A program made the translations under genes and the position numbers. A stretch of DNA of 64,000 nt from an uncultured Thermodesulfobacteriota bacterium (lineage in GTDB: Bacteria > Desulfobacterota > WTBG01 > CAIYCZ01 > CAIRTM01), in NCBI GenBank assembly GCA_964387595.1, contig CAYLYF010000005.1, positions 2,220 through 66,219 of the forward strand, read 5' to 3'. This document shows, one piece after another, positions 1 to 64,000 of this stretch. How positions within the stretch are numbered: position 1 is the first letter of the stretch; the number at the start of each line of letters is the position of its first letter. Under the pieces are notes generated by a model that ran no database searches, had not been told where the DNA came from, and was given only the letters and a program-made list of their open reading frames with translations.

Positions 1-30
1 TCCGGCAAACCTCTAAAGAGAGGGATAATC

Positions 31-1680
31 TCAATTATTTTCTTCTTTTGACAGGTCTGCTCCCCAGAAGTAATTACCGCTTCCAACGCTGTTGGGGTCC
101 AGTGTTTCCTTAAGTTTGCGCTGCCAGTTATATTCCGGAGATTTTGAAAGTTTCTTTGCACGAACCTCTTCATCAGCATGCGTGCTCCTTGCCAGTCCAA
201 ACAGCATTCCGCCTGGAGGTCTGCCCTGTGCGGCTTTTAATCTATCTCCTTCGTCAGAGCAGTCCGCTGCAGCCTTTGATGAATCGGAATCCTGAGGATC
301 ATAAAAGACAAAATCCTCCCATCCGGTGACACCGCCGCCGCCTTGTCCGCCTATTGGTCCCATCGCCTGATCACCGCAATCAGCAATCTTGGGAGCATAT
401 TTTTTCAATAAAGCCTTACCTGCCTCAATTTCTCCTGAAGCCCAGACGTCCGGAGACGCGACTGAATTATAGGTATCGATAAAACCACCGGTAGCGGTAA
501 AATTGACGCTCTTAAAGCATAGCTTAAGCATAAACAGAAGTACGTACTGCTGCATGTCCGGCTCTTCAATTATCGATATGTTCCATCCACCTGTTTCTTT
601 CAGTATCTGATCCAGAACTTTCTGCTGATATGCAAGGTCTCTTGGTGTCATACCCACCATTATAAACTGGAAGTTGCGCTGCATTTCTTTTGTAAGCTGT
701 TGTATTTCCGGAGTTTCAAGTAATTCCGGAATGTCACACAGCTGTTTGGTTGGATCCGTTACGATCCTTAAAAAAGCGGCCTGCAGTTCATCTCCCCACA
801 TCACAAACTGTCTGTGAACGATATAGCCTATTTCCGAATCATAGATCCTGTAGATCGCATCAGCAAATCTCTGCAGACTGGGAAAGGCCGGGAACGCAGC
901 TTTAAAGTTTTCTTCAGGTAACTGTGTTCTATATGACGGCGCTGTTCCTTCAATGGGCATTTGTACTGGGCCGGGCCAATTAACAAGCCTGATCGCAATT
1001 TTGGTCACAACCCCCCATCCGCCGGCACCTCCAAGAGAGCCTCTAATAATTCCCTGTGTACTCGGCCCCGGCCCTTCAGCACAGAACCAGCCCAGATCGG
1101 ATCCCATAGAACCGGTTCTAAGTATTTCACCTGTTGGCATCACCCACTCTATGGACAATATACTGTCCTGTGGAGAAGAAAAATACATCACATCCGGTCC
1201 CCCGCCCTGAAAAGTACAGGCATTCGCAAGCACAGATGTTCCTGAACCGGCACCGCTGATATGATTGTTTAAGCCCACCTTCATGGCTTCGGCCTGCAAC
1301 TGTGCAGCCACACAATACGGCTCCACCACGGCAAACATATTCTGTTCGTTTATTTCAATAATTCGGTTCATTCTCCTCAGATCCATCAGGATCTGTCCAG
1401 CAGACGGCACAGCAGCCCATGGTCCCCAGCCTGTACTGAAGACATGATACTTGATTTTGTATTGGTTACAGGCTTTGATGATCGCCTGAACATCTTCTAC
1501 GCTACCCGGGACAAGAACTGCCTCAGGCCTGTCAAAGAACTTGCTTCCGCCGGTCACATCAGTTACCAGCTCAGCCATCCATTGATAAGCATATGAATCC
1601 AGCGTCGCCGGCTCTTCCGTAATATTTTCCGGTCCGACAATGTTTTCCAATGCTTCATATACTTCGCTCAATAGTGCCAT
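31..1680 (-). CDS. FAD-binding oxidoreductase, VAO/PCMH (GlcD/D-lactate dehydrogenase-like) family
   Basis: 549 aa ORF. FAD_binding_4-type motifs PEAVLVPGSVEDVQAII, DLRRMNRIIEIN, AVVEP, GGWGVVTKIAIRL; C-terminal LKETLDPNSV. Confidence 0.85.
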   Translation of the reverse strand: MALLSEVYEALENIVGPENITEEPATLDSYAYQWMAELVTDVTGGSKFFDRPEAVLVPGSVEDVQAIIKACNQYKIKYHVFSTGWGPWAAVPSAGQILMDLRRMNRIIEINEQNMFAVVEPYCVAAQLQAEAMKVGLNNHISGAGSGTSVLANACTFQGGGPDVMYFSSPQDSILSIEWVMPTGEILRTGSMGSDLGWFCAEGPGPSTQGIIRGSLGGAGGWGVVTKIAIRLVNWPGPVQMPIEGTAPSYRTQLPEENFKAAFPAFPSLQRFADAIYRIYDSEIGYIVHRQFVMWGDELQAAFLRIVTDPTKQLCDIPELLETPEIQQLTKEMQRNFQFIMVGMTPRDLAYQQKVLDQILKETGGWNISIIEEPDMQQYVLLFMLKLCFKSVNFTATGGFIDTYNSVASPDVWASGEIEAGKALLKKYAPKIADCGDQAMGPIGGQGGGGVTGWEDFVFYDPQDSDSSKAAADCSDEGDRLKAAQGRPPGGMLFGLARSTHADEEVRAKKLSKSPEYNWQRKLKETLDPNSVGSGNYFWGADLSKEENN

Positions 1681-1695
1681 TTTTATTCCTTCCTG

Positions 1696-2973
1696 TTAGA
1701 TTGCTTCTGCAACAAGGTCTACAATATCATATACTTTCATACTTTCGTTTTGATCATTAATGGCGTCAATAAAATTCCTTTCACACCAGCCGCAGGCAGT
1801 TACTATCGCCTCGGCTCCGGTGGACTTCGCCTCTTCGATCCTTTCTCCAGCGGTCCATCCGGAAAATTCAGGATACCTTTCCCTGACACCGCCGCCGGCA
1901 CCGCAGCACCACGCGTATTCCCTGTTTCTTTCCATTTCTACCAGTTCAATACCGGGAATACTTTTTATGATATTCCTCGGTATATCATAAATACCCAAGG
2001 CACCGTTATATCTGGGTTTCCGAGGCTCATATACCAGGACCTGACCGCGAATTTTTTTCTGTTCACCTTTCCACGGCATATAGGGTTCCCCTCGTCTTCC
2101 CAGATGACAGGGATCATGATAAGTCACTTTCATAGGAACAGTTTTGGTAAATTTCAACTTACCTTCATTGATAAGCCGTTCAAGATATTGCGTAATGTGC
2201 AGAACCTCAAAGTTAAATTCAAACTCTTCAGGATAGAGACGGTTAAACGCATGGTAACCATCAGAACAGGTGGTAACGATTGTCTTTACACCCGCATTTT
2301 TCCAGGCATCAATATTATTCTCGGCATATTTAAGAAATTCTCCCCGATAGCCCATGTCACAAACGCGACCACCACAGCAGTTTTCATCTTTCCCCATAAT
2401 ACCAAAATCAACTCCTGCGTTCTTTAAAATGGCCACCACTGTCTGGGGTATTTTCCATAGGTCCTTATCAAAACTTAACTTGCAGCCCACATGAAAAACA
2501 ACATCAGCCTTCTCCTGGGTCAGATCTTTAACATCCAGGCCGTCTGCCCATTTGCCACGGTCCGCCTTGGACTCCAGCATCATGTTGTCCTCTTTGCGGA
2601 GATGATCTATATAGGGAACATCCATGGGAGGAAAACAGCCGTTGTCTATCATTTTAAACCGTAATTGACGCATGATCTCCACAGGTTCCAGATCATACCG
2701 GTTAACCTTGCAGGCAACATCACAGCACCCGTCCAGCATACATTTAAAAACAATGTCCACCAGCCCTTCATCAAAATAGCTGCTCCTGCCCTCAAGCAGA
2801 GACAGGGAAGTACTTAATCTTCCACTGGCCGAGTAACTCTGAAACTTATTATATTCTATGCTGGGACAGCCTTTTGCAAAGCGCCAGCTCTTCACATGAG
2901 CTAATGGGATCCATTTACAGTATGAGCATTTACTACATCTGCTTACGGTTGCCCTAAGGTCTTCCAATGCCAC
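1696..2973 (-). CDS. (Fe-S)-binding protein with CCG domains (GlcF/HdrD-like)
   Basis: 425 aa. N-terminal CSKCSYC and CMLDGCCDVAC clusters, ENCCGG, YHDPCHLGR, AWCCGAGGG, VTACGWC. Confidence 0.9.
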   Translation of the reverse strand: MALEDLRATVSRCSKCSYCKWIPLAHVKSWRFAKGCPSIEYNKFQSYSASGRLSTSLSLLEGRSSYFDEGLVDIVFKCMLDGCCDVACKVNRYDLEPVEIMRQLRFKMIDNGCFPPMDVPYIDHLRKEDNMMLESKADRGKWADGLDVKDLTQEKADVVFHVGCKLSFDKDLWKIPQTVVAILKNAGVDFGIMGKDENCCGGRVCDMGYRGEFLKYAENNIDAWKNAGVKTIVTTCSDGYHAFNRLYPEEFEFNFEVLHITQYLERLINEGKLKFTKTVPMKVTYHDPCHLGRRGEPYMPWKGEQKKIRGQVLVYEPRKPRYNGALGIYDIPRNIIKSIPGIELVEMERNREYAWCCGAGGGVRERYPEFSGWTAGERIEEAKSTGAEAIVTACGWCERNFIDAINDQNESMKVYDIVDLVAEAI

Positions 2974-3003
2974 TTTATACTTCCTCCTTTGTTTAGTTTC
3001 TAC

Positions 3004-4536
3004 CTAAAAGCAAAGCTTGCCTGGGTTTAATACATTATTGGGATCGAATATCCCCTTCAGCTTCTTTGTTAGGTTCGTATGCTCGGCATTTCTGCTATAT
3101 GCCATGTCTGCCCAGATCCCGTAGGGTCGGGTATAGAACGCACCCTGCTCTGACAGTTCTTTACTGGCTCGGGTAAAAAGATCTTTTACCTTTGCAGCCT
3201 CTTTTTCGTCGCCCGGATCATACGGTAGACTAAATTCCACATGACAGCTCGTACCCAGATGCGTCGGCTGAATGTAAATACCAAGATCTGATGGCGAATA
3301 GTCAGATGCTTCGGCAAGAGTGTTCATTGCCGACACAAATTCCTGCGCCCTGTTCAGTGTGGTTAAAAAGAAAATGTCCTGGCATCCGCCCTTGCGGCGT
3401 AGTTTCCAGTAGGGTTCCTTCGAAGGGTTCATTACTGCTTCAGAAACCTGTTCGCCTGTTGCACCCGGAATTTCTGTCTCTATTGACACACCGAATTGCT
3501 GAGCTATTTCGGTAATATCCTTCTCCAGAAATTCCAGTCTTTCCTCAGCCAGAATATCACGCCCGGTCAGTCCCAAAACAAGAGTCCATGGAGGCAGTTC
3601 TTTTTCCAGGCTCGAGACCTGCTCCGTTCCTTCTCCAAGAATAGATACCAGGCTGGAACGGCTGAAAAGCATCAGCTCATCATGGAACCTGATTCTTAAG
3701 AGCTTATAGGCAAAACCGACAAGCTTATCAAGATCATCAGAAGCCACCAGGAAAAACTTTTGAGCTTTAGGAAGCACTTCACACCTGAGAGACGCCCAGG
3801 TGACAATCCCCATGGTTCCCTGGGCAGCTGAAACCAGCTTGTGGTAATTAAACTGTCCGGGGCCATATTGATACAGCGCTGTTTCTTGCGTTAGTTTTCG
3901 TTTTTCCATTAATTCTTCTATCGGTACAAGCTTCGCCTCTTCTCTGGTGGATGTGCTGACACCTCCACCAGCCAACTCACCGGTCCGGAACATCTCTCCG
4001 TTCCCCATTACCGTTTCAATACACCTAAGCGGCTCGTTCAGCGACCAGGCGTACCTGGGATTCATTATAGGCTCCCTTTCCAGAAGACCGCCCAGCACTG
4101 ATTTAGTGGCACGCGGCATTAATGGCATGGAAAGTCTTAATCCCTGTTTTGCCAACTCAGGCTGGAGTTGACTGTAGGTTACCCCGGGCTCTATGATCAC
4201 CACCCGATTTCTCCGGTCCATCATGATGATCCGCTTCATCCCGCTAAGGTCCACAATAACGGCTCCTTCTGAACCGGGAACACTGTCACCGCGGAAATGC
4301 GGCGGGCCTGAGCTTACAGGAACCAGCGGCGTCTTTGTCTGATTCGCCCACTTAACTATATCCTGCACTTCATCCGCATTCCTGGGCTTTACCACCATCA
4401 GTGGCATCATCGGGGTAACGAAACTGTGGTCCCGGGAGTAAATATCCAATGTTGAAGGATCATCAATTACATTCTCCGCACCAACTATCTTTATTAGCGC
4501 ATCTTTTTTTTCAGCCATCATCAGGTCTTTCATCAA
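3004..4536 (-). CDS. FAD-binding oxidoreductase, VAO/PCMH (GlcD-like) family, second paralog; start may be 4521
   Basis: 510 aa. VVKPRNADEVQDIVKWAN, VDLSGMKRII, IEPGVTYSQL, QGTMGIVTW, C-terminal LKGIFDPNNVLNPGKL. Confidence 0.88.
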   Translation of the reverse strand: MMKDLMMAEKKDALIKIVGAENVIDDPSTLDIYSRDHSFVTPMMPLMVVKPRNADEVQDIVKWANQTKTPLVPVSSGPPHFRGDSVPGSEGAVIVDLSGMKRIIMMDRRNRVVIIEPGVTYSQLQPELAKQGLRLSMPLMPRATKSVLGGLLEREPIMNPRYAWSLNEPLRCIETVMGNGEMFRTGELAGGGVSTSTREEAKLVPIEELMEKRKLTQETALYQYGPGQFNYHKLVSAAQGTMGIVTWASLRCEVLPKAQKFFLVASDDLDKLVGFAYKLLRIRFHDELMLFSRSSLVSILGEGTEQVSSLEKELPPWTLVLGLTGRDILAEERLEFLEKDITEIAQQFGVSIETEIPGATGEQVSEAVMNPSKEPYWKLRRKGGCQDIFFLTTLNRAQEFVSAMNTLAEASDYSPSDLGIYIQPTHLGTSCHVEFSLPYDPGDEKEAAKVKDLFTRASKELSEQGAFYTRPYGIWADMAYSRNAEHTNLTKKLKGIFDPNNVLNPGKLCF

Positions 4537-4808
4537 TTATTTTGTTAAATGTAGTCTCACAGACTTATTTGTAAGGTATTATATTAATTGCTTGTTAGCA
4601 TGTCAAGAAAAAATTAATCTCATAAAATTATACTTTAAAATTTGTCCGCGCGTTTTTAATTATGATAATAGTAAGTAAATTTAAAGGTTTATCTAACATT
4701 CATCTAACTATAATTCCTTCACGGCAGCTTAGCTTCAGATCTATGAATATGATATAAGGTGGTGAAAAACAATCAATAAAAATTTATTTACAACACCACT
4801 TTTCACCC

Positions 4809-6203
4809 TTAATTGACGTCTGCTTTGCTCACGGAAGCTAATTCCTCGTTAATTTTCCGGCTTGATATTATTAACCATATGGCCAGAAGGACATCAGCCG
4901 CGCCCTTCAGTCCAAAAGCCCAGCCGGGTCCAAGAACATCATACAAATAACCGCCAAGCTGAAGAAACAGGAGCATCCCGATAGGCTGCATCGTGTTTAA
5001 GCCCCCCAGAATAGAACCCAGCATTGCCTTGGGTGTAACATCCGTTGCCATGGTATTTGCACCTGCAATTGAGCCGGAGATTCCAAAAGCAACAATCACC
5101 ACAGTGGCCATAACCAGTCCGGAAAACGGTCCGGAAGAGACAGAAATGATCAACATACCCGTCCCGCCCAGAAAAAGAGTTAAAATAATTGTTTTTAATC
5201 TACCCCATTTGTCAAGCAGTATACCAATAATCGGAAACGCTAAAAAAGTAAAAACACTCATTATGATCATGGGTATAGACCCTTTAAGCGTGGCAGTCTC
5301 AGAGGTTAACCCCAGTTTCGCGCCATCCTGCACAGCCCAGGCAATGATAAATGTTGCCATTATCGTGATGTCCGCGCGGCTGATAAAGGAGCACAGATAA
5401 CTTGACTTTAAAGTCGGGCTTTTCATAACCACCTGCATCACTTCTTTAAAACTTTTCTGGTCTTCTTTTTTAGTCTCTGGCATACGGTCTTTTAAAAAGA
5501 GCCAGGTTGAAAGCAGACCAAAAGCTGCCATGATCGCTGCAACAATAAAAAGTCCTGAAACCCCGCTTTTGCGTCCGATCGGTGCGACCGCTGCAAAAAT
5601 AATAATACTGGCCAGCCCCATCATCATACCGTTTAAGGCCATGGCCTTACCACGGTCTTTTTTAAAGGTATAATCAGCACACATGGTAATAAACTGCGGA
5701 TAGACCAGGATCATCCCCACACCTACTAAAAGTCTTAGGATATAAGCTACAAAAAGACCCGGTGAAAAAGCAATAAACTCTGCCGCTCTGGACGGAGCAA
5801 AGCTCAAGTAAGCACAAAAAGTTGAAGAAAATCCTTCTGAGATGTTCAGCCATTCGGCAATGGCAACAGACTGACCGAAAGCATAATAGGAAAAAATAAG
5901 AGAGAAAAATCCGATAACCGCCAGTATCTTACGGCCGACCTTATCAGAGAGTACCCCCACCATGGCCACAAACGCCAGGGTTGCGATCTGGCTCATATTC
6001 TGCAAAAAACCGTTTATTGAACCAAAAAAGTCTGGAGCAACTTTAATAATATCCTGAAGAAATGCCGGCTGAATAATCGCAGGCATAACCATCAGCATTC
6101 CCATGATCAGGGTATTTAAGTAAAGAAAGAAAAAATTAGCTTTGGTCAGATCCGGTGCCACTTCAATTCCGGCAAACTTAGATACCTTCTGTTCTTCGCT
6201 CAT
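4809..6203 (-). CDS. MFS transporter
   Basis: 464 aa, about 12 hydrophobic segments; MFS motif A in both halves (GVLSDKVGRK, GILLDKWGRL). Confidence 0.9.
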   Translation of the reverse strand: MSEEQKVSKFAGIEVAPDLTKANFFFLYLNTLIMGMLMVMPAIIQPAFLQDIIKVAPDFFGSINGFLQNMSQIATLAFVAMVGVLSDKVGRKILAVIGFFSLIFSYYAFGQSVAIAEWLNISEGFSSTFCAYLSFAPSRAAEFIAFSPGLFVAYILRLLVGVGMILVYPQFITMCADYTFKKDRGKAMALNGMMMGLASIIIFAAVAPIGRKSGVSGLFIVAAIMAAFGLLSTWLFLKDRMPETKKEDQKSFKEVMQVVMKSPTLKSSYLCSFISRADITIMATFIIAWAVQDGAKLGLTSETATLKGSIPMIIMSVFTFLAFPIIGILLDKWGRLKTIILTLFLGGTGMLIISVSSGPFSGLVMATVVIVAFGISGSIAGANTMATDVTPKAMLGSILGGLNTMQPIGMLLFLQLGGYLYDVLGPGWAFGLKGAADVLLAIWLIISSRKINEELASVSKADVN

Positions 6204-6272
6204 ATCCTCTCCTCTTGTTCATTAAATAATGGTGTCTTCTATTTACTCCTAAACTAACAATAAAGCCGGGCC

Positions 6273-7622
6273 TTAATTTGTACTCGTGTTATTCGGAAAA
6301 CCGGATCGTTTACAGCCCTTAAAGATCTCCTGCAAAGGATCAGTTTTCATTCTTTTAAGTTTCTGGAACACATCAGGACGATCTTTAGAAACGATCGGCA
6401 TAATTTCAGCCATGGCAGCAGCAACAATTTTAGGAGTTTCATAGGGATCAAGAATACTACGCAGTGTCTTTGTAATTTTACTAAGCAGATAATCAATATC
6501 ATCTACTGTGAGGCAATAAGGCATAACTGCATTACGGATCATGTCACGATGGTCAAGTTTATCGATAATCTCCTTGCGCCACCAGTCAAGATAGACAAAC
6601 ACGCCCTCGCGAGAAATATTTCCTTCAGTTAACGCATATTTTACAGCGTTAGCAGCTTTCCAGCCGCTGATGATCGCTCCGGTCATTTCAGCTTCTTGAC
6701 ACCATACTGCATCAGATACCAGAAGGACCTGGTCTTTATATGGATCAATAATATGAGAATACATATTGCCTTCAATACACAAGGGGCGGATTGTTTCAGC
6801 ATTTTTAAACCAGGGTGCGAAATAGCCCTGCTGGGTAAAACGCTCAAAAGCCCCTTTCACATCTGCGCCGGGATGAGTACAGCTGATAAACGGAAAATAA
6901 GTCTCACCGTCAGCCCGGGGAGTCATCCAGATGCGCATAGGGGTCTTTTCACCCAGAAAAATCTGGAACAGCGCATATTTTTCAGAGGGCTCCACCCCCT
7001 GCATCTCAAAACCATAACTGGTACTGGTCCCGTAATAAATACGATCTTTGTTTTTCCCCAGAGTTTTTGCCAGACGGGAAGCTCTGCCGTCAGCACCGAT
7101 CACAAAGGTTCCTTTAAATTTTGTCCCTTCACGGGTATAAACAGTAACCTGGCCGTTTTGGGTCTGTGTGCCGGTTACATTATGTCCAGGAAAAACATCG
7201 ACACCATATTTTATGCATTCTTTCATCAGACTTTTAAGCAGAGCCCCTTTATCATAGGTCGCGCTGATCCGGCCTTCATCACCCATAGCCTCGTTTTTTT
7301 CATAATCTCCCAGCTGTATTTTGTTCCCTTTATAAGAATATATAGACCAGGAATAAAAATTCTGATGTTTCCCTTCATAGGGAATGGTAAATCCATACGC
7401 CGGAAAGCAGAGCCGCTGGTTCCGTGAATTAATTGAAACGCGGTCTCCCAGATAACAGCCGGTCAGGGTAACGATCATCATGCTGCAGGCACGGTTAATA
7501 TCGGTAATATTTTTTTTCCTTTCAATCAGAGCAACTTTCAGTCCCTGTTCGCCGGCCGTTTTTGCCGCCATTAAACCTGCGGGACCTGCCCCGACAATAA
7601 TTACATCATATACATTTGCCAT
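6273..7622 (-). CDS. NAD(P)/FAD-dependent oxidoreductase, geranylgeranyl reductase/FixC-like (paralog 1)
   Basis: 449 aa. DVIIVGAGPAG Rossmann motif, VIGADGRAS, LVSDA motif. Confidence 0.85.
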   Translation of the reverse strand: MANVYDVIIVGAGPAGLMAAKTAGEQGLKVALIERKKNITDINRACSMMIVTLTGCYLGDRVSINSRNQRLCFPAYGFTIPYEGKHQNFYSWSIYSYKGNKIQLGDYEKNEAMGDEGRISATYDKGALLKSLMKECIKYGVDVFPGHNVTGTQTQNGQVTVYTREGTKFKGTFVIGADGRASRLAKTLGKNKDRIYYGTSTSYGFEMQGVEPSEKYALFQIFLGEKTPMRIWMTPRADGETYFPFISCTHPGADVKGAFERFTQQGYFAPWFKNAETIRPLCIEGNMYSHIIDPYKDQVLLVSDAVWCQEAEMTGAIISGWKAANAVKYALTEGNISREGVFVYLDWWRKEIIDKLDHRDMIRNAVMPYCLTVDDIDYLLSKITKTLRSILDPYETPKIVAAAMAEIMPIVSKDRPDVFQKLKRMKTDPLQEIFKGCKRSGFPNNTSTN

Positions 7623-8066
7623 GTTTTCTCCTCATCTGTGTATCTGTATCTTTGAAAAAATATACTAGTTTATGTTATTCAGGTTCATCTTTTTTACTGC
7701 CGGTTCATAACAGAAATTAATGAAAATGTCCACCAGCCCCGCCTGATTTTCACCAGTCTCCTTAAACGGTTTGCTTACGCGACCAGCACTGACAGATCCT
7801 ATCTCATTCACCTATAAAAGCATATATACTAAAATTCATGACTTAAAGCTAATATTACGAAGGTGGTTAAATTATTTCTAATCATAAAGGTTAATCTAAT
7901 ATACTGATTACTCCAATATTTACAGGATAGATCCGAACAGAGATAATCTTTGCAGTTTTAAACGGACAGTTTATAAGTAATTAATTATAAGTCAAACTTT
8001 TAAAAGTCAGAGCGCATTCACAGTAGCTTGATAATTGCGAAGGATAAAGTCCGGCTGTTCAACCCA

Positions 8067-8237
8067 TCAGATTTCCTGAGGAGCCTTCATCGGACAAACT
8101 TTAACACAGGTTCTGCACTCCAGACATAAAGCTGAATTAATTAAGGCAAAATCTTCATATAAAACGATAGTAGCACGGGGACAAAGGTCCACACATCCTC
8201 CGCAGCCAACACATTTCTGTCTGTCAATCCTGATCAT
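8067..8237 (-). CDS. 2x[4Fe-4S] ferredoxin, 56 aa (below the ORF-track cutoff)
   Basis: Hand translation: MIRIDRQKCVGCGGCVDLCPRATIVLYEDFALINSALCLECRTCVKVCPMKAPQEI*. Two CxxCxxCxxxCP motifs and a GGAG RBS upstream. Confidence 0.9.
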   Translation of the reverse strand: MIRIDRQKCVGCGGCVDLCPRATIVLYEDFALINSALCLECRTCVKVCPMKAPQEI

Positions 8238-8386
8238 ATTGCTAACACTCCTTTAATCTTGTTTTTTTTAACAGCAGCTTAAATCACTTTTATTGAAAAG
8301 GTTGCCCCTGTTTTAACTTTTATCCTGACCTCAGATGCTTCGGCAATAACCTCCCTAGCGGAACACACCTTTAAAGAGGTTAATGA

Positions 8387-10186
8387 TTATTTCCGGGTCT
8401 GATTGTCTGTATCAAAATTTACAAAATTCATCACATGCTTTGCCAGCAATTTTCCAACTCTTGGGTCATCATTTGGCGGTCGATAGTATGCCCAGGTCCC
8501 GGTATACTGGTCCTGTACCGGACTGTTTTTATCGGGGTTGCCCACATAAGGATCATAACCCAGATGCCCGTATTCGCAGACATCAAAAGCCAGATACGGA
8601 TCCATATCGCTCATAGATGAATTTATATTTGTCTGTCTCGGCGGCGGATAAACTCCTCCGTCTTCACAGCCGCCCATTTCAAAACAGCATTCTTCTTCAC
8701 CGCACTGCGTATCCACCCAAATCCCCCAGTAATCCGCAAAAGGATAGCCATCTCCAGCATATGAAACTGAATCCCCTGTGTCCGCATACAACCAGTTCTG
8801 GGTACCGATTTCTTTAGCAATCTGGTTATGCTGTTCAACCAGATTTAAAACTGAATCAGTTATGATCTGAGGAAATCCGATAACGATATGCTTCACACCA
8901 CGGTCTTTAAAATATTCAAGCGCATCCCAGTAGAGATATCCCCATTCATCACCCGGCAGCACATAACCCGTGGTTTCGTATAGCCATGCATGACCAATGT
9001 TTTCGCCGCGCATTTCCCGAGATCTCTCGGTTTTACCATTTTCAGGATTTAGCTCCTTAATTCCCATAAAGGCACCGACTATATTTTCAGGATCCATATC
9101 CGGATGCCGTTCCAACAGTATACTCTTAATGTTTTCATTAAGAACAATCGTGTCATTTATTTTAGGATCGAATGCCTGGTTGTAATCGTGTACAGCATGA
9201 TTTAAAAGGAGAACCGCCGTCTCATTATCAGAAACCGCATCTGACCAGGAATCTTCAATTCCATCGGCCTGGAGTTCTGCCAGTTCAGTATCGTTTGATA
9301 TGGGGTTCTGGTCTGCTGCATAGGTAACAGATACATCATTTTCAGGAGCGCCTTTGCTTCTGGTCCAGTTTTTATCAGCTGGAAAAGATCGTTCCATCAA
9401 TTTTGTATAATCATTCACCCAGATAAGAGGAGTCGCAGGATCCGGTGCCGGTATTACAAACTCGTAATCATTGGGATAATAAAGCAGATGCGGAAATGCA
9501 TAATGCGAAACATCCTCGCCTGCCATCCAGGCAGCCCAGTCAACTTCAAAGCTGAAATCTTCTGAAGCGTCCTGAAGATCCAGTTCATCTTTCATATCCT
9601 GAAGCTGTTGTGCTGTAATATCGTCAAAAGGATCGATCCCGCCGAGTTTTTCATATTCATATGCATATTTAAGAACTTCTTTTTCAGCATTACCACTGCT
9701 CAGAATACCGCCCCATAGATTTTTATTCGGTAGATAAAGCATATTAACAGGATGGTTAGGGTCATAGGAAAACATCTGGGTTGAGGCATCCCAGAGATGC
9801 TGCGGCTTATAGGTTGTAAAACCGCCGTGAACCACAAATATCACACCGATTTTATTTGGATCAGCAACAACCGGGCTTGCTGCTTCAGCCTGTTGGGCCT
9901 CCCAGGCATTCATGGCTGTTTTGGTCATCTGTACCACGTCAAAAGTCTTGGCAAAGCGGACTCCTCCCACGGTCAGATCAATCATGATTATCCGGGAAAC
10001 CCCTTTATTCAGGAGTCTTTCCGCCGGGCCTAAAACATCATAGCGTTCGGAATCACAGTCAGTCCATGGACCGTCATCTTCTTTTTCACCACAGTAGTTA
10101 ATGGAATCTTTTGTACAGGAGGATAAAAACATTCCTGTAAAGAACAGGATAAGTAAAACCAATAAAGTGTTTTTGTTAATCTTCAT
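8387..10186 (-). CDS. Lipoprotein with ferrochelatase/class II chelatase-like motifs in unusual order
   Basis: Signal peptide with lipobox LSSC. HemH/CbiX-like segments IGVIFVVHGG, KLGGIDPFDDITAQQL, AVLLLNHAV, DALEYFKDRGVKHIVIGFPQIITD. Start set at the second Met (MKINK); the ORF track starts at 10201. Confidence 0.6.
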   Translation of the reverse strand: MKINKNTLLVLLILFFTGMFLSSCTKDSINYCGEKEDDGPWTDCDSERYDVLGPAERLLNKGVSRIIMIDLTVGGVRFAKTFDVVQMTKTAMNAWEAQQAEAASPVVADPNKIGVIFVVHGGFTTYKPQHLWDASTQMFSYDPNHPVNMLYLPNKNLWGGILSSGNAEKEVLKYAYEYEKLGGIDPFDDITAQQLQDMKDELDLQDASEDFSFEVDWAAWMAGEDVSHYAFPHLLYYPNDYEFVIPAPDPATPLIWVNDYTKLMERSFPADKNWTRSKGAPENDVSVTYAADQNPISNDTELAELQADGIEDSWSDAVSDNETAVLLLNHAVHDYNQAFDPKINDTIVLNENIKSILLERHPDMDPENIVGAFMGIKELNPENGKTERSREMRGENIGHAWLYETTGYVLPGDEWGYLYWDALEYFKDRGVKHIVIGFPQIITDSVLNLVEQHNQIAKEIGTQNWLYADTGDSVSYAGDGYPFADYWGIWVDTQCGEEECCFEMGGCEDGGVYPPPRQTNINSSMSDMDPYLAFDVCEYGHLGYDPYVGNPDKNSPVQDQYTGTWAYYRPPNDDPRVGKLLAKHVMNFVNFDTDNQTRK

Positions 10187-10248
10187 AACATTACCCTGCA
10201 TTTTTAGATTAATTAATTATTGGCTTATACTATTTTTTTTAAAACAGC

Positions 10249-11562
10249 TCAGCCCTTAACGATGTCTTCTGATGATGATTTCCAGTGTTTTTCAATAACA
10301 GCCGCAATTTTGGGTTTCTCTTTTCTGATCTGGTCAATATGGCTCATGATGGCCTTTTCCATCACATAGCCAGCCGTATTTTCGCTGACGTATCCGGCAT
10401 ATTCTTCATTGTTGGTCAGGCTGAAAATATAATCGAGTTCCTCATCCTGGAGCTGTCCGAGGCCGAACGCCTGCAATGCCTTTTCAATTTCACCGGGCCA
10501 GCAGTATTCAAAGCTTTCCCGCCAGAAATTAGTGTAGTCATCATATCCTTTTCCGGTCCCCAGAACTTTAAGCGCAGCTTGGGCTGCCAAATAACCATAC
10601 ATCAGTGCAGACTGACAATAGGTTTCAATAAACGCCGCAGAATCCCCCACCACAACAATATTTCCCTCAACCGGGTTCATAATACAGGTATAAAAATTAA
10701 GCATGCATGCCGCCTTGTGAACAATCTTGGCATTATGAAACCATTCCTTAAACGGTCCTTCGGTTAAAAACCAGTCCAGTCCCATTTTAGCCGGCATACC
10801 GCAGGGAGTTCCGCAAAAAACATCCAGGATAGGTTTGTCCCCTTCCTTTGCGTCAGCCAGATACTTGGGTACCATATAGATCTGGCCTTTGCCCCAGGGT
10901 GTATGTCCCTTGCCCACACAGGTTATCCAAGAATCCCAGTTTGGATAATCCACCTCATCCAGAAAATAGGAGGCCACCCTGTACGACCCAAAATATTTTC
11001 GGGTTTTGAACAGCTCAAGACCGGTGACAATCTGTGAGTTACAACCGTCCGCCGCGAAACAAACCCTGCACCAAACTTCTTTCTGCGTTCGCGTATGACT
11101 ATCACGAATCGTGACCTTTACCTTCCCGTCAATATTTTCCGCTCGGATACCCGCTGTTTCGGTCAGGATATCAACGCCATTGGCCAGAGACTCTTCCAGA
11201 AGATTTCGCAGGATGATCTCTTTAGTATACGGCAGAGCTACCCCGTTTTCACGGTTGACTATGGTCAGCTTGTTGCCGCCGGTTGACATCCTGGAGCTTT
11301 TAACCAGCTTCACATGAGGATGCCCATATTTTACGGTGATACCGGTTTTTTCAAAGTGCAGATCATTGTCAACAAAACGAACGGTTTCCCCATGGGTATT
11401 GGGTTCGTTAATCAGCATGGTACAGCAGGAACGGTAAACCTTTGATATTTCTTTTTTGATGTCGATTAGAAGAACATCCTGACTGGCAGCGGAGAGCTCT
11501 TTAGCGATCATCAATCCCGCAGGCCCTGCGCCTACCACGATAAAATCATATATTTTATTCAT
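10249..11562 (-). CDS. NAD(P)/FAD-dependent oxidoreductase, GGR/FixC-like (paralog 2)
   Basis: 437 aa. DFIVVGAGPAG, FAADGCNS, VVGDSA. Start overlaps the stop of the upstream ferredoxin. Confidence 0.85.
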   Translation of the reverse strand: MNKIYDFIVVGAGPAGLMIAKELSAASQDVLLIDIKKEISKVYRSCCTMLINEPNTHGETVRFVDNDLHFEKTGITVKYGHPHVKLVKSSRMSTGGNKLTIVNRENGVALPYTKEIILRNLLEESLANGVDILTETAGIRAENIDGKVKVTIRDSHTRTQKEVWCRVCFAADGCNSQIVTGLELFKTRKYFGSYRVASYFLDEVDYPNWDSWITCVGKGHTPWGKGQIYMVPKYLADAKEGDKPILDVFCGTPCGMPAKMGLDWFLTEGPFKEWFHNAKIVHKAACMLNFYTCIMNPVEGNIVVVGDSAAFIETYCQSALMYGYLAAQAALKVLGTGKGYDDYTNFWRESFEYCWPGEIEKALQAFGLGQLQDEELDYIFSLTNNEEYAGYVSENTAGYVMEKAIMSHIDQIRKEKPKIAAVIEKHWKSSSEDIVKG

Positions 11563-11792
11563 GAACGCTCCCCTTTTTCGTACGTATCGCTAGTGAAATT
11601 AAGCAACAATATTTCCGGAAAGCGACAGTCGCAATAAATCGCATCCACACCGCAGGCAGCCCTGCAGGTACCACACTCTATACAGGATACTTGATCAATA
11701 AAAGACTTGTCCTCGACGAACCGTATGGCCAGTCTCGGGCAGAGATTAACACAGGCTCCGCAGCCTACGCATATTTCACGATCTACTTTCAT
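11559..11792 (-). CDS. 2x[4Fe-4S] ferredoxin
   Basis: 77 aa. CVGCGACVNLCP and CIECGTCRAACG. Confidence 0.92.
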   Translation of the reverse strand: MKVDREICVGCGACVNLCPRLAIRFVEDKSFIDQVSCIECGTCRAACGVDAIYCDCRFPEILLLNFTSDTYEKGERS

Positions 11793-11832
11793 AACCTATC
11801 CACATCCATTTATAGTTAATATCGCTTACCAA

Positions 11833-12597
11833 TCATGTACGGCAATGACGGCAAATATCATAAAAATCTTTTGACAATCCGGCTTCTTTGGAAAAATAAG
11901 CCAGCTGATTTTCAGGTGCAAAAGTTTCTCCGCATTCTTTGCAGGTTTTGAGCTTGAGATTAACTTTCCAGTTCTGAATGATCCTTGCAGGCCCCTGTAC
12001 TTTGGTACCGTCATGGGCAACAGCTGTTTCACCTTCCTCAATATCAATAAGCTTTATGGCACCGGTCGGACAGATTTCCGCACAGGTACCGCAGCCGATA
12101 CAGTCTTCTGCTTTTTCATAGAATGGAGATACTGCCAGCTTTTCATAACCGCGGTTAGCAAAACCAATGGCGCTCATACCGACCAGTTCGCTGCAGGCCC
12201 GGACACATCTGCCGCAGGCAATACAGAGTTCGTTCCTTGGCGCAAAGCGTTTCACCGGTTTAACCCCAAGGTCACGTGCCAGATCCTGAATTACTTTTGC
12301 CTCAGGCGCTTCTGACAACAGCAGTTCAATAATGCAGGCCCGAATACCCCTGATCTTTTCTGTGGCTGTAAGAACGGTCAGGCCCTCTTCAGCCTTATAT
12401 ACGCAAGAACTGACAACATGTGACACACCGCCTCTGTTTATTTCTACCACACACAGCCTGCATCCACCCGTTGGGGTGAGTGAATCATGATGACATAAAG
12501 TTGGGATCCAGACACCGATCTTTTGAGCTGCCTGTAAGAGAGTGGCTCCTTCCGGAACCTGTACCTGAACTTCATCAATTTTGAGTGTTACCATCAT
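11833..12597 (-). CDS. NuoG/HydA N-terminal-like (HoxU/BamI-type) Fe-S subunit without a catalytic domain
   Basis: 254 aa. [2Fe-2S] motif IPTLCHH..GGCRLCVVE..SSC, two [4Fe-4S] motifs (CIACGRCVRAC, CIGCGTCAEICP), extra C-terminal CKEC..CRHC. No H-cluster or Mo-bisPGD domain. Confidence 0.88.
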   Translation of the reverse strand: MMVTLKIDEVQVQVPEGATLLQAAQKIGVWIPTLCHHDSLTPTGGCRLCVVEINRGGVSHVVSSCVYKAEEGLTVLTATEKIRGIRACIIELLLSEAPEAKVIQDLARDLGVKPVKRFAPRNELCIACGRCVRACSELVGMSAIGFANRGYEKLAVSPFYEKAEDCIGCGTCAEICPTGAIKLIDIEEGETAVAHDGTKVQGPARIIQNWKVNLKLKTCKECGETFAPENQLAYFSKEAGLSKDFYDICRHCRT

Positions 12598-12671
12598 AAC
12601 TCCTTGGAATATAAGGAAAAGACTTAAATACTCTAAACCTTTTCCTGTTTATAACATAAATATCCAACCTG

Positions 12672-14543
12672 TTAGGTCAGTACAGCGCCCACAGGACAAA
12701 TTTCTGAGCAGGCGCCGCACTTGATGCATTTTTTTAAATTAATTTTATGCGCCTTTTTCTTTTCACCGCTTACAGCTGCACTGGGGCAGGCCTTTAGACA
12801 GGCACCGCATCCAATACATGCTTTTTTATCAATTGAATATTTAACAAGTTCACGGCATACACCTGCCGGACATTTCTTATCCTTAATATGCGCCAGGTAC
12901 TCATCCTTAAAATATTTCAAGGTAGACAGTACCGGGTTAGGTGCTGTCCGGCCAAGTCCGCACAAAGCTGAGTCCTTAATCGTACCCGCCAGTTTTTCAA
13001 GCAATGCAAGGTCTTTTATCGTTCCACGGCCTTCACATATGTCCTCAAGAATTTCTCTCATTCTTCTAACGCCCACACGGCAGGGAGTACACTTACCGCA
13101 GGATTCGTCTTCCAGAAACCTGAGGAAATAAAGAGCCACATCGACCATACATGTTTTTTCATCCATGACGATCAGACCGCCGGATCCCATAATAGAACCG
13201 GTCTCAGCCAGTTTATCATAATCCACAGGCATATCGATCAGACTTTCAGGGATACAGCCGCCGGACGGGCCGCCGGTCTGAACAGCTTTGAATGCCTTAT
13301 CTCCAGGAATACCGCCGCCGATATCAAAAATAATTTCCCGCAGGCTTATTCCCATAGGCACTTCGACCAGTCCTACATTATTAACTTTTCCAACCAGAGA
13401 AAACACCTTGGTTCCCTTACTGGTTTCTGTTCCCACAGCAGAAAACAATTTTGCACCGTTCTTAACCAGAGCTGGAACATTGGCCAGAGTTTCAACATTA
13501 TTTATTATGGTGGGACATCCATACAAGCCCTGTACAGCTGGGTATGGCGGTCTTTGCTGCGGTTCACCGCATTCACCTTCAACAGACTGAATCAAAGCTG
13601 TTTCTTCACCACATACAAAGGCACCGGCACCCCGACTGATACGGATATCAAAACTAAAATCAGACTTTAAGACTGAATCACCGATAATACCGTTTTCACG
13701 GGCCTTTTCAATGGCTATCTCCAATCGCTGAATCGCCAGTGGATATTCATCTCTCACATAGATCACGCCCTGGGAAGCACCGACAGCATAGCCGGCAATG
13801 AGCATGCCCTCTATTACTGCATGCGGATCGCCTTCAAGGATACTTCTGTCCATATAGGCACCCGGATCACCTTCATCCGCATTACATATAATATATTTTT
13901 GTTTACCGCGAGCCTTTCGACAGGTCTTCCATTTAAGTCCGGTTGAGAAACCGCCACCGCCGCGTCCGCGCAAGCCGGCTTTCTTCACTTCATTAATGAC
14001 CTGCATAGACGTTTTTTCACTCAGTGCAGTAGCCAGACCTTCATAACCGCCAAGGGCGACATATTCATCAATATTTTCCGGATCAATAATACCACAGTTG
14101 CGCAGCGCAACCCGATGCTGTTTGCAGTAAAAAGCATGGCTTTTGCTGTCAGGCACATTTTCACAGCAGGGCTCGTCAGCAGATGGATCTAATGATGTTT
14201 GTAGCAGCGCTCCTTCCGGAATCGTATCCAGTTTAATCGCAGCCAGTATTGCCTGAACTTCATCATGAGTTACCTTACCATAGGTCAGCCTGACTTTACC
14301 GGGTATCCAGACATCAACCAAAGGTTCCTGATGACACATACCGTTACATCCGGCTTTTTGAACTTGAACATCCATTTTGCGCTTTTTAATCCCTTTAATA
14401 AAAGCGTCCAAAACGGTCTGTGCACCTGCAGCAAGGCCGCAGGAGGCAAAACCAACCGAAATCTTGATTCGTTCGGGCAACAGTGAAGCCTGCCCGGATT
14501 TTTCCAGTTTCTCTAAATGCGTAAAAGGTTTACCCTTCATCAT
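12672..14543 (-). CDS. NuoF/HydB/HoxF-family NADH/FMN-binding subunit (long form)
   Basis: 623 aa. GLRGRGGGGF, NADEGDPGAYMDRS, GAGAFVCGEETAL, GGPSGGC, ESCGKCTPCR; N-terminal Trx-like [2Fe-2S] domain and C-terminal 2x[4Fe-4S]. Confidence 0.95.
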   Translation of the reverse strand: MMKGKPFTHLEKLEKSGQASLLPERIKISVGFASCGLAAGAQTVLDAFIKGIKKRKMDVQVQKAGCNGMCHQEPLVDVWIPGKVRLTYGKVTHDEVQAILAAIKLDTIPEGALLQTSLDPSADEPCCENVPDSKSHAFYCKQHRVALRNCGIIDPENIDEYVALGGYEGLATALSEKTSMQVINEVKKAGLRGRGGGGFSTGLKWKTCRKARGKQKYIICNADEGDPGAYMDRSILEGDPHAVIEGMLIAGYAVGASQGVIYVRDEYPLAIQRLEIAIEKARENGIIGDSVLKSDFSFDIRISRGAGAFVCGEETALIQSVEGECGEPQQRPPYPAVQGLYGCPTIINNVETLANVPALVKNGAKLFSAVGTETSKGTKVFSLVGKVNNVGLVEVPMGISLREIIFDIGGGIPGDKAFKAVQTGGPSGGCIPESLIDMPVDYDKLAETGSIMGSGGLIVMDEKTCMVDVALYFLRFLEDESCGKCTPCRVGVRRMREILEDICEGRGTIKDLALLEKLAGTIKDSALCGLGRTAPNPVLSTLKYFKDEYLAHIKDKKCPAGVCRELVKYSIDKKACIGCGACLKACPSAAVSGEKKKAHKINLKKCIKCGACSEICPVGAVLT

Positions 14544-15016
14544 TTATTGTCTTTTCTATATTGTTGAAGTAAATTTCCGGTTTTAACCTGAGTCATGCCG
14601 CCGTGAATATCGTCATTGATTTTAACCACCGGAGCCATACTGCAGCATCCGAGACAGCGGACTTTTTTTAAGGTAAACTCACCATCAGCACTGGTTCCTT
14701 CACCGGCTTCAATTCCAAGCTCACGGGAAACACTCTGCGTCAGGTTATCCGCATTTTTAACATGACAGGCGGTACCCGTACATACACTGACAGTGTTTTT
14801 CCCCTGGGGATCCAGACTGAATGAATGATAAAAAGAAGCAACAGCAAATATTTTACTGAGGGGAATCTCTAATTCTTCAGATGCATGCGACAAGACCTCC
14901 TTCGGCAGATAACCGAATTCTGACTGAATGTCCTGCAGCAGCGTGATCAGTGTTCCCTTTTCCTCTTTATGTTTTTGAACTATTTGCTTAACTTTATTTT
15001 TTCGTGGCAATTTCAT
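14540..15016 (-). CDS. NuoE/HydC-family [2Fe-2S] subunit
   Basis: LITLLQDIQSEFGYLP, VASFYHSF, VCTGTACHVK, VRCLGCCSMAPVV. Start set at MKLPRK (15016), overlapping the end of the PorB-like gene. Confidence 0.93.
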   Translation of the reverse strand: MKLPRKNKVKQIVQKHKEEKGTLITLLQDIQSEFGYLPKEVLSHASEELEIPLSKIFAVASFYHSFSLDPQGKNTVSVCTGTACHVKNADNLTQSVSRELGIEAGEGTSADGEFTLKKVRCLGCCSMAPVVKINDDIHGGMTQVKTGNLLQQYRKDNK

Positions 15017-15935
15017 GGATTGTTCCCGTTTTTTGAATGTCCTCATAAAATTCATCAACAGCCGTCTGAAATGCAGGCATCAGACTTGCTGGAAAGGTGA
15101 AAAAGCGCTTTTGTAAAGCCAGATATTCCTGAACCGGTTTACGGTTTTTCGACTGTATCGTGAGCCGGATAACACCGTCAATTACTTCGTACAGCGGAAA
15201 ATATCCGGTTAAGACCGCCCTGCGGCCGATATCAAGTGTTTTATTCGAAGCAAATATCCATCCGGTGGGGCACGGGGTCAAAACCAGGATAAAAGCATTA
15301 CCAGGACTGTCAAGGCCCCGACGGACCTTTTCGATCAGATCAAACGGATGGCTTGGACAGGCTGTTGCCATATAAGAAAAATCTTCTTTCGCAGCAACAG
15401 CGGGAATATTTTTTTGCCGGACAGCATCCCTGACATCCTTTTCATTAACAGAATGTTTTCTTTCATTCTGTATAAAAGGCCGGGGAATTGCCCTGCGGAT
15501 AAGTGTATCCATAGCAGGTTCATTATCAAAACAGACAATCAAAGCATTTTTATTCTTCAAAAAACGCTGTAAAACAACATAATCACTGTCAAGCACCTTT
15601 CGGTCAATCCCGATCACAGGCTTTTTAACCGCCACATGAGACGACTTAGACTGACGGGCTGACTTTGCATTAAAACTGTCTATTACAAAGACAAGTTTTT
15701 CAAGAGTGTCTGCTGTATTCACACGGTCATGTGCAAAAGTGTTTGCGCTCAGAGCCGAATTGGAAATTCCGGTATGACCGTTTATACCGCCCAGCGCCGG
15801 ATCTGCGCTATCAGTTACTTTGGATACAAGCCGTGCGGCCAGAGACTTAACACACCCTTTACATGAGCGCCTTCCGCTTAGAAAGCGTTCCTGACGGGGT
15901 AAAATTTTCGGTACAAATACAGAGAACCTATCCAT
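14994..15935 (-). CDS. Degenerate 2-oxoacid:ferredoxin oxidoreductase beta-subunit-like protein (PorB/PadI-like)
   Basis: Retains SGRRSCKGC, CFDNE, YMATACPSHPFDL, TPCPTGW and GYFPLYE, but lacks the GDG TPP-binding motif. GGAGG RBS before MDRFSVF. Confidence 0.75.
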   Translation of the reverse strand: MDRFSVFVPKILPRQERFLSGRRSCKGCVKSLAARLVSKVTDSADPALGGINGHTGISNSALSANTFAHDRVNTADTLEKLVFVIDSFNAKSARQSKSSHVAVKKPVIGIDRKVLDSDYVVLQRFLKNKNALIVCFDNEPAMDTLIRRAIPRPFIQNERKHSVNEKDVRDAVRQKNIPAVAAKEDFSYMATACPSHPFDLIEKVRRGLDSPGNAFILVLTPCPTGWIFASNKTLDIGRRAVLTGYFPLYEVIDGVIRLTIQSKNRKPVQEYLALQKRFFTFPASLMPAFQTAVDEFYEDIQKTGTIHEIATKK

Positions 15936-15958
15936 TAATAAGTTGCCTCCCAAACATA

Positions 15959-16249
15959 TTATTTAACCAGCCACGGAGCGCGCTCTACGGCAATTTCCAG
16001 TGATATACAACCGGTGACACACTGCTGTATGCAAAGACCGCAGCCTTTACAATACGTTAAATCCGCTGCATAGAATCCGTCTTCATTTTGAAAAATGGCA
16101 CCGTCAGGACAGGACAGATAGCATATTCCACAGCGCACACATTTTTGCGTATCCCATACAGGCCTCTCAAAACGCCAGTCATCATTTATCTTAAAATCAT
16201 CAGTAATTGGATTAACGGACCCAAATTTTATACAATCTTGTTTTTTCAT
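15959..16249 (-). CDS. 2-oxoacid:ferredoxin oxidoreductase delta-subunit-like ferredoxin (PorD/PadF-like)
   Basis: 96 aa. DWRFERPVWDTQKCVRCGICYLSCPDG and CKGCGLCIQQC. Confidence 0.88.
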   Translation of the reverse strand: MKKQDCIKFGSVNPITDDFKINDDWRFERPVWDTQKCVRCGICYLSCPDGAIFQNEDGFYAADLTYCKGCGLCIQQCVTGCISLEIAVERAPWLVK

Positions 16250-16335
16250 CTTTATCTGCTTAATTAGTAGTTTAAGTATTTTTTGTTAAACTGCTTACTT
16301 AAGTTATTATTATTTAAAACCCAGGAAAATAAAAA

Positions 16336-17661
16336 TCAATAACAGGGATAGCCTATCCGGCTGGCCTTACTCATCATTAAAGCTGCTCTTTCCGGGGTAA
16401 ACATCTCAATTTTTTTAGCAATTATCGGACGCTCTTTTCTGATGGTTTCCAAATGTGGTTTTAAGCCCTGGCTGATCCCCCGGTACATCAAAAAGGGATT
16501 CATCGTCCAAGGAAGCTTGGTGTCAACGATCTGGTGGAGATAGTTATGCTCCTCCTCATTAAACAGCCTGTTAAATACTGGATATAAAACAAATTCTTTA
16601 TAATCATGGGTTTCCACCCAGTTTTTCTGCCACCAGTCAATATAATCTTTCACCCCTTCACGGTTCACCTGGCCTGTATGCAGGGCTTTACACACAGCAT
16701 TTGCCGCCTTATGTCCCGATAGCAGCGCACCGGTATTTTCCGCTTCAGCAAACCAGCAGCTGTCTCCCACAAATATTATATTATCCTTAAAAGGCTCTTT
16801 GGCAGGGCTCCAGTTGCTTATAACTGCACAGCGCTCATGGGTAATCTCCACATTCTTAAACCAGTGCTTATAGTTACTTTGCTGAGTCAGATATTCAAGC
16901 CGTTCCTTACCTTGAATATAAAGCCAGTATTCGTCCGGACTGTAAACACTTGGAAGCATACTGAACATGATCGTACCCAGCTGACCCGGACCATAACAAA
17001 GTCCAAGAGCGATCATTTCGGAGCGGTCAAATTCAACCCCAGTGATATAGTAGCTGTTGGCACGGCCGGTATTAATAAAAATCCGGTCACGATTCAGACC
17101 CGAGATCCGGGCAAGTCTTGAATTAGCACCATCGGCAGCTATACAGAAGCTGCCCGTAAAAGAATCTCCTTCCGCTGTTTTAACACGGACACCCTCCGGG
17201 GTGTTTCTGGCAGAAATCACATTCCGGCCCAGATAAAAATCTACAGTTGCCTGAATTCCCTCTTCATAAATACCGCCAAGGAGTGCGCCTTTATCAAAGA
17301 CAACCGCGGGCACACCCGCACCGGAAGCATTTTTTTCATAATCACCGATCTCAATACGGTCTTTTCCATTTGGCGCAATAAAATGGAGGGCGTAAAATTC
17401 ACGATAATCGCCGGCATAGTTTACTGAGAAATTATTCACCGGAAATACCCAGCGTTTTTGCTCGCGTGAAAAGTACATGTTTTCATTATAGAATGAATCC
17501 ATATTCAGCAGAAACATCTGCGCACAGGACCGCTGAATCTTTGCAGGATCTGTTTTGCGTTCGATCAATGCTACTTTCAGTCCGTTCTGAGCCGCAGTTT
17601 TTGCCGCTTCAAGTCCAGACGTTCCACCGCCAACAACGATTAAATCATATTTTTCAGACAT
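16336..17661 (-). CDS. NAD(P)/FAD-dependent oxidoreductase, GGR/FixC-like (paralog 3)
   Basis: 441 aa. DLIVVGGGTSG, IAADGANS, FVGDSC. Clearly alignable to 6273-7622. Confidence 0.85.
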   Translation of the reverse strand: MSEKYDLIVVGGGTSGLEAAKTAAQNGLKVALIERKTDPAKIQRSCAQMFLLNMDSFYNENMYFSREQKRWVFPVNNFSVNYAGDYREFYALHFIAPNGKDRIEIGDYEKNASGAGVPAVVFDKGALLGGIYEEGIQATVDFYLGRNVISARNTPEGVRVKTAEGDSFTGSFCIAADGANSRLARISGLNRDRIFINTGRANSYYITGVEFDRSEMIALGLCYGPGQLGTIMFSMLPSVYSPDEYWLYIQGKERLEYLTQQSNYKHWFKNVEITHERCAVISNWSPAKEPFKDNIIFVGDSCWFAEAENTGALLSGHKAANAVCKALHTGQVNREGVKDYIDWWQKNWVETHDYKEFVLYPVFNRLFNEEEHNYLHQIVDTKLPWTMNPFLMYRGISQGLKPHLETIRKERPIIAKKIEMFTPERAALMMSKASRIGYPCY

Positions 17662-17922
17662 AGATACTCTCCAAAATGTTCTGTATCTTTAAATTGTTTC
17701 AAACAAAATATTCAAGCATTTGTGATGTTATAGGATATATCTCATTGCTTATAGTATGATGGATGTATTCTTTAGCACTACTTATTTTATATTCGAAGAT
17801 TTCCGCTGTGTCAAGAATAAAATTTATTTTTCTATCTATCTTTAGTTATTTTAGAGTTTCGCCATTTTATTTTTTTGCAGACACGGAAAATAACACCGGA
17901 AATTCCGAAGGAAACAAAACTT

Positions 17923-18303
17923 CTATTTTAGTGACGCAATATTTTCATAAAATGAATCTATTACCGGTACCATAAGTGCCGATATCTCTTTAAGAAATGA
18001 TTTTCCAAAGGAAGTCAGCGAATAATACTTTCTGTTTGCACCCTGAGCAGACGGTTCTTTGATACTTTTAAGAATTCCTTCTGCCTCCAACGTCCGCAGT
18101 TTTTTGTAAAGGTTATTGCGGTCAATGTCAAAAGCACCTTCTGTAATAGTATAGATCTCATCCTTTATTTCATAAGCATATTTTGGGCTTCTGCTGATAA
18201 GAGACAGTACTGTAAATTGCAGAAATCCCCGTTTAATGTCAAATTGAAGTTGTTCAAGATGCTTACTCAGTATTTGCTGCTCGTTGATGTTTAATTTCAC
18301 CAT
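17923..18303 (-). CDS. PadR-family transcriptional regulator
   Basis: 126 aa. YAYEIKDEI, NLYKKLRTLEAEG, NRKYYSLTSFG. Confidence 0.9.
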   Translation of the reverse strand: MVKLNINEQQILSKHLEQLQFDIKRGFLQFTVLSLISRSPKYAYEIKDEIYTITEGAFDIDRNNLYKKLRTLEAEGILKSIKEPSAQGANRKYYSLTSFGKSFLKEISALMVPVIDSFYENIASLK

Positions 18304-18632
18304 TTTTTCAGCCTTGAGTAAAGGTTAGAGATATAGTTTGATAAGATACATTTACACACACTAGTTCTAACAAAATTAAAAGTCAAGCATGAAATTATTT
18401 TTTTGAAGCTTAAGATTAGAATAAATATAAATTGAGGACCGTCAAGGTCCGGAATCCATATCGCCACATCACATTATTTAAATGTTTAATAACAAATGCT
18501 GTTTTGAACAATAACCGTTAAATAACAAATCATGAAAAGACCTATACATAAATATCTCTTGAATTAGTTTTTTAAATCAGGTATATCTTCTTGCAAAATA
18601 GATAAATTTTTTTAATAAAAAAATAAGAATCA

Positions 18633-19016
18633 ATGAAAACCAAAAAAAATAAATTATTAGAAAAAGAAATAATCAAACAGCATCATGATCAGATCGTATT
18701 TGACCTGAAACGGGCCTTCCTGCAATCTATAACCCTGATATTGATCAATCAGGGATCAAAATACACATATGAAATAAAGGCCGATATCTTAAAACTCTCA
18801 AAAGGCGGTTTTGACATTGACCGTAATAATCTCTATAAAAAGCTGAGATCGCTTGAAAAAGACGGTGTCCTAGACAGTCATCTTGAACCTTCCGCTAAAG
18901 GAGCACAGCGTAAATACTATACCATAACACCCCAGGGACAAGAATTGCTGACCAGAAGCATCGCGACTTTATCTCCCCTGATCTCTTCATTAAAGGAACA
19001 TCTTGTGAACAGGTAA
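18633..19016 (+). CDS. PadR-family transcriptional regulator (divergent paralog)
   Basis: 127 aa. YTYEIKADI, FDIDRNNLYKKLRSLEKDG, RKYYTITPQG. Confidence 0.9.
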   Translation: MKTKKNKLLEKEIIKQHHDQIVFDLKRAFLQSITLILINQGSKYTYEIKADILKLSKGGFDIDRNNLYKKLRSLEKDGVLDSHLEPSAKGAQRKYYTITPQGQELLTRSIATLSPLISSLKEHLVNR

Positions 19017-19089
19017 AGACTCAATAGTTAACCTTAAGGTCACCCTGCAATCTATAATAATTTCGGAATCTCCTGATTATAACCAGCAA

Positions 19090-19290
19090 AATCAGGATCG
19101 ATAATTATTTTGGTACCGCAATGATCAGCGTTATAAAGCGGATTAGAGGGGCCCGCTTAAAAAAGTAATTCCCTGTCAAAATTAAACAACTCTTTCTTTA
19201 CTGCTTCATCAATAACAAATTCAGTAGCCCCTTTAACAGAAATACTGGCATGGTCGTCTGGACGGTACTAAAAATACCCGCCTTAAATTG
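19090..19290 (-). pseudogene. Remnant of a pyridoxamine 5'-phosphate oxidase-like (split-barrel) gene
   Basis: Hand translation *YRPDDHASISVKGATEFVIDEAVKKELFNFDRELLF*AGPSNPLY resembles the C-terminal half of PNPOx-like/general stress proteins. In-frame stops; no start. Confidence 0.4.
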
Positions 19291-19330
19291 TTGAAAACTT
19301 CACAAACTTTCTTCGATTTACCCCTTTTTT

Positions 19331-19876
19331 CTATCGTGTCCAGGAAACGCGAAATATCCCTTCCGCTGGATTTGTGTATCTAATCCGATTGGGCTCAATG
19401 ACGATGATTTTGTGATTAAATTTAGGGTTGAGGTTTTTTGACTGAATTTTTCTACCTCCGATAACAATGTTCATTGCTTTAAATGCTTTTTCAAACAATT
19501 CGGAGTCCTCTTTTCTGCTGTAAATTACCGCTTTCCCCCATGCCTGCAGTCCCTTGTAACCCCAGAAATCATCAGCGAGATTATAGGGTTCTGCAATCGA
19601 AAAAGCGATCTTTTTGTTTTTTTTAAGGTTGCTAAACTTACTGCCCCCCTCGGAAAGAACATAAAAGGTTAATCCGCGCGACATGTATCCAACAGGGGTG
19701 GAACGCGGGGCATCATTTTTTGACGTGCACAGGTGCAGGACCTCATTTCTTTTAATAAACTTTATAAGATCTTTTTCAAAGGAGCTTGCCGATCGGTAAT
19801 TTTTTAATTTCAACCCCGATTTCTTAAAAACCTCTGTTACATTTGTTGGTATAGAATCCTGTTTAATTTTTGACAT
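19331..19876 (-). CDS. Pyridoxamine 5'-phosphate oxidase family flavin-binding protein
   Basis: 181 aa. LHLCTSKNDAPRSTPV, KFSNLKKNKKIAFSI, GLQAWGKA. Confidence 0.85.
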   Translation of the reverse strand: MSKIKQDSIPTNVTEVFKKSGLKLKNYRSASSFEKDLIKFIKRNEVLHLCTSKNDAPRSTPVGYMSRGLTFYVLSEGGSKFSNLKKNKKIAFSIAEPYNLADDFWGYKGLQAWGKAVIYSRKEDSELFEKAFKAMNIVIGGRKIQSKNLNPKFNHKIIVIEPNRIRYTNPAEGIFRVSWTR

Positions 19877-19955
19877 ATCACTTCACCTTTCTTGAGATTT
19901 ATGTTAACCGGTTATCTGCTTCGATTAAGTAATTTTGAAAAAAAATAGTAATTAT

Positions 19956-19974
19956 CCACGGCTAAAAGCCGTTG
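19956..19974. repeat. IS200/IS605-end-like hairpin
   Basis: CCACGGCTAAAAGCCGTTG (stem ACGGCT/AGCCGT). Resembles the CCACGGCTAAAGCCGTGG-type subterminal hairpins of IS200/IS605 elements. No transposase nearby. Confidence 0.35.
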
Positions 19975-20044
19975 TTTTATCTTGTAATAAAATTCATCAA
20001 TTAAAAAACTCACAAGCCGTACGGCTCTCATGCTGTAATATAAA

Positions 20045-20495
20045 ATTTACCTGTATCCGTAGCCGAATGCCCCCCAGATTAGTCAGGGGCATTCGGTACA
20101 GACGCAAAGAGCCTTCACCTGCAGCAAACATATCCGCCCTTTTTTCAAGATCCTTAATAGAACGCCTAAGTTCATGATATATGATCTTTAGACATTAAAG
20201 AATATCTTCTCACTGGAAAGAATTTCTGCCCTGGACTCTACAATCGCAGCCCGGTAATTATGGCCGCGGTGATCACCGTCACAGATCTTAAAAGAAGCCG
20301 CCCGATTTTTTTCAATACAGCGGTTCATGCGGCCGCCGCGTTTTGTTCCGGTATAAAGATATAAAGATATTAATCATCTGTTGCAAATGATGTTTCAACT
20401 GCATAGGGCTTCCCCTTATCTACGACAATCAAGGTACCCAAGATCTGATCATTCATAAGCTTCTTGATTTCCGGTTCAGTAATTGACTGTCTCAT
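20045..20495 (-). pseudogene. PNPOx/NimA-like flavin-nucleotide-binding protein pseudogene
   Basis: MRQSITEPEIKKLMNDQILGTLIVVDKGKPYAVETSFATDD* then YLYTGTKRGGRMNRCIEKNRAASFKIC. TAA at 20370-20372, 8-bp tandem duplication ATAAAGAT (20353-20368), a further frameshift and stop near 20200. Confidence 0.75.
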
Positions 20496-20689
20496 ATCTT
20501 CCAATTCTCCAAAATATTCATAAAATAATTTAACCCGTCACACTTTTAAAACTGACTTCTTAACAAATTAATATTGCAAATCCTTCCATGGTACTATCTT
20601 TTCACATGTATTCTCTTACACTTGTTAAGAATATGTAACATGTTTTTTTTACCGTGTCAACACATGTGCGCTGTTAAACAGCTCGCATA

Positions 20690-21077
20690 AGTGTGACCAT
20701 CCCGCCCTGGCCGAAGATGCCTTTTAGCCGGACTGATACATGATGCGGGCAAACTTATTTTTGATCAGTACATTCTGCAAAGAATTGATGTTTTTCAGCA
20801 AAAACTGGGAAATAAAAATATATATTTTAAGTACCGAAAAAGAGATTCTTGGATTTGATCATGCTGAAATAGCCTCTGGCGTCTGTGAAAAATGGCAGAT
20901 TCCTTTGCATTAAGGTGCGGTCTTGGCGAGGGTATTGACGGAATGAAATATGAAATGGATATAAAAGCAATGGAATTCTTAAAACTCAAAGACAGCGATG
21001 TTCAGATGATAATCGGTGAAGTTCTTGAGTATATAGAACAAACCACACAATCTATTAATAAATGCCTCACACTATGA
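20690..21077 (+). pseudogene. HDOD-domain protein pseudogene (C-terminal part)
   Basis: Pieces in changing frames: HPALAEDAF / AGLIHDAGKLIFDQYIL / TEKEILGFDHAEIASGVCEKWQIP / MADSFALRCGLGEGIDGMKYEMD. Confidence 0.7.
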
Positions 21078-21239
21078 ATTTTCAAATCGTCCTTTTATAA
21101 CCATCAATTGACTTATCCTCAATAATTCCATAAAATCCTGTAAGTAGCGTGAGAATGTCTTAGGCATGTAATCTCCGAACTAAAGTACATATTTTCCACG
21201 GCACGAACCAAAATCTTTATTTAGTTAAGGAATTCAAGG

Positions 21240-22778
21240 TTGACAAATATTAAGATAAACAGCCAGTTTAAAAGTGCACTTAAACTGATTAAAAATTCAA
21301 ATGAATCCGTATTTATTACAGGAAAAGCAGGCACAGGCAAATCAACTTTTCTTCAATATGCACGCCGGAACATAAAAAAAAACATGGTTGTTCTTGCACC
21401 TACCGGTGTTGCAGCGCTTAATGTTAAAGGTGAGACAATCCATTCTTTTTTTCATTTTAAACCCGGAATCACACCCAAGGATGCGGAAAAAAAAGCTAAG
21501 AAAAATATTGATAATGCTCTATACAAAAAGATTGATACCATCCTGATCGATGAGATCTCAATGGTCAGAGCGGACCTGCTGGACTGCATTGATACATTTT
21601 TAAGAACCTTTCTGAACAGCGATCAACCTTTTGGCAATATCCAGATGGTGTTTATCGGCGACCTGTATCAGCTGCCGCCTGTGGTGACAAACCATGAAAG
21701 GGAAATGTTCAGTAAATATTACGAATCACCTTTCTTTTTCTCGGCAAATGTAATTATAAAAGATAAATTTAAATATCACTATGTCGAACTTGAAGAAATA
21801 TACCGTCAGAAGGATGATCATTTCATTGAGATCTTAAATGCTGTCCGAAACAATTCTGCAACTGCAAAACATTTTGAATATATAAACAGAAATGTCATTG
21901 ATGACCAATTCGAAGAGGACCAGGGCTTTATTTTCTTAACGACTCTGAACCGGAGCGCCGACGAAATAAACGCTTATAAGCTTTCAGCCTTAAGCACAAA
22001 ACTGTTTATTTCAAAAGCAGAAATAGACGGTGAATTTGAGCTTAACGCTGCACCCACTTCAGTTAAGCTGGCTTTAAAACCGGGGGCCCAGGTTATGTTT
22101 TTAAATAATCATTCTGACGGACTCTGGGTTAACGGTACCGTAGGCATCATTGAAGAAATAGATAATTCAGAAATATTTGTCAGAACTGATAATAATCTGG
22201 TTGTATCAGTAAATAAGCACAAATGGTCTCTTTACAAATACATATACGATTCAGAAAACAAGAACCTTATCCAGGAAAAAACAGGGGATTTTCTTCAGTA
22301 TCCGTTAAAACTTGCATGGGCAATAACTATACATAAAAGCCAGGGGAAAACATTTAAAAAAGCAATCATTGATCTTAAAAACGGTACTTTTGCACATGGA
22401 CAGTCCTATGTAGCACTCAGTCGATGTGTTTCTCTAAATGGGATCGGACTTGTTCATCCGCTAAAGAAGAACCACATTAAAACCGACCATAGAATAATAA
22501 ATTATTTAACAAAACTTCAATATGACGCGGCAGAAGACAGATGCCCGACAGCTGATAAAATCAAGATCCTAAAAGATGCAATTAATAAAAAGAGCTTAAT
22601 TAATATTGTTTATTTAAAGCCAAACGACCATAAATCCACCCGCACGATCAAACCATTTTTCCTTGGCGAAAAAAAATACAGGGACAATAAATACATTGGA
22701 CTGGATGCTTACTGCATGAAAGATAATACAGACAGGATCTTTAGAATTGACAGAATACTTGAGATAAATGAAAAGTAA
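21240..22778 (+). CDS. Pif1/RecD-like SF1B helicase with C-terminal WYL domain
   Basis: 512 aa. ITGKAGTGKST, LAPTGVAA, IDEISMV, GDLYQLPPV, YRQ, QYPLKLAWAITIHKSQG, GQSYVALSRC; C-terminal IVYLK..STRTIKP..LDAYCMKDNTDRIFRIDRI (WYL). Confidence 0.9.
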   Translation: MTNIKINSQFKSALKLIKNSNESVFITGKAGTGKSTFLQYARRNIKKNMVVLAPTGVAALNVKGETIHSFFHFKPGITPKDAEKKAKKNIDNALYKKIDTILIDEISMVRADLLDCIDTFLRTFLNSDQPFGNIQMVFIGDLYQLPPVVTNHEREMFSKYYESPFFFSANVIIKDKFKYHYVELEEIYRQKDDHFIEILNAVRNNSATAKHFEYINRNVIDDQFEEDQGFIFLTTLNRSADEINAYKLSALSTKLFISKAEIDGEFELNAAPTSVKLALKPGAQVMFLNNHSDGLWVNGTVGIIEEIDNSEIFVRTDNNLVVSVNKHKWSLYKYIYDSENKNLIQEKTGDFLQYPLKLAWAITIHKSQGKTFKKAIIDLKNGTFAHGQSYVALSRCVSLNGIGLVHPLKKNHIKTDHRIINYLTKLQYDAAEDRCPTADKIKILKDAINKKSLINIVYLKPNDHKSTRTIKPFFLGEKKYRDNKYIGLDAYCMKDNTDRIFRIDRILEINEK

Positions 22779-23066
22779 TAAACCCGGAAGATCAAAAAAA
22801 GTCATACCGAAAGTCCCGGATATCAGTCGGTAAAAACGATGGTGAATAATTCTGTTATAAAATATATAAGAACTGATAAATGATTTTGTTTACGCCTGAT
22901 CCAATCAGTCAGTGGGTCGGGAAGGTCAAGCAGTTTTTAATGATCTGTGAGCCGGATTTTGAATTCATACAGGTATTCTGGGAGAATTTTGGACGGTATT
23001 GTCTACTGGATTTAAAGCTGAAAATCAGTTCTTAAGGTCTGATCCTCAGCCCTATCAATTATCAAA

Positions 23067-23267
23067 TTACGGCCTATACTGAAAACGCATTGCTTTACGT
23101 TTTCTTCTTACTGCTTCAAGTTTTTTTCTTTTCTTTTTAACGCTTGGTTTTTCATAGAAACGCCTGCTTCTAAGCTCTCTTAAGAGTCCATCTATCTGAA
23201 CTCTTTTTTTAAAAAGCCTTAAAGCTCTTTCTATGTCGCCGCCTCTAATTTCTACAGAAATTGACAT
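23067..23267 (-). CDS. rpsU: 30S ribosomal protein S21
   Basis: 66 aa. IERALRLFKK, RRFYEKPSVKKKRK. Confidence 0.95.
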   Translation of the reverse strand: MSISVEIRGGDIERALRLFKKRVQIDGLLRELRSRRFYEKPSVKKKRKKLEAVRRKRKAMRFQYRP

Positions 23268-23605
23268 TTTTAACCTCTATTAATATATTTTAAAATATAA
23301 TTATTAACTTATTTTAACTAAATGATTCAAATTTATATACTTATTTATATCTTTACTGAATTTGTCAGCTTACCTCTTTTGAATTTTAAATAATAAATTA
23401 AAAATGTTTCTATGTCAATAAAAATAAATCATCCTGTATTCAGAATGTTTCCTAAGTATTTGATTAATAATGAAAATCAGCATCCCGGATCGAAAGTCTT
23501 CAATTATAGATTACAAATATCCAAATCATATTTAATCTGATTGACATCTATGCTCATATTTTTATAGTATTACAAAAATAGTAAATACGATAAGGAAACA
23601 GCAGC

Positions 23606-24355
23606 ATGATGAGAACAGCAAACCCTGCTCTGAATAAAAAAACCTTTGAAAGCATCGGTTATACTTCAAAAAACGAAAATTTGATGACATTGCAGGGAAC
23701 CGTTAACAAAACAGGTTTTCTATTAACATTTCTCATCCTTGCAGCTGCCTATACCTGGAACCTCTACTTTGAAACAGGTAACCCGGCCGCTATTATGCCA
23801 TGGCTGATCGGCGGTGGAATAGGAGGATTCATTGTTGCCCTGATCACAACATTTAAAAAAACCTTATCCCCAATAACAGCTCCGATCTATGCAGTTCTTG
23901 AAGGGCTTTTTCTAGGCAGCTTATCAGCGTTTTTTGAAAGCCGGTTTCCCGGGATAGTTGTTCAGGCTGTGGGTCTTACCTTTGGTACCCTTTTTGCCCT
24001 TCTCATGGCTTACCGGTCAGGACTTATAAAAGCCACTGAAAATTTCAAGCTCGGTGTAACTGCCGCAACCGGTGGAATATTCTTATTGTATCTTATCTCT
24101 TTTATCCTCGGACTTTTCGGAACAGGTATCCCCTATATTCACCAAAGTGGCATAATCGGTATTGGTTTCAGCCTTGTTGTTGTTGTTATTGCCGCCTTAA
24201 ATCTTGTCCTTGATTTTGATTTTATTGAAAATGCCACAGAAAACGGCGCCCCTAAATATATGGAGTGGTACGGCGCTTTTGGATTACTGGTAACGCTTAT
24301 CTGGTTATATATTGAGATTTTAAGACTTCTTTCAAAACTTTACAGCAGGAACTAA
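23606..24355 (+). CDS. Bax inhibitor-1/YccA family membrane protein
   Basis: 249 aa, multi-TM. MTLQGTVNKT, LNLVLDFDFIE, APKYMEWYGAFGLLVTLIWLYIEILRLL. Confidence 0.92.
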   Translation: MMRTANPALNKKTFESIGYTSKNENLMTLQGTVNKTGFLLTFLILAAAYTWNLYFETGNPAAIMPWLIGGGIGGFIVALITTFKKTLSPITAPIYAVLEGLFLGSLSAFFESRFPGIVVQAVGLTFGTLFALLMAYRSGLIKATENFKLGVTAATGGIFLLYLISFILGLFGTGIPYIHQSGIIGIGFSLVVVVIAALNLVLDFDFIENATENGAPKYMEWYGAFGLLVTLIWLYIEILRLLSKLYSRN

Positions 24356-24388
24356 CATCAAACAAATACTTTTTCTATAGAAATCACT

Positions 24389-24694
24389 ATGGCAAAACCT
24401 GTTAAACCACCGGTTGACCGCCTGATTAAATCAGGAATATTCTCTAAGCCCAGAGCGCCTCAGGATGCACCTCACCTCTACGGTAAACTCCTTTTTTTCC
24501 CCGTCTGGTGCAAAAAGTGCGGACTTTGCACTGTTGCCTGTCAGACAGGGGCATTAAAACAGAAAAAAGACGGTACCCCCTACCTGGCTGACCCAGACAA
24601 ATGCAAACTCTGCTCGCTTTGCTGGAGGACCTGCCCTGACTTTGCAATTGTAAAAAACCCTGTCCAGGAGGAGGAAAAAAGTGACTCTAAATAG
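24389..24694 (+). CDS. korD: 2-oxoglutarate:ferredoxin oxidoreductase delta subunit (ferredoxin)
   Basis: CKKCGLCTVACQ, CKLCSLCWRTCPDFAI. First gene of the kor operon. Confidence 0.8.
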   Translation: MAKPVKPPVDRLIKSGIFSKPRAPQDAPHLYGKLLFFPVWCKKCGLCTVACQTGALKQKKDGTPYLADPDKCKLCSLCWRTCPDFAIVKNPVQEEEKSDSK

Positions 24695-25850
24695 AACCAC
24701 ACCTGACGGCCTTCCCATAAGCTTTATTCAGGGTAATGAAGCCTGCGTTTTCGGAGCACTGCATGCAGGATGCAATTTCTTTGCAGGTTATCCGATAACC
24801 CCTTCAACAGAAATTGCTGAAGGAATGGCTCGTGATCTTCCGGTCATCGGCGGAACTTTTATTCAGATGGAAGATGAGATCGCATCCATCGGCGCAATCA
24901 TCGGAGCCAGCGCTGCCGGAGCTGTCTCTATGACCGCAACATCCGGCCCCGGTTTTTCTCTGATGCAGGAAAACATCGGATACGCATATATGACCCAGAT
25001 TCCCCTTGTCCTGATAAATGTGCAGCGCGGGGGACCCTCCACCGGTTCACCCACAAACCTGGCTCAGGCTGACACGATGCAGGCAAGATGGGGAACACAT
25101 GGTGATTATACAGCCATTGCAATCGCACCCTCAAGTGTACAGGAGTCATACAATATAACCATACGGGCTTTTCAGCTTGCAGAGAGATTCAGCACTCCCG
25201 TTATTGTCCTGCTGGATGAACTGGTGGGCCACATGCGTGAAAAAGTTATCCTTAAAGAAACTAAAAATGTAAATCCGGTAAAAAGAAGTTTCCCGGAAGT
25301 GCCGCCAGAGTGGTACTTCCCCTATAAAAAAACGCTGGACATGGTTTCACACCCTGCGCCTATGAGTGAAGGATACCGCTACAATATAACCGGGCTCACA
25401 CATGACGAATCAGGATTTCCAACCGCTGTTCCTTCTGAAATAGTCAGCGCTCTTGAAACTTTAAAAAACAAGATAATGCTCCATACCCAGGAAATATGGG
25501 AATGGGATGAATACTATACCGAGGACGCAAAGTTCCTCATTATTGCCTATGGAAGCGCAGCAAGGGCTGCACGCGGTGCTGTGGAAACCCTTAGAAATAA
25601 AAAAATAAAGGCGGGTCTTTTTGTCTTGAAAACGGTATGGCCCTTCCCTGACCTCCCCCTTAAACAAATAGTAGAAAAAACCAAACTGAAAATTGCATTT
25701 GTTGCTGAAAACAACATGGGACAGTTAATTCACCCGGTAAGAGAAGCGCTTCCCCAGAACATAAAGATCATGGGTATAAACCGCTATGACGGACACTCTC
25801 TTGATCCCTATAAAATTGTTCAGATAGTCAAGGAGGAGATCTATGCATGA
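24681..25850 (+). CDS. korA: 2-oxoacid (2-oxoglutarate):ferredoxin oxidoreductase alpha subunit
   Basis: QGNEACVFGA, FAGYPITPSTEI, QMEDEIAS, TATSGPGFSLMQE, QRGGPSTG. Confidence 0.93.
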   Translation: MTLNRTTPDGLPISFIQGNEACVFGALHAGCNFFAGYPITPSTEIAEGMARDLPVIGGTFIQMEDEIASIGAIIGASAAGAVSMTATSGPGFSLMQENIGYAYMTQIPLVLINVQRGGPSTGSPTNLAQADTMQARWGTHGDYTAIAIAPSSVQESYNITIRAFQLAERFSTPVIVLLDELVGHMREKVILKETKNVNPVKRSFPEVPPEWYFPYKKTLDMVSHPAPMSEGYRYNITGLTHDESGFPTAVPSEIVSALETLKNKIMLHTQEIWEWDEYYTEDAKFLIIAYGSAARAARGAVETLRNKKIKAGLFVLKTVWPFPDLPLKQIVEKTKLKIAFVAENNMGQLIHPVREALPQNIKIMGINRYDGHSLDPYKIVQIVKEEIYA

Positions 25851-26676
25851 GCTGTCTGATATATATAAATATCTGCGATGGAAAAAAAGATTTCCAACGG
25901 TCTGGTGTGCGGGATGCGGCATAGGAACAGTTATGGGCTCTATCCTGCGCGGGATGATAGACCTTAAAATCCCTAAAGACGATGTGGCCTTTGTCTCCGG
26001 GATAGGATGTACCGGAAGAATGCCCGTATATCTTGATTTTAACACAATGCATACAACCCATGGCAGAGCGCTGGCATTTGCAACCGGTATTAAAATGCAC
26101 CGTCCAAAAATGAAAGTTGTCGTAGTCTCGGGTGATGGAGATGCTCTCGCTATCGGCGGCAATCATTTTATACATGCCGCAAGAAGAAATATTGATATTA
26201 CGCTGATACTGGTAAATAACAGCATTTATGGAATGACAGGGGGACAGGTCGCTCCCACAACTCCGATTGGATCAAATGCCCATACGACGCCATACGGAAA
26301 TTATGAACCGCCATTTAATCCCGTAGAACTTGCCATGTCCGCGGGCGCAACATTTGTTGCCCGCAGCACCACTTATGCTGTTGTTCAAACAACCAACTTC
26401 ATCAAAAAAGCCTTAAATTACAATGGTTTTTCACTCGTTGAGATCATCAGCCAGTGCCCGACCCAATACGGCAGACTGAACAAACTTGGAAATGCCAAAA
26501 GCATGCTCCTGCAGCAAAAAGAAAACAGCATAAGTCTGTTAAAATCAAAAGAAATGTCCGAAGAGGACTTGAAAGACAAGATCATAACCGGAATATTTTG
26601 TGAAAGCATACGGCCCGAATATACAACAGCCTACAAAAACTATGTGAAAAACATCCAATCTCAGTTGGAGGACTAA
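25843..26676 (+). CDS. korB: 2-oxoacid:ferredoxin oxidoreductase beta subunit
   Basis: WCAGCG, SGIGCTGR, THGRA, intact SGDGDALAIGGNH TPP motif, NNSIYGMTGGQ. Confidence 0.95.
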   Translation: MHELSDIYKYLRWKKRFPTVWCAGCGIGTVMGSILRGMIDLKIPKDDVAFVSGIGCTGRMPVYLDFNTMHTTHGRALAFATGIKMHRPKMKVVVVSGDGDALAIGGNHFIHAARRNIDITLILVNNSIYGMTGGQVAPTTPIGSNAHTTPYGNYEPPFNPVELAMSAGATFVARSTTYAVVQTTNFIKKALNYNGFSLVEIISQCPTQYGRLNKLGNAKSMLLQQKENSISLLKSKEMSEEDLKDKIITGIFCESIRPEYTTAYKNYVKNIQSQLED

Positions 26677-26677
26677 T

Positions 26678-27280
26678 TTGTCACCTTCAAAAAAAATGAT
26701 TTCAAAAGACAGTCCTGGAAAAACAATGAATAGAATCAATATCAGGATCTCGGGTTCAGGCGGTCAAGGGATAATATCAACCGGCATGCTGCTGGGAGAA
26801 GCCATAGCCATCGGAGACGGCAAAAACGTGACCCAAAGCCAGTCCTACGGCCCTGAAGCAAGAGGCGGCGCAACACTTGCTGATGTGATCGTAAGCGATG
26901 GTGAGATCTTTTTTCCGGAATGTAATGACCTTGACATCCTGCTTGCGTTTACATATGAAGCATACGGAAAATTCGCGTCTAAAACAAAGCAGGATGGAAC
27001 TGTAATCGCTGATGAAAGTGCTGTTGATGTAATTGTGGGGGATGCAAAAACAGTCCAGATCCCCTTCATACAGTTCTCAAAAGATAAATTCAAAACACCA
27101 ATGGTCGCAAATATTATAGCCCTGGGTTTTCTTTCAACATACGCAAAAATTGTCAGCCGGCCTTCTCTGCGGGACGTCGTTGAAGAGCAGTACGCATCCA
27201 CTCCGCATCTTGAGATGAACATGAATGCCCTTGAAGAAGGATTTAAGCTTGGATCAAAATATTTAAAGGATGAAACCTGA
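26678..27280 (+). CDS. korC: 2-oxoacid:ferredoxin oxidoreductase gamma subunit
   Basis: IRISGSGGQGII, QSYGPEARGG, NIIALG. Confidence 0.93.
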   Translation: MSPSKKMISKDSPGKTMNRINIRISGSGGQGIISTGMLLGEAIAIGDGKNVTQSQSYGPEARGGATLADVIVSDGEIFFPECNDLDILLAFTYEAYGKFASKTKQDGTVIADESAVDVIVGDAKTVQIPFIQFSKDKFKTPMVANIIALGFLSTYAKIVSRPSLRDVVEEQYASTPHLEMNMNALEEGFKLGSKYLKDET

Positions 27281-27482
27281 TTTTCTATTAATTTTCACCT
27301 AAACTGAGCGATTTTAAAGTGACCAAAAAAATAAGGGCGATGTCGCCTTAATTTTCAAAGAAACCTGATACTGTCGGCTTGTTTGAGTGTCTGACCAGCA
27401 AAAAAAATAAAATTCCGAATCCTGATAATTCATATTTTTTTAACTGCCCCATTTTTGAGCGCATTTCGCTTGTTCCGATCAT

Positions 27483-28018
27483 GTGCCAGTATGTTTTCTG
27501 CTGATTGTTTGTAACAGGCATGGTTATAGACAAATTGCCGGTGATGCATTACATCTTCTCCAAAGTCGTAATATTTTTGTGCCGTGCCATACGGATTCTG
27601 TCACCTGCAATATCACGGCAAACGAAGGCTGTCCCAAATTCACCCTCAATATTTTGATTATGATAATAACAGCAGTAATATTGACATGAATATTGACGGA
27701 ACCGAAAAAGCAATTAATTTTGGTAATAGGGTAAATGTTGATAATTCGTTCATGGTTGTTCCAAAGAACGGATATAGAGTAAATGTGATTGGTTTCAGGA
27801 AACAGGGTATTTTAAACGAATGCGGCATTCAGATTCACAAAAATGATATCCAAAAACCTTTTTCAGTGGATAAAAGCGGGCATGTTTACAGAGTTGAAAT
27901 TTATAAAGACCAAAAGTTTTCCGGCACGGTCCTTGTAAATTTTAATGATGGGCCGGAAATGATCTCAAGTTCAAGCCCCTCTCAAATCTTATTTCTACAG
28001 GATTACACCGGCCGTTAG
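27483..28018 (+). pseudogene. Frameshifted C-terminal fragment, probably of an M14/M99-type carboxypeptidase
   Basis: Two overlapping ORFs join as LIVCNRHGYRQIAGD.../...IHPQYFDYD..YRVNVIGF..FSVDKSGHVYRVEIYK. No N-terminal catalytic part. Family assignment is from recall of the C-terminal domain. Confidence 0.4.
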
Positions 28019-28036
28019 ATCAGTATCTTTCCAGGA

Positions 28037-28840
28037 TTAATGACCGAATTCAGCAAGCAGATCTCTTTCAAGATATGCATCATCCGCAAATCTTTCCTGT
28101 GCGATCTCTTCCGTCAGCCAGTCGATTTTAGCCCCCTGGCTGGTATTTTCCAAGACCTTTTCAGCCAGATACGGTGTAACCGTCTCTACCTTATCTCCCA
28201 GAATATTAAATATGATTTTTGCCTGTTCCCGGTCCTCTTCCGTCATATTCTTTAGATCGTTTATTAAAAGATCTGTGATAACCATACCCGGCCCGATCGT
28301 ACCGACGATAACGGGTTTACCCTCGAGTTCCGCCACAAGAGACTCTGTCAAATAGCGTACCGCCCTCTTGGTCGTACCATACGGAGTCAGCCCGGCAAGA
28401 ACCATATCATTACTGCCGTGCCCTTCAAAGTTAAATACCTGCCCCGATCCCTGTTCAAGCATACCTTTTATGGCAACCCTGCAGCCGAACATCAAACCAA
28501 TAATATTTGTATTCACAACCGAACTTATCTCTTTTGGATCCAGTTCCCACAGCATCTTTTTTCTATTTGAAATACCGGCATTATTGATCCATATATCAAC
28601 TTGACCAAATTTTTCTTTTGCAGCATTCCAAAGTGCTTCCACCTGATCAAAATCCGACATATCACAGGTCTTTCCCATGACACGGTCACTTTCAAAGTCA
28701 TTGCCAAGATTCACCACTTCCTGATCGAGCTTTTCTTTACCGCGTGCACTTATAACAACCGCACAGTCTTTTTTTAAAAATTCCTTTGCAAGTCCGAGAC
28801 CGATCCCCTTTGAGCTTCCCGTTATTAATACAACTTTCAT
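28037..28840 (-). CDS. Short-chain dehydrogenase/reductase (classical SDR)
   Basis: 267 aa. ITGSSKGIG, WINNAG, YGTTK. Confidence 0.93.
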   Translation of the reverse strand: MKVVLITGSSKGIGLGLAKEFLKKDCAVVISARGKEKLDQEVVNLGNDFESDRVMGKTCDMSDFDQVEALWNAAKEKFGQVDIWINNAGISNRKKMLWELDPKEISSVVNTNIIGLMFGCRVAIKGMLEQGSGQVFNFEGHGSNDMVLAGLTPYGTTKRAVRYLTESLVAELEGKPVIVGTIGPGMVITDLLINDLKNMTEEDREQAKIIFNILGDKVETVTPYLAEKVLENTSQGAKIDWLTEEIAQERFADDAYLERDLLAEFGH

Positions 28841-28896
28841 TATATTCTCCGTTAAAACAGTAAAAAAATTTAAAAAACTATCCGTTCATCAAAAGG

Positions 28897-29700
28897 CTAT
28901 AACCCTCTTTCTGTAAAGAAGTCTCTGTTATAATAGTTTTCATCCTCAAACCTTCTGTTTGCCTCATCCTTTGTCAGCCATATGAAACGTTTTCCATTTT
29001 CTTCGTTTTTAAGCACGTTTTCTACCAGGAACGGCGTTACTGTTTCAACCGTATCGGCTAAGGCATTGTAAACTGGCTTTATTGATTCCAGTTTTTCCGG
29101 ATCCATTTTACGCAGATCATCAAGGAGAAAATCTGTAATAACGATTCCAGGGCTTAATGAGCCAATAACTACAGGCTCATTATCTACCTCCTGAGCCATT
29201 GATTCAGTAAAGTATCTCAAAGCTCTTTTTGTAGAACCATAGACACTTAATCCCTCAAACATGGTGTCATCACTCCCAAAACCTTCTAAATTATAGATCT
29301 GACCCCAGCCTTGCGCCAGCATTCCTCTAAGTGCAACCTGTGTTCCAAAGATGACGCCTTTAAGGTTAGTATCCACAACTGAACTTATCTGAACCGGATC
29401 AAGTTCACAAAGCAAAGCTGTGTCATTTGATATTCCGGCATTATTAATCCAAAAATCAACATTCCCGAATTTTTTTTTTGAAGCATCCCAAAGCTGCTGG
29501 ATCTGCGCAACATCTGTTACATCACAAGTCTTTCCCATGACACGGTCGATTCCAAACACATTATCCAGATTTGCAACTTCCTTATCAAGCTTTTTTCCCC
29601 CGCGCGCACTCATAACAACCGAACAGTCTCTTTTAAGACACTCTCTTGCGAGTCCTAGCCCTATTCCTTTTGAACTTCCTGTTATGACGACAGTTTTCAT
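28897..29700 (-). CDS. Short-chain dehydrogenase/reductase, tandem paralog
   Basis: 267 aa. ITGSSKGIG, WINNAG, YGSTK. Same length and colinear with 28037-28840. Confidence 0.93.
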   Translation of the reverse strand: MKTVVITGSSKGIGLGLARECLKRDCSVVMSARGGKKLDKEVANLDNVFGIDRVMGKTCDVTDVAQIQQLWDASKKKFGNVDFWINNAGISNDTALLCELDPVQISSVVDTNLKGVIFGTQVALRGMLAQGWGQIYNLEGFGSDDTMFEGLSVYGSTKRALRYFTESMAQEVDNEPVVIGSLSPGIVITDFLLDDLRKMDPEKLESIKPVYNALADTVETVTPFLVENVLKNEENGKRFIWLTKDEANRRFEDENYYNRDFFTERGL

Positions 29701-30514
29701 TAGACCCCCAATTTTTAGCTTTTAAGATTGTTCTAATAAATTATAAGCTAAACAATAAACCTTAGATGCTTTATTTTGTCAAGATTTAATAGGACTTCCA
29801 CAGGTAAGCGTTTTAAAACTTACTTTTTATAGAGTTATGAACCGTTTCTCAACATTAGCTTTTGAAATATCTGTACTTTTTATTGTACTTTAAAAAACGT
29901 ACCATAGAAATTTTTTAATTAACTTAAGCTTATGATATTACTTAATATTTTACAGTGCTCCAAAATGGCGCACTATGCTCAACACCCAATGTTTTTAAGC
30001 TAAAATTGCAGTTTTAACAAAGTTTTCCACAGGCAATTAACATTGTCTGTGGATTTCAATATATGCTACCTGAGCGCGTATCTAATACAACATATAGATA
30101 GAATGTTTTAATAGATCAGAACAAACAGGACTGCTTGTGAAAAAGCTGTGAATTGGTTAGTATAGAGGTTTTAAACCTTTGATGATCTTAAAAATTTTTT
30201 AATATTTTCAAGCAGCAGATCATTAAAAAAAGGGCCTGATGGTCCTTCTTTTAAGGGTTTAACTTCCCCTGTATTCTTTACCGGATCAACACGGCTCAAA
30301 GGCTCAATTTTGATAATATCATCTATGTAAGATTTCAAAAAATATCCCCATAAAAAAAATATATTTATCAAATTAAATAATACTCAAAGTTCATGCCAGA
30401 ATATGAATAATATTGATACTCTCCGACTACAAAAGACTTTCTCTGAGGGTTTTAAAAATGGAGGGTTTATACGCCGGGTTATTTATGATATAGGTTTTAA
30501 AACAAAACACGAAT

Positions 30515-31102
30515 ATGAGTTTTTTTATGCTAAAAGATCTAATACAAAAAAATAGAAGCTATAGAAGATTTATAGAGGATGAGCCCATATTGCGGGATAC
30601 ATTAACTGAACTCATAAACCTGGCTCGGTTCTCCCCTTCTGCCGGAAATCTTCAGCCCTTGAAATACATCCTCTCCTGTAAAAAAGAAAAAAATGAACTT
30701 ATATTTAAACACATTAAATGGGCTGCATATTTAACAGACTGGGTTGGACCGGAAAAAGGCGAAAGGCCCTCTGCTTATATCATCATTACCGGTGACAGGA
30801 ACGTTTCTTCCAATTTTTACTGTGATCATGGAATAGCAGCACAAAGCATCCTGCTGGGTGCCATCGAAAAAGGTCTTGGCGGCTGTATTATTGCAAACAT
30901 AGATAAACAAAATCTCATAAAAGATCTAAACATCCCGCAAAATCTTGAGATACTGCTTGTAATCGCCCTTGGAACTCCGGAAGAAAAAATAAAGATAGAA
31001 GGGATCCCTGAAAATAAAAGTATAAAATACTGGAGGACTGCGGACAGGACACACCACGTGCCAAAAAGATCACTTGAAGACATCATCCTGTTAGATTATT
31101 AA
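30515..31102 (+). CDS. Nitroreductase family protein
   Basis: RSYRRF, ARFSPSAGNLQP, AAQSILLGAIEKGLGGC, VPKRSLE. Confidence 0.92.
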   Translation: MSFFMLKDLIQKNRSYRRFIEDEPILRDTLTELINLARFSPSAGNLQPLKYILSCKKEKNELIFKHIKWAAYLTDWVGPEKGERPSAYIIITGDRNVSSNFYCDHGIAAQSILLGAIEKGLGGCIIANIDKQNLIKDLNIPQNLEILLVIALGTPEEKIKIEGIPENKSIKYWRTADRTHHVPKRSLEDIILLDY

Positions 31103-33564
31103 TGGAAACCAAAGATAACAACAAAGCTGAAAACCTTGATTCTATTCTTTCCGCAATAGAACGCCCCCTTTTATTTGCATCAAAAAATGATTTTTCTGCC
31201 TTTCATAACATAAAAGGTCTTGATGAGCTGATCCCTTCTTTGGCTCAAAAAGCACTCCCTTTTTTAACATCTAAAAAACCGGAAAAAGTCATAAGAGACC
31301 TGGCTAATGACTTCAAGACTTTTGAATCACTTAGTCTGGACGAAAAAAAAGAACTCATAAAATCAGCCTTGTTAAATATTACGAACTTTAATCACCCCAA
31401 AAAAAATGAAGCGCCGATAAAAGCCTCACCTGTTTCATATACAAGCTTTACCGAATGTATGCATATGCTGTCGACACCCATTGATAAAATAAAAGGAGTG
31501 GGCCCGAAGATCTCAGAAACACTTTCACGCATAAACATAAAAAACATAGAGGACCTTCTTTACCTTATACCGCGCAACTATATTGACAGGCGAAGGATAA
31601 AAAAGATATCCCAGGCAGGTCCCGGAGAACATGCAACTGTTATCGGTAAAGTCATGAGTATTTCAAGCAGAGCTTTTGCCGGAAGAAGCAAGCTGTTTGA
31701 GATCCTGATCAGCGACGGTTCACAAAACCTTTCCGCGAAATGGTTCAGGATATCCGCAAAATACCAGAACCTCCTTAAAAGCAGATTCAAAGAAGGAACA
31801 GAAGTCATTCTTTCAGGTACGATCTCAAATTTCAGATATCAAAAGGAGGTGCATCACCCTGAAATAGACATTATATCAGGAGAGGACACCTTTGAAACAA
31901 AACTTAAAATACTGTCGGTATATCCATTAACTGAAGGCATCCATCAAAAGAGCATGCAGAGGATCATGGAATACACGGTTATTAATTACTGCAGATATAT
32001 TCCGGATGTCATGCCAAAGGATATACGGGATAAATATGAACTGATGGCGCTGCAGACAGCCTTTCAGCACGTTCACTTCCCGGACACCGAAGATAACATA
32101 GACAAACTGCTTAACCTTCAATCTGATTATCACAGAAGAATTGTATTTGATGAATTTTTTATGCTCCAGGCCGTGCTTGCGTTAAGGAAAAAAGGCATCG
32201 CCATTGAACCGGGAATAGCCTTTAAGGTCCAGCAAAATAAAATTAATGAATTCTTGAGTACCCTGCCCTTCAGCTTAACCCGGGCACAGCAGAGATCCGT
32301 TGATGACATCCTAACCGACATGAAAAGACCTTTTCCCATGAACCGGCTGATACAGGGGGATGTGGGTAGCGGAAAAACCGTGGTCAGCCTGGTTGCCTGT
32401 TTATGCGCAAAACTAAACGGCTACCAGTCCGCGATTATGGCCCCAACCGAAATACTGGCTGAACAGCATTTAACCACAATTAAGTGCTTAACGGATAATC
32501 TGAATATTAAGGTCATCCTTCTGACCAGCAGTCAGCCAAAAGCAGAAAAAGATGCGGCCCTTCAAAAGATTAAAAACGGGGGATCAGATATCATCATCGG
32601 CACACATGCCCTGATCCAGGAAGGCGTTGAATTTAAAAATCTTGGATTTGCAGTCATCGATGAACAGCATAAATTCGGCGTGATGCAGCGGGCTGAGATC
32701 AAGCGCAAAGGAGAAAGCCCGGACGTCCTGGTGATGACAGCCACCCCGATCCCAAGAACGCTTGGACTAACGGTTTACGGCGACCTGGATATCTCCATCA
32801 TCAACGAACTGCCTCCGGGAAGAAAACCGATCAAGACAAAGGTCGTTCATGAAAACAGGCGGGAAGACGTATATCAGGTCATCCGGCAGGAACTTGATAA
32901 AAACAGGCAGGCCTTTATTATTTATCCGCTTGTTGAAGAATCAGAGAAAATGGATCTACTGGATGCCACAAACATGGCCTCCCATCTCCAAAAAGACATC
33001 TTCCCGGAATATAACGTGGGACTGGTTCACGGCAGAATGAAGGCTGTTGAAAAAGAGGCCATCATGAATAAGTTTAAGGATGGAACAATTCATCTTCTGG
33101 TTTCAACCACGGTTGTTGAGGTGGGCATAGATATCCCCAATGCGTCTCTGATGATCATTGAGCATGCCGAAAGGTTCGGGCTGTCACAGCTTCATCAGTT
33201 GCGCGGACGGGTGGGAAGAGGTGCGGCAGAGTCTATGTGCATCCTGCTTGCTCAGTTTAAAAAATCAGATGAAGCCAAACAAAGATTGGCTGTCATGGAA
33301 AAGACAAATGACGGCTTTAAGATCGCGGAAGAAGATTTTAATATCAGAGGCCCGGGAGAGTTCCTGGGCACCCGCCAGTCCGGCCTGCCGGATTTCCGGG
33401 TTGCACATATTGGAAGAGATATTAATATTTTAATTGAAGCCAGAAAAGCAGCCTTTGATCTTATTGACAAAGATCCTGAGCTGAAAGAAGCCGAACATCA
33501 GCAGCTTAAAAAACTGCTGTTTGAAAGATGGAAAGGAAGACTTGAACTGGCAGGTATCGGATAA
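31102..33564 (+). CDS. recG: ATP-dependent DNA helicase RecG
   Basis: 820 aa. RLIQGDVGSGKT, MAPTEILAEQH, IDEQHKFG, MTATPIPRT, GLSQLHQLRGRVGRG, DFNIRGPGE. Confidence 0.97.
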   Translation: METKDNNKAENLDSILSAIERPLLFASKNDFSAFHNIKGLDELIPSLAQKALPFLTSKKPEKVIRDLANDFKTFESLSLDEKKELIKSALLNITNFNHPKKNEAPIKASPVSYTSFTECMHMLSTPIDKIKGVGPKISETLSRINIKNIEDLLYLIPRNYIDRRRIKKISQAGPGEHATVIGKVMSISSRAFAGRSKLFEILISDGSQNLSAKWFRISAKYQNLLKSRFKEGTEVILSGTISNFRYQKEVHHPEIDIISGEDTFETKLKILSVYPLTEGIHQKSMQRIMEYTVINYCRYIPDVMPKDIRDKYELMALQTAFQHVHFPDTEDNIDKLLNLQSDYHRRIVFDEFFMLQAVLALRKKGIAIEPGIAFKVQQNKINEFLSTLPFSLTRAQQRSVDDILTDMKRPFPMNRLIQGDVGSGKTVVSLVACLCAKLNGYQSAIMAPTEILAEQHLTTIKCLTDNLNIKVILLTSSQPKAEKDAALQKIKNGGSDIIIGTHALIQEGVEFKNLGFAVIDEQHKFGVMQRAEIKRKGESPDVLVMTATPIPRTLGLTVYGDLDISIINELPPGRKPIKTKVVHENRREDVYQVIRQELDKNRQAFIIYPLVEESEKMDLLDATNMASHLQKDIFPEYNVGLVHGRMKAVEKEAIMNKFKDGTIHLLVSTTVVEVGIDIPNASLMIIEHAERFGLSQLHQLRGRVGRGAAESMCILLAQFKKSDEAKQRLAVMEKTNDGFKIAEEDFNIRGPGEFLGTRQSGLPDFRVAHIGRDINILIEARKAAFDLIDKDPELKEAEHQQLKKLLFERWKGRLELAGIG

Positions 33565-33650
33565 GCTGGAATTTCATCTCCAGCATTAATTTAAAAACAA
33601 ACCATTCATATATTAAAAATTAACTGTCCAAAAGCATACTGCGTATTAAA

Positions 33651-33678
33651 AAAAGAGGCTCCAGATGGAGCCTCTTTT
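33651..33678. terminator. Bidirectional rho-independent terminator between recG and the convergent lipoprotein gene
   Basis: AAAAGAGGCTCC-agat-GGAGCCTCTTTT: perfect 12-bp stem with A/T tails on both sides. Confidence 0.85.
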
Positions 33679-33711
33679 AAATTATCAAGGATTTAGAACA
33701 GCGATTATTTT

Positions 33712-36198
33712 CTAATTATCAATAAATGATGCAGCAACAACCTTGCCGCGCCAGTCCCACTGGGAACTGCCTCCGGTGCGCCAGACAGCAAGACCATTAA
33801 AGCCGCGTGGACGGCTATCCCATAAACCTGCAGCTTCATTAACTGATCCAGTACCCGGATTATCTTTAGGATCATTGGTCAGCTGCACCAGTTCCAACGT
33901 TCCTGCAGTAAGGTCGCAGCAAAAAACCTCTTTGTTATTATCAGGATTTTCAACACCGTACTCAAGAGCTGCAAAAACAACTATTCCATCAGAAATACTG
34001 GGATAGCATACACTTGATTGCCTGGACGAAGTGCCGTTAAAAGCATAGGAAAAATCATCAGAAGGAACATCAAAGGTAGTACCTTCTGTTATATCATGGA
34101 CAACTACCACATTGGCCGATATTTCTGCTGTATCATTATCATTATCATTGTCATGATCCCAGTTTGTACGGTTTTCCAACCAGGTAAGAAAACGTCCGTC
34201 TGTACGCACAGGACTTCCAATAGTATACGTGTAGTCTGTCGGAACAGTATCGTAAATATCTATCTCTTCAGGTGTAAGAGCATTGAGATCATAATAATAA
34301 GGATGGTTATCATTTTCCCAGACAATAAGACCATTTGAAATATTGGGACATTTATCAGGACTGGCACCTACTAATACGCCGTCTTCACTGTCATTCAGAT
34401 CATAATAATACAGGTCTGAACCGTCACGCCAGACACCAATACCGGAATCAACCGCAACTTTGACACTACTGGCAGGACCAATAGATTGTTTTTTACGGGA
34501 TGAAATATCATAAGCCCAGGCATAATAATCCCCGCCATTATCAGACCAAGTGACAAATTCACCGTCAGTCTGAGGATTTGACTCATTATTCGTATTATTT
34601 GTGATCCGTTTAAGCAGGGGCCTGCCGTCCAGATCAATGCAGTATACTTCAATCAGGTCATCTGCTTCGTAATCATCCAGTAAAAGCATATTGTCAAGAT
34701 AGCGGCTGCGTTCCAGTGCGGTAAAGGTAAGAACACCGTTTGTCACAGAAAATTTGTGAACAAACATTTCTGGTGGAGTAACAGTAACAGGTTTGGCTTT
34801 AAATACCGCCCGTTTAACAAACAAGCGAAAAGAATGGTCACGTTGAATAAATACAGCCTTGCCTCCTGCCACCGCATAAACCGGGACCTGCTGAAAATCA
34901 CAGTCTCCTGTAAGTTCTTTAAGCCTTTTAGTTGCAAAATCATACATTACCAGAACCTTGGATGGATTATGTACACTTTCATATGCAAAAGCGTCATAAA
35001 CCTTGGTTCCGTCAACTTTCAACTCAATTTCTTCATATGCTGTCTCACGGTTATTAGAAACCTGAACCCCGTTAACTGCAGTGAGGTTAGTAAGGTTATA
35101 TACAAAAATCTGATCAGTCCCATTGTCATCATCACCAATATAAGCAAAAAAACCATTCCCTGTTTCTATACTATCAATTTCTCCATCATAGGCAATAGCT
35201 GTAGGATCAGTTTGAGCATCGCCAACATCTGATTTAGCAAGATACTGGTTAGAACCATTCTCATACCAAATAAAGTAATCGGGACCAGCCACCGGATCAT
35301 CCTGATAATTCCCTGATTCAAAAATTTCAATTGAATCAGAGCTCACACCCGGTTCAAAAAAATAGGCATTTCCATCCTCAACCCAGGTAAAAATACCGTT
35401 GGCAGAACTAAAATCAGATGGACCTGTTGAAGGGTCATCATCACCGGTAAGAACCTGTGCAGCAACAGTACCGGCAGACATGTCATAAACTTCAACTGCG
35501 CCTTCATTTACAGCCCCAAGATATACTCTAGAGAGTGACTCATGATATGGATCAGCACCCACGGAAAGAGTAATATTTTCAAATACCGGTGTAAAACGTG
35601 AAAGATCAGCACGATAAACTGTAGTTTCTGAAAGATCTATAAAATCTGTTGTAGTTTCTGAAAAATCAACACTGTTTTTAATAGATGCCAAATCAAAAAC
35701 AATTGCAAAATCACCGGAAACGTATACCTTATAATTTTGCAGAGAAGAACTGCTGTCTCCAAAGGGCAGTTCAATACCTGCAGCCTTACCATTCGGACTC
35801 ATATAGTAGAATTTAGGCTTTTCACAGGAAGCAACATCTCTTCCTACAAAAGCGATGGTTTCACCGTCAAATGCAATCGGAGACGAAGAACAATAATTAA
35901 AAGCCCACGGCGTTACAGAACCGCTAAGACCGGTATCCAAAGGTCTAACCGTTATACCGTTATAGTAACTCAGGTTAATTGAACGTCCCTTCCAAACAAT
36001 CCAGTTACCGTCTGTTTCAACCTCGCGTGTATCTGCCGTTGCAGCCTGTAAAGTCTTTGCTCCGTTAGACGAAACCGCCTTCAGGGTTGCCATAATGCCG
36101 GTCGAATAATCGGTTAGTTGAGCAAAAAAACATCCATAAAGCAATAAAGCCCCCACCAAAACAGGAAGTAGAAATACATATAACTTTTTAATTTTCAT
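33712..36198 (-). CDS. Secreted lipoprotein with beta-propeller-type repeats
   Basis: 828 aa, lipobox LYGC. Recurrent xxDGxxxxW/F motifs (ETDGNWIVW, QTDGEFVTW, NISNGLIVW, RTDGRFLTW, SISDGIVVF) followed by YxYDL/VYN motifs. Confidence 0.65.
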   Translation of the reverse strand: MKIKKLYVFLLPVLVGALLLYGCFFAQLTDYSTGIMATLKAVSSNGAKTLQAATADTREVETDGNWIVWKGRSINLSYYNGITVRPLDTGLSGSVTPWAFNYCSSSPIAFDGETIAFVGRDVASCEKPKFYYMSPNGKAAGIELPFGDSSSSLQNYKVYVSGDFAIVFDLASIKNSVDFSETTTDFIDLSETTVYRADLSRFTPVFENITLSVGADPYHESLSRVYLGAVNEGAVEVYDMSAGTVAAQVLTGDDDPSTGPSDFSSANGIFTWVEDGNAYFFEPGVSSDSIEIFESGNYQDDPVAGPDYFIWYENGSNQYLAKSDVGDAQTDPTAIAYDGEIDSIETGNGFFAYIGDDDNGTDQIFVYNLTNLTAVNGVQVSNNRETAYEEIELKVDGTKVYDAFAYESVHNPSKVLVMYDFATKRLKELTGDCDFQQVPVYAVAGGKAVFIQRDHSFRLFVKRAVFKAKPVTVTPPEMFVHKFSVTNGVLTFTALERSRYLDNMLLLDDYEADDLIEVYCIDLDGRPLLKRITNNTNNESNPQTDGEFVTWSDNGGDYYAWAYDISSRKKQSIGPASSVKVAVDSGIGVWRDGSDLYYYDLNDSEDGVLVGASPDKCPNISNGLIVWENDNHPYYYDLNALTPEEIDIYDTVPTDYTYTIGSPVRTDGRFLTWLENRTNWDHDNDNDNDTAEISANVVVVHDITEGTTFDVPSDDFSYAFNGTSSRQSSVCYPSISDGIVVFAALEYGVENPDNNKEVFCCDLTAGTLELVQLTNDPKDNPGTGSVNEAAGLWDSRPRGFNGLAVWRTGGSSQWDWRGKVVAASFIDN

Positions 36199-36633
36199 TA
36201 CACACTTTCCTTTAATTATTATTAAGTTTGAAAAATATCATATTCATCCTACTTGTCAATATTAAATATAATTTAATATGCTTTAAATCATAAATTTATA
36301 ATCAATCTATCTTATTCATAGATAGTCTGGATATATATCGGTCCTATTAGGAAAAATCTGGGAAATTTGGCAGGTGCATAAATGAAAATTGCTCTAAAAT
36401 AACCCCAGGGGAAATCAGCATATGAGAAATAGAACAAAGAATAATCCGGTGACAGCATACCGGTTTTCACCTTTTGAATAAAGTACGAATTTCTCAATGA
36501 TAATCAGGGGCTGTAAAAAGGAGTTATTCTTAGGATTATTTTGACTGGCGGGGATTAATAATAAGTTTACTATTATTTGATTAGACAAAAACAGCTTTTA
36601 AATTGATACATGACTAGCTATTGACCTTATGAA

Positions 36634-36963
36634 CTAATAATCAATATTTTCCGACTTACCGGTATCCATCATACTGGTAAAACGTTTTTTTCCTCTTTTG
36701 GCTGCCTGTTGAGAAAGCGCTTTGATCTCTTTTTGGGTATTTGAATCTACTTTTCCGCCCATGGACTGTATCATCCGGTTCTCAACATTGGAAGCCAGGC
36801 CGGATTCTTCAGGTCCTGACATGTATCTAACTCTGGAAACCAGCTTTTTAACATCTGTGCTTCCGCATTTCTCACACTTGGGGTCATACTTTTCTGATAC
36901 GCTCATTACAATACAGTCAAACGCTGCATCACACTTATTGCACTGGTACTCATATATCGGCAT
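36634..36963 (-). CDS. FmdB-family zinc ribbon protein
   Basis: MPIYEYQCNKC..PKCEKCGS..KKLVS. Confidence 0.88.
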   Translation of the reverse strand: MPIYEYQCNKCDAAFDCIVMSVSEKYDPKCEKCGSTDVKKLVSRVRYMSGPEESGLASNVENRMIQSMGGKVDSNTQKEIKALSQQAAKRGKKRFTSMMDTGKSENIDY

Positions 36964-37067
36964 CGAATACTCCATCTAATAAAATTGTACTTTTGCATTA
37001 AAGACTTTAAAAAAGCCTTCACATCCCTTATTAAGCAGAACAGGTCATTTCATTCAAAGAAGAAGAA

Positions 37068-37295
37068 CTAAACATGAATGTATTTTTCCATTATCCGTTT
37101 CTGATCAGGCGGCAGCTTCTCATGTTTGGCTTTTTCAAATATTACATCAGCCATCTTAAGCGATGAAATATAATCATCGACAACTTTCTGCCTGCGTTCA
37201 TCAACGCTCAAATCCTTATAATCCGGTACCTGATAAGAAGCATAAAATGCGATCTGAAGTGTTGCGGCAATATTGGGTATGTCTTTGTGCGGCAT
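37068..37295 (-). CDS. Small hypothetical protein
   Basis: 75 aa ORF with an AAGGAG RBS, co-oriented between two real genes. Confidence 0.55.
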   Translation of the reverse strand: MPHKDIPNIAATLQIAFYASYQVPDYKDLSVDERRQKVVDDYISSLKMADVIFEKAKHEKLPPDQKRIMEKYIHV

Positions 37296-37335
37296 AATTC
37301 TTCTCCTTTAATCAAGTTAACGATTTATAAATTTG

Positions 37336-39114
37336 TTAGTCCTGCTTTAATAGTAGCGCAGTAATATACCTGTTGTCAATCGCTTCATTTGCATTAAAAC
37401 TTTTAAGTTCATCAGAAAGCAGATTAAAAGACTCCTCAAGAAAACGTTTAAAAGAACTCAAATCCGGGTCATTAAGCTCAAAACTATCTATTACCCAGTT
37501 AAACGCCTCTTCTTTAACAGCCTTTTTAATAAATATATCCTTATTGTCTGAGGGCTCAAAAGCTGTTTTAAGAAATTTTATAATATCCTTATTTGTCAAA
37601 GGATCAGGCCGTGAAATGCCCTTACAGATATTATTTACCAGCATTGTATTAAAAAGAGACATGCAGGATACAGGATTATTCTCATATGCAATACCAGACC
37701 CCGTACCTTCATTTATATATAATTCAGGATCAAGTTCGAAAAATTCAAACAACAGTCTGTTGGAAAATACAAAATCAAGAACTGATTCTTCTGTTCTTCT
37801 AACTTCATAAATACTTTTAAAATCCCTGAATGTTATTAAACCCTTTTCACCAAGACCTTCAAAATATTGGGGCCTTGCTTCAAGCAGCCCGGATATTACC
37901 TCTGCGGTCTTTGAATCTGCAAAGGAAATAAACTGTTCTCCATCCTTCTTTATTTGATCCTTGAGTCGGTTTTTCAGTTTTAAACCGGATGAATAGCCAA
38001 TCCGGAAAAGCTCTCCAGGATGAAGAGAGGTTAACAAATCAGATGCTTTTGAGATATCTTCACCTGATAATATCTCAAGACCGATATTAATATAAGCCTC
38101 AACCTTTTCAATTGCCTTTTTCTGGTCATCAATATCCCTGACCTCAAGACAATCCGCTATGATAACCTTGTTTGCAAGGTTTATAATATTTTTCTGGACA
38201 TCATGGAGCACAGCCGCATCTGAAATATGCTTAACTGCAAAGGAAAAAAAGGTCGGGGAAGCATCAATTGCAAGCAGATACCTGAACCCTGAACTATTCT
38301 CAGGCCCTGCAGCTGTTTTCTTACTGAATTTTTCCCTTAATTTTTCGATATCCCTGTCAGAAACAAACTGATAGACTTCCAGCGCTTCATCTATTTCAGG
38401 AAAACCTTTTTCAGACATCCTGACCTGCCGCCAGCGGAACGCATCCTCATCAGACTCGGCAGTAAATTCATATAAAATCGCATTGATCAATGAATAGAAA
38501 AAGCTGCTGTCATACCTGTATAAAACGCCCAGAAGCGGCATCAAAACCAGCTTGGTATCCTCATCTACAAACTGAAAATAATATACATTATCAAAGGTAT
38601 CATTGGGCATATCTTCATATTCCTCAAGAATATCCGATTCTTCCTCAAGTTTGAATATACCCATAAAGCGTTTTAAGGTTGAGATTAAAAATCTTTCATC
38701 CGCATTTTCAAACCATTCAACAACTTTTGTCTCATTACATTTACCCAGAAGAATATACCATTCCGCAATATTATTAAAATCGATTTGATCCCTGTTCCAG
38801 CAATCCACATCAATTAAGTATTGAAACTGATCATGCGTTGTCCGGGATATGATTGCAAGAGAATCCGACCTGCCCCTCTCCTTAATCGTCCAGTAGAGCT
38901 CTTCTTCCGGAAGATCCTGAACAAGGGCCTTTGGATCATCCGACATTAAAATAAGGTCCATTCGGTCTTTAAAAGGTGCTCTGATTACGAGTGCAGCTCT
39001 TTTCTCATGAGACAGGCTGTTAAACACCTTCTCTGCTGAATCCTGCGGCAGCTTTAAAAGCTTTTCAGATGAAATATTTTTAATATCAGCAATATCTGTG
39101 ATTTTTTGAGACAT
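37336..39114 (-). CDS. DUF6178-like protein
   Basis: 592 aa. LVQDLPEEELYWTIKERG..QFQYLIDVDCW, FRWRQVRMSEKGFP, LFRIGYS match my recollection of this deltaproteobacterial family. Confidence 0.6.
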   Translation of the reverse strand: MSQKITDIADIKNISSEKLLKLPQDSAEKVFNSLSHEKRAALVIRAPFKDRMDLILMSDDPKALVQDLPEEELYWTIKERGRSDSLAIISRTTHDQFQYLIDVDCWNRDQIDFNNIAEWYILLGKCNETKVVEWFENADERFLISTLKRFMGIFKLEEESDILEEYEDMPNDTFDNVYYFQFVDEDTKLVLMPLLGVLYRYDSSFFYSLINAILYEFTAESDEDAFRWRQVRMSEKGFPEIDEALEVYQFVSDRDIEKLREKFSKKTAAGPENSSGFRYLLAIDASPTFFSFAVKHISDAAVLHDVQKNIINLANKVIIADCLEVRDIDDQKKAIEKVEAYINIGLEILSGEDISKASDLLTSLHPGELFRIGYSSGLKLKNRLKDQIKKDGEQFISFADSKTAEVISGLLEARPQYFEGLGEKGLITFRDFKSIYEVRRTEESVLDFVFSNRLLFEFFELDPELYINEGTGSGIAYENNPVSCMSLFNTMLVNNICKGISRPDPLTNKDIIKFLKTAFEPSDNKDIFIKKAVKEEAFNWVIDSFELNDPDLSSFKRFLEESFNLLSDELKSFNANEAIDNRYITALLLKQD

Positions 39115-40111
39115 TTTGGAAATAACCTTCTTTTCTATACCAGTCTACGGTGCTTTTAACCACGTGCTTTAATGGCGTCTGAGGAATACCGAGTTCTTTA
39201 ACCGCTTTTGTAAAGTCCACCCTCTTTTTAGCTGAAAGCACCCGGATATTTGCAGGAGTCGCAACCGGTTCCTTCTTGGTTATATAATCAGAAACAGCTG
39301 TAATTAAAACAGCCCAGGCCAAAGCCATAAAACGGGGTGATTTCATGAACGGCGCCCTTACGCTGCCTTCATCTGCAATCAATTTAAAAATTTCTTTCAT
39401 AGTCGCAAAATTTTCGACGCATCCCAGGTTATAGGACTCGCCTTTCCCCCCTTTTTCCATGGCCAGCAGATGACCGGCAACAACATCATTGATCCCGACC
39501 ACATCTATACCGCCGTCAAAATAAGAAGGCATTCTTCCTTTGATGATATCAATCACCAGCTTACCGGACGGCGTGGGATAGATATCGCCCTCACCCATGA
39601 CCATGGCAGGTCTGACAATAACAGCATTTAGCCCCTTTTCAACAGACTCAAATACAACTTTTTCAGCTTCATATTTAGAGATCTCATAAGGTGCTTTTAA
39701 ATAGTGAAGGTTAAACTCTATATCTTCTGCAGATGGCTTTCCGTCCGGCCTGATCCCAAGAGCTGCAATGGAACTGGTATGGACAACCTTTTCAACACCA
39801 GATTCAAGAGCTGCCTGCATGACATTTCGGGTACCTTCAACATTCACCTTTATCAGCTGATCATAATCACGCATCCATGTCCTGTATAAGCCTGCTACAT
39901 GATAAACATGGGTACAGCCGTCTACAGCTTTATCAATAGATTCCCGGTCATTAATATCAGCTTCAAAAATTTCAGCATCAAGACCTTCGATGTTCTTTCT
40001 GCTGCTTGCCTTCCTGACCGTTATCCTTACTTTTTCATTCCGGTTTAAAAGTTCCTTTACAATCGCTGATCCCAGAAAGCCGGTTGCGCCGGTAACTAAT
40101 ATTTTTTTCAA
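39086..40111 (-). CDS. NAD-dependent epimerase/dehydratase (HpnA/dihydroflavonol reductase-like)
   Basis: LVTGATGFLG, YHVAGLY, HTSSIAALG, YEISK, DVVAGH. Confidence 0.88.
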   Translation of the reverse strand: MKKILVTGATGFLGSAIVKELLNRNEKVRITVRKASSRKNIEGLDAEIFEADINDRESIDKAVDGCTHVYHVAGLYRTWMRDYDQLIKVNVEGTRNVMQAALESGVEKVVHTSSIAALGIRPDGKPSAEDIEFNLHYLKAPYEISKYEAEKVVFESVEKGLNAVIVRPAMVMGEGDIYPTPSGKLVIDIIKGRMPSYFDGGIDVVGINDVVAGHLLAMEKGGKGESYNLGCVENFATMKEIFKLIADEGSVRAPFMKSPRFMALAWAVLITAVSDYITKKEPVATPANIRVLSAKKRVDFTKAVKELGIPQTPLKHVVKSTVDWYRKEGYFQNVSKNHRYC

Positions 40112-40296
40112 TATAAGCTCCTAAAACTAAGATTTATAATGTTTTATATTAATTTAATGTTTTTAACTGAGCTATTTATCTTATAATTATATACTGCTCT
40201 ATTAACAAAGACAAACTATTATTGCCGCAGCAAAACATCCTTAACTATTTGATGATCACAGAGAGCAGCAGCAGCAGGCTGTCCGGTGACAGCCTC

Positions 40297-42006
40297 CTAG
40301 AGCTTTTCAAAGGCTGAAAGCTTTTTAATGCCGATTTTCATGGGAAGCAAAAATACCAGAATGTTTATAAATAATACAAGGCCAAAATGTATTGACACAC
40401 TCACCCATTGTGATGAGGACACCGGAACATTGGTAAACTCAGACATCATAAAATAATACACCGGTCTTGCTTCCAGAACGACAATTGAACCGATAAAAAG
40501 CATTGACAGGATCATAAACAAAAGGCCTCCAAAACCGGTTGGGATCTGGGCAATATTTTCAATTTTAAAACGGGGATAAGACGCTCCGCATCCGATACCC
40601 AGACTTGTAATCCCGAAGGTCATTAAAAATATAGTTACTGCCGAAACAGCCATCATCATTGTATCAACCTTTAACAGGTAATTTGTAAAAATGATCAAAA
40701 TCTCTGACATCACCACAAGAAATATAAAGTTCACCCAAAACTTGCACCATAAAAACCTTTTTAACCCCATAGGGGATGATTTAATTATCCAGAAAGCATC
40801 CCCCTCAAGACTGACAGCCGGATAAGCAAACCTCACAGCAACAGCAGAAATAACGAAACCGGCCAGGCCCAGGTTTATAAATGAAATAATGTTCTGTAGA
40901 TAAACCGTTGGAAGAGGGTTTTTTTCCATCGGGAGAACACTGATATTATACAAATAAATAACAATGATCGCCAAAAGGATAAAAATCTGTGACCACTGAG
41001 CAGTGTCTCTAAAAAAGATCTTTATGTCTTTTTCAACAATAGACCTGCCAGGTGGAGACATTGGAAATAAAATGAGATCCAGCACCTTGTTGAAAAATCT
41101 GTTAATTGATATCGCTGCCGTTTTTCCTTCCTGAGTTTTATTCCAGGCATCATAAAAAACAGCGTTAAAGACCCAGCCGAGCATCACCGTAAAAGCAAGT
41201 GCTGTACTCCATAAAAGGAGCATATTAAAAACGGCCGTACCCGGCACCTTATCAAAAAGCATTGATGACAAAATATCCGTCACCCACTGACTGGGCAGAA
41301 AAGGGGATGTGGGTGCTTTAAGAGCGGAAAGATAATCTATTACCGTAAAAAATTTATCCGGGTCAACAAGTCTCTCCGGTTTTAAAAAACGAAACATAAA
41401 ATATACAATAATAACAAAGAATATTGTTATCAGAAAGAGCACGTCTTTAAGTCTTTTTGCAGGAAAATATTTGACCAGCGCCATGGCAACTCCGATCCCG
41501 AGAGTACCGCAGATAACAACAAACGGAAGACCGGAAAATATCAAAAAAACATAATACGAAAAGTTCTGTTCATAGATTATCCCATATGAAATAAACACAG
41601 GCAGACTGAACATGAGTACCATCCAGGAACTGTTGAAAATAGTTTCAGTCAGTTTTGAGAAATAAAGGTCAGCATAATTAAAAGGCGTGGAGATGATCAG
41701 TTGAAGCTCTTCTGAAATAAAAAAAGAAGAGATGGCAGTTATCACATTACTGAAAATTAAAATAGAAAAGAAAGTTAGAAATACCATTGAAAGGAGTTTG
41801 GCCGCAAGAAAATCTCCGAAAACTTCAATACCCTTGAAATAAGTAAGCACCCTGAAAAAAACAATAAAAAGACCGGCCCAGAACGCAAGACCGAAACCCA
41901 CCATCAAAAACGCCTTGGTATAAGAACCTTCACCTTTAAATTTTATCCTGTTTTTTAATTGCGTGATCTTTGGGTATAAAAGACCCAGACTGTTATTAAT
42001 CATCAA
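40297..42006 (-). CDS. Putative ABC-2-type transporter permease
   Basis: 569 aa polytopic membrane protein immediately downstream of the ABC ATPase. EKDIKIFFRD, SLEGDAFWI. Confidence 0.8.
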   Translation of the reverse strand: MMINNSLGLLYPKITQLKNRIKFKGEGSYTKAFLMVGFGLAFWAGLFIVFFRVLTYFKGIEVFGDFLAAKLLSMVFLTFFSILIFSNVITAISSFFISEELQLIISTPFNYADLYFSKLTETIFNSSWMVLMFSLPVFISYGIIYEQNFSYYVFLIFSGLPFVVICGTLGIGVAMALVKYFPAKRLKDVLFLITIFFVIIVYFMFRFLKPERLVDPDKFFTVIDYLSALKAPTSPFLPSQWVTDILSSMLFDKVPGTAVFNMLLLWSTALAFTVMLGWVFNAVFYDAWNKTQEGKTAAISINRFFNKVLDLILFPMSPPGRSIVEKDIKIFFRDTAQWSQIFILLAIIVIYLYNISVLPMEKNPLPTVYLQNIISFINLGLAGFVISAVAVRFAYPAVSLEGDAFWIIKSSPMGLKRFLWCKFWVNFIFLVVMSEILIIFTNYLLKVDTMMMAVSAVTIFLMTFGITSLGIGCGASYPRFKIENIAQIPTGFGGLLFMILSMLFIGSIVVLEARPVYYFMMSEFTNVPVSSSQWVSVSIHFGLVLFINILVFLLPMKIGIKKLSAFEKL

Positions 42007-42761
42007 AACCTCAAAGAATCTATTACTTCTCCGATCTCATCACCGCCGGTAAACTTAAAAAATATTGAGTCCAGTTTTTCGCCTTCGGTCCCGGTTTTTT
42101 CCCGCAATTCTTTCATTGTCCCAACCGCAACAATAGTTCCCTTTTGTATGATTCCGATCCTGTCGCACATCTCTTCAGCGATCTCCAGGGTATGGGTCGA
42201 CATAAATATTGTTGTGCCTTTTTTACAAATCTCTCTGAATATTTTTTTAACCAGGCTTGCTCCTTTCGGGTCGAGTCCGACCATCGGTTCATCAACGATT
42301 AATAGCTTCGGTTTATGGATAAGAGATGATGCCATGACCAGGCGCTGCTTCATCCCATGGGAAAAACTTTCAATCAGATTATCAACATAGTCTTCCATAT
42401 TAAAAAGTTCCATCAGCGGTTCAAGACGTTTGTTGATATCCTCTTTATTAAGGCCATACAGTCTTCCGGCAAACCACAGGAACTCCCTTCCTGTGAGTTT
42501 GCTGTACAAAAAAGGCCTGTCAGGGATAAAACCAGTAATCATTTTTGCCTCATTGGGATCATTAGCGATGTTCCATCCATTAATAAAAACATTTCCTGAT
42601 GTGGGTTTAACAAGTCCCGCCATCATTCTTATCGTTGTTGTTTTTCCGGCACCATTGGGACCCAGAAACCCAAACAGTTCGCCTTTATCAACAGAAAGTG
42701 AAATGTTATCAATGGCTGTAACCGATGGATATTTTTTTGTTAAATTCTCAAGTTTAATCAT
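42003..42761 (-). CDS. ABC transporter ATP-binding protein
   Basis: GPNGAGKTT, FSHGMKQR, LIVDEP, STH. Confidence 0.95.
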   Translation of the reverse strand: MIKLENLTKKYPSVTAIDNISLSVDKGELFGFLGPNGAGKTTTIRMMAGLVKPTSGNVFINGWNIANDPNEAKMITGFIPDRPFLYSKLTGREFLWFAGRLYGLNKEDINKRLEPLMELFNMEDYVDNLIESFSHGMKQRLVMASSLIHKPKLLIVDEPMVGLDPKGASLVKKIFREICKKGTTIFMSTHTLEIAEEMCDRIGIIQKGTIVAVGTMKELREKTGTEGEKLDSIFFKFTGGDEIGEVIDSLRF

Positions 42762-44221
42762 CTTTGCTCCAATACTTCCAGTTCAAGCCTTCCAACAAGG
42801 CCCAGAACCCCCAGCTGGTCTTCCATCTCACCCTCAAAAAACTTGACATGGGTGACATCAGCAGGGAATTGCTTTAAAGTCGGATCTATTGTCACCCATT
42901 TACCCAGATATATTTCTGACCATGCATGATAATAAAAACCGCCGTTCACATATACGATACCGGCACAAATCCTTGCCGGTATTTTTACAGCCCGGCAAAG
43001 TGCCGTAAACAAAACAGCATGTTCATTACAGTCTCCCTGTCTTGTCTTAATGACTTCAAGCGCACTCGGTATGCTTAGGGTTGGTTTTTTTTCAATATTT
43101 TCATATACCCATTTAAAAAGTTTATCTGCTGCCTTTTTTGCATCAGTTTCATCTTTTATGATGTCTTCGGCAAGCGATATTATTTCTTCATCTTCACTTT
43201 GAATAAAAAGAGTGGGCAAAAGATATTTTTCCATCCCCTTTCCGTTAAAAGGCAATAGGTACGTATCTTTACTTGACAAAAGATCCGCTTTTATCTCAAC
43301 GACATCACCTTCCTGAATCTGTCTTTCACTTGTGAGATCAAAATCATCGACCTTAATATTTTTAAGCCGCAACTTTAGATAACTCAGCCCTCCCAACCTT
43401 ATTTTGCTGTTAACTTTTACCGCTGTTTCAGAGACAAGGTCCACCTTATCTCCCTGACCAGCACTTAAAGCCTCCTCTTTTGACTCTTTTAGAAGCATAA
43501 TCCCCATAGGGCTTTCTTCTTTTAAGGTCTCCCCCTGCTGATCGATCCAGGAATAAAGCGCGATTCCGTTAAACACTTCTTTTATTTTAAAACAATTCTT
43601 TTTTTCCCCTTTAATTTTGATCTGTTCTTCTGATACAACCTCAACGGTTATTGATCTGTTTGCAAGCGTGAGCGGATCAAATATCCTCCTTGAAAAAGTA
43701 CTCCCGACCTTAAGCCCTTTTTTTAAAATAAAATATTTAAGACCATTTGAAAGTATCGGTTTCTCTTTTAAGATTAAGTCCCTGTTCTGCTTTTTCCCGC
43801 CGGAAACGATCATCAATTTAAGTTTTTCATCCTCAATATTTCCGTAAGCGATAAAACTGATGACACCGGACTTTATCCTGAAACTGAAATTTTTCAATGT
43901 CATTTCCCGATCCGTAACAGAATTGATTTTACTTTCTATCTTCTGCGGAAGGCCCATGACTTTCATGTTCATAAACAGATTTTCTGTGATTCTGTAACCT
44001 TCTTCTATTTTTCTTATTTCAGAAAAAGAATATCCTATTTTCTGCCCTTTAAGATAAAGGCCGGCCCATTCTTCCCTGCTCTCTATTTCATTTACAAGAT
44101 ATTTCTCTTCAAAGATAAAATTAGAACCAACAAACAGATTCTTCTTTAGAAGAAGTCCCATCATTATGATCCAGAATAAAACGATTACAATTCCTAAAAT
44201 TTTACCGGATTTCATCATCAT
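42758..44221 (-). CDS. Transglutaminase-like domain membrane-anchored protein
   Basis: N-terminal TM; catalytic triad motifs GDCNEHA, YHAWSE, IDPT. Confidence 0.9.
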   Translation of the reverse strand: MMMKSGKILGIVIVLFWIIMMGLLLKKNLFVGSNFIFEEKYLVNEIESREEWAGLYLKGQKIGYSFSEIRKIEEGYRITENLFMNMKVMGLPQKIESKINSVTDREMTLKNFSFRIKSGVISFIAYGNIEDEKLKLMIVSGGKKQNRDLILKEKPILSNGLKYFILKKGLKVGSTFSRRIFDPLTLANRSITVEVVSEEQIKIKGEKKNCFKIKEVFNGIALYSWIDQQGETLKEESPMGIMLLKESKEEALSAGQGDKVDLVSETAVKVNSKIRLGGLSYLKLRLKNIKVDDFDLTSERQIQEGDVVEIKADLLSSKDTYLLPFNGKGMEKYLLPTLFIQSEDEEIISLAEDIIKDETDAKKAADKLFKWVYENIEKKPTLSIPSALEVIKTRQGDCNEHAVLFTALCRAVKIPARICAGIVYVNGGFYYHAWSEIYLGKWVTIDPTLKQFPADVTHVKFFEGEMEDQLGVLGLVGRLELEVLEQR

Positions 44222-44243
44222 AAAATAATTTATATATTAAAAA

Positions 44244-44274
44244 AGCCCTGACGCACAAAATATGCTTCAGGGCT
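44244..44274 (-). terminator. Probable rho-independent terminator after ihfB
   Basis: AGCCCTGA..TCAGGGCT stem with a U-run on the minus strand. Confidence 0.55.
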
Positions 44275-44307
44275 ATTCATCTATTAATCAACTAAAACAG
44301 TTCACGT

Positions 44308-44592
44308 TTACGGTTTATTTTTATTAATTCTTTCCCTTAATTCCTTGCCCACCTTAAAAAACGGCCGCTTTTTCGGTTTTATCTCAATAGGCTGACCTGT
44401 ACGGGGATGATTGCCGGTTCGTCCAAAATATTCACGTACCTTGAAACTTCCAAAGCCGCGTATTTCTATACCGTCACCTTTAACCAGTTCTTCTGACATA
44501 CAGTCAAAGATTTTATTTACTGCGATTTCTGCGATATTCGGCTGGATCTTTGCTTCATCAGCCAGTTTTTGAATGAGTTCAGATTTTACCAT
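44308..44592 (-). CDS. ihfB: Integration host factor beta / HU-family DNA-binding protein
   Basis: MVKSELI, IEIRGFGSF, GNHPRTG, PFFKVGKELRERIN. Confidence 0.88.
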   Translation of the reverse strand: MVKSELIQKLADEAKIQPNIAEIAVNKIFDCMSEELVKGDGIEIRGFGSFKVREYFGRTGNHPRTGQPIEIKPKKRPFFKVGKELRERINKNKP

Positions 44593-44683
44593 AAATTACC
44601 TCTTAGATATTGTATTATCCTATAAATAAGTATAATTGCTTTCTTTTATATCGAATAGTACGACTGATGTCAATTAAAAGTTA

Positions 44684-45310
44684 TTAAATATTTTTAGCCG
44701 TTTTTTTTATTTTTTCAAAAAATTCCAATAATTCTAACGCTGCTTCTTTAGAATCAAAAACAACATTTGATTCATGATTTGAAGTAAGGGCATTATAAGT
44801 CCAGTTGGTACTTCCAATTATAACCATTTTTTCATCGATGATTAGAAGCTTACTGTGAGTTGTGGTTTTTTCCGTATCAATCAGCACATCAACGCCTGCT
44901 GTTTTTAATCTTTTAGCCGTATCAATATTCCGCTCTGTGTTCCTGTCGTTTTTTTGTCTGACATCAAGTATTATCTCTACCTTCAGACCCCTCTTTTTTG
45001 CATCAATTAAAGCATCAATCAGCTGATTACTCGGACTGTTCTTATGCTTTTTGTAGTAACTCGCTTCAAACATAATCATTCTTATGGAGCTGTTTGCATC
45101 AGTAATACGTTTTTTAACCTCCGGAAAATAATCTCTGTCAAGAAGAATCTCCAGATTTGTTACGTTTAATGCCATACTGCTTGAACAAAAAAACAGTATT
45201 ATTGCGATCAGCACTGGCAGAAGGCTAATATAAAACCTTAAGCTTTTAATATAACTATTTGTATAAACATTATTATTCATAATTCTCTTCATCACTTGCA
45301 GCAGCATCAC
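44684..45310 (-). CDS. Phospholipase D-like (single HKD, Nuc-type) protein
   Basis: HSKLLIIDEKMVIIGSTNWT. N-terminal signal/TM; exact start uncertain. Confidence 0.85.
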   Translation of the reverse strand: MMLLQVMKRIMNNNVYTNSYIKSLRFYISLLPVLIAIILFFCSSSMALNVTNLEILLDRDYFPEVKKRITDANSSIRMIMFEASYYKKHKNSPSNQLIDALIDAKKRGLKVEIILDVRQKNDRNTERNIDTAKRLKTAGVDVLIDTEKTTTHSKLLIIDEKMVIIGSTNWTYNALTSNHESNVVFDSKEAALELLEFFEKIKKTAKNI

Positions 45311-45461
45311 CCGCTAGATTGTATTCCTCTCCAAACCACTGCCCAAGATCAATAAGCCTGCATCTTTCAGAACAAAAAGGCCTGAATGGATTTTCAGCCG
45401 AGTAAACAGTTTCCTTTTTACATAAAGGACATTTCACTTTAATAATCTTTTCATCTGTCAT
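45273..45461 (-). CDS. yacG: DNA gyrase inhibitor YacG
   Basis: VKCPLCKK..FRPFCSERCRLIDLGQWFGEEY. Confidence 0.95.
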   Translation of the reverse strand: MTDEKIIKVKCPLCKKETVYSAENPFRPFCSERCRLIDLGQWFGEEYNLAGDAAASDEENYE

Positions 45462-47044
45462 TTTTCGCTGTAAACTTTCTTAATATATTCTTTTACACTT
45501 TTATCCCAGGAAAATTCGGCTTTTTGGGCTGCCCTGCAGATGTTATTCCATTCAGAAACGGAATTCTCTCTTATATTAACAGCTGCAAGACATTTTTCAA
45601 CAAAATTATCCACCTTCGCCTCTACGGTTTCACCGTAAAAAACAAAACCGTTTTTATTATCGTTTACGGTATCATTAAGACCTCCCACACCATGCACGAC
45701 ACAGGGCTGGCCTTCCCGCATTGAATACATCTGACTGATCCCGCAGGGCTCATAAGAACTGGGCATTAAAAAAAGATGCCCATTAGCGTAAAGCACATCT
45801 GCGCACTCATTTGAGTATCCATTTAAAAATATAAAATTTTCATATTTTAAACTCATTTTCATGAGGAAACGCTCATAGTCCCTGTCTCCGTTTCCAAGAA
45901 CAATATATAAGCCTCTGCCTTTTATTCCCTCAAGTATGCCATCAATTGCTGAAAAATCCCCCCCCCCTTTTGCCTTTAAAAGATAAAACTTCTGCTCAAC
46001 AACTCTGCTGATACTGGTAAGGATAATCGAATCTTTATAATTATCAGCATTAATAGCAGAAAGTTTTTCAAGGGTAAGGTAATGAGAGCTCTTAAGAAAT
46101 TCATCACCTGCCGCCCACGCTTTAACAACATTTTTAAAATATTTTAAAAGGAGATAAATATTATAAACAGGGACGCTTTTTTTAATTTCAAAATCACATC
46201 CGTTTAATATACCGAACAATTTGCCCTTTTTTTCTACCCTTAACAGATCCTTTTCAAGGCCGTCACCGCCATAATAAAAAGGCGGATTGCTGGATTTTAA
46301 TATCTCTTTTGCATAACCGGGGGAAACCGTATTCACCGCGTCAGCAAGCCGTATCCCCACTGCCATGGGATTTATACAGTCATCCCACCGGGTATCCACA
46401 AGCAGAGCTTTATCAAATTTATAGAGATCCGGATACCATTCCTTAAGAGAAGAACGGTGCCCCTGAAAAGGCCGTATCCCCTGAACAGAAAGGTTATGTA
46501 TGGTAAAAACAGTCCGGTATTTTTTAAGCCCTTTATATGCCTGATGATATTCTCTAAGGATTAATAAAAAAGCAGTATGCCAGTCATGAAGATGAAGGAT
46601 TGTGATATCACCAAAAATTTTATTTTTAATACCTTCCGCAACAGCCCTTGAAAAAAAAGCAAATTTTGTAGCATCCGTGGCAAACGGAGTTTCCGGAGGA
46701 TCATCATGATATATCCTGTTCTCATTTCCAGGGATAAAACCGCTATAAAAACCGGGGGAATCAATTATAAAATGGACCACTCCTGAATCATGCCTGAACC
46801 TGTAATAAACAGCCTCATAACTTGCGTTCGCAAAAAGAAAAGAGAGTTTACCCACAGCTTTTATTCTGTTTATTTCTTTATGTAAAAAACCATAGGACGG
46901 AACCACAACACTTACTTTACACCCCTGTCTGACCATTGCAGAGGGAAGATCTCTTACAACATCACCGATTCCGCCGACTTTACAATTTGGCAGCGCATCA
47001 TTTTCAGATGCGATCATAAGAACATTTATATCTTTATTTTTCAA
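45458..47044 (-). CDS. glgA: Glycogen/starch synthase (GT5)
   Basis: KVGGIGDV, LHLHDWH, FTIHNL, GILNG, FLMPSSYEPCGISQM, VGGLNDTV. Confidence 0.88.
   Translation of the reverse strand: MKNKDINVLMIASENDALPNCKVGGIGDVVRDLPSAMVRQGCKVSVVVPSYGFLHKEINRIKAVGKLSFLFANASYEAVYYRFRHDSGVVHFIIDSPGFYSGFIPGNENRIYHDDPPETPFATDATKFAFFSRAVAEGIKNKIFGDITILHLHDWHTAFLLILREYHQAYKGLKKYRTVFTIHNLSVQGIRPFQGHRSSLKEWYPDLYKFDKALLVDTRWDDCINPMAVGIRLADAVNTVSPGYAKEILKSSNPPFYYGGDGLEKDLLRVEKKGKLFGILNGCDFEIKKSVPVYNIYLLLKYFKNVVKAWAAGDEFLKSSHYLTLEKLSAINADNYKDSIILTSISRVVEQKFYLLKAKGGGDFSAIDGILEGIKGRGLYIVLGNGDRDYERFLMKMSLKYENFIFLNGYSNECADVLYANGHLFLMPSSYEPCGISQMYSMREGQPCVVHGVGGLNDTVNDNKNGFVFYGETVEAKVDNFVEKCLAAVNIRENSVSEWNNICRAAQKAEFSWDKSVKEYIKKVYSEK
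45958..45967. repeat. C10 (G10 on the coding strand) homopolymer inside glgA
   Basis: Ten consecutive C at 45958-45967, encoding KGGGD, currently in frame. Confidence 0.9.
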
Positions 47045-47265
47045 AATGTGTCTCTAGTCATAATTTATTTGTAAGATTAATCAGCTTTTGTATGTATTAT
47101 ACTGGTAAATAGAACATAATTAAATAATATTGTCTATATTTTATAGATTTCAAATGGCAAAAATAAGTTTTCTGCCCCATTATTTTCATGAGAAAAAGTA
47201 AAATCTTATGATAATGTTTAAACAAAGAATGGACACAAACATAAAGTACACCTAAAAGATATAAT

Positions 47266-47707
47266 ATGAATGAACTCTTAATCTTAGCATCCACAGCCCT
47301 GCTCTCATTTATAATATTTTTTTCTGTAATGATTTACTTCTATAAGAGCAATAACTGGTCTGTAAACATTTTAAAAAATTCAGAAAAACAAACCCATGTA
47401 AAAACGGTGAACTATCTTGATAGCCCAGATATAACCGTAGCTTTTCCCGGGAAAAAAGATCATTATTGTAAATTAAGTTTTACCTTGGCTGTTGATAATA
47501 AAGCACAGCCGATAATCCTGGATGATAAATACAAAACAGTGTTTCAGGGATTCTATCATACAGATCGTCACCGCTAAAAGTTACGAAAAATTGTCTTCAT
47601 ACAATGGCAAAATACACCTTAATCAGAACATCCGCACCAAACTTAATAAATATCTGGATGCCCCGTCTATCCGGGATGTTTATTACAGCGAGCTGGTTCT
47701 GCAGTAA
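47266..47707 (+). pseudogene. fliL: Frameshifted flagellar basal body protein FliL
   Basis: N-terminal TM plus HYCKLSFTL in one frame; FRDSIIQIVTAKSYEKLSSYNGKIHLNQNIRTKLN..IRDVYYSELVLQ in another. Removing one T from the TTT at 47542-47544 restores the frame. Confidence 0.75.
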
Positions 47708-47955
47708 TGATAAAATAATCTTACATTCAAATCTTATTGATTATCTTAAACATTTAAGAGTTTTTATAGCTTTTAATTTTATCTTTGATATTATATCTTA
47801 TATTATTTTAAAAAATGTTTAACAGCAAATTATGATTTAAAATAATTAAAATAAAATTATTATTTAATATAACTTTAAATTCTATTTGACACCTAATATG
47901 CATTTACTTATACTTTCAAAAATATAATCAACATCCATAATGCCAGGAGGAAATT

Positions 47956-48441
47956 GTGAACAGGAAATTTTTTTTAATATTCAACTTATTCATTATTTTG
48001 TTTGTTTTTGTCGTAAGCGGCTGCATGACGGCTAATGCCCCTAACCTTCCGTACAGCAACAAGCAAAAGAGTAATCTTACGGCAGGGATGGTTAAAAAAT
48101 ATGTAAAAGTTGACCAGGCAACACAAACAGATATACTCTCTGTCTTCGGTGCGCCAAACATCATCACCAGAGATAAAGACGGACATGAAGTCTGGACCTA
48201 TGACAAGCAAAGCATGGCATCTTCATCTGAAATCGCCGCCTGGAATGCAGCCGGATCCGGAACTGCCGCGGCTACCGGACTGGCCGGTGATGCACTTGTG
48301 GGCGGCATCGCAACCGTAGGTGCCCAGGCCGGAAAGAACAGTACTTCTTCCCGATCCAGCAGTACAACCTTCACCCTGATGATCAGTTTTACCGAAAATG
48401 ATGTGGTCAAATACTACCGGATGCGTGCAACGCAGTTTTAG
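47956..48441 (+). CDS. Lipoprotein, SmpA/OmlA(BamE)-like domain
   Basis: Lipobox VSGC; TQTDILSVFGAPNIIT..EVWTYDK, TLMISF. Confidence 0.65.
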   Translation: MNRKFFLIFNLFIILFVFVVSGCMTANAPNLPYSNKQKSNLTAGMVKKYVKVDQATQTDILSVFGAPNIITRDKDGHEVWTYDKQSMASSSEIAAWNAAGSGTAAATGLAGDALVGGIATVGAQAGKNSTSSRSSSTTFTLMISFTENDVVKYYRMRATQF

Positions 48442-48467
48442 ACACGAAAAACCATTTCTGAAGGAAA

Positions 48468-49106
48468 GTGAATTATTTCATGAAAATAAATATTGGCAGA
48501 AAATTTTCGATTATCATCATAACGTTGTTTATGATCTCTGGCTGCGCAGGTACAAGAGCCATAAAAAGCGGTTATCAGCCGCTTTCATCACAGCAGCGCG
48601 CAGCCATGCAGACAAAAGAACTGGAAGGAAGCTTTGACACCGGGTTTTCTGCCACGATATCCGTACTCCAGGATGAGGGCTGGCAGATCAAAGTTGTTGA
48701 TAAGTCCAGCGGGATTATCCAGGCCAGCTCACTTAAACGCCAGAGCATTATCGGTCCCGCCGAAGACTGGCATAATAAAATGGATTCAAGCTACATTGAA
48801 ACGCTGAAAAAAAATGCCGAAAAAAGAGGTTCCGGACTGCTGGACTGGACCCGGTGGGAACAGCTGACGGTTCATATAGAGCCCTGGGGGAAAAATTCCA
48901 TCCGTGAAAGGATCACCATAACAAAATTCGGTTCACTTCCTTCAAACACTTACAGTTACGCAAATAAAAAAGACATTCAGAGAACGGCGACCATCGGTGC
49001 GAAAGAACAGTCCATTGTGGTGGAGAGCCCGGCGACTTATCAATACCTTTATCAAAAGATTCAGCGTTCTATTTTTATTCGTCAGGGTTTGACAAACGAG
49101 CAATAA
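48468..49106 (+). CDS. Hypothetical lipoprotein
   Basis: Lipobox ISGC; QRAAMQTKE..SVLQDEGWQI..DKSSGIIQA. Directly follows the previous lipoprotein. Confidence 0.65.
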   Translation: MNYFMKINIGRKFSIIIITLFMISGCAGTRAIKSGYQPLSSQQRAAMQTKELEGSFDTGFSATISVLQDEGWQIKVVDKSSGIIQASSLKRQSIIGPAEDWHNKMDSSYIETLKKNAEKRGSGLLDWTRWEQLTVHIEPWGKNSIRERITITKFGSLPSNTYSYANKKDIQRTATIGAKEQSIVVESPATYQYLYQKIQRSIFIRQGLTNEQ

Positions 49107-49212
49107 AACCTTAAAGGATAAAAAAATCAACTCCCGCTAATCTGTTAACGACAAGACCCCTTATAATATTTTTTGTGGATATAAGGCGACGCATATCTGA
49201 GTCCCGACAAAA

Positions 49213-49300
49213 GATACTTTCCGCAGCAAGCTGCAGAGTATCTCGGTAATTAAACCGATCATTTTAGATACATGCCGCTTAACTCCGCACCAAGGTGCGG
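49213..49300. repeat. Two CAAG-loop hairpins (REP-like) between convergent genes
   Basis: GATACT..GCAG-CAAG-CTGC..AGTATC (49213-49242) and CCGCAC-CAAG-GTGCGG (49285-49300). Confidence 0.45.
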
Positions 49301-49412
49301 TGGTTGCGCGGCACGCTTCCGACTTAGGACCATTGTAGCGCCGACCGCAAAAAAACTTATGATTTTTCTATACTCTCTGCTGCCAACTCGGCCCCTTGAA
49401 TCCTGCTTTGCA

Positions 49413-49613
49413 TCAGGAACACACGCCCTGACAATTTGCCGGCGATATACCGATTATATCAAGAAATGATTTCATCTTTGAAATATCCAGGCCGTTATCC
49501 TGCGCGAATTGCTGTATTTCTGTACAACTTAAACTATTCTTTTTAGAAATGCTTATTAACTTCTGCTCCAGCTCTTTTGTCATCCACTCTTCCCGGACTG
49601 CAGCGTTACTCAT
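49413..49613 (-). CDS. Small hypothetical protein (last gene of the hcp-linked run)
   Basis: 66 aa. LSCTEIQQFA..CQGVC; co-oriented, with an RBS-like GGAG upstream. Confidence 0.55.
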   Translation of the reverse strand: MSNAAVREEWMTKELEQKLISISKKNSLSCTEIQQFAQDNGLDISKMKSFLDIIGISPANCQGVCS

Positions 49614-49624
49614 ATATTCCCCTT

Positions 49625-50374
49625 CTAGGCCGCGTTCTTTTTCCGTTCTTTTACCGCGCCTAACAGTGTAAGCGTTACGATTTCCAGAGGTACATTCACA
49701 CCTGCCTTATTCATACCGTCAATTACGATTTTAGGCATGTTACCGCAGCAGGGAACCTCCATTCTCAGGATTGTTACACTTTTTATATCACAGGATCGGA
49801 ATATATCAGTAAATTTATTTTTATATTCTTCTGTATCATCAAATTTCGGACAACCGGACATCACAACTCTTCCTTTAACAAAATCACGATGAAAGTCCGG
49901 AGATGAAACTGAAGCACAGTCAGAAGAAACCAAGAGGTCAGCGCCCTTTAAAAATGAAGTATCCGGAGAAATAAGACGGATCTGTACCGGCCAGTTCATA
50001 AGCTGTGAATGATTAACCGGAAAATTACCGTTGGGTCGTTCTGATACAGCAGAATTATTTTCAGGCTTAAGATTCGTTTGTATTCTTGAAGGACATCCAA
50101 AGGGACGTACATCCTTTTCTTCAGCTTTCTTTTTTTCCAGATGTGCTTCCACTGCCGCTTCATCAAACGCATCTGCTTCTCTTTCGACTATCTTAAGTGC
50201 ATCTTGTGGACATTCGCCAAGACAGGCACCCAGCCCGTCACACAGATCATCCGAGATCACTCTTGCTTTTCCGTCAATCAGCTGAATGGCTCCCTCTGCA
50301 CACGACAGGATACAATCACCGCATCCGTTGCAGAGCTCTTCGTCTATCTCAATTATTTTTCGTTTAATTGCCAT
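49625..50374 (-). CDS. 4Fe-4S ferredoxin-domain protein (often hcp-associated)
   Basis: CNGCGDCILSCAEGA, CDGLGACLGECP, LMNWPVQI, GCPKFDD, MEVPCC. Confidence 0.88.
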   Translation of the reverse strand: MAIKRKIIEIDEELCNGCGDCILSCAEGAIQLIDGKARVISDDLCDGLGACLGECPQDALKIVEREADAFDEAAVEAHLEKKKAEEKDVRPFGCPSRIQTNLKPENNSAVSERPNGNFPVNHSQLMNWPVQIRLISPDTSFLKGADLLVSSDCASVSSPDFHRDFVKGRVVMSGCPKFDDTEEYKNKFTDIFRSCDIKSVTILRMEVPCCGNMPKIVIDGMNKAGVNVPLEIVTLTLLGAVKERKKNAA

Positions 50375-50392
50375 ATTAATTTCCTCCAATTT

Positions 50393-51127
50393 TTATGTAC
50401 CGGACAACAGTACATCCTGAACAATTCGTTTACCCTGATCTGTTAAAAACGAATTTTCAATAATTGACTTGATCTTTTCCGGGCCAAAAGGTTTTTTTTT
50501 ACTGTTTTCTTCAAGATTAACGATCAGATCTGCATCATAAAGCGCCTTAAAATTATCTGTTTCATCCTTACGGGGACTGTGATGGTGTCCGATAATGTCA
50601 CAGACTTCATCAATCAGTTTTATATCCGCACCCAGGCTTTCAAGAATTTCACGGGCTACTGGAGGACCCAGTTCCTCCTGATAAGCTAAATCCGTACTTT
50701 GATACTTTCTTTCAGCTTCTTTAATTCCGATATCATGAAGATACGCAGAGATCAGGACAACAGCCATATCGCCCTTCTCTCTTTTCGCGATCTGTTCCGC
50801 GTAACGGGCAACATTACAGGCATGACCGATCCGTTTAAAATCATTTGCAAAATATTTCTTTATTTCAAGTGCGACCCGGTCTTTTAAAAGGTTTGATCTT
50901 TCAGCCAAAATCTCCGGGGGCAGTTCTTTCAGGCACTGATCCGCATGTTCACAATATGCAGCACAGCCAAAATCAATTTTAGGATTTAATACCCGCTTGC
51001 CGCAATTTTTACACTTCCGGCTAGAATCATCTTTGAAAAATTCGAGAAACTGACCGCATCCCGGACATTTTTCCTCAAATATATCGCCTGATTTCCAGTA
51101 TCGGGTATCCTGACCTGGGCATTTCAT
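50393..51127 (-). CDS. HD-domain phosphohydrolase with N-terminal Cys-rich/zinc-ribbon region
   Basis: MKCPGQD, CPGCG, CKNCG, CAAYC; HD motifs RIGHA, YLHDIG, GHHH, YDAD. Confidence 0.85.
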   Translation of the reverse strand: MKCPGQDTRYWKSGDIFEEKCPGCGQFLEFFKDDSSRKCKNCGKRVLNPKIDFGCAAYCEHADQCLKELPPEILAERSNLLKDRVALEIKKYFANDFKRIGHACNVARYAEQIAKREKGDMAVVLISAYLHDIGIKEAERKYQSTDLAYQEELGPPVAREILESLGADIKLIDEVCDIIGHHHSPRKDETDNFKALYDADLIVNLEENSKKKPFGPEKIKSIIENSFLTDQGKRIVQDVLLSGT

Positions 51128-51375
51128 AACAAACTCCAAAAAAAATTATAGCTTAGCGCATGGGGCATCACGTATAGAGTAAAAACAAAACCATAGGGGC
51201 ATTAGCTTCTTAATGTGTCAACAAATTTAAGCATTCCAGCAGTGGCTATAAATATTTTCGCTCTGTTCTCTGTCCAATGCTATTCGAAACGAATATCTGT
51301 TTCCGGTTTCCGCGAGAGGGGACGCGCAGTCCCCGAAATCAGTATCCGGTTTAAATGCTATTTTTCCGTAGTCAT

Positions 51376-53019
51376 CTATCCCAGTATGGCTTTAAGATCT
51401 TCATCCGGGGTGCTGATCGCTTGAATATTAAAGTTCTCTATTAAAACATTAAGAACATTCGGTGTAATAAACGCGGGCAAAGACGGTCCTAAACGTATGT
51501 CCTTAATACCCAAATGCAACAAAGTCAGAAGAATAGACACGGCCTTCTGCTCATACCATGAAAGAACAAATGACAGAGGTAATTCATTCACACCGCATTC
51601 AAATGCACCGGCAAGAGCAACAGCAATCTGTACGGCAGAATATGCATCATTACACTGACCGATATCAAGGAGTCTTGGAATACCGCCGATGTCACCCAGG
51701 TCCTTATCAAAAAATCGGAACTTACCGCAGGCAAGTGTAAGGACCACACAGTCCTCCGGAACTTTTTCAACAAATTCTGTATAGTAATTTCTGCCGGGTT
51801 TTGCACCATCACATCCGGCAACCAGGAAAAAATGACGAATATCTTTATTCTTAACAGCCTCGATCACTGTACCTGCAACGTTCATTACCGCGTTCCTGGC
51901 AAATCCGGCCATTATTGTTTTACCTTCAATATCAGTTTCAAATCCGGGAAGTTCCAAAGCTCTGTTAATCACCGGTGTAAAATCCTTATCTGCAATATGT
52001 TCTACACCCGGCCAACCGACCAGTCCGGTGGTAAAGATATTTTTACTGTAAGTCTCTTTTGGTTTCTGGATACAGTTGGTTGTCATTAAAATCGCACCGG
52101 GAAAGGCATCAAACTCTTTCGCCTGATTCTGCCAAGCGGTTCCATAATGCCCGCACAGATGATCATATTTCTTAAGTTCCGGATATGCCAGACAGGGAAG
52201 CATCTCACCATGGGTATAAATATTTATCCCCTTGCCTTCAGTCTGTTTAAGAAGTTCGGCCAGGTCTTTCAGGTCATGACCGGAAATAAGGATTGCTTTT
52301 CCTTTCTTTGCACCCAGGGAAACTTTTGTAGGTTCAGGATGACCGTATTTGCCGGTGTTGCCAGCATCAAGGATCTCCATTGCTTTTAAATTAACCTCAC
52401 CGCATTTAAGGGCTAATCCCACCCAGTCATTAAGTATCAGGTCCTTATTAAATGGTGCTGCAAGTGCCTCATAAATAAACGATGCTATTGACGGGTCCTG
52501 CTGTCCAAGAATACGGGCATGGTCTGCATAGGCTGCAACTCCTTTTAAACCAAACAGCAAAATGTGCTGCAAAGAAAGAATATCGGGATTTACTGAAGCA
52601 TCTGCTTTTAAACCGGCAACAGCCGCCTGCGCATTAAGCGCATCAACTGTTTCAGCAGGCGTAAAATTTGCGGCATCTTCGGATAAGTCTGTATTACCGC
52701 CTGTAGCTGAAACTTTTGCTTTTAACTGGTTCCGCAGTAAAACCGATTCTTTAATCATTGCGGCAAGTCTTTCATCGTCAAAATTAACATTCGTAAGCGT
52801 TGCAAAAAGTGCTTCAAATACAAACCCGTCCATATCCGGGTCCTTGATCCCTTTTTTTTCACCTTCAACGGCATATAAAGCCAGACCTCTTAAAGCGTAG
52901 ATCAACAGGTCCTGCAGGGCCGAGGTTACCGGTGTTTTTCCGCATACACCGCTATTTGTACATCCCTGGCCTTTCGCTGTCTGCTCGCACTGATAACAAA
53001 ACATTGCATTGTTTCCCAT
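51376..53019 (-). CDS. hcp: Hybrid cluster protein (hydroxylamine reductase)
   Basis: MFCYQCEQT..GCT..GVCGK, SGHDLKD, YTHGEMLP, TTNC, GCDG, LACGK, GQCND, SWYEQKA. Confidence 0.97.
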   Translation of the reverse strand: MGNNAMFCYQCEQTAKGQGCTNSGVCGKTPVTSALQDLLIYALRGLALYAVEGEKKGIKDPDMDGFVFEALFATLTNVNFDDERLAAMIKESVLLRNQLKAKVSATGGNTDLSEDAANFTPAETVDALNAQAAVAGLKADASVNPDILSLQHILLFGLKGVAAYADHARILGQQDPSIASFIYEALAAPFNKDLILNDWVGLALKCGEVNLKAMEILDAGNTGKYGHPEPTKVSLGAKKGKAILISGHDLKDLAELLKQTEGKGINIYTHGEMLPCLAYPELKKYDHLCGHYGTAWQNQAKEFDAFPGAILMTTNCIQKPKETYSKNIFTTGLVGWPGVEHIADKDFTPVINRALELPGFETDIEGKTIMAGFARNAVMNVAGTVIEAVKNKDIRHFFLVAGCDGAKPGRNYYTEFVEKVPEDCVVLTLACGKFRFFDKDLGDIGGIPRLLDIGQCNDAYSAVQIAVALAGAFECGVNELPLSFVLSWYEQKAVSILLTLLHLGIKDIRLGPSLPAFITPNVLNVLIENFNIQAISTPDEDLKAILG

Positions 53020-53102
53020 TTCTTTCTCCTTAAATTTATATTTTCGGTTTATTTATGTCTGTCATTTGTTACGAATAATAATGGATTAACTGAAATGCCG
53101 CA

Positions 53103-53116
53103 TTGACTTAAGTCAA
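53103..53116. promoter_or_regulatory. HcpR-type (Crp/Fnr) operator upstream of hcp
   Basis: Perfect palindrome TTGAC-TTAA-GTCAA, 84 bp upstream of the hcp start. Matches the TTGAC-N4-GTCAA type of HcpR site. Confidence 0.75.
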
Positions 53117-53395
53117 AAAAACATTAATTTATTAAAAATTATTTATTTTTTTGTCCAAAGAGTATAAAATATTTAACCCATACCTAAAATGTCAGTGTAA
53201 AATATGTTGAAATATTAACCAGGCAAACAAAATTTTAAGCTTTCAGAAGCTGCACAAAAAATAACTTGACTAAACAATACCATTAATCTACTATTTTAAT
53301 AGATTTAATAACGTTGCTTAAACATGGATCTATTAAAAATCAACAAATGTTAACCTCTTATAGATAGATATAACATATATTTAAAGGAAAACAGC

Positions 53396-54244
53396 ATGTG
53401 GGACTATACTGAGAAAGTAAAAGATCATTTTTTTAATCCAAGAAATGTAGGGAAAATTGAAAATCCGGACGGAATCGGTGAAGAGGGATCACTTGCCTGC
53501 GGCGATTCATTGACCCTGACATTTAAACTGGATGAAAATAAAAATATCAAGGATGCAAAATTTCAAACATTCGGCTGCGGAAGTGCAATTGCGTCAGCAT
53601 CCGCACTAACTGAAATGCTCATCGGAAAAAGCCTTGAAGAAGCCGAAAAAATATCAAATAACGACATTGCAGATTATCTTGGTGGACTTCCTGATGAAAA
53701 AATGCACTGTTCAGTCATGGGTAGAGAAGCTCTTGAAGTCGCAATATCAAATTGCCGGGGTGAAGATGTCAGCATCTTAAGAGATCGCCATAAAAACGTA
53801 GTGTGTCAGTGTTTTGGGGTGACAGACGTTGAGATAATCAAGACCATTAAAGAAAACCAGCTTAAAACTGTTCAGGATGTCACCAACTACACAAAAGCAG
53901 GCGGCGGCTGTAAAGCCTGTCATGATAAGATTGAAGAGCTGATTACTGGGACCATGGGTGTTCCGGAAGAAGCAGCCGTGTCAAAAGAAACACCGACCCG
54001 AATGACTAATATTCAAAAAATAAAACTGATTGAAGAAGTGATTGAACGCGAAATAAAACCCGCATTAAAAGCAGATGGCGGCGATATTGACCTCATTGAT
54101 CTTGACGGAGACAGAGTTATTGTTGCACTACGCGGCATGTGCGCATCCTGTCCAAGTTCCAGCTATACACTAAAAGAATATGTTGAAGCCAAACTAAAAG
54201 AATTTGTATCAGAGGATATTATTGTAGAGGAAGATAAATTATGA
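53396..54244 (+). CDS. nifU: Fe-S cluster assembly scaffold NifU
   Basis: HFFNPRNVG, LACGD, FGCGSAIAS, KMHCS, VCQCFGV, GGGCKACH, C-terminal NifU domain GMCASCP. Confidence 0.95.
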   Translation: MWDYTEKVKDHFFNPRNVGKIENPDGIGEEGSLACGDSLTLTFKLDENKNIKDAKFQTFGCGSAIASASALTEMLIGKSLEEAEKISNNDIADYLGGLPDEKMHCSVMGREALEVAISNCRGEDVSILRDRHKNVVCQCFGVTDVEIIKTIKENQLKTVQDVTNYTKAGGGCKACHDKIEELITGTMGVPEEAAVSKETPTRMTNIQKIKLIEEVIEREIKPALKADGGDIDLIDLDGDRVIVALRGMCASCPSSSYTLKEYVEAKLKEFVSEDIIVEEDKL

Positions 54245-55404
54245 TCGAACGTACTATTTACGCGGACAACAATGCAACCACAATGGTATCGCCTGAAGTC
54301 AAAGATGAGATACTGCCGTTTTTAACGGATCTGTATGGAAACCCTTCCAGCATGCATCTTTTTGGCGGACAGGTTAAGGGCTATCTTGATACCGCCCGTG
54401 AAAAAGTTGCGGCGCTCATTAATGCCGACCCCTCTGAAATATTATTTACATCCTGCGGAACAGAAAGTGATAATAACGCGATCAGCGGCATATTAGCGAA
54501 TACGCCGAACAAAAAACATATTATCACCACACGGGTTGAACACCCTGCTGTTAAAAATGTCTGTCAATCACTTATACAAAGCGGTTACAGAATAACTGAA
54601 CTGTCAGTTGACAAAACAGGTCAGATCGACCTGGACGAGCTTCGTGAAAGCATAGATGATGATACAGCCCTGGTTTCCATCATGTGGGCAAACAATGAAA
54701 CCGGAGTAATATTCCCCATAGATGAAGCTGCACAGATGGTTAAGAGCAAAGGTATCCCCTTTCATACAGACGCGGTTCAGGCTGTGGGAAAGCTCCCGGT
54801 AGATGCAAAAAAGACACCTTTTGATCTGCTTGCCATTTCTGGCCATAAGCTTCATGCTCCAAAGGGGATCGGTGTGCTTTATATTAGAAAAGGTACCCGG
54901 ATATCCCCGTTCATACTTGGCGGTCACCAGGAAGGCGGCAGAAGAGCCGGGACAGAAAACATCCCGTATATTGCCGGTTTGGGTAAAGCCTGTGAAATTG
55001 CCAAGCAAAATATGGAAAATGAGCAGACACAGGTGTCAAAGCTTAGAGACAGACTGGAAAAGGAACTTCTTGAAAAAGCGGTTGATGCTTCTGTAAACGG
55101 GGATATTAAAAACCGTCTGCCGAATACCACAAACATCAGCTTTAAGTATATTGAGGGTGAATCAATTTTACTCCTGCTCAGTGCTCAGGGAATTGCCGCA
55201 TCTTCCGGATCCGCATGTACCTCCGGCTCTCTCGAACCCTCACATGTTCTGCGAGCAATGGGCGTTCCCTTTACAAGAGTTCACGGCTCAATAAGATTCA
55301 GCCTTTCCCGTTACAATACGGATGAAGAAATATCTATTATTGTTGAAAAAATGCTAAACATCGAACAACGCCTCAGAGTGATCTCACCCTTCACTGATGA
55401 TTAA
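54241..55404 (+). CDS. nifS: Cysteine desulfurase NifS
   Basis: YADNNATT, GNPSSMH, HTDAVQA, SGHKLHAPKG, SSGSACTS. Confidence 0.96.
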   Translation: MIERTIYADNNATTMVSPEVKDEILPFLTDLYGNPSSMHLFGGQVKGYLDTAREKVAALINADPSEILFTSCGTESDNNAISGILANTPNKKHIITTRVEHPAVKNVCQSLIQSGYRITELSVDKTGQIDLDELRESIDDDTALVSIMWANNETGVIFPIDEAAQMVKSKGIPFHTDAVQAVGKLPVDAKKTPFDLLAISGHKLHAPKGIGVLYIRKGTRISPFILGGHQEGGRRAGTENIPYIAGLGKACEIAKQNMENEQTQVSKLRDRLEKELLEKAVDASVNGDIKNRLPNTTNISFKYIEGESILLLLSAQGIAASSGSACTSGSLEPSHVLRAMGVPFTRVHGSIRFSLSRYNTDEEISIIVEKMLNIEQRLRVISPFTDD

Positions 55405-55435
55405 AGCCTGTTAACCTTATTTCGGAAGCAACACA

Positions 55436-55906
55436 ATGACAGTAATAAACTTAAACAACACGGCAAAAATTGTTGCTGTGTGCACCAGCCCCAAAACCGG
55501 CATGCGCAAGAAAAACATCAATGAGGGTACACTCATTGAATATCTCGGTTTTAAAGATGATGCACATGCCAACAGCAGCACACACCGGCAGGTAAGTCTT
55601 CTTGCCATGGAAAGCATCAAAAAAATGCAGGAAATGGGACTTGATGTGCATGAAGGTGATTTTGCGGAAAATATTACAACCTTGAATATTAACCTGCTCT
55701 CACTTCCGATCGGATCTAAAATAGCGATAGGAAAAACATCCATTCTCGAGATTACCCAGCACGGCAAGGTATGTCACAAACCCTGTGCTATATACCACCA
55801 GGCCGGTACCTGTGTCATGCCGAAAGAAGGAATATTTGCCAAAGTCATAAAGGGCGGATTGGTTAAATCCGGTGATGATTTAATACCTGTCTCTGATGAA
55901 AGATAA
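55436..55906 (+). CDS. MOSC domain-containing protein
   Basis: DAHA..RQVSLL, FAENITT, TQHGKVCH..C, MPKEGIFAKV. Confidence 0.9.
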   Translation: MTVINLNNTAKIVAVCTSPKTGMRKKNINEGTLIEYLGFKDDAHANSSTHRQVSLLAMESIKKMQEMGLDVHEGDFAENITTLNINLLSLPIGSKIAIGKTSILEITQHGKVCHKPCAIYHQAGTCVMPKEGIFAKVIKGGLVKSGDDLIPVSDER

Positions 55907-56596
55907 ATGGATATTAAAGATTTTATAGAAACAATCAGCCTTTTTCAAAATCTCGAAAAAAAGAATTATGATGATTTGGCTGCGATCATACATTCAAAAA
56001 AATTCAAAAAAAACGCGATCATTTTTTCAGAATATGACAGTGCCGACGGATTTTATGTGGCGACACTGGGCCGGGTAAAGATTTTCAAATCATCTCCTGA
56101 AGGAAAAGAACAGATACTGCATATTTTCGGACCCGGAGAACCCTTTGGAGAAATTGCCGTATTCACAGGTAAAAGCTTTCCAGCGTCTGCCCAGGCCATT
56201 GCAGACAGTGAGACAATCTTTTTCCCGAAAAATGAATTTATTAACCTGATCAAAAAAGATCCTACCCTATCACTGAACATGCTGTCTGTTTTATCGCTCC
56301 GACTAAAACGCTTTACATCCCTGATTGAAGACCTGTCTTTAAAAGAAGTGCCCGGCAGACTTGCCGCCTACCTGCTCTATATCAGCGAAAGCAAAGGTTC
56401 AAAAGATGAGCTGTCTCTTGATATTTCAAAAGGTCAGCTGGCATCGATTCTGGGCACCATACCTGAAACGCTCTCCAGGATTCTGGCTAAAATGACCAAA
56501 GAGGGTTTAATTGATTCTGACGGAAAAAGAAACTATTTAATTAAAGACAGAGATTCCCTTATAGACCTTGCAGAGGGTGAGAGAAAACTAGTCTAA
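55907..56596 (+). CDS. Crp/Fnr-family regulator, HcpR-like
   Basis: cNMP-type domain (GEPFGEIA) and HTH LASILGTIPETLSR. Close to hcp. Confidence 0.88.
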   Translation: MDIKDFIETISLFQNLEKKNYDDLAAIIHSKKFKKNAIIFSEYDSADGFYVATLGRVKIFKSSPEGKEQILHIFGPGEPFGEIAVFTGKSFPASAQAIADSETIFFPKNEFINLIKKDPTLSLNMLSVLSLRLKRFTSLIEDLSLKEVPGRLAAYLLYISESKGSKDELSLDISKGQLASILGTIPETLSRILAKMTKEGLIDSDGKRNYLIKDRDSLIDLAEGERKLV

Positions 56597-56658
56597 AGCA
56601 TTTTCATAACGTGTAACCGTTGCGCAGCAAAAGGCTGAAGCGGTACAATCAAAAAGTC

Positions 56659-56771
56659 AAATTTCAAAGTTCAAATGCCAAATGAATGACAAAAAAGAAA
56701 AAAGGATAAAAGGGTTTGGCCTTGGTGTTTTTCAGTTTTATTTGATATTTTTAATTTGAACTTTGAAATTT
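56659..56771. repeat. 18-bp perfect inverted repeat element between convergent genes
   Basis: AAATTTCAAAGTTCAAAT (56659-56676) and ATTTGAACTTTGAAATTT (56754-56771), with internal CAAAT/TTTG sub-repeats. Confidence 0.8.
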
Positions 56772-56856
56772 CATTTTAATTCATTTAAATCGTTCAATCC
56801 GTTCAAACTGTTCTTGAGGCTACAATATTAAAAATATTACTCTTACATAAAACCTT

Positions 56857-57909
56857 TTAAGCACACTGACTCAAATCCCATTCATTTTTTAATCCTCTCA
56901 ACCCAAACATGACCTTCAGGATCTCAGTCGCCTGAGCTCTGTTCACGGGATAACCGCCGCGCGAAAGCATCTCAAAACCTTCAAGCGCTGATTCAATCGC
57001 GCAATCTATCACTGAAGAAGCTGAGTTTGGATACGTTAAGCTGAAATTTGCATTTTCTTCATTTGCCGACTGTGTAATATCTGAGAGTGTCTTTAACCCA
57101 TCCTCCTCTTTGTAAATTATCCAGCTGGTAAAATAATTTATTTTATTATTTAAAATATCATCACCAATATCTGTCAGATCATCCAGCATCTGCAGCGCAT
57201 TACCAATATAAAGAATACCGGATTCCATGCAGATCAGACTTTCACGCTTATCCGTTTCAGCTTCAAGAGGAGCAATCAAAGCCAGCCTTAAAAGTTCACC
57301 GCCGATCTTTTGATGAATGGTCTCAGTTATTTCTTCGGGACGGGGCATGATATCAGTAAGCTTGGTAACCGATTCCCCTTTACCGATCGAACAGATACTG
57401 TCGAGTATACGGCTCTCAATATCATCAGCCAGCGAACCATTATTTGTCAGCTCTCTTATTGACTGGCCCATCACCCGATAGGAAAGAAGGGAAAGCATGG
57501 TGTTATTCAGTATAAGATTATCAAGCCCGGCGTTTAAAAAAACCGGCCCCTTACTTTCTGAATCAAGGATATTGTCTGTACAGGTAATAATAATACGGAG
57601 GGAATGCAGGACCATTCCGTAAAGCATAATCCTGTCATAGGGAATCTTTAATGATTTAAAAATACTTAAAAAAAGTATGCTGAAAAAGTTTTTTTCAAAA
57701 TACTTAATAGAATTTAAGTTCTGAAACGGCCGGTCGATCCTGCTGCCCGAATCACACTGGGCAAGTTTTTGAGAAAACAGCTCCTCAACCTGTCTATGCT
57801 CTGCATATGCAGCGGCAAAAAGTTTGATCAGTGAAGGCTGTGAGATCCCTATTTTCATCAGTGATGATATTTTTGAAAAAAAATCAAGTCCAATTAATTT
57901 CATATTCAT
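56857..57909 (-). CDS. Class I isoprenoid synthase/prenyltransferase-fold protein
   Basis: First Asp-rich motif variant TDNILD, KIGGEL (KTG-like), GNALQMLDDLTD second motif, KINY. Confidence 0.7.
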   Translation of the reverse strand: MNMKLIGLDFFSKISSLMKIGISQPSLIKLFAAAYAEHRQVEELFSQKLAQCDSGSRIDRPFQNLNSIKYFEKNFFSILFLSIFKSLKIPYDRIMLYGMVLHSLRIIITCTDNILDSESKGPVFLNAGLDNLILNNTMLSLLSYRVMGQSIRELTNNGSLADDIESRILDSICSIGKGESVTKLTDIMPRPEEITETIHQKIGGELLRLALIAPLEAETDKRESLICMESGILYIGNALQMLDDLTDIGDDILNNKINYFTSWIIYKEEDGLKTLSDITQSANEENANFSLTYPNSASSVIDCAIESALEGFEMLSRGGYPVNRAQATEILKVMFGLRGLKNEWDLSQCA

Positions 57910-59921
57910 CCCTTCTGAATTAAATTAATTTTAGAAAGTAATGGCGGTACAACAGCCAGCGATAGTATAAGACAAAAGATCATACCGAACATTGCAGCAA
58001 GTCCCAACTCTCTAAAACCGGGATTTACCGCAAACAACAGACTTCCAAAAGCTGCGCAGGAAGTAATACTTGTGGCGGTTATCGGGCTGCTTATACCGGA
58101 AAGAGCCCGGTTTATATTTCCATTTTCTTCTTTGCTTCTCCACAGCATATGTACGCCGTCATCTATCCCGGCTCCGATGACCAGCGGAAGCACAACCATT
58201 GTCATTAAGCTAAAATTAATATTTAAAATACCCATCAAACCCGAGGTAAAGATTAGAGACACAAAAACAGGAACAAGGGCAACGACAGTCAATTTTAGAT
58301 CCCTGAAAAACAAGGTCGTGATTATAGCAATCAAAAAAAACGCGGTTAATGAACATCTTAAAAGATCCGACTTAATCGTCTCATTCAAAGATGAATTCAG
58401 AAAGGCCGAACCTGTCACAAAATTACCGGAGTCTGAAAAAGATTGATTTATTCTATCGGCCAATGATCTTATTTTATTAAAGCCATCAGGTTTAAAAGGA
58501 TTAGTACTGCCGTAAATATAGGTTACCAAAGAGCCGTCCAACCCCACAAAGTCTTCCGGATCCCGGCCGGTATACGCGGCCAGAGAGTAACTCTGTATAA
58601 AGGAAATATCATCAAAAGTATTATTAACCAGAAAATCCAGTTTATCCTTTTCAGTTTTATCGTTTGGTGAAATAACCGCAGCCGGAACAGGAAAAAATTT
58701 ATAATTGCTTAGTAGCTTTGATTGAAGCGAAAAAGAGCTCAGGTCCTGGTCAAGAAGACTGTTCTGGTCCGCAGTAAAACGTACGGACAATGCAAAGGGA
58801 ATAGATGTAAGCAATATTAATAATATAACACAATAAAGAATAACAGCACGTTTCTTAAAGGTATTAAAAATAGCGGACCATAAAGAATCTAAACCTTTTA
58901 TGGGAGCAAACTGTTTAAGCTTAAAAAAGCTTAAAAACACCGGAAGAAAAATATAAGCGGATAAAAACATAATCATGATTCCTGCAGCACCGACCATGCC
59001 CAGTTCAAACAAACCGTCTGAATCTGCAGCCGTAAGCGCAATAAATGCGCCTGCAGTTGTAATCGCTCCAATAGCCATGGGCTTAACCGTCTTTTTATAA
59101 ACATAAGAGATCAGGGATGTTTTTTGAAATAATGCATCAGAGCAGGCAGATGAATTTATTATGGATGAGGCTTTTTCATTAAAAGAATAGATGATATGGA
59201 GACAGTAATCCACACCCAAACCGAGTAAAACAGCAGGTAAGGCAGCTGTCATAAAAGTCAAACGGTCAAATAATATTTCCGCAAACCATAAAGTTACAAA
59301 AAGTCCAAGAAATATTGTTAGCATGGATGCAAGGACAACTGAAAATGGGATCTTAATCATGATCAGCAGTATAAAAGCAATCGCTAAAAAGGTAATTACT
59401 GCTGACCGCATCATATCCTTTGTAATTGAATCCGCAGTTTCTAAAACGACCTGATAGCTGCCGGTGATACCGACTGTTATCCCCTGCTCTTCGGCAGCAT
59501 TCCGGATAGCTTTGGTCATGATCCTGCTCTGTGCCATGTCCGTGGGCTTAAAATCCGGGGTTAACAATATAACAGCGCTTTTAGTCTTCGGTCCATTTAC
59601 TTCTGTATTCACCGGAGGGCTGTACAAAACTACATTATCAACTGATCTTAATTGTTTTAAACGTCCCACTAAAATATCAAGGGCTCTTTCTTCTTTGTTA
59701 TTGTTATCTGCAACAACAACAAACGAATCAGAGCCCTTAAAATTATCAGTGTAATATTTATACTGCTTGACTACAGGATCGTCCTGGTTCAGGAGATCGA
59801 TCAGATCTCCCTCAACCTTCAGGTCAAGGACATTCAGGACAGCGGTTAATAAAATTAGGATATAAACTAAAACAAGCAGGTAACGTCGGGTATAAACAAT
59901 ATTTACAATTGCATTATTCAA
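57906..59921 (-). CDS. MMPL/RND-family lipid transporter
   Basis: 671 aa with two TM repeats. ITGSYQV, GLGVDYCLH, GAITTAGAF, GAGIDDGVH, TSCAAFGSL. Confidence 0.88.
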   Translation of the reverse strand: MNNAIVNIVYTRRYLLVLVYILILLTAVLNVLDLKVEGDLIDLLNQDDPVVKQYKYYTDNFKGSDSFVVVADNNNKEERALDILVGRLKQLRSVDNVVLYSPPVNTEVNGPKTKSAVILLTPDFKPTDMAQSRIMTKAIRNAAEEQGITVGITGSYQVVLETADSITKDMMRSAVITFLAIAFILLIMIKIPFSVVLASMLTIFLGLFVTLWFAEILFDRLTFMTAALPAVLLGLGVDYCLHIIYSFNEKASSIINSSACSDALFQKTSLISYVYKKTVKPMAIGAITTAGAFIALTAADSDGLFELGMVGAAGIMIMFLSAYIFLPVFLSFFKLKQFAPIKGLDSLWSAIFNTFKKRAVILYCVILLILLTSIPFALSVRFTADQNSLLDQDLSSFSLQSKLLSNYKFFPVPAAVISPNDKTEKDKLDFLVNNTFDDISFIQSYSLAAYTGRDPEDFVGLDGSLVTYIYGSTNPFKPDGFNKIRSLADRINQSFSDSGNFVTGSAFLNSSLNETIKSDLLRCSLTAFFLIAIITTLFFRDLKLTVVALVPVFVSLIFTSGLMGILNINFSLMTMVVLPLVIGAGIDDGVHMLWRSKEENGNINRALSGISSPITATSITSCAAFGSLLFAVNPGFRELGLAAMFGMIFCLILSLAVVPPLLSKINLIQKG

Positions 59922-60582
59922 ATCCGCTTCCTGTCATTACAATATGAAATTTAATTTCGACTTCATTTGAAGTCCTGAAAAAAAGTAAAGATGGATTTTT
60001 AATCTCATAATCCTGTAAGAACAGACTCAATTCTCCATCCAGAATTATTCTGCCGGCACTGGTACTTAATTTACCTAGGATTGAAACTGTTTTTTTTACG
60101 CCGTGAATCGTCAGATCACCGTTGATATTTAACAGGGTAAATAAATCAGGATCAGAACGCTCATTTACATTAAATGGTTTTTCAGAAGCAAAGGATAAAA
60201 GATCAAAAGTAATATCAGGATATTTTTTAACATGTAAAAACTTCTTTTTCATCCTCTTATCACGGGCTTTATCCTTTGTATCCAAAGCCTTTGCGTCAAT
60301 TCTTATACTGCTGTCCGCATTTAAAAGATCACCGGTTTTAGAAAAAAAGGCAGAGACCGATCCTTCAATTTTTTCAGGGCTGCCTAAAGTATCATGGACA
60401 TTACCCTTTAGAAAAAAAGTAAGCCATGAAGTTTCATTGTCTATCTGCAGAGTTACTTTTCGAGGGATATTTACAGACGCGGCCGCAGACTTTAGTTTCT
60501 GCGCGGAAAGTCCGGCAGGAACTAATAAACAGAGTAAAAGAATTGCGGATAGTTTAATTTTGCATATTAAATTGTTATTCAT
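59914..60582 (-). CDS. YceI-family lipid/isoprenoid-binding protein
   Basis: Signal peptide; IDAKALDTK..RDKRM, KYPDITF, GDLTIHGVKK, DYEI. Confidence 0.9.
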   Translation of the reverse strand: MNNNLICKIKLSAILLLCLLVPAGLSAQKLKSAAASVNIPRKVTLQIDNETSWLTFFLKGNVHDTLGSPEKIEGSVSAFFSKTGDLLNADSSIRIDAKALDTKDKARDKRMKKKFLHVKKYPDITFDLLSFASEKPFNVNERSDPDLFTLLNINGDLTIHGVKKTVSILGKLSTSAGRIILDGELSLFLQDYEIKNPSLLFFRTSNEVEIKFHIVMTGSGFE

Positions 60583-60605
60583 ATTATACCAATACAATTT
60601 TATGA

Positions 60606-60920
60606 TTAATTTGTCACTGCAAATCTTTTTCTATCATTTAATTCACCGCGTTTACCCGGGTTCCAGCTGCTGGTCTTGGTAAAATAACCGGTTATCCGGG
60701 TGATTCCTTCAACCAGCAGTCCCCTGTTAATCTCCTGCATAAGATCATCAGATGACATCTCATCGATCTTCCAGTATTTTATTGCAGTTTTCCTGTTTTC
60801 ATCATTACGGTACCATTCAACATGGATATTTCTAAAACATAACTGCTCATTTTCAATATCATCAAACCATTCAACACTAGTATTATCTTCTAAAAAATTA
60901 TTAAGTTCCTGTTTAGTCAT
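60606..60920 (-). CDS. Stand-alone NrdD-type C-terminal glycyl-radical domain protein
   Basis: 104 aa ending ITRITGYFTKTSSWNPGKRGELNDR, the class III ribonucleotide reductase glycyl-radical motif. Confidence 0.75.
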   Translation of the reverse strand: MTKQELNNFLEDNTSVEWFDDIENEQLCFRNIHVEWYRNDENRKTAIKYWKIDEMSSDDLMQEINRGLLVEGITRITGYFTKTSSWNPGKRGELNDRKRFAVTN

Positions 60921-60975
60921 GATGTCCTCCTCTTTGAAATTATTATTTATTCTTTCCTACAATCAAGCAAAATTT

Positions 60976-61392
60976 TTAAATGCAGTCTATACAGACACCA
61001 TTTAACTGAATCTGATCTGTAAAAACAGTCGCAATCTTAAACCCCTCCGGAATTTTGATCTCAGGCAGCATGACATCATGTAAATCGATTATTTTTTTAC
61101 ATTTAACACATATAAAATGATGATGCGGTGCAGCATTACCATCAAACCTACCCAGATTTGTAAGATTATTTATTTTCTGTATAATGCCGTACTTCACAAA
61201 AGTCTCCAGATTCAAATAAATAGTATTCATTGAAAGACTGGGATAATCCTCTTTAAGATTTTTATAGATCAGGTCAGCACCGGGATGATCTGTACGCGAC
61301 ATCAACTCTTTTAAAATTGCTATTCTCTGAGTTGTGGGTTTTAGCCCTGTTCCCCTGATTTTTTCAGCAATTTGATGATTTGTTAATTTCAT
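60976..61392 (-). CDS. perR: Fur-family regulator, PerR-like
   Basis: QRIAIL, HPGADLIY, RFDGN..HHHFICVKC..IID, CIDC. Confidence 0.75.
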   Translation of the reverse strand: MKLTNHQIAEKIRGTGLKPTTQRIAILKELMSRTDHPGADLIYKNLKEDYPSLSMNTIYLNLETFVKYGIIQKINNLTNLGRFDGNAAPHHHFICVKCKKIIDLHDVMLPEIKIPEGFKIATVFTDQIQLNGVCIDCI

Positions 61393-61407
61393 ATTACCTC
61401 CTTATAA

Positions 61408-61422
61408 TAGTATTTATTACTA
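61408..61422. promoter_or_regulatory. Candidate autoregulatory Fur/PerR-type palindrome
   Basis: TAGTA-TTTAT-TACTA, lying between a TTGACA -35 (minus strand, 61434-61439) and the GGAGG RBS of the PerR-like gene. Confidence 0.4.
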
Positions 61423-61685
61423 ATTAGGAAACATGTCAAGTTTTTTTACAGATATTGTGTTTTTTTATTTGCCATTACAACATCTGGTAGAAATTGACAA
61501 TCATAATCCTTTTAAAAATATAAAGGGAATATAAAGTAATATACCTATAAAATATAATTTGTAGCCATTTTAACAGTGACAAAGAAGACCGTAGCGGGAA
61601 ACATAAAAATGATTAAATCCTGAATAAACCATACATAATTTATAAAATCCGGAGTTAAGCTGGAAATTCTCATATTTAATTTGAA

Positions 61686-62412
61686 TTATAAAATTGACTT
61701 AATCAGACATGCGTCTTCCTTGATCCATCCCCAATCACAGAGTTTATTAAACGCCTGTTCGATCATTCCCCCCGGCTTTGACGTCAGCGCCGACAACCCG
61801 CTGGTCAGGGTGCTCGTAAAATGAGCCCAAAAAAAGTGCCGTGCGCCATTCCTCCCTCAGATCGGGTAAGTCCGTACAGTGATTATCCTGATTATCGCAG
61901 ATTACGCGGGCACGGTTATCATTCGAATCCTTTTGGTAGTAAGCGACGTCAATATTGTACCCGTTAGTATGGGTCCCGGCCGGATGTCCTAGAAGACTTA
62001 TTGCCGGGTATAGCTCCGCTCATGTCGATCAATCCAAGAGGGCCACCGTTTTCATACGACCAGTTCTCAGCCAGACAGGCAACCCTGGCGGTTGCGTACT
62101 TGATCAGGTAAAAGGTGTCCCGCCGCAACCAGCTTTGAAATTAATTATTTTTGGTCTCTCCATTTTCCGGGAAGTTAGAAGAGCCATATCTGTAAGAGGG
62201 CCGAACTGGATCAGCTCAATACAGTTATCAATCTCGGGGTCACATAGAAGCTGCGGCAGATCGCATTCAGCTTCTACGTCCAGAGGAGCCGGGCCCTGAC
62301 TCAGCAGGTACTTCAAGGCTGCAATACCCGTTAGTCCAGCATACCTGGCCGTCGGGGCAGGAGCCCTCAGCGCAGGGTTGCGGGTCGCATAAAACGAAGA
62401 AGATGGAGACAA
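61686..62412 (-). pseudogene. Pseudogene of a secreted protein with a murein endopeptidase-like H-x-x-G-x-H..D motif
   Basis: Pieces across frames: CIELIQFGP / FPENGETKNN*FQSWLRRDTFYLIKYATARVACLAENWSYENGGPLGLIDMS / GHPAGTHTNGYNIDVAYYQ..WRTALFLG / MIEQAFNKLCDWGW. Several frameshifts and a stop. Confidence 0.6.
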
Positions 62413-62491
62413 AGATGATTTTTATTTTAAACAATCACCCCTTAGATGAGCAATTCGCATTGCTTCATTCTAAAAACAAGCATAGTTAAAA

Positions 62492-63127
62492 TTACCTGAT
62501 AAAATTGGTCAAGATTTTGTCAACCGGCTCAGGGGCGGGGTATTGCTCCTTTCCGTACTCGATAACCTTCATGACCCATGCCATATTTTTGCCTAAAACC
62601 GCCATGATCTGTTTACCTTCACCATCCTGCTCCATTTCCCCGGGCTTAAGGCCATGGGCCACATTCCAGTAGTTTGAAGAGGGCATGATCATCTCGGAGT
62701 AGTTGATATAATGATTAAGGGAGTCAACCGTGGGAATCCCTCCGGATCGCCTGACAGCGGCAACAGCGGCGCCAACTTTGTTCCGGAATAAGCCGCCGTT
62801 AGACGAAGAAACGAAAAAGGCTCTGTCAAGAAAGGATTTCATTGTACCTGCAACACCGGAAAAATGGACAGGGGAAGCAAGTAGAATGCCGTCGGCTTCC
62901 TTCATCTTCTGAATCCATTCATTAACGGGATCGTCTTTTATGGAACAAGCTTCATTTTGCTTTTTTGCACAGCCGTAACAGGCAATGCATCCCTGTATCT
63001 TTTCTTTGCCGACATGGATCATCTCCGTCTCAATATCGGAATTTTTCAGCTCATCAAAAACCATATTCAATGCACATACCGTATTTCCATTTTTATTGGG
63101 GCTGCCATTAAACCCAACAACTTTCAT
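62492..63127 (-). CDS. Iron-sulfur flavoprotein (Isf) / flavodoxin-fold NADPH-dependent FMN reductase
   Basis: FNGSPNKNGNT, CIACYGC..ACSIKDD, ASPVHFS, RRSGG, YWNV. Confidence 0.9.
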   Translation of the reverse strand: MKVVGFNGSPNKNGNTVCALNMVFDELKNSDIETEMIHVGKEKIQGCIACYGCAKKQNEACSIKDDPVNEWIQKMKEADGILLASPVHFSGVAGTMKSFLDRAFFVSSSNGGLFRNKVGAAVAAVRRSGGIPTVDSLNHYINYSEMIMPSSNYWNVAHGLKPGEMEQDGEGKQIMAVLGKNMAWVMKVIEYGKEQYPAPEPVDKILTNFIR

Positions 63128-63229
63128 GTTTATTCTCCTTTTTTGTGATTTATATTCATTATTCTTCTCCGGTTACGATATGCGGTTTATCCACGACTTC
63201 AAGCCAATACCGTTATTCCCGCTGCCGGA

Positions 63230-64000
63230 TCAATTTCCGTTGTCAATATTTTTGATTACACTGTAATCAACTTTGGTTTTTTTCGGCGGAATACCGCTCT
63301 CGCAGGGCATACCGCACTGGCATTTGCCGCACCCGTAATAAGACGGATGCTGTTCATTTACCTTTTCTAAAAATTTGTAGCAGGGTACATGCGCCTTGCC
63401 GTTTTTGTTTATGGCGTCCGCAGGACACGCCCTCTGGCAGGTGCCGCACAGTAAACAGTTATCGTAGAGCCCAGTGTATTCCCGTTCATCCGCTACCAAT
63501 TCAATATCTGTAATAATCGAACAAAAACGCCCCGCTATGCCTTTTTGTGTGATAATTGCGCGGTTCAGACTGAACGTTCCCAGCCCCGCTATGTATGCCG
63601 CATGACGCTCCGACCAGTTGCTGTATTTTTTGGGTTCTGGGTAGACCTTAAAACGTTCGTCCGCAACAGGAACCAAAGCCTGTGCTCCCTTTAAGCGCAG
63701 GTACTCCGCCAACGCCTGTGCCGCTGCAACGACGTATGCCTGTCCTTCAATTCTGCCGTGCAGCCACTTATGGCTGGGCATATTGCCCCCCGAATTGCTG
63801 TCTTTGATGTGCTGTGTAAAAGGATTAAATATGGATATAACGCTTTTTGCACCGTCCATCCACTCAGACGGCAGCATATAGTTTTCGCCCACAACTTCAG
63901 GCTTTTTGTATTTTTCATATATCTCATCCTGAGCCGACGACACTCCCACCAGCGGCCACTCGAAAATACGAATTTCTGCGCATTCAGGCATAAGGGCCAT
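63230..64000 (-). CDS. Epoxyqueuosine reductase (QueG)-like cobalamin/2x[4Fe-4S] protein; N-terminus probably beyond the window edge
   Basis: WSERHAAYIAGLGTF, GRFCSIITD, CLLCGTCQRACP, CGKCQCGMPC. ORF runs to position 64000. Confidence 0.75.
   Translation of the reverse strand: MALMPECAEIRIFEWPLVGVSSAQDEIYEKYKKPEVVGENYMLPSEWMDGAKSVISIFNPFTQHIKDSNSGGNMPSHKWLHGRIEGQAYVVAAAQALAEYLRLKGAQALVPVADERFKVYPEPKKYSNWSERHAAYIAGLGTFSLNRAIITQKGIAGRFCSIITDIELVADEREYTGLYDNCLLCGTCQRACPADAINKNGKAHVPCYKFLEKVNEQHPSYYGCGKCQCGMPCESGIPPKKTKVDYSVIKNIDNGN

Follow-up and report, generated by a model that had tools for sequence, protein, structure and literature searches.

An exported ferrochelatase-fold lipoprotein with a relocated segment in its N-terminal domain and its possible link to tetrapyrrole handling

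Introduction

The lipoprotein gene on the minus strand of the window (the whole stretch of 64,000 nucleotides analysed here) raises the question of whether a ferrochelatase fold can be assembled from segments that follow one another in another order along the chain, and of what an exported protein built in this way would do. An earlier note had described the gene as encoding a ferrochelatase-fold lipoprotein whose segments read B-A-C instead of A-B-C. The best explanation as a whole, in which a chelatase fold, a rearrangement and a tetrapyrrole-related function are combined, is given a probability of roughly 0.5, and its parts are of unequal strength.

The lipoprotein gene and its product

The gene and its segments, including all of those quoted in the earlier note (B, A and domain 2), were located in one translated reading frame, as follows.

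8387..10201, minus strand: ferrochelatase-fold lipoprotein gene with B-A-C topology, an uninterrupted ORF of 604 aa with its stop codon at 8387-8389
10115..10186, minus strand: signal peptide and lipobox (MKINKNTLLVLLILFFTGMFLSS, followed by C29), read from the sequence itself
9881..10105, minus strand: segment B, residues 33-107, alpha4-beta3-alpha5 of the N-terminal chelatase domain, now N-terminal
9857..9880, minus strand: new B-to-A linker, residues 108-115 (..ASPVVADP..), from the family alignment
9506..9856, minus strand: segment A, residues 116-232, with beta1 IGVIFVVHGG (His125), a helical layer and beta2 FSFEVDWAAW
9434..9505, minus strand: new A-to-C linker, residues 233-256, standing where B would ancestrally have sat
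8807..9433, minus strand: beta4 (LIWVND) and the C-terminal chelatase domain, from the AF2 model, hhalign and conservation
8420..8806, minus strand: Cys-rich C-terminal region, residues 466-594, specific to the family, with C500, C505, C506 and C512

The true start is probably Met6 at 10186, because homologues begin MKINK, and it coincides with the end coordinate given previously. The hydrophobic signal peptide is followed by ..GMFL-S-S-C29, matching the lipobox pattern [LVI][ASTVI][GAS]C, so that the LSSC lipobox read earlier is present, and the window protein is predicted to be Sec-exported and lipid-anchored. Segment B (GPAERLLNKGVSRIIMIDL..KTFDVV) is laid out in the AF2 model as a Cys37..Cys49 loop followed by a helix (59-64), a strand (68-75) and a second helix (81-106), and the helical layer of segment A holds the ferrochelatase-like motif YEKLGGIDPFDDITAQQL. 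Domain 2 (AVLLLNHAV..DALEYFKDRGVKHIVIGFPQIITD..E) lies within residues 257-594 (DNA 8420..9433). The C-terminal chelatase domain contains LLLNH335A, FD345PK347 and GVKHIVIGFPQIITDSVL452NLVE456, together with a family-specific insert at residues 379-423. Many aromatic, Gly and Pro residues are invariant in the Cys-rich C-terminal region, the final helix of which packs back onto the fold in the model.

The protein belongs to a large family that has neither a name nor a Pfam model and is labelled at its sources only as 'hypothetical protein'; no description of the family or of its gene clusters was found in the literature. It comprises at least 562 clusters at 90% identity and about ten full-length clusters at 50% identity, from MAGs of Thermodesulfobacteriota, Gammaproteobacteria and Alphaproteobacteria and from one Spirochaetota single-cell genome. 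Members from the three phyla are about 50-75% identical to the window protein, and dozens of charged and aromatic residues, distributed over all segments, are invariant. A lipobox-like [GAS]C end is found in 119 of the 186 members with a complete N-terminus, and those inspected among the remaining 67 mostly have ordinary Sec signal peptides. By these signals all family members are predicted to be exported, which agrees with the exported protein that had been proposed for the window. Some members additionally carry TSP3, dockerin or Ig-like extensions.

Ferrochelatase fold

The class II chelatase fold consists of two Rossmann-like alpha/beta domains with a cleft between them, each built on a four-stranded parallel sheet of strand order beta2-beta1-beta3-beta4 (PMC13065792). 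AF2 models of the window protein (pLDDT 89.5, pTM 0.89) and of an A-B-C relative (pLDDT 90.3) were compared with the PDB by Foldseek. For the window model the first 42 matches are all ferrochelatases, with E-values down to 9e-6 and probabilities of 0.84-1.0, and the matches that follow have E >0.2. Over the two models the top 42-44 matches are ferrochelatases, the best target TM being 0.61 for the window model and 0.74 for the A-B-C relative, and in the latter case SirB (5zt7) comes after the ferrochelatases at E of about 7e-3. CbiK structures are absent among the listed matches of both models, and neither the CbiK nor the CbiX Pfam model matched the window protein at E <=10.

Sequence comparison points weakly to the same fold. 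PF00762 is weakly matched by 44 of 66 family members (best match of any member tested, E 7.9e-5), and no other fold-level family recurs; the window protein itself falls below the curated threshold of PF00762 (13.5 bits, cutoff 27) and below that of NCBIfam TIGR00109 hemH (11.7 bits, cutoff 124.6). The best matches of the family profile among PDB sequences are to B. subtilis ferrochelatase, on the YE.IGG..P...I...Q (IGG.SPL) motif, and hhalign placed E. coli HemH 249-283 opposite the strand and helix of domain 2. The homologues listed for E. coli HemH were all 86-98% identical to it and gave no basis for a more diverse HemH profile. No ferrochelatase was found among PDB sequences with a profile of domain 2 by itself, and HemH was not among the matches at E <=1e-3 in a family search of 1.84 billion representatives. 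The Foldseek matches, with which the weak PF00762 and profile matches agree, bear out the ferrochelatase fold claimed for this locus, and the window protein is almost certainly a two-domain class II chelatase (ferrochelatase) fold.

Segment order

Segment order was surveyed with the family alignment and segment HMMs in 196 full-length sequences. The order A-B-C, which is also that of HemH, is found in 171 of these, and B-A-C in the other 25, including the window protein; alignment with its own family thus shows the segments to be out of order, as the earlier note had suspected. Segment B, which spans about 75 residues with the consensus 'YCGE..GPW..C..RY.V.GP.ERLL.KGVS.I...D.T.GG.RF.KT..V', lies between A and C in most members, whereas in the window protein and those nearest to it the signal peptide is followed directly by B.

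Along the chain of the window model the strands run beta3 (68-75), beta1 (114-126), beta2 (217-226) and beta4 (259-261) instead of the canonical beta1-beta2-beta3-beta4, which is found in the N-terminal domain of the A-B-C relatives, where the B unit forms a helix-strand-helix between beta2 and beta4 (AF2 model). Segment B has equal secondary structure and an equal dip in pLDDT in both AF2 models, its residue numbers differing by a constant 129. Against B. subtilis HemH (1ak1), an order-dependent aligner gave a target TM of 0.72 and an E of 1.8e-9 for the A-B-C model, versus 0.55 and 3.7e-4 for the B-A-C model. Local hhalign paired 'VLGPAERLLNKGVSRIIMIDL' with E. coli HemH 107-127, weakly (E 0.058, or 0.026 with the A-B-C profile). 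The place of the unit in the A-B-C relatives, the better fit of their model to HemH and this weak pairing support the assignment of segment B to the HemH beta3 region.

The whole chain is not a circular permutant, because only A and B trade places and C stays C-terminal. The description of a segment swap rather than a simple circular permutation is therefore correct for the whole chain, with the rotation confined to A and B; formally, the rearrangement permutes the A+B sub-region circularly within a longer chain. No remnant of B was detected at its ancestral site: an HMM trained on segment B of A-B-C members, run on the B-A-C proteins minus their N-terminal copy, gave only matches with E >=0.6. 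The alignment of the string 'PNDYEFVIP' to 'PDRYNVDGP' by MAFFT is taken as chance. Apparent 'A-B-A-C' architectures were an artefact of an A HMM that included columns holding the start of B in the A-B-C rows.

Origin of the rearrangement

The permutation is very probably real and derived. Gammaproteobacterial and Alphaproteobacterial members are all A-B-C, and the main B-A-C clade was recovered in 95 of 100 NJ bootstraps of the concatenated A+B+C regions. Some genomes hold both forms, and the A-B-C member L002 and the B-A-C members L001, L006, L008-L010 and the window protein occupy one slot in the same operon type. The ancestral order of the family would have been beta1, helices, beta2, the alpha4-beta3-alpha5 unit, beta4 and domain 2, like HemH. 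In one lineage, mainly of Thermodesulfobacteriota, segment B would have shifted to the N-terminus behind the lipobox, a relocation that would have created two new linkers (B to A, and A to beta4) while the beta2-beta1-beta3-beta4 sheet was still able to form. As the likeliest route we infer an internal duplication to A-B-A-B-C, after which the leading A and the second copy of B were lost.

The relocation may have occurred twice, in the Thermodesulfobacteriota clade and in the divergent pair P0048/P0049 (L007, from the Spirochaetota single-cell genome), rather than once with subsequent transfer. The two groups stand apart in C-region NJ trees, monophyly of all B-A-C sequences receives 22 of 100 NJ bootstraps (1-29 of 100 depending on the region), and the pair has neither a lipobox nor a related gene context, that of the Spirochaetota gene being uninformative. 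However, the segment boundaries are common to both groups, their linkers differ by only 3 residues (A-to-C) and about one (B-to-A), the A region alone gives monophyly of all B-A-C sequences in the point tree, and the pair is a long branch of about 50% identity that NJ places poorly, so that two events are quite improbable. That the B-A-C order is an artefact of a chimeric contig, a frameshift or faulty gene calling is effectively refuted. The ORF is unbroken, and junction positions are identical in 25 sequences (50-99% identity) drawn from four independent sources, namely ENA, JGI, NCBI and Logan assemblies; the order is also present at six further genome loci. Both new linkers are conserved in length among B-A-C sequences, and AF2 is confident over the whole chain (segment B pLDDT 79-98). 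The recurrence of the junctions across independent assemblies, with no repeats found flanking them, excludes for practical purposes the misassembly that the earlier note had allowed for.

Conserved residues

Both His-bearing strands are kept in the family, as had been claimed for the window protein. His125 (segment A, beta1) is present in at least 95% and His335 (domain 2) in at least 99.5% of the 196 sequences, and segment B contributes W46, R53, D75, R82, F83 and K85, each in at least 99.5%. In ferrochelatases the catalytic His is His183 in B. subtilis and His263 in human, and the catalytic Glu, on the helix after the third domain-2 strand, is Glu264 and Glu343, respectively. His335 in LLLNH335A directly follows strand 328-333, a positional match to the catalytic His, which in ferrochelatases ends the first strand of domain 2. 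By position, His125 corresponds to Leu13 of E. coli HemH, the residue equivalent to B. subtilis Tyr13 and human Met76. Both equivalences are putative and are drawn from strand-end position and short motif alignment. hhalign aligned T-D-S-V-L452-N-L-V-E456 to A-D-C-L-E-T-L-E-E, in which the column of the catalytic Glu (E. coli D-C-L-E-T) is occupied by Leu452, present in at least 95% of the 196 sequences. With an invariant Leu in place of the catalytic Glu, a canonical ferrochelatase mechanism is therefore unlikely.

Gene neighbourhood

Ferredoxin, flavoprotein and NADH-module genes flank the lipoprotein gene, which accords with its reported location inside a redox operon. The neighbouring features of the window are as follows.

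4809..6203, minus strand: MFS transporter, the commonest family neighbour
6273..8237, minus strand: downstream 56-aa ferredoxin (8067..8237) and geranylgeranyl (GG)-reductase-like FAD protein of 449 aa (6273..7622)
10249..11562, minus strand: geranylgeranyl-reductase-family FAD protein of 437 aa, upstream, 47 nt from the lipoprotein gene
11559..11792, minus strand: small 2x[4Fe-4S] ferredoxin of 77 aa, paired with the 437-aa flavoprotein
11833..15058, minus strand: NADH module of HoxU/NuoG-N-like (254 aa), NuoF-like (623 aa) and NuoE/HoxE-like (172 aa) proteins
14994..17661, minus strand: PorB-like protein of 319 aa (without a Pfam match), 96-aa ferredoxin (15962..16249) and third GG-reductase-like FAD protein of 441 aa
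17923..19876, no single strand: head of the conserved cluster, with a PNPOx-like protein of 181 aa and two divergent PadR regulators

No tRNA genes were found in the window, and a scan for promoters and terminators returned nothing informative.

Neighbours were counted at 73 family loci. The MFS transporter is the most frequent (17 loci), Fe_bilin_red-like genes occur in 11 loci, often adjoining (Pfam E 8.5e-13 and 4e-7), and PNPOx-like genes in 10. A Chlorophyllase/PETase-like lipoprotein is encoded at 8 Rhodospirillaceae loci and is directly next in 4 of them, and an OYE neighbour has 'bilirubin reductase, long form' as its best NCBIfam match, in a near tie with BaiCD. Also among the neighbours are a second ferrochelatase-like protein, for which no match to PDB sequences was found, a Flavin_Reduct+PCP_red protein and GG-reductase-family flavoproteins. 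Other recurrent neighbours (MMPL/DUF1302/DUF1329/BNR, acyl-CoA dehydrogenase, SDR and Rieske/VanA_C) are typical of the catabolism of hydrophobic substrates other than tetrapyrroles. Gene contexts vary between loci, with no universal partner among the 73, and are unlike the published pre-PcyA contexts (heme oxygenase, V4R, globin). Paired 220-aa proteins encoded downstream in related loci were considered as bilin-reductase homologues and rejected (BLASTP E 0.6 and 53); they have no Pfam or PDB match.

Proposed function

Because the neighbours include bilin-reductase-like, chlorophyllase-like, BilR-like, PNPOx-like and geranylgeranyl-reductase-like proteins, our best guess at function is periplasmic tetrapyrrole handling or (de)metalation that feeds the MFS importer and cytoplasmic reductases. 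A tetrapyrrole ligand is slightly favoured, and catalytic (de)metalation is possible though doubtful. The tetrapyrrole would be placed between His125 and His335 in the cleft that separates the two domains, where the conserved FDPK motif and four residues of segment B (Asp75, Arg82, Phe83 and Lys85) would form the lining. Once bound by the protein in the periplasm, it would probably lose or exchange its metal, and the product would pass to the MFS importer and then to ferredoxin- and NADH-dependent reductases of the cytoplasm.

The same fold and permutation could belong to a non-catalytic protein that binds or hands over heme or porphyrin in the periplasm, in which the two invariant His would serve as axial ligands and from which a transporter would take over the cargo. 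The Leu at the catalytic Glu equivalent, the two invariant His that face the cleft, one from each domain, and the MFS transporter as commonest neighbour are consistent with such a carrier, as are the exported homologues CbiK(P) and FetB, which bind metalated porphyrins, the latter having first been described as hemin-binding (PMC13065792). However, FetB proved to have chelatase activity (PMC13065792), and the very high conservation of the family across three phyla fits an enzyme active site better, which makes a carrier unlikely.

A chelatase scaffold co-opted for a hydrophobic compound other than a tetrapyrrole (isoprenoid, steroid-like or aromatic) must be counted unlikely as well. Such a substrate would be bound or transformed in the periplasm before uptake, reduction or beta-oxidation-like catabolism, and several neighbours would suit it: MMPL/DUF1302/DUF1329/BNR genes, tied in the literature to fatty alcohol, monoterpene and hydrocarbon metabolism, acyl-CoA dehydrogenase, SDR, Rieske+VanA_C/KshA_C, alpha/beta hydrolases and FAD_binding_4 oxidoreductases, and GG-reductase-like enzymes, of the kind that works on isoprenoid double bonds. 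The protein also lacks the canonical catalytic Glu, and the large insert and C-terminal region could reshape the cleft. However, the HemH porphyrin-pocket motifs are retained (IGG..P...I...Q, the strand-end His and D-P), the tetrapyrrole- or bilin-linked neighbours (Fe_bilin_red, Chlorophyllase, BilR-like, PCP_red and the second ferrochelatase-like protein) point the other way, and periplasmic binding proteins gave no significant Foldseek match (E >0.2).

In a bolder version of the tetrapyrrole-handling reading, which is a long shot, the family would be a periplasmic metallo-tetrapyrrole (de)chelatase at the start of an as yet undescribed, mostly anaerobic route by which environmental pigments derived from chlorophyll or heme are salvaged or catabolised in sediments and soils. 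Its later steps would fall to the MFS importer, the bilin-reductase-like and BilR-like enzymes and geranylgeranyl-reductase-like enzymes powered by NADH and ferredoxin.

Natural homologues of about 60% identity that differ by a moved internal helix-strand-helix unit are very rare. With both topologies extant, in the same genomes and operon slot, they offer a clean system for studying how rearrangements arise and fold, and the A-B-C/B-A-C pair is a hard test case for order-dependent alignment and structure-comparison tools. The analysis also defines a sizeable exported family of ferrochelatase homologues with a two-His cleft and without the catalytic Glu, in uncultivated Thermodesulfobacteriota and Proteobacteria. 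Were the tetrapyrrole link true, it would point to genes involved in what becomes of chlorophyll and heme pigments where oxygen is absent, for which we know of no described bacterial pathway; were the protein a periplasmic (de)chelatase, the B-A-C lineage would be an enzyme that tolerates non-circular rewiring of a Rossmann-like domain.

Comparison with known systems

The closest known system is HemH/CpfC (PF00762; B. subtilis 1AK1, human 1HRK), whose two-domain fold is the sole significant PDB fold match of the window model. The family shares with it the beta1 pattern G-h-h-h-x-x-x-G, YE.IGG..P...I...Q, the alpha4-beta3 stretch (ERLL.KGV..I), a domain-2 strand-end His, a D-P motif after that His and GV.HI....P.F..D....L.E, although its similarity stays below the Pfam and NCBIfam thresholds. 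Unlike HemH, which is cytoplasmic or matrix-side, the window protein is exported and predicted to be lipidated, is about 280 residues longer owing to the insert and the Cys-rich C-terminal region, has Leu at the catalytic Glu position and His at the position of E. coli Leu13, and belongs to a lineage in which alpha4-beta3-alpha5 stands ahead of beta1.

SirB and CbiX use a His at the beta1 end of the N-terminal domain, the position at which the invariant His125 of the family would lie, and SirB weakly matches the fold of the A-B-C model. Both are however much smaller and cytoplasmic, and no match to them was found at sequence level. D. vulgaris CbiK(P) and P. gingivalis FetB/IhtB resemble it as extracytoplasmic proteins of anaerobes with the class II chelatase fold, but belong to the CbiK family, with canonical topology and about 270-300 aa. 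These exported class II chelatases bind metalated porphyrins. For FetB, insertion of Co and Mn into a porphyrin analogue is documented, and deletion of fetB strongly lowers Mn-PPIX production (PMC13065792). The STAY-GREEN (SGR) Mg-dechelatase, which removes the central metal of chlorophyll-type tetrapyrroles and has known bacterial homologues (PMC8531759, PMC11006732), is of an unrelated family, to which no homology was found, and offers a functional analogy only, for the speculative dechelatase reading.

As a rearrangement, the B-A-C order is like circular permutants under the duplication-deletion model in that adjacent blocks are exchanged, the 3D fold is kept and both topologies are extant. 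It is unlike them in that the rotation is internal to A+B, with the 340-residue C part left in place, so that strands 1-2-3-4 become 3-1-2-4.

Segment order of the ferrochelatase-fold lipoprotein

The true start of the lipoprotein is probably Met6 (10186), since its relatives start at MKINK, and the signal peptide read from there ends in the lipobox L-S-S-C29. Its sequence is nearly anonymous: Pfam and NCBIfam yield only sub-threshold ferrochelatase matches on residues 154-223 (E 0.037 and 0.08-0.12, respectively), and a phmmer search of PDB sequences with the protein returned no match. The gene and its segments are as follows:

8387..10201, minus strand: lipoprotein ORF, single uninterrupted frame, 604 aa
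9881..10105: segment B, residues 33-107
9857..9880: B-to-A linker, residues 108-115
9506..9856: segment A, residues 116-232
9434..9505: A-to-C linker, residues 233-256
8420..9433: segment C, residues 257-594

Segment B, the helix-strand-helix counterpart of HemH alpha4-beta3-alpha5, is a block of ~75 residues, 'YCGE..GPW..C..RY.V.GP.ERLL.KGVS.I...D.T.GG.RF.KT..V.....'. In the family alignment it lies mid-chain in most members, between '..FEVDWA.WM.GD...HYPYPR' and 'PL.WVND..LMERSYP', and directly behind the signal peptide in the window protein and its nearest relatives. The earlier note had observed the order B-A-C here, and the family alignment, motif positions and segment HMMs confirm it. 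With classes assigned by the latter two, 171 of 196 full-length sequences are A-B-C and 25 are B-A-C (the window protein, P0001-P0016, P0048, P0049 and loci L001 and L006-L010), and none of the 196 has two copies of B or lacks it. Sequences of 50-99% identity, drawn from four data sources, repeat the B-A-C order with identical boundaries, and no repeats were found flanking the segment junctions, indicating at the sequence level that the order is a property of a lineage and not an assembly error.

Both forms can share a MAG, as in SRP141376_co4_291 (L006 and L025), SKW55 (L010 and L057) and PL23b_bin.63, where L008 is B-A-C and L016, L028 and L067 are A-B-C; up to four paralogues occur per MAG, both topologies included. 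The A-B-C gene at L002 fills the same operon slot as the B-A-C genes. Tandem family genes, two or three in a row, are found at L014, L027 and L037.

Fold and mapping of segment B

The AlphaFold2 model of the window protein, with the family alignment as input, has a pLDDT of 89.5 (79-98 in segment B) and a pTM of 0.89. Foldseek hits 1-42 in the PDB are all ferrochelatases (E down to 9e-6, probability 1.0 for hits 1-34), including human FECH, Listeria and Bacillus CpfC/HemH and the yeast enzyme, followed by periplasmic binding proteins at E >0.2. The model of P0031, an A-B-C member (pLDDT 90.3), retrieves the same list with better scores (E down to 4.7e-10; target TM 0.72-0.74 to B. subtilis HemH), with SirB after the ferrochelatases at E ~7e-3. 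Against target 1ak1 the TM is 0.72 for the A-B-C model versus 0.55 for the B-A-C model, a drop that would follow if the aligner, being order-dependent, failed to place the relocated unit.

Structural elements in the two models
beta1: A-B-C model 31-41; B-A-C model 114-126
beta2: A-B-C model 129-139; B-A-C model 217-226
helix of B: A-B-C model 188-194; B-A-C model 59-64
strand of B: A-B-C model 199-204; B-A-C model 68-75
long helix of B: A-B-C model 212-233; B-A-C model 81-106
beta4: A-B-C model 239-241; B-A-C model 259-261

HemH runs beta1 .. beta2 - alpha4 - beta3 - alpha5 - beta4, as A-B-C members do. The three elements of B keep a constant offset of 129 residues between the models, and pLDDT dips at the same place after the B strand in both. 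Local hhalign pairs window residues 56-76 'VLGPAERLLNKGVSRIIMIDL' with E. coli HemH 107-127, a weak match (E 0.058; the A-B-C profile pairs B with the same residues at a likewise weak E 0.026), and the domain-2 stretch 'DALEY.K.RGVKHIVIGFPQI.TDSVLNLVE' with HemH 249-283, weak alone; both pairings fall exactly where the fold assignment predicts. PF00762 is matched by 44 of 66 members (best E 7.9e-5), no other fold-level family recurs among the 66, and the best PDB matches of the family profile are to B. subtilis ferrochelatase, on 'YE.IGG.SPL..IT..Q'. The structural part of the earlier interpretation is supported: the modelled structure has the chelatase fold, B maps to the beta3 region of HemH, and the recurrence of the order argues against a chimeric assembly.

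The sheet order of class II chelatase domains is beta2-beta1-beta3-beta4 (PMC13065792). For the permuted chain this predicts that alpha5 turns back to beta1, on the left of beta3, and not to beta4 on its right, and that the 24 residues of the A-to-C linker span the sheet between beta2 and beta4. With alpha5 left in position, beta3-alpha5-beta1 would make a left-handed crossover, a rare feature.

Conserved residues

Residues found in 95% or more of the 196 sequences include, in B, C37, W46, C49, R53, D75, R82, F83 and K85; in A, H125-G-G at the end of beta1 and G187-G-x-D190-P; and in C, W261-x-N-D264 behind beta4, H335 ending the first strand of domain 2, D345-P-K347-x-x-D350, R395-x-M-R-G-E400, W425, H438, L452, E456, C500, C505, C506, C512 and many residues of the C-terminal region. 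By motif alignment H125 lies opposite Leu13 of E. coli HemH ('GVIFVVHGG' vs 'GILLANLGT'), a position occupied by Tyr13 in the B. subtilis enzyme and by Met76 in the human one; the PDB titles 'Tyr13Met' and 'M76H' among the Foldseek matches show that both have been targeted by mutagenesis. H335 stands opposite the catalytic His of HemH ('LLLNHA' vs 'LLLSYHG', a positional match) and 'FDPK' opposite the 'GDDY/GDPY' motif, and hhalign places Leu452 of the window protein in the column of the catalytic Glu ('DCLET'). The predicted pocket keeps one His per face and has lost the canonical acid/base Glu.

Direction and route of the rearrangement

HemH is A-B-C, and so is every one of the more distant Gamma- and Alphaproteobacterial members, indicating from sequence comparison that B-A-C is the derived state and A-B-C the ancestral one. 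On concatenated A+B+C regions, 95 of 100 NJ bootstraps recover the main B-A-C group as monophyletic; its 18 non-redundant sequences all come from Thermodesulfobacteriota or 'delta' MAGs. The divergent pair P0048 and P0049 (=L007, Spirochaetota) joins it in 22 of 100, too few to unite them reliably, as two separate relocations would have it; however, the pair has the same boundaries, with linkers differing by 3 residues (A-to-C) and ~1 (B-to-A), and a single relocation combined with transfer and long-branch effects is favoured. The breakpoints sit in loops of variable length among A-B-C members, and an HMM search found no remnant of B at the ancestral site in B-A-C proteins. The simplest route would be an internal duplication giving A-B-A-B-C, followed by loss of the first A and second B; duplication-deletion is the standard model for permutation, here applied to a sub-region. 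No such intermediate was found in the family.

Distribution and export of the family

At least 562 clusters at 90% identity in the protein collection are homologous to the window protein; among those listed, none has a core Pfam domain or a source name beyond 'hypothetical protein'. Among 1.84 billion representatives at 50% identity there are 156 matches at E <=1e-3, ~10 of them full length and none a ferrochelatase, which marks the family as well conserved and isolated in sequence space. In contigs from one genome per species, 156 stretches encode a relative. Every named source is a MAG or a single-cell genome, the groups represented being Thermodesulfobacteriota ('Deltaproteobacteria'), Gammaproteobacteria (Ca. 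Foliamicus, Chromatiales, Steroidobacteraceae), Alphaproteobacteria (Rhodospirillaceae) and, through one single-cell genome, Spirochaetota.

A [GAS]C lipobox-like end closes the signal peptide in 119 of 186 members with a complete N-terminus, the remainder inspected having mostly ordinary Sec signal peptides, and some members bear thrombospondin-3, dockerin or Ig-like extensions; the whole family is predicted to be extracytoplasmic. Some A-B-C members carry ~80-100 residues inserted in segment B, between the YCGE and GG.RF loops, and many others have a ~65-residue insert in the C-terminal region and long C-terminal extensions (TSP3, dockerin, Ig-like); P0095, P0104, P0032, P0062 and P0088 are among the proteins with these features.

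Gene context

The lipoprotein gene lies 47 nt downstream of a GG-reductase-family flavoprotein gene in a minus-strand cluster:

Position 1: two PadR regulators, mutually divergent, and a PNPOx-like gene
Position 2: GG-reductase-like flavoprotein (441 aa) and ferredoxin (96 aa)
Position 3: 14994-15953, minus strand, PorB-like protein (319 aa)
Position 4: NuoE/HoxE-like, NuoF-like and HoxU/NuoG-N-like proteins
Position 5: ferredoxin (77 aa) and GG-reductase-like flavoprotein (437 aa)
Position 6: the lipoprotein
Position 7: ferredoxin (56 aa) and GG-reductase-like flavoprotein (449 aa)
Position 8: MFS transporter
Position 9: FAD_binding_4 / CCG / FAD_binding_4 proteins

The 319-aa protein has no Pfam match and matches NCBIfam PorB (2-oxoacid:ferredoxin oxidoreductase beta) at E 1e-42, far below cutoff; its company, an NADH module and three GG-reductase-like flavoproteins, is unusual for such a protein. 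Elsewhere in the window, 33712-36198 (minus strand) holds an 828-aa ORF without a Pfam match at E <=1e-6. G+C falls to 0.35-0.38 at 18000-24000 (~0.44-0.47 flanking), a stretch containing a PIF1-like helicase with a WYL domain (21240-22778) that may be a mobile or recently acquired island adjoining the cluster.

This cluster type recurs at L001, L002, L006 and L008-L010, where a pair of Tat-signal paralogues (~220 aa each) lies directly 3' of the lipoprotein gene. These tandem paralogues (L001:11867-13200; 13 loci) are 41% identical, with twin-arginine signal peptides, conserved Cys and no match in Pfam or the PDB. In this operon type they come straight after the lipoprotein gene at nearly every locus, but the window lacks them. 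Also absent from the window is a second ferrochelatase-like protein, whose gene in this operon type is located downstream, a few genes beyond that of the lipoprotein (L009:14737-16182; also L002, L006, L008, L010). It is membrane-anchored (481 aa, N-terminal TM helix, PF00762 E 3e-4) and seems to retain an acidic residue where HemH has the catalytic Glu.

No partner gene is present at all of 73 loci compared. A Flavin_Reduct+PCP_red protein is also recurrent near the family gene.

Recurrent neighbours, number of 73 loci
MFS transporter: 17
GG-reductase-like flavoprotein: 13
Tat-signal paralogues: 13
DUF1838: 12
SDR: 12
Fe_bilin_red-like, often the next gene: 11
PNPOx-like: 10
FAD_binding_4: 8
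Chlorophyllase/PETase-like lipoprotein (Rhodospirillaceae; next gene in 4): 8
Rieske+VanA_C: 8
MMPL: 6
DUF1302: 6
BNR/Ycf48-like: 6
DUF1329: 5
OYE enzyme (best NCBIfam 'bilirubin reductase, long form', nearly tied with BaiCD): 5
Second ferrochelatase-like protein: 5

Ferredoxin-dependent bilin reductase-like genes adjoin family members in presumably anaerobic Thermodesulfobacteriota MAGs (L003:11838-12545; L029:12539-13270), in a context of MMPL/DUF1302/DUF1329/BNR, PNPOx, BilR/BaiCD-like OYE and MFS genes unlike published pre-PcyA clusters. In Rhodospirillaceae MAGs, the gene directly behind the family member codes for a lipoprotein with matches to Pfam Chlorophyllase (E 8e-12) and to PETase-like models (L041:16604-17593; also L052, L066, L078, L081), often with a Rieske+VanA_C oxygenase just upstream.

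Function and classification

The window protein has the ferrochelatase fold, is periplasmic or surface-anchored, and shares its gene neighbourhood with transporters and cytoplasmic reductases. Several unrelated neighbour families have tetrapyrrole- or bilin-acting members and the HemH pocket motifs are kept, making a tetrapyrrole, by a modest balance, the probable ligand. The very high conservation of many polar residues suggests that the family is an enzyme. The preferred reading, tentatively held at roughly one chance in three, is that the protein would remove or exchange the metal ahead of import. A hydrophobic substrate other than a tetrapyrrole is a serious alternative, with the DUF1302/DUF1329/MMPL, acyl-CoA dehydrogenase, SDR and Rieske neighbours in its favour, the first set being tied by literature to fatty alcohol and terpene metabolism; the neighbours and pocket motifs that point to a tetrapyrrole weigh the other way. 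Equally serious is a bis-His carrier role.

No description of this family was found in the literature searched. The window protein falls outside the HemH enzyme family by score threshold, chain order and catalytic Glu, and is best filed as a new permuted variant in a new family of the ferrochelatase (class II chelatase) fold. The nearest precedents for an exported chelatase are D. vulgaris CbiK(P) and P. gingivalis FetB, the latter being an enzyme known to insert Co and Mn into a porphyrin analogue (PMC13065792). These two are CbiK-family proteins of normal topology.

Follow-up and report, generated by a model that had tools for sequence, protein, structure and literature searches.

Type 2 enzymes of the Bfu (HydABC-like) family invariably have a short Fe-S stub as BfuA, and their chemistry resides on extra subunits (PMC9304861). 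Precedents are the WorA structure (PMC12318220) and BamI (bioRxiv 10.64898/2026.04.10.717634), and the adaptor role in these enzymes is played by WorS and BamF. Bifurcating homologues are told apart from non-bifurcating ones by features of BfuB, namely the N-terminal domain, the His/Cys site and the C-terminal 2x[4Fe-4S] (Schut 2022). Many archaeal GGRs have an adjacent ferredoxin gene (PMC10821996).

The stretch analysed here (the window, 64 kb) comes from a sulfate-reducer-type bacterium. At positions 10249–16249 its minus strand encodes PorD, a PorB-like protein (PorB*), BfuC/NuoE, BfuB/NuoF, a short BfuA/NuoG, a 2x[4Fe-4S] ferredoxin (Fdx77) and a GGR-fold flavoprotein (FlavoA). The sequence-only reading had described a run of seven genes with three overlapping junctions, and every gene was recovered where it had been placed. 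The overlaps are PorB*/BfuC, BfuC/BfuB (4 nt) and Fdx77/FlavoA (4 nt); the remaining intergenic gaps within these seven genes equal 5–86 nt. Public gene calls for the identical contig start PorB* at window position 15935 and BfuC at 15016. The co-directional run is longer in both directions than that reading had it. A further flavoprotein gene, FlavoB, lies upstream, and downstream of FlavoA the same direction is kept by genes for a 604-aa lipoprotein, a 56-aa ferredoxin (Fdx56), a third flavoprotein (FlavoC), an MFS transporter and a GlcDEF-like trio. FlavoB is the first gene of the run, and a promoter-like TTGACA-17 nt-TATAAA was spotted by eye at 17814–17786. No hydrogenase, FDH, AOR/BamB or Hdr genes were found among the larger ORFs scanned in the window.

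BfuC (14540–15058, minus strand) is a NuoE/HydC-like protein with a thioredoxin-like [2Fe-2S] domain (PF01257, E 3e-48; HoxE and NuoE NCBIfam matches). BfuB (12672–14543, minus strand, 623 aa) is NuoF/HydB-like and matches PF01512, PF10589 and a C-terminal Fer4 pair. It consists of an N-terminal Trx-like domain, the FMN/NADH site, the B1 cluster, a His/Cys "B2/Zn" site and the C-terminal 2x[4Fe-4S]. All strings quoted earlier as features of bifurcating HydB subunits (ADEGDPGAYM, GGPSG and HIKDKKCPAGVC) are present in the translation, together with two CxxCxxCxxxC motifs. Residues 27–621 align with solved bifurcating HydB/NfnB/StnB chains; full-length phmmer matches include 9bov_B (766 bits), 7q4v_B (HydB), 9n5u_B (NfnB), 8oh5_B, 7t2r_B, 8a6t_B and 9mqx_B (WorB), and AHIKDKKCPAGVC of BfuB is aligned by phmmer to the same motif in the solved chains. 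Judged by its sequence, BfuB is of the bifurcating HydB/BfuB type, with NADH predicted to react at FMN and with a set of clusters characteristic of bifurcating enzymes.

The third subunit, BfuA (11833–12597, minus strand, 254 aa), is a NuoG/HydA stub that had been read as devoid of a catalytic domain, and indeed Fer2_4 and Fer4 are its only Pfam domains. Its cofactor sites comprise a [2Fe-2S], two [4Fe-4S] and a C-terminal CxxC...CxxC. The best solved match is 9mqx_A (WorA, 247 aa, E 5e-46). None of its 12 cluster Cys varies, and the four-Cys motif at the C-terminus, whose equivalent in WorA is a zinc finger (PMC12318220), is kept in 10 of 11 sequences. In the number of cofactor ligands BfuA equals WorA. 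The predicted subunit thus resembles the short Fe-S stubs WorA and BamI, and NuoEFG as a whole conforms to "Type 2" of the Bfu family as published (Schut 2022). A module without a catalytic subunit had been put forward as a new system; this kind is already described as Bfu Type 2 (PMC9304861). The cluster looks like an undescribed member of the known family, and the new element would be the partner, that is, PorB* and GGR-like flavoproteins joined to the Bfu module. Among the papers found, none connects Bfu with GGR-like enzymes.

The sequence-only reading left PorD and PorB* unexplained. PorD (15959–16249, minus strand, 96 aa) is a PorD-like 2x[4Fe-4S] delta subunit (TIGR02179 PorD_KorD, 74.6 bits with the cut-off of 60), and in the related loci that were inspected it directly precedes PorB*. 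PorB* (14994–15953, minus strand) is a degenerate 2-oxoacid:ferredoxin oxidoreductase beta subunit scoring 146 bits with NCBIfam PorB (cut-off 405). The Pfam search gave no match for it, TPP_enzyme_C included, and among solved structures oxalate oxidoreductase beta (5c4i_C, E 3e-32) comes closest. In its TPP motifs GDG is changed to IDR and NTGxQ is lost, with no recognisable TPP site. Four Cys are invariant (C31, C34, C141 and C228); the canonical third cluster Cys is missing, and the PorB* cluster is assumed. PorB copies without nearby PorA form a single clade on the neighbor-joining tree and are always accompanied by a flavoprotein. Most likely, PorB* would serve as an adaptor that wires BfuA to the ferredoxin/flavoprotein.

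PorD/PorB* might also pair with PorA and PorG encoded elsewhere, e.g. in the canonical PorDABG POR at 24389–27280, the third substrate then being a 2-oxoacid and the flavoproteins unrelated. Clusters of the PorD-PorA-PorB-BfuCBA type exist (PMC9304861) and were recovered in L099, L101, L103 and L118, and the canonical POR lies only 7 kb away in the same window. However, this POR comes with a PorB and a PorD of its own and is near the cluster in no other related locus, the TPP_enzyme_C match and both TPP motifs are absent from PorB*, and PorA or PorG is nearby in none of the 19 PorB* loci, whereas all 19 have the flavoprotein. We consider such a disguised Por-Bfu enzyme very improbable.

Other metagenomes contain the cluster arrangement in about 16 non-redundant loci; it is therefore not due to chance. 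Locus counts were made for the 19 PorA-less related loci with enough flank. All 19 carry a FlavoA-type flavoprotein (45–95% identity to FlavoA), 17 of them also have BfuCBA between PorB* and Fdx77, and no such flavoprotein occurs in any of the 11 PorA-containing loci. Thus the synteny of NuoEF and the NuoG stub with the flavoprotein, proposed earlier as a check, is strongly conserved, and no hydrogenase, FDH or BamB adjoins the cluster in these 19 loci. In the two without BfuCBA, L072 and L073, PorD-PorB*-Fdx77-FlavoA is kept and the Bfu genes are cleanly missing; both are nested inside Bfu-containing clades. Hence Bfu is not an obligatory neighbour, and the flavoprotein unit can exist without it. 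These two loci, and the fact that synteny is the only link, could mean that the Bfu genes and the flavoproteins are mere neighbours with no functional tie. This seems highly unlikely, given that the gene order is kept across lineages although PorB* has diverged to 35% and BfuB to approximately 60% identity, and that reading frames overlap.

FlavoA (10249–11562, minus strand, 437 aa), the proposed catalytic partner of the Bfu module, is a GGR-fold FAD flavoprotein scoring 69 bits with TIGR02032 (cut-off 158.8). The best Foldseek matches of its AF2 model (pLDDT 93.5) are GGRs, 3oz2 (E 3e-23, TM 0.68/0.74) and then 3atq and 4op*, followed by PHBH-type hydroxylases and flavin halogenases. Its conserved motifs are GxGxxG, R44-x-C46-C47 and VVGD. 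Since FlavoA has neither PxxYxWxFP, the cavity motif of GGRs, nor RxxFD and stays below the TIGR02032 cut-off, prenyl reduction by it is not established. FlavoB (16336–17661, minus strand, 441 aa; Pfam Rossmann/FAD matches, TIGR02032 65 bits) is an FAD flavoprotein paralogous to FlavoA (25% identity), with orthologues at 65–96% identity in L055, L058, L060, L062, L066, L067, L072 and L073. FlavoC (6273–7622, minus strand, 449 aa; TIGR02032 80 bits) is the third paralogous GGR-superfamily flavoprotein, with orthologues at 92–94% in L066, L067 and L072 and at 70% in L073. Orthologues of Fdx77 (11559–11792, minus strand; Pfam Fer4) are 69–95% identical (50% in L139) and directly precede FlavoA in the PorB*-type loci checked. 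Fdx56 (8067–8237, minus strand), also 2x[4Fe-4S] by Pfam, is located upstream of FlavoC, and the two are kept together in L066, L067 and L072.

Our main reading, to which we assign about an even chance, is a new Type 2 Bfu enzyme in which electrons would pass from Bfu via PorD/PorB* and Fdx77 to FlavoA. NADH, probably along with reduced ferredoxin (confurcating mode, as in other Bfu enzymes), would supply electrons that exit via BfuA into a three-cluster wire of PorD (2x[4Fe-4S]) and PorB*, the latter retaining the four invariant Cys without a TPP site or PorA partner. The wire would reduce the dedicated Fdx77, and Fdx77 the FAD of FlavoA; the same supply would probably serve FlavoB and, by way of its own Fdx56, FlavoC. 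The flavoproteins would reduce the C=C bonds in an unsaturated, hydrophobic compound that the PadR regulators would sense and the MFS transporter would take up. This coupling is suggested by the locus counts (19/19, 17/19 and 0/11), the single PorB* clade, the overlapping junctions, the structural similarity of FlavoA to GGRs, and the ferredoxin gene placed as in many archaeal GGRs. The adjacent FAD enzyme had been named as the catalytic partner; the conserved synteny speaks for it, and the absence of Bfu genes from L072 and L073, against.

Those two loci also suit a looser coupling, in which BfuCBA and PorD/PorB* form a self-contained NADH-linked ferredoxin oxidoreductase keeping Fdx77 and Fdx56 reduced, and the flavoproteins are soluble clients, not subunits. 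Every flavoprotein adjoins its own dicluster protein (FlavoB-PorD, Fdx77-FlavoA, Fdx56-FlavoC), more distant FlavoA relatives occur in ferredoxin clusters without Bfu, and archaeal GGRs use free ferredoxin. However, the family model requires of a Bfu enzyme a third redox partner beyond NAD(H) and ferredoxin, no PorB* occurs without the flavoprotein, a pattern suggestive of more than a common electron pool, and both the Fdx77/FlavoA and PorB*/BfuC junctions overlap. Overall we regard the looser coupling as possible, if rather doubtful.

Third substrates of characterised Bfu enzymes have mid or low potential. Since ordinary C=C bond reduction is high-potential, having to spend reduced ferredoxin on it would be a waste of energy, which argues against our main reading. 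Energetically, a Bfu enzyme would be better matched to a third reaction of low potential: the flavoproteins may be dehydrogenases or desaturases, or may dearomatise or dehalogenate a low-potential substrate, and Bfu would link this reaction, whichever way it runs, to NAD+ and ferredoxin. The hydroxylases and halogenases following the GGRs in Foldseek, the missing cavity motif and the unusual conserved vicinal Cys pair (R-S-C-C) are consistent with this, and Bam-Bfu is a precedent for Bfu modules in ring reduction. On the other hand, oxygen-sensitive Fe-S enzymes in the cluster, whose homologues are named Thermodesulfobacteriota at NCBI, make O2-dependent chemistry unlikely, C–C desaturation cannot reduce NAD+ or ferredoxin, and the cluster contains no CoA ligase or aromatic-pathway genes. 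We consider oxidative or non-alkene chemistry unlikely.

Neighbouring genes provide hints about the substrate of the proposed reductase. The 604-aa lipoprotein (8387–10201, minus strand; lipobox LSSC) belongs to an uncharacterised family and has a ferrochelatase-like core (AF2 pLDDT 81): its top 43 PDB matches in Foldseek are ferrochelatases (43/43), and PF00762 weakly matches two orthologues. Orthologues adjoin the cluster in L055, L058, L060, L062, L064, L073, L075 and L076. Together with bilin-reductase-like and HemF-like genes in related loci, this hints at a tetrapyrrole/bilin substrate, while the fold homology of FlavoA points to a candidate isoprenoid-like chain. The MFS transporter (4809–6203, minus strand; PF07690), a probable substrate importer, follows the flavoproteins also in L066, L072, L088 and L092. 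The GlcDEF-like trio (31–4536, minus strand; Pfam FAD_binding_4 / CCG Fe-S / FAD_binding_4) is linked to the cluster in L062, L066, L067, L072, L092, L095 and L139, and to more distant FlavoA relatives and ferredoxins in L146 and L149; possibly it belongs to the same pathway. A divergent pair of PadR-family regulators (PF03551; 17923–18303, minus strand, and 18633–19016, plus strand) has counterparts upstream of the cluster in L055, L060, L064, L066, L067, L072 and L073. Homologues of a PNPOx-like split-barrel protein (19331–19876, minus strand; PF01243) lie directly downstream of FlavoA in L055, L060 and L073. Several conserved neighbours are exported proteins, an awkward fit with a cytoplasmic redox complex.

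Compared with Wor-Bfu (WorABCSL, Acetomicrobium mobile, PDB 9MQX, PMC12318220), the cluster shares the Type 2 BfuBC core and an approximately 250-aa BfuA with one [2Fe-2S], two [4Fe-4S] and a C-terminal four-Cys site, and, as proposed, extra subunits plugged into BfuA via an Fe-S adaptor. The partners differ: a tungstopterin aldehyde oxidoreductase and the polyferredoxin WorS in Wor-Bfu, and GGR-fold flavoproteins, PorD/PorB* and small ferredoxins here. Moreover, BfuA of the window stops at the second CxxC, without a C-terminal helix adaptor. BamGHI of class II benzoyl-CoA reductase (bioRxiv 10.64898/2026.04.10.717634; PMC9304861) has a similar HydBC-type confurcating input of NADH and reduced ferredoxin and a short BamI/BfuA feeding an organic-substrate reductase through an adaptor (BamF), whereas its downstream part, HdrA-like BamDEF and W-pterin BamBC, has counterparts neither in the window nor in related loci. 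Por-Bfu, predicted in Dehalococcoides and syntrophs (PMC9304861), likewise has PorD and PorB directly upstream of BfuC-BfuB-BfuA and a short BfuA; in contrast, it retains PorA (in part PorG), and the flavoprotein is in none of the 11 PorA-containing loci, whereas the family of the window has neither nearby PorA/PorG nor a recognisable TPP site, always has Fdx77 and FlavoA, and forms a separate PorB* clade. Its descent from Por-Bfu is plausible. Archaeal GGRs (Ta0516, 3OZ2; SaGGR, 3ATQ; PMC10821996), the best structural match to FlavoA, share with it the FAD Rossmann motif, an LxGD-like motif, a conserved Cys near position 47 and the adjacent ferredoxin gene. The identity is approximately 16%, both GGR motifs are absent, and the TIGR02032 cut-off is not reached. 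Unlike the archaeal enzymes, the cluster is bacterial, PadR-regulated and associated with an MFS transporter and exported proteins, which is more in keeping with a catabolic or detoxifying role than with the synthesis of membrane lipids.

The genes of interest form one co-directional run on the minus strand, as seen from the ORF listing and the Pfam/NCBIfam matches. The gene description in the sequence-only reading was thus accurate, but its coordinates (10249–16249) were too short and truncated the unit at both ends, as the run continues on either side. From the upstream end, the run consists of FlavoB, a 441-aa FAD protein (16336–17661); PorD (15959–16249); PorB*, a degenerate PorB (14994–15953); BfuC, or NuoE (14540–15058; PF01257, 163.8 bits); BfuB, or NuoF (623 aa, 12672–14543; PF01512, E 8e-49, and PF10589, E 3e-33); BfuA, the 254-aa NuoG stub (11833–12597); Fdx77, a 2x[4Fe-4S] ferredoxin (11559–11792); and FlavoA (437 aa, 10249–11562). 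It continues with a 604-aa lipoprotein (8387–10201), the 56-aa ferredoxin Fdx56 (8067–8237), a third paralogous flavoprotein, FlavoC (6273–7622), an MFS transporter (4809–6203) and a GlcDEF-like trio (31–4536). The junctions PorB*/BfuC, BfuC/BfuB (4 nt) and Fdx77/FlavoA overlap. Two divergent PadR regulators and a PNPOx-like gene lie upstream of the run. The operon boundary was not clear from a promoter/terminator consensus scan, which gave many weak sites only, and an Rfam search over the whole window gave no riboswitch from which a ligand might be read.

Just upstream of the PadR genes the G+C content drops, from 0.44–0.47 in the cluster to 0.35–0.38 at 18000–24000; this stretch contains a PIF1-like helicase with a C-terminal WYL domain (21240–22778). 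Among the larger ORFs elsewhere in the window, Pfam scans turned up neither a hydrogenase or formate dehydrogenase nor AOR/BamB or Hdr; on this basis BamB-F, a hydrogenase or a formate dehydrogenase outside the cluster was ruled out. Other genes seen there are an 828-aa ORF at 33712–36198 (minus strand) with no Pfam match at E ≤ 1e-4, a ferredoxin-like protein with an HD-domain protein (49625–51139), and a hybrid-cluster protein (Prismane, 547 aa) divergent from NifU-NifS-MOSC-Crp/Fnr genes (51376–56596).

BfuB, BfuC and BfuA were compared with the HydABC-like bifurcating (Bfu) family. In a search of PDB chains, residues 27–621 of BfuB aligned with the solved bifurcating enzymes 9bov_B (766 bits), HydB 7q4v_B, NfnB 9n5u_B, 8oh5_B, NiFe-HydB 7t2r_B, 8a6t_B and WorB 9mqx_B. 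The alignment spans the N-terminal thioredoxin-like domain, the B1 motif, the AHIKDKKCPAGVC His/Cys site and both C-terminal [4Fe-4S] motifs. The B1 [4Fe-4S] motif ESCGKCTPCR lines up with the same motif in 9bov_B and 7q4v_B. At the N-terminal [2Fe-2S] site (B5), SCG...GCxGxC is kept and the fourth ligand was not identified in the alignment; the His/Cys B2 (Zn) site AHIKDKKCPAGVC is kept relative to the solved bifurcating chains, and two Fer4 motifs at residues 569–621 correspond to the C-terminal clusters B3 and B4. These extra clusters (B5, B2, B3, B4) divide bifurcating BfuB from non-bifurcating NuoF/HoxF-type proteins (Schut et al. 2022, PMC9304861). BfuC has the thioredoxin-like [2Fe-2S] domain of the family (PF01257), and its gene adjoins that of BfuB.

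The cluster cysteines of BfuA are arranged as 4+4+4 and followed by a C-terminal CxxC...CxxC, with no HxxxCxxC motif; all 12 are invariant, and the C-terminal motif is kept in 10 of 11 sequences. Its best solved match is WorA from the A. mobile WorABCSL complex (9mqx_A, 247 aa, E 5e-46). The two proteins are alike in having one [2Fe-2S] cluster, two [4Fe-4S] clusters, no His-containing third cluster motif and the C-terminal CxxC...CxxC, which in WorA is a zinc finger (PMC12318220). BfuA is thus short and lacks the A3 and A5 clusters and a catalytic domain, and extra subunits (PorD, PorB*, the ferredoxins and the flavoproteins) are encoded in the same run. In Type 2 Bfu (Wor-, Bam-, Por-, Codh- and Mbh-Bfu) the extra subunits carry the third reaction (PMC9304861). 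A BfuA free of a catalytic domain is not anomalous, because such a BfuA defines the published Type 2. Judged by the sequence features of all three proteins, NuoE, NuoF and the NuoG stub form a Bfu core of Type 2. Members of the family couple NAD(H), ferredoxin and a third substrate tightly in one reaction, and such coupling is predicted for this Bfu by homology.

PorB* is best described, from its alignment, as a PorB remnant without a recognisable TPP site. It gave no match to Pfam TPP_enzyme_C, whereas the canonical PorB of the same window (25843–26676) matched with E 4e-36, and it scored 146 bits against the NCBIfam PorB model, whose cut-off is 405. The closest solved chain is the oxalate oxidoreductase beta subunit (5c4i_C, E 3e-32). 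Among the TPP motifs, IDR stands in place of GDG, NTGxQ is lost and only DNE is kept. All 26 family members share four cysteines (C31, C34, C141 and C228). C31, C34 and C228 occupy canonical positions of the proximal [4Fe-4S] cluster; the canonical third cysteine is absent, C141 being invariant instead, and the segment that normally holds it is variable. A [4Fe-4S] cluster with one substituted ligand is plausible.

PorA was absent from all 19 loci of the PorB* clade, in at least 1.5 kb upstream and 6–10 kb downstream of PorB*. Since the TPP domain is not detected in PorB* and no PorA lies nearby, the system is not a POR. The only PorA in the window belongs to a separate canonical four-subunit 2-oxoacid:ferredoxin oxidoreductase, PorDABG, located 7 kb from the cluster on the opposite strand (24389–27280, plus strand) and consisting of PorD (101 aa), PorA (389 aa), PorB (277 aa, TPP domain intact) and PorG (200 aa). 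We rejected PorDABG as a complement to PorB*, because a PorB and a PorD are already part of it and other loci do not keep it near the cluster.

A search of FlavoA against PDB sequences gave nothing beyond Rossmann-level matches, and its fold was therefore compared. Its AF2 model is confident (pLDDT 93.5), and the top seven Foldseek matches are geranylgeranyl reductases (GGRs; TM 0.62–0.74), led by Ta0516 (3oz2, E 3e-23, TM 0.68/0.74) and S. acidocaldarius GGR and followed by PHBH-type hydroxylases and halogenases. The overall three-domain GGR fold is present. Using the GGR motif list of PMC10821996, we found the FAD Rossmann GxGxxG (GAGPAG at residue 11) and an LxGD-like motif, VVGD. R44 and C46 do not vary in any of the three paralogues, nor does C47 within the FlavoA clade; the correspondence with the catalytic Cys47 of S. 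acidocaldarius GGR is by position number only. None of the 24 sequences has the cavity motif PxxYxWxFP (scored as YxWxFP) or RxxFD, and the TIGR02032 scores (FlavoA 69, FlavoB 65 and FlavoC 80 bits) are below the cut-off of 158.8. Because of these motifs and scores, GGR proper was excluded as a label, and we class FlavoA, FlavoB and FlavoC as GGR-superfamily enzymes. One dicluster protein adjoins each of them (FlavoB-PorD, Fdx77-FlavoA and Fdx56-FlavoC), echoing the archaeal pairs of GGR and ferredoxin.

Homology places the NADH/FMN site and a Bfu-type cluster set in BfuB, and BfuA is WorA-like by the same comparison. Electrons from NADH, and probably from reduced ferredoxin, would pass to BfuA; the use of reduced ferredoxin is established for BamGHI (bioRxiv 10.64898/2026.04.10.717634). 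From BfuA they may flow to PorD and PorB*, re-using the intramolecular wire of PFOR, then to Fdx77 and the FAD of FlavoA, which would reduce a C=C bond. FlavoB and FlavoC could be fed in parallel. The main weakness of this mechanism is energetics: an ordinary alkene is a high-potential acceptor, and the cost in ferredoxin would therefore make sense only if the actual substrate resists reduction.

Gene order was compared in more than 90 loci collected by FlavoA and PorB* homologue look-ups and one metagenome scan with a PorB* profile. The loci were scored by tblastn with the proteins of the window; 30 of them have at least 1.5 kb upstream and at least 6 kb downstream of PorB. The sequence-only reading took the adjacent FAD enzyme for the catalytic partner of the NuoEFG module, a proposal that would have failed had synteny not been conserved. 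Synteny is clearly conserved: among the 19 loci without PorA (about 16 non-redundant), a FlavoA-type flavoprotein (45–95% identity) is present in every one and BfuCBA, located between PorB* and Fdx77, in 17. In the 11 loci with PorA, the flavoprotein is never found and BfuCBA occurs in three (Por-Bfu). All PorA-less copies fall into one clade of the NJ tree of PorB. Its sister group mixes canonical PorBs with those of Por-Bfu; simple descent of the whole module from Por-Bfu is at most plausible. The cluster occurs in many contigs from sediment and groundwater metagenomes, and the NCBI names of several homologues are Thermodesulfobacteriota. A scan of genome contigs with the flavoprotein alignment gave no usable synteny: the matches listed were distant GGRs only (20–30% identity), and the patterns were the generic FAD motif.

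Two loci, L072 (9702–12532) and L073 (9729–12580), have PorD-PorB* followed directly by Fdx77-FlavoA, with Fdx77 50–120 nt after PorB* and the three Bfu genes cleanly absent. Bfu in cis is thus not strictly obligatory. In the tree each of the two falls within a clade of loci that have Bfu, so that two secondary losses are indicated. The flanks of L072 are 90–97% identical to the window, whereas identity is only 79% for its PorD and 75% for its PorB*; the contrast suggests cassette exchange between close relatives. The Bfu-less variants, along with the pattern of one ferredoxin per flavoprotein, leave room for a looser shuttle of electrons, which we keep as a live alternative to the proposed electron route. 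In a divergent locus, L139 (236–19184), PorD-PorB-BfuCBA is surrounded by six GGR-superfamily flavoproteins, two small ferredoxins and a GlcD-like pair; the six paralogues suggest several related substrates or the stepwise reduction of one polyunsaturated molecule.

Hints at the substrate of the flavoproteins come from neighbouring genes. The 604-aa lipoprotein is a member of a large family that lacks annotation: of its 562 homologues, the 120 listed (504–965 aa, a few with TSP3 or dockerin repeats) have no informative Pfam domain; a lipoprotein-type signal is present in most aligned family members. Two orthologues match ferrochelatase PF00762 weakly (13–16 bits, cut-off 27). In the Foldseek search with the AF2 model (pLDDT 81), the top 43 PDB matches were all ferrochelatases (E 2e-5 to 5e-3, target-normalised TM 0.44–0.63), and a ferrochelatase fold is predicted for the core. 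The protein ends in a Cys-rich C-terminal part (…CGEEECCFEMGGCEDGG…).

Related loci contain genes similar to ferredoxin-dependent bilin reductases (FDBR; L055, L064, L073), HemF-like genes (L058, L062, L075, L076, L078, L079), a PNPOx-like gene directly after FlavoA and an alpha/beta hydrolase. They also encode a pair of paralogous Cys-rich proteins that are exported and about 210 and 222 aa long (L064 at 9122–10435, L055, L058, L060, L062, L067, L072, L075, L078), which share the motifs DPYPHKFN, FPCPYK and W.DVC..WC and have no Pfam match. The FDBR-like, HemF-like, 210/222-aa and hydrolase genes are absent from the window. The PNPOx-like protein gave nothing significant against PDB and NCBIfam; a relationship with HugZ or F420-biliverdin reductase is a conjecture. 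More distant FlavoA relatives (42–43% identity) belong to another conserved cluster (L146 and L149, about 900–11200), with the order Fdx, GlcD-like, CCG, GlcD-like, Fdx, flavoprotein, 3-beta-HSD/epimerase, NIR_SIR/Fer4 protein, second flavoprotein, ATC_hydrolase, FMN reductase. Bfu and PorB* genes are absent from that cluster; the GlcD/CCG/GlcD trio is present, and therefore the trio at 31–4536 of the window may belong to the pathway. One run at 56857–60597 (minus strand) encodes a YceI-like protein, an MMPL/RND transporter and a 350-aa protein without a Pfam match. YceI-like proteins form a family that binds polyisoprenoids, and a further connection with hydrophobic or isoprenoid compounds could lie in this run.

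Together these neighbours give a weak indication of an imported compound of tetrapyrrole or terpenoid origin. A narrower proposal, which we regard as improbable, is that sulfate-reducing Thermodesulfobacteriota use a Bfu-powered reductive route to salvage or degrade tetrapyrroles anaerobically, for example porphyrins or bilins that derive from heme or chlorophyll. The exported ferrochelatase-fold lipoprotein would handle the metallated pigment, the MFS transporter would import it, and the GGR-fold flavoproteins would reduce vinyl groups, methine bridges or the phytyl chain with electrons from NADH and ferredoxin delivered via BfuABC and the PorD/PorB* wire; in related genomes the FDBR-like and HemF-like proteins might assist. 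A literature search for Desulfobacter with bilin or heme gave no description of the arrangement, and the neighbours in pre-PcyA gene clusters differ from those in the window (PMC10151467). If true, no earlier Bfu enzyme would have had a flavoprotein reductase as its partner, and tetrapyrrole catabolism would gain a new oxygen-independent route. The ferrochelatase-fold, bilin-reductase-like and HemF-like neighbours make a link to anaerobic tetrapyrrole turnover, a process of which little is known, testable.

Bfu is the most recently recognised of the four flavin-based electron-bifurcating families. Of its 57 clades, 17–18, or about a third, have no third substrate assigned (Schut et al., PMC9304861). 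The whole case made here rests entirely on sequence and synteny. If the prediction holds, the cluster is a concrete and widespread candidate for one of the unassigned clades, of interest to specialists in electron bifurcation and anaerobic metabolism. It would then add a new class of Bfu partners, GGR-fold flavoproteins reducing organic double bonds, and a new adaptor, in which a PorB that has no recognisable TPP site serves together with PorD as an Fe-S wire. Why ferredoxin should be coupled to a presumably high-potential reduction would be a further puzzle. The literature searched gave no description of Bfu/NuoF with GGR-like partners or prenyl reductases. Type 2 Bfu without a catalytic BfuA domain was known already, and the new element is the proposed GGR-like flavoprotein partner.

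Follow-up and report, generated by a model that had tools for sequence, protein, structure and literature searches.

What becomes of the beta subunit of a TPP enzyme when it has lost the cofactor site and stands in an operon for NADH oxidation, with no alpha or gamma partner beside it? The question is raised by a stretch of 64,000 nucleotides from an uncultured Thermodesulfobacteriota bacterium (hereafter the window), where two minus-strand ORFs filling positions 14994-16249 encode a PorB-like and a PorD-like protein. A preliminary description of these ORFs had offered two readings of the PorB-like one, either a non-catalytic Fe-S adaptor recruited into a bifurcating module or a recent relic of a PadEFGI/Por operon. 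We refer to this protein as PorB*, a label for the GDG-less, TPP-less homologue of OFOR beta subunits. The genes of its operon are closely spaced or overlapping, and the features around it are the following:

4809-6203: MFS transporter, after the gene of the 449-aa FAD paralogue (Pfam MFS_1)
6273-7622, minus strand: third FAD paralogue of the geranylgeranyl reductase (GGR) family, 449 aa (Pfam FAD_binding_3)
8387-10201, minus strand: predicted lipoprotein of 604 aa, downstream of the operon (signal peptide followed by Cys)
10249-11562, minus strand: GGR-like FAD protein of 437 aa, here FAD437 (NCBIfam GG-red-SF)
11559-11792, minus strand: small 2x[4Fe-4S] ferredoxin, 77 aa (Pfam Fer4)
11833-12597, minus strand: short BfuA/HoxU-like subunit, 254 aa (Pfam Fer2_4 and Fer4)
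12672-14543, minus strand: NuoF-type FMN/NADH subunit, 623 aa (Pfam Complex1_51K, NADH_4Fe-4S and Fer4)
14540-15016, minus strand: NuoE/HoxE-type [2Fe-2S] subunit, BfuC-like (Pfam 2Fe-2S_thioredx, E = 2.9e-48)
14994-15935, minus strand: PorB*, 313 aa from ATG 15935 (NCBIfam, PDB, AF2 and Foldseek)
15959-16249, minus strand: PorD-like delta subunit, a 2x[4Fe-4S] ferredoxin of 96 aa (TIGR02179 PorD_KorD)
16336-17661, minus strand: second FAD protein of the GGR family, accessory, 441 aa (NCBIfam GG-red-SF)
17923-18303, minus strand, and 18633-19016, plus strand: divergent PadR-family pair, upstream of the operon (Pfam PadR)

PorB* is a real but degenerate homologue of PorB, with a PP-domain fold homologous to OFOR domain VI. 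The NCBIfam PorB model covers its full length (residues 16-307, E = 1.2e-42) at a score under the family cut-off (146 versus 405 bits), and the models for oxalate oxidoreductase beta (132 versus a cut-off of 590) and PadI (64.8 versus 700 bits, a weak similarity) behave in the same way. Its top PDB sequence matches are the oxalate oxidoreductase beta subunit 5c4i_C (3e-32) and the PFOR beta subunit 9bt4_C, and the AF2 model (pLDDT 81, pTM 0.84) retrieves the same proteins as best Foldseek hits (OOR beta 5exd/5c4i and PFOR beta 9bt4_C, TM 0.60-0.64). The ORF call (14994-15953) begins at a TTG, and the true start is likely ATG 15935, to judge from the GGAGG found 10 nt before it. The following gene, nuoE, likely starts at ATG 15016, as read from the sequence (NuoE homologues have 158-159 aa), and shares 23 nt with the 3′ end of PorB*, in line with the uninterrupted, nuoE-overlapping ORF described before. 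The partner upstream is also as described, a PorD scoring 74.6 bits with TIGR02179, over the cut-off of 60.05, with eight Cys arranged as two CxxCxxCxxxC(P) motifs, all of them invariant in 18 loci.

In OFORs, the GDG motif and an Asn are the Mg/diphosphate ligands (PMC5020499). The motifs and coordinates quoted in the preliminary description (CKGC, TPCPTGW, IGIDRKVLDSD and AMDTLIR) were all found in the ORF, and so was the loss of the TPP motif: the GDG of PorB* has become I110-D111-R112, within IGIDRKVLDSD, the position of YMNTGxQ reads AMDTLIR, and a Pfam search of PorB* returned no TPP_enzyme_C match. In all 22 family members aligned GDG is changed to [ILV][DNS]R and YMNTGxQ is variable, whereas both motifs are kept in 51 of 51 canonical PorB sequences; in one of the three subgroups of the family (C), the entire segment bearing GDG is deleted and about 60 core residues have been shed. 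The window holds its own internal control for this comparison, already pointed out, in the intact KorB (SGDGD...NN) of a complete KorDABC operon at 24389-27280, where we find POR_N and PFOR_II, TPP_enzyme_C and POR domains.

The cluster site is another matter, because the earlier statement that PorB* keeps its Fe-S ligands does not hold in full. The canonical cluster of OFOR beta subunits has four Cys, namely those of CxxC, a “tGC” Cys about 25 residues further on, and the PCP Cys. PorB* retains Cys25 and Cys28 (CKGC) and Cys222 (TPCPTGW), which are invariant across subgroups A, B and C, while the “tGC” Cys, present in all 51 canonical PorBs aligned, is missing in 22 of 22 members of the PorB* family, in a stretch that is variable and modelled with pLDDT < 50. 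By alignment, then, the site of the proximal [4Fe-4S] cluster is left with three of its four ligands. We sought a replacement fourth ligand among the conserved Cys of the PorB* family and of PorD, and none is conserved: Cys193 (“ATAC”) is common to canonical relatives and absent in loci L005, L014 and L057 and in subgroup C, Cys135 (“CFDNE”) also occurs in canonical PorBs and some members are without it, and the extra Cys81 of PorD is not invariant. With three ligands left and no conserved substitute, cluster binding by PorB* is not assured. Taken as a whole, PorB* resembles OFOR beta subunits (5c4i/5exd and 9bt4_C) in its fold (TM about 0.63), its CxGC, PCPTGW and “DNE” strand, and the PorD-type ferredoxin gene directly upstream, and differs from them by the absence of GDG, YMNTGxQ, the TPP/Mg site, the third cluster Cys and the alpha and gamma subunits, by scores far under the family cut-offs, and by its place in an NADH-module operon instead of a por operon.

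GDG-less PorBs form a family of at least 120 clusters with 36-83% identity, and intact ORFs occur in about 25 species-level MAGs of Thermodesulfobacteriota or “delta proteobacterium”, every carrier being an uncultured MAG. The three subgroups are together monophyletic (292 of 300 NJ bootstraps), with identities between them that go down to about 30%, and the core order PorD, PorB*, NuoE, NuoF, short BfuA, ferredoxin and GGR-like protein is identical in all three. PorD lies directly upstream of PorB* wherever the contig covers that side. Two loci (L089 and L090) repeat the PorD, PorB*, NuoE and NuoF genes, and in a third (L008) NuoEF and BfuA are lacking while PorD, PorB*, the ferredoxin and the FAD proteins are present, a content which ties PorB* and PorD more to the reductases than to the NADH module. 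As the preliminary description noted, PorA and PorC are lacking: a Pfam search found no POR_N or POR domain among the operon proteins, and homologues of PorA/PorC (KorA/KorC) were found in none of the roughly 25 loci of the PorB* family. Canonical PorB loci are organized differently, with PorA just upstream in nearly all of those with enough upstream sequence, and none of the 60 loci fetched has NuoEF; the two canonical PorBs closest by profile score (P0247 and P0255) belong to ordinary porGDAB operons, again without NuoEF.

The genes downstream of PorB* have the features of the BfuABC family, that is, the BfuB architecture, a BfuC [2Fe-2S] subunit and the N-terminal cluster domain of BfuA. 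NuoF has the BfuB/HydB architecture, being extended at the N-terminus and carrying a 2x[4Fe-4S] domain at the C-terminus, and its best PDB matches, which are full-length, are of BfuB type (9bov_B, HydB 7q4v_B, NfnB 9n5u_B and NiFe-HydB 7t2r_B, E from 1e-229 to 1e-218). The short BfuA, with predicted [2Fe-2S] and [4Fe-4S] clusters, has no catalytic domain and ends in a CxxC-x26-CxxC motif; of 17 loci that were compared, 16 keep this motif and L093 has a variant of it. Its top PDB match is 9mqx_A (E = 5e-46), the 247-aa WorA of the tungsten aldehyde oxidoreductase-Bfu WorABCSL, where the C-terminal domain of WorA is a zinc finger and WorA relays electrons coming from extra subunits (PMC12318220). 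The 77-aa ferredoxin, 71-91% identical among loci, is invariably encoded between BfuA and the flavoprotein, and the end of its gene overlaps the start of the next flavoprotein gene by 4 nt.

This flavoprotein, FAD437, is on the basis of its predicted structure a distant member of the geranylgeranyl reductase family. Its AF2 model (pLDDT 94) has as best Foldseek matches the archaeal GGRs 3oz2, 4opt and 3atq (TM 0.64-0.73), and it combines the GGR fold with a GxGxxG motif and a Cys near the flavin (invariant residues R44-S-C46-C47, and G11, G13 and G16), at a TIGR02032 score of 69 versus a cut-off of 159 bits. PDB sequence searches with the two flavoproteins gave Rossmann-motif matches or nothing. 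An identity as FixC/ETF-QO was considered and set aside, since 7koe_C ranks 40th with Foldseek, far behind the GGRs. FAD437 is likely an invariant client of the NADH module; the GGR-like flavoproteins flanking this module, its likely clients, had been overlooked in the preliminary description. The 441-aa FAD protein differs in its placement among loci, and some loci are without it; an orthologue of the 449-aa paralogue (91%) comes after the operon in L008, and loci have up to seven GGR-like paralogues. Genes for isoprenoid biosynthesis show no consistent linkage to PorB* loci. Orthologues of the 604-aa lipoprotein (59-64% identity) adjoin the operon in loci L001, L003/L013, L005, L010, L012 and L014, and the protein itself has no Pfam, NCBIfam or PDB match. 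Upstream, the PadR pair is kept in most group-A loci and MarR takes its place in groups B and C. A scan of the window with Rfam detected no RNA elements.

FAD437 shares with the archaeal GGRs (3oz2 and 3atq/4opx) the fold, a conserved pair of Cys where the GGRs have their active-site Cys, and a gene paired with that of a small 2x[4Fe-4S] ferredoxin, which we count as a likeness: the GGR of M. acetivorans requires an adjacent dedicated ferredoxin. It departs from them in identity (about 17%), in its bacterial host (Thermodesulfobacteriota), in the up to seven paralogues per locus and in the link to an NADH module.

From these elements we consider it fairly probable that PorB* works with PorD as a non-catalytic Fe-S conduit and scaffold, linking the Bfu-type NADH/ferredoxin module to C=C reductases that would depend on ferredoxin. 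An ancestral OFOR beta subunit would have been exapted as a pseudo-enzyme that no longer binds TPP/Mg, has neither alpha nor gamma beside it and is short of one cluster ligand, and that keeps the fold, three invariant cluster Cys and the PorD partner. PorD, with two [4Fe-4S] clusters, and PorB*, with one three-Cys Fe-S cluster, would then make up a three-cluster wire and docking scaffold, within the same complex as NuoE/BfuC, NuoF/BfuB, the short WorA-like BfuA, the small ferredoxin and at least one GGR-like flavoprotein. Electrons would travel from NADH through the clusters, and the reductases, receiving them at FAD, would use them to turn the C=C bonds of some hydrophobic substrate into single bonds; because of the BfuB architecture, ferredoxin may serve either as a co-donor or as the acceptor of a bifurcation. 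We infer cluster retention, the single complex, the direction of the electrons, bifurcation and the class of substrate, and we assume the contacts among PorB*, PorD, BfuA and the flavoprotein. A counter-point is that NADH-driven C=C reduction does not in itself need so elaborate a relay. In the preliminary description, the adaptor reading presupposed a full set of ligands, a premise that was wrong, and the adaptor itself is now favoured by the comparative evidence, still as a deduction.

How do the other explanations compare with this conduit? Lost catalytic motifs and a rate of evolution above that of the adjacent genes could be taken as signs that PorB* is left over from a Por, Pad or Por-Bfu operon and is decaying into a pseudogene, and a recent relic was in fact one of the two initial proposals. 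This reading is refuted for a conserved family with a fixed gene order in three deep subgroups, intact ORFs in about 25 species-level genomes and more than 100 metagenomic clusters, and a gene translationally coupled to nuoE, whose similarity to PadI is as low as given above. Moreover, PorB* is under purifying selection: its dN/dS is 0.12-0.20, compared with 0.035-0.16 for its operon partners and 0.035-0.067 for FAD437. GDG-less orthologues in this same context and a ratio well away from one, both proposed beforehand as checks, were found. The presence of a full Kor operon in the window suggests instead that PorB* might be a true OFOR beta subunit with an alternative TPP mode, borrowing alpha and gamma from elsewhere (for example, the KorA and KorC some 9 kb away). 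We regard this as very improbable, since the Kor operon comes with an intact KorB and KorD of its own, in no other genome do the 10 kb on either side of PorB* contain PorA or PorC, and both TPP motifs and one cluster ligand are gone together with any Pfam match to TPP_enzyme_C.

Two further explanations accept the loss of the original activity. PorB* could be without a redox cofactor and serve solely as a structural scaffold or in assembly, its three Cys binding a structural metal or nothing; PorD, the 77-aa ferredoxin and BfuA would then be the sole path for electrons. The missing ligand with no conserved substitute fits this, as do the about 60 core residues lost from subgroup C and the pace of PorB*, which evolves 2-3 times faster than its partners and is the least conserved subunit (for instance, 41% identity versus 73-76% for the FAD proteins). 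We nevertheless hold it unlikely: the CxxC and PCP Cys are invariant in three subgroups with identities down to about 30%, these are the exact proximal-cluster ligands of OFORs, and three-Cys [4Fe-4S] and [3Fe-4S] sites are frequent in other Fe-S proteins. Alternatively, the remodelled TPP pocket could be a new catalytic or ligand-binding site for another phosphorylated cofactor or substrate, an idea suggested in group A by Arg112, in place of the second Gly of GDG, and D137-x-E139 (the “DNE” Asp/Glu), invariant or nearly so, and by a basic patch (R22, R23, K30, R35, K39 and K105) with several residues of the same kind. These candidates are not kept in subgroups B and C despite the identical operon context, with DNE turned into F(V/N)E in B (LFVE in P0246; FFNE in P0254 and P0270) and the GDG strand deleted in C, and the partner domain that binds the pyrimidine, PorA, is absent, all of which makes a new pocket quite improbable. 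The Fe-S conduit thus stays as the reading that we prefer.

Among known systems, one that is close by gene content is Por-Bfu, a predicted pyruvate-oxidising BfuABC enzyme, described by Schut et al. 2022 (PMC9304861) as having a TPP catalytic site and a set of four POR subunits. Both bring POR-derived and BfuABC (NuoE/F/G-like) genes into one operon of anaerobes, including syntrophic “Proteobacteria”, and the difference is that here only delta and a TPP-less beta are left, with GGR-like flavoproteins as the apparent catalytic partners. Descent of PorB* from Por-Bfu is conceivable; the plain por operons of P0247 and P0255 and the 60 canonical loci free of NuoEF speak neither for it nor against it. 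WorABCSL (9mqx; PMC12318220) is alike in the module itself, with a short BfuA lacking a catalytic domain, a C-terminal Cys4 motif and the same BfuB and BfuC core, and we liken the extra Fe-S subunits that join its separate catalytic subunit to BfuA to those of the PorB* operon; the enzyme there is a tungstopterin one and here an FAD reductase, and the connector is WorS there and PorD/PorB* plus the small ferredoxin here. The NADH-dependent phenylglyoxylate dehydrogenase PadEFGHI, in turn, is unlike this operon in its PadI and PadF models (the latter 56.6 versus 150) and in the alpha (PadG) and gamma (PadE) genes, which are missing here. A TPP-less PorB or this operon was not described in the literature that we searched or in the supplement of Schut et al. 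2022. We could tentatively go one step further, to an undescribed class of Bfu enzyme, possible though rather doubtful, where an OFOR remnant is the conduit from BfuA to a GGR-like protein and flavin-based bifurcation couples NADH oxidation to the reduction of both ferredoxin and the C=C of a lipophilic substrate. The high-potential acceptor would be an alkene, and the old proximal cluster, one ligand short, would have turned into a [3Fe-4S] or subunit-bridging one of shifted potential.

PorB* proteins are now labelled “pyruvate ferredoxin oxidoreductase beta subunit” or “hypothetical protein”, and a PFOR-beta label on PorB* would wrongly give these genomes one more pyruvate oxidoreductase. 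If our proposal is true, this would be a clear example of a TPP enzyme subunit made into a pseudo-enzyme, with its Fe-S cluster and docking surface as the sole reasons for its retention, and it would illustrate the rebuilding of modular redox complexes from parts. GGR-like C=C reductases would then be a new “third reaction” module for the Bfu family, where 18 of 57 clades still await characterisation (PMC9304861). The locus also hints that uncultured Thermodesulfobacteriota of soils and sediments have a reductive metabolism for hydrophobic compounds, apparently under the control of PadR or MarR regulators.

The two minus-strand genes in 14994-16249 are part of a long operon of closely spaced genes, in which nuoE shares 23 nt with the gene for PorB*, a homologue of OFOR beta subunits that lacks GDG, and overlaps of 4 nt join nuoE to nuoF and the small ferredoxin gene to that of FAD437.

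Genes of the operon (window positions)
17661-16336, minus strand: GGR-family FAD protein FAD441, 441 aa, first in transcription order
16249-15959, minus strand: PorD-like 2x[4Fe-4S] protein, 96 aa
15935-14994, minus strand: PorB*, 313 aa from an ATG after GGAGG (the ORF list begins at TTG 15953)
15016-14540, minus strand: NuoE
14543-12672, minus strand: NuoF, 623 aa, ferredoxin domains at the C-terminus
12597-11833, minus strand: HoxU/NuoG-N-terminal protein (short BfuA), 254 aa
11792-11559, minus strand: small ferredoxin, 77 aa
11562-10249, minus strand: second GGR-family FAD protein FAD437, 437 aa
10201-8387, minus strand: predicted lipoprotein, 604 aa, no Pfam, NCBIfam or PDB sequence match

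Upstream of these genes is a divergent pair of PadR regulators. Farther downstream, an MFS transporter and a third GGR paralogue are encoded, as well as a trio of genes at 31-4536 (minus strand) encoding a GlcD-like protein (FAD_binding_4 plus FAD-oxidase_C), a CCG/HdrD-like protein and a 550-aa FAD_binding_4 protein. This trio recurs near GGR-like genes at many loci from other genomes and metagenomes (L001, L003, L023, L086-L088 and L093), is adjoined by EtfAB in L001 and L003, and may be part of the same pathway. The 604-aa lipoprotein is kept at 59-64% identity beside the operon in several genomes, where 220-aa proteins of no assigned family often come after.

PorB* matches the NCBIfam PorB model over its full length (E = 1.2e-42) and, among PDB sequences, oxalate oxidoreductase (OOR) beta (3e-32) and Methanosarcina acetivorans PFOR beta; its AF2 model (pLDDT 81, pTM 0.84) retrieves as best Foldseek hits the same OOR beta and PFOR beta chains. 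PorB* is a genuine homologue of OFOR beta subunits. The score of 146 bits lies far below the curated PorB cut-off of 405, and Pfam TPP_enzyme_C has no match in the protein. In OFORs, the Mg2+ of TPP is bound by the GDG motif and a downstream Asn (PMC5020499). All the strings quoted for PorB* in the preliminary description are found in the sequence, with I-D-R at the GDG position and AMDTLIR in place of YMNTGxQ, and the intact Kor operon at 24389-27280 provides the internal control proposed there. The same description held that the Fe-S ligands were kept, which is true of only part of the set. Four Cys ligate the proximal cluster in canonical beta subunits; the “tGC” Cys, about 25 residues past CxxC, occurs in 51/51 aligned canonical PorBs and is gone from PorB* and all 22 relatives, so that three of the four ligands are retained. 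The stretch holding this position is hypervariable and modelled with pLDDT < 50. In place of the usual cluster there could be a [3Fe-4S] cluster or none at all, or the gap could be filled by a residue other than Cys or from a partner subunit. Since four of the five defining features tested are absent, PorB* is not functionally an OFOR beta member; it resembles OFOR domain VI, but without catalysis.

Among 5.8 billion proteins searched, 514 matched; the best 120 clusters are 36-83% identical to PorB*, and none of these 120 contains a Pfam domain. With one genome per species, the GDG-less form was found in about 25 MAGs, labelled Thermodesulfobacteriota, “delta proteobacterium”, Proteobacteria or unclassified “uncultured bacterium”, with no cultured isolate among them; the loss of GDG is real and more general than the preliminary description had it. 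For pairs with dS 0.3-1.1, dN/dS (Nei-Gojobori) is 0.12-0.20 in PorB* and 0.035-0.16 in its operon partners: PorB* is under purifying selection, 2-3 times more relaxed than its neighbours, and is the least conserved subunit (e.g., 41% identity vs 73-76% for the FAD proteins). Two more subgroups joined the window's group A when 1.84 billion representatives were searched with a profile. Proteins of B (about 283 aa) carry “APCPTGC”; those of C are shorter (about 240 aa), through a deletion that removes the middle of the domain and with it the GDG strand. Both share an N-terminal “MDRFSVYVPKLLP..E.F” signature and the CxxC and PCP cysteines, and in both the third Cys is missing. A rough NJ tree groups A+B+C as a single clade in 292/300 bootstraps. 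That PorB* is a decaying relic, a recent one in the version that the preliminary description offered as one of two readings, is refuted by this clade and by dN/dS values not near 1, and is the least probable of all readings. The clade leaves out a few degenerate PorB-like singletons, so the TPP motif was lost more than once; P0288, P0303, P0310, P0347, P0351, P0352 and P0383, without GDG or YMNTGxQ and several with the third Cys retained, look like independent TPP-site degenerations.

The strongest evidence on PorB* is its gene context. At all family loci with enough flanks the order is fixed: PorD, PorB*, NuoE, NuoF, short BfuA, small ferredoxin, GGR-like FAD protein. The reported lack of PorA and PorC in the operon extends to these loci, none of which has a homologue of either within 10 kb, whereas nearly all canonical PorB loci with enough upstream sequence have PorA directly upstream and no NuoE/NuoF. 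With the TPP motifs and one cluster ligand also lost, action in trans as a true OFOR beta is effectively excluded, at odds hardly better than those of a relic. The same PorD-to-GGR core is found in subgroups C (L092) and B (L093). Upstream of the latter core, L093:1-18873 has two MarR genes and a tandem array of six GGR paralogues of 440-450 aa each, and downstream a seventh paralogue, an arrangement suggestive of more than one substrate or more than one double bond. PorD, PorB*, NuoE and NuoF occur once more in L089 and L090. In L089 a different flavoprotein is also encoded, the subgroup-C PorD-PorB*-NuoEF genes are followed (L089:11693-14431) by those of a 356-aa protein of no assigned function and two ferredoxin-dependent bilin reductases (Fe_bilin_red), and NuoF is seemingly split or frameshifted. 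On L008:1-6884, a single contig of 2x coverage, the genes are PadR, FAD441, PorD, PorB* (72% identical), Fdx77, FAD437 and FAD449; NuoE, NuoF and BfuA are absent from this operon, 46 nt separating PorB* from the ferredoxin. L008 may be a natural variant without the NADH module, and hints that PorD/PorB* function is tied to the reductases. GGR-like paralogues (40-45% identity) also occur in related clusters without PorB*, with other small Fe-S proteins.

Elsewhere in the window, the stretch that separates the operon from the Kor genes (18000-24000) is low in GC (0.35 vs about 0.44 in its flanks) and may have been inserted. Encoded in it are a PNPOx-like protein (19331-19876; a gene of this type is also found beside the PorB* operon in L003, L006 and L014), a PIF1-helicase/WYL protein (21240-22778) and a Bax-inhibitor-like protein. 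On the minus strand lie an 828-aa ORF with no Pfam match (33712-36198), a 592-aa DUF6178 protein (37336-39114) adjoining an NAD-dependent epimerase gene and an ABC_tran_2/ABC/transglutaminase cluster, and a hybrid-cluster (prismane) protein gene (51376-53019) with ferredoxin-domain and HD-domain genes directly downstream (49625-51139), a group that appears unrelated to PorB*.

NuoF can be aligned from end to end with BfuB/HydB subunits of solved electron-bifurcating enzymes (9bov_B, 7q4v_B, NfnB 9n5u_B and 7t2r_B). The 254-aa subunit best matches WorA of WorABCSL (9mqx_A, 5e-46), a short BfuA that lacks the catalytic domain and has a zinc finger as its C-terminal domain (PMC12318220). A similar C-terminus is seen in the 254-aa subunit (11833-12020, minus strand), with CxxC-x26-CxxC in 16/17 loci compared (L093 has a variant); this motif may be a docking site for PorD/PorB* or ferredoxin. 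The FAD437 model (pLDDT 94) is closest in Foldseek to the archaeal geranylgeranyl reductases 3oz2, 4opt and 3atq (TM 0.64-0.73), with FixC ranked well behind. Its residues 46-47 are an invariant Cys pair, presumably at the position of the GGR active-site Cys.

In Bfu enzymes of this kind, the third reaction takes place on extra subunits, with electrons passed via BfuA (PMC9304861). The PorB* operon fits this “extra-subunit” type, with a previously undescribed third-reaction module. It is neither PadEFGHI nor the Por-Bfu of Schut et al., a predicted enzyme with a TPP site and a set of four POR subunits; our literature search found no description of a TPP-less PorB or of this operon. The two nearest canonical PorBs sit in ordinary por operons.

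Because the TPP site and its PYR-domain partner are gone while three ligands, PorD and Bfu adjacency are conserved, the best reading of these sequences is that PorD/PorB* would be what remains of the electron-transfer half of an OFOR, with its distal, medial and proximal clusters. A scaffold devoid of any cofactor is unlikely, and a remodelled pocket with a new ligand-binding role slightly more so. Of the two readings in the preliminary description, the Fe-S adaptor in a bifurcating module is the one favoured. PorD/PorB* would have been exapted to conduct electrons from the short BfuA (and small ferredoxin) to the GGR-like reductases and to serve as a docking scaffold between them; these reductases may occupy the former PorA/TPP face toward the proximal cluster. 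NuoF is of the BfuB type, so ferredoxin may be a co-substrate, and C=C reduction is a high-potential reaction, which makes plausible a bifurcating scheme in which NADH electrons would go to an alkene and to ferredoxin. Database entries for the PorB* family read “hypothetical” or “pyruvate ferredoxin oxidoreductase beta subunit”, the latter a misleading label.
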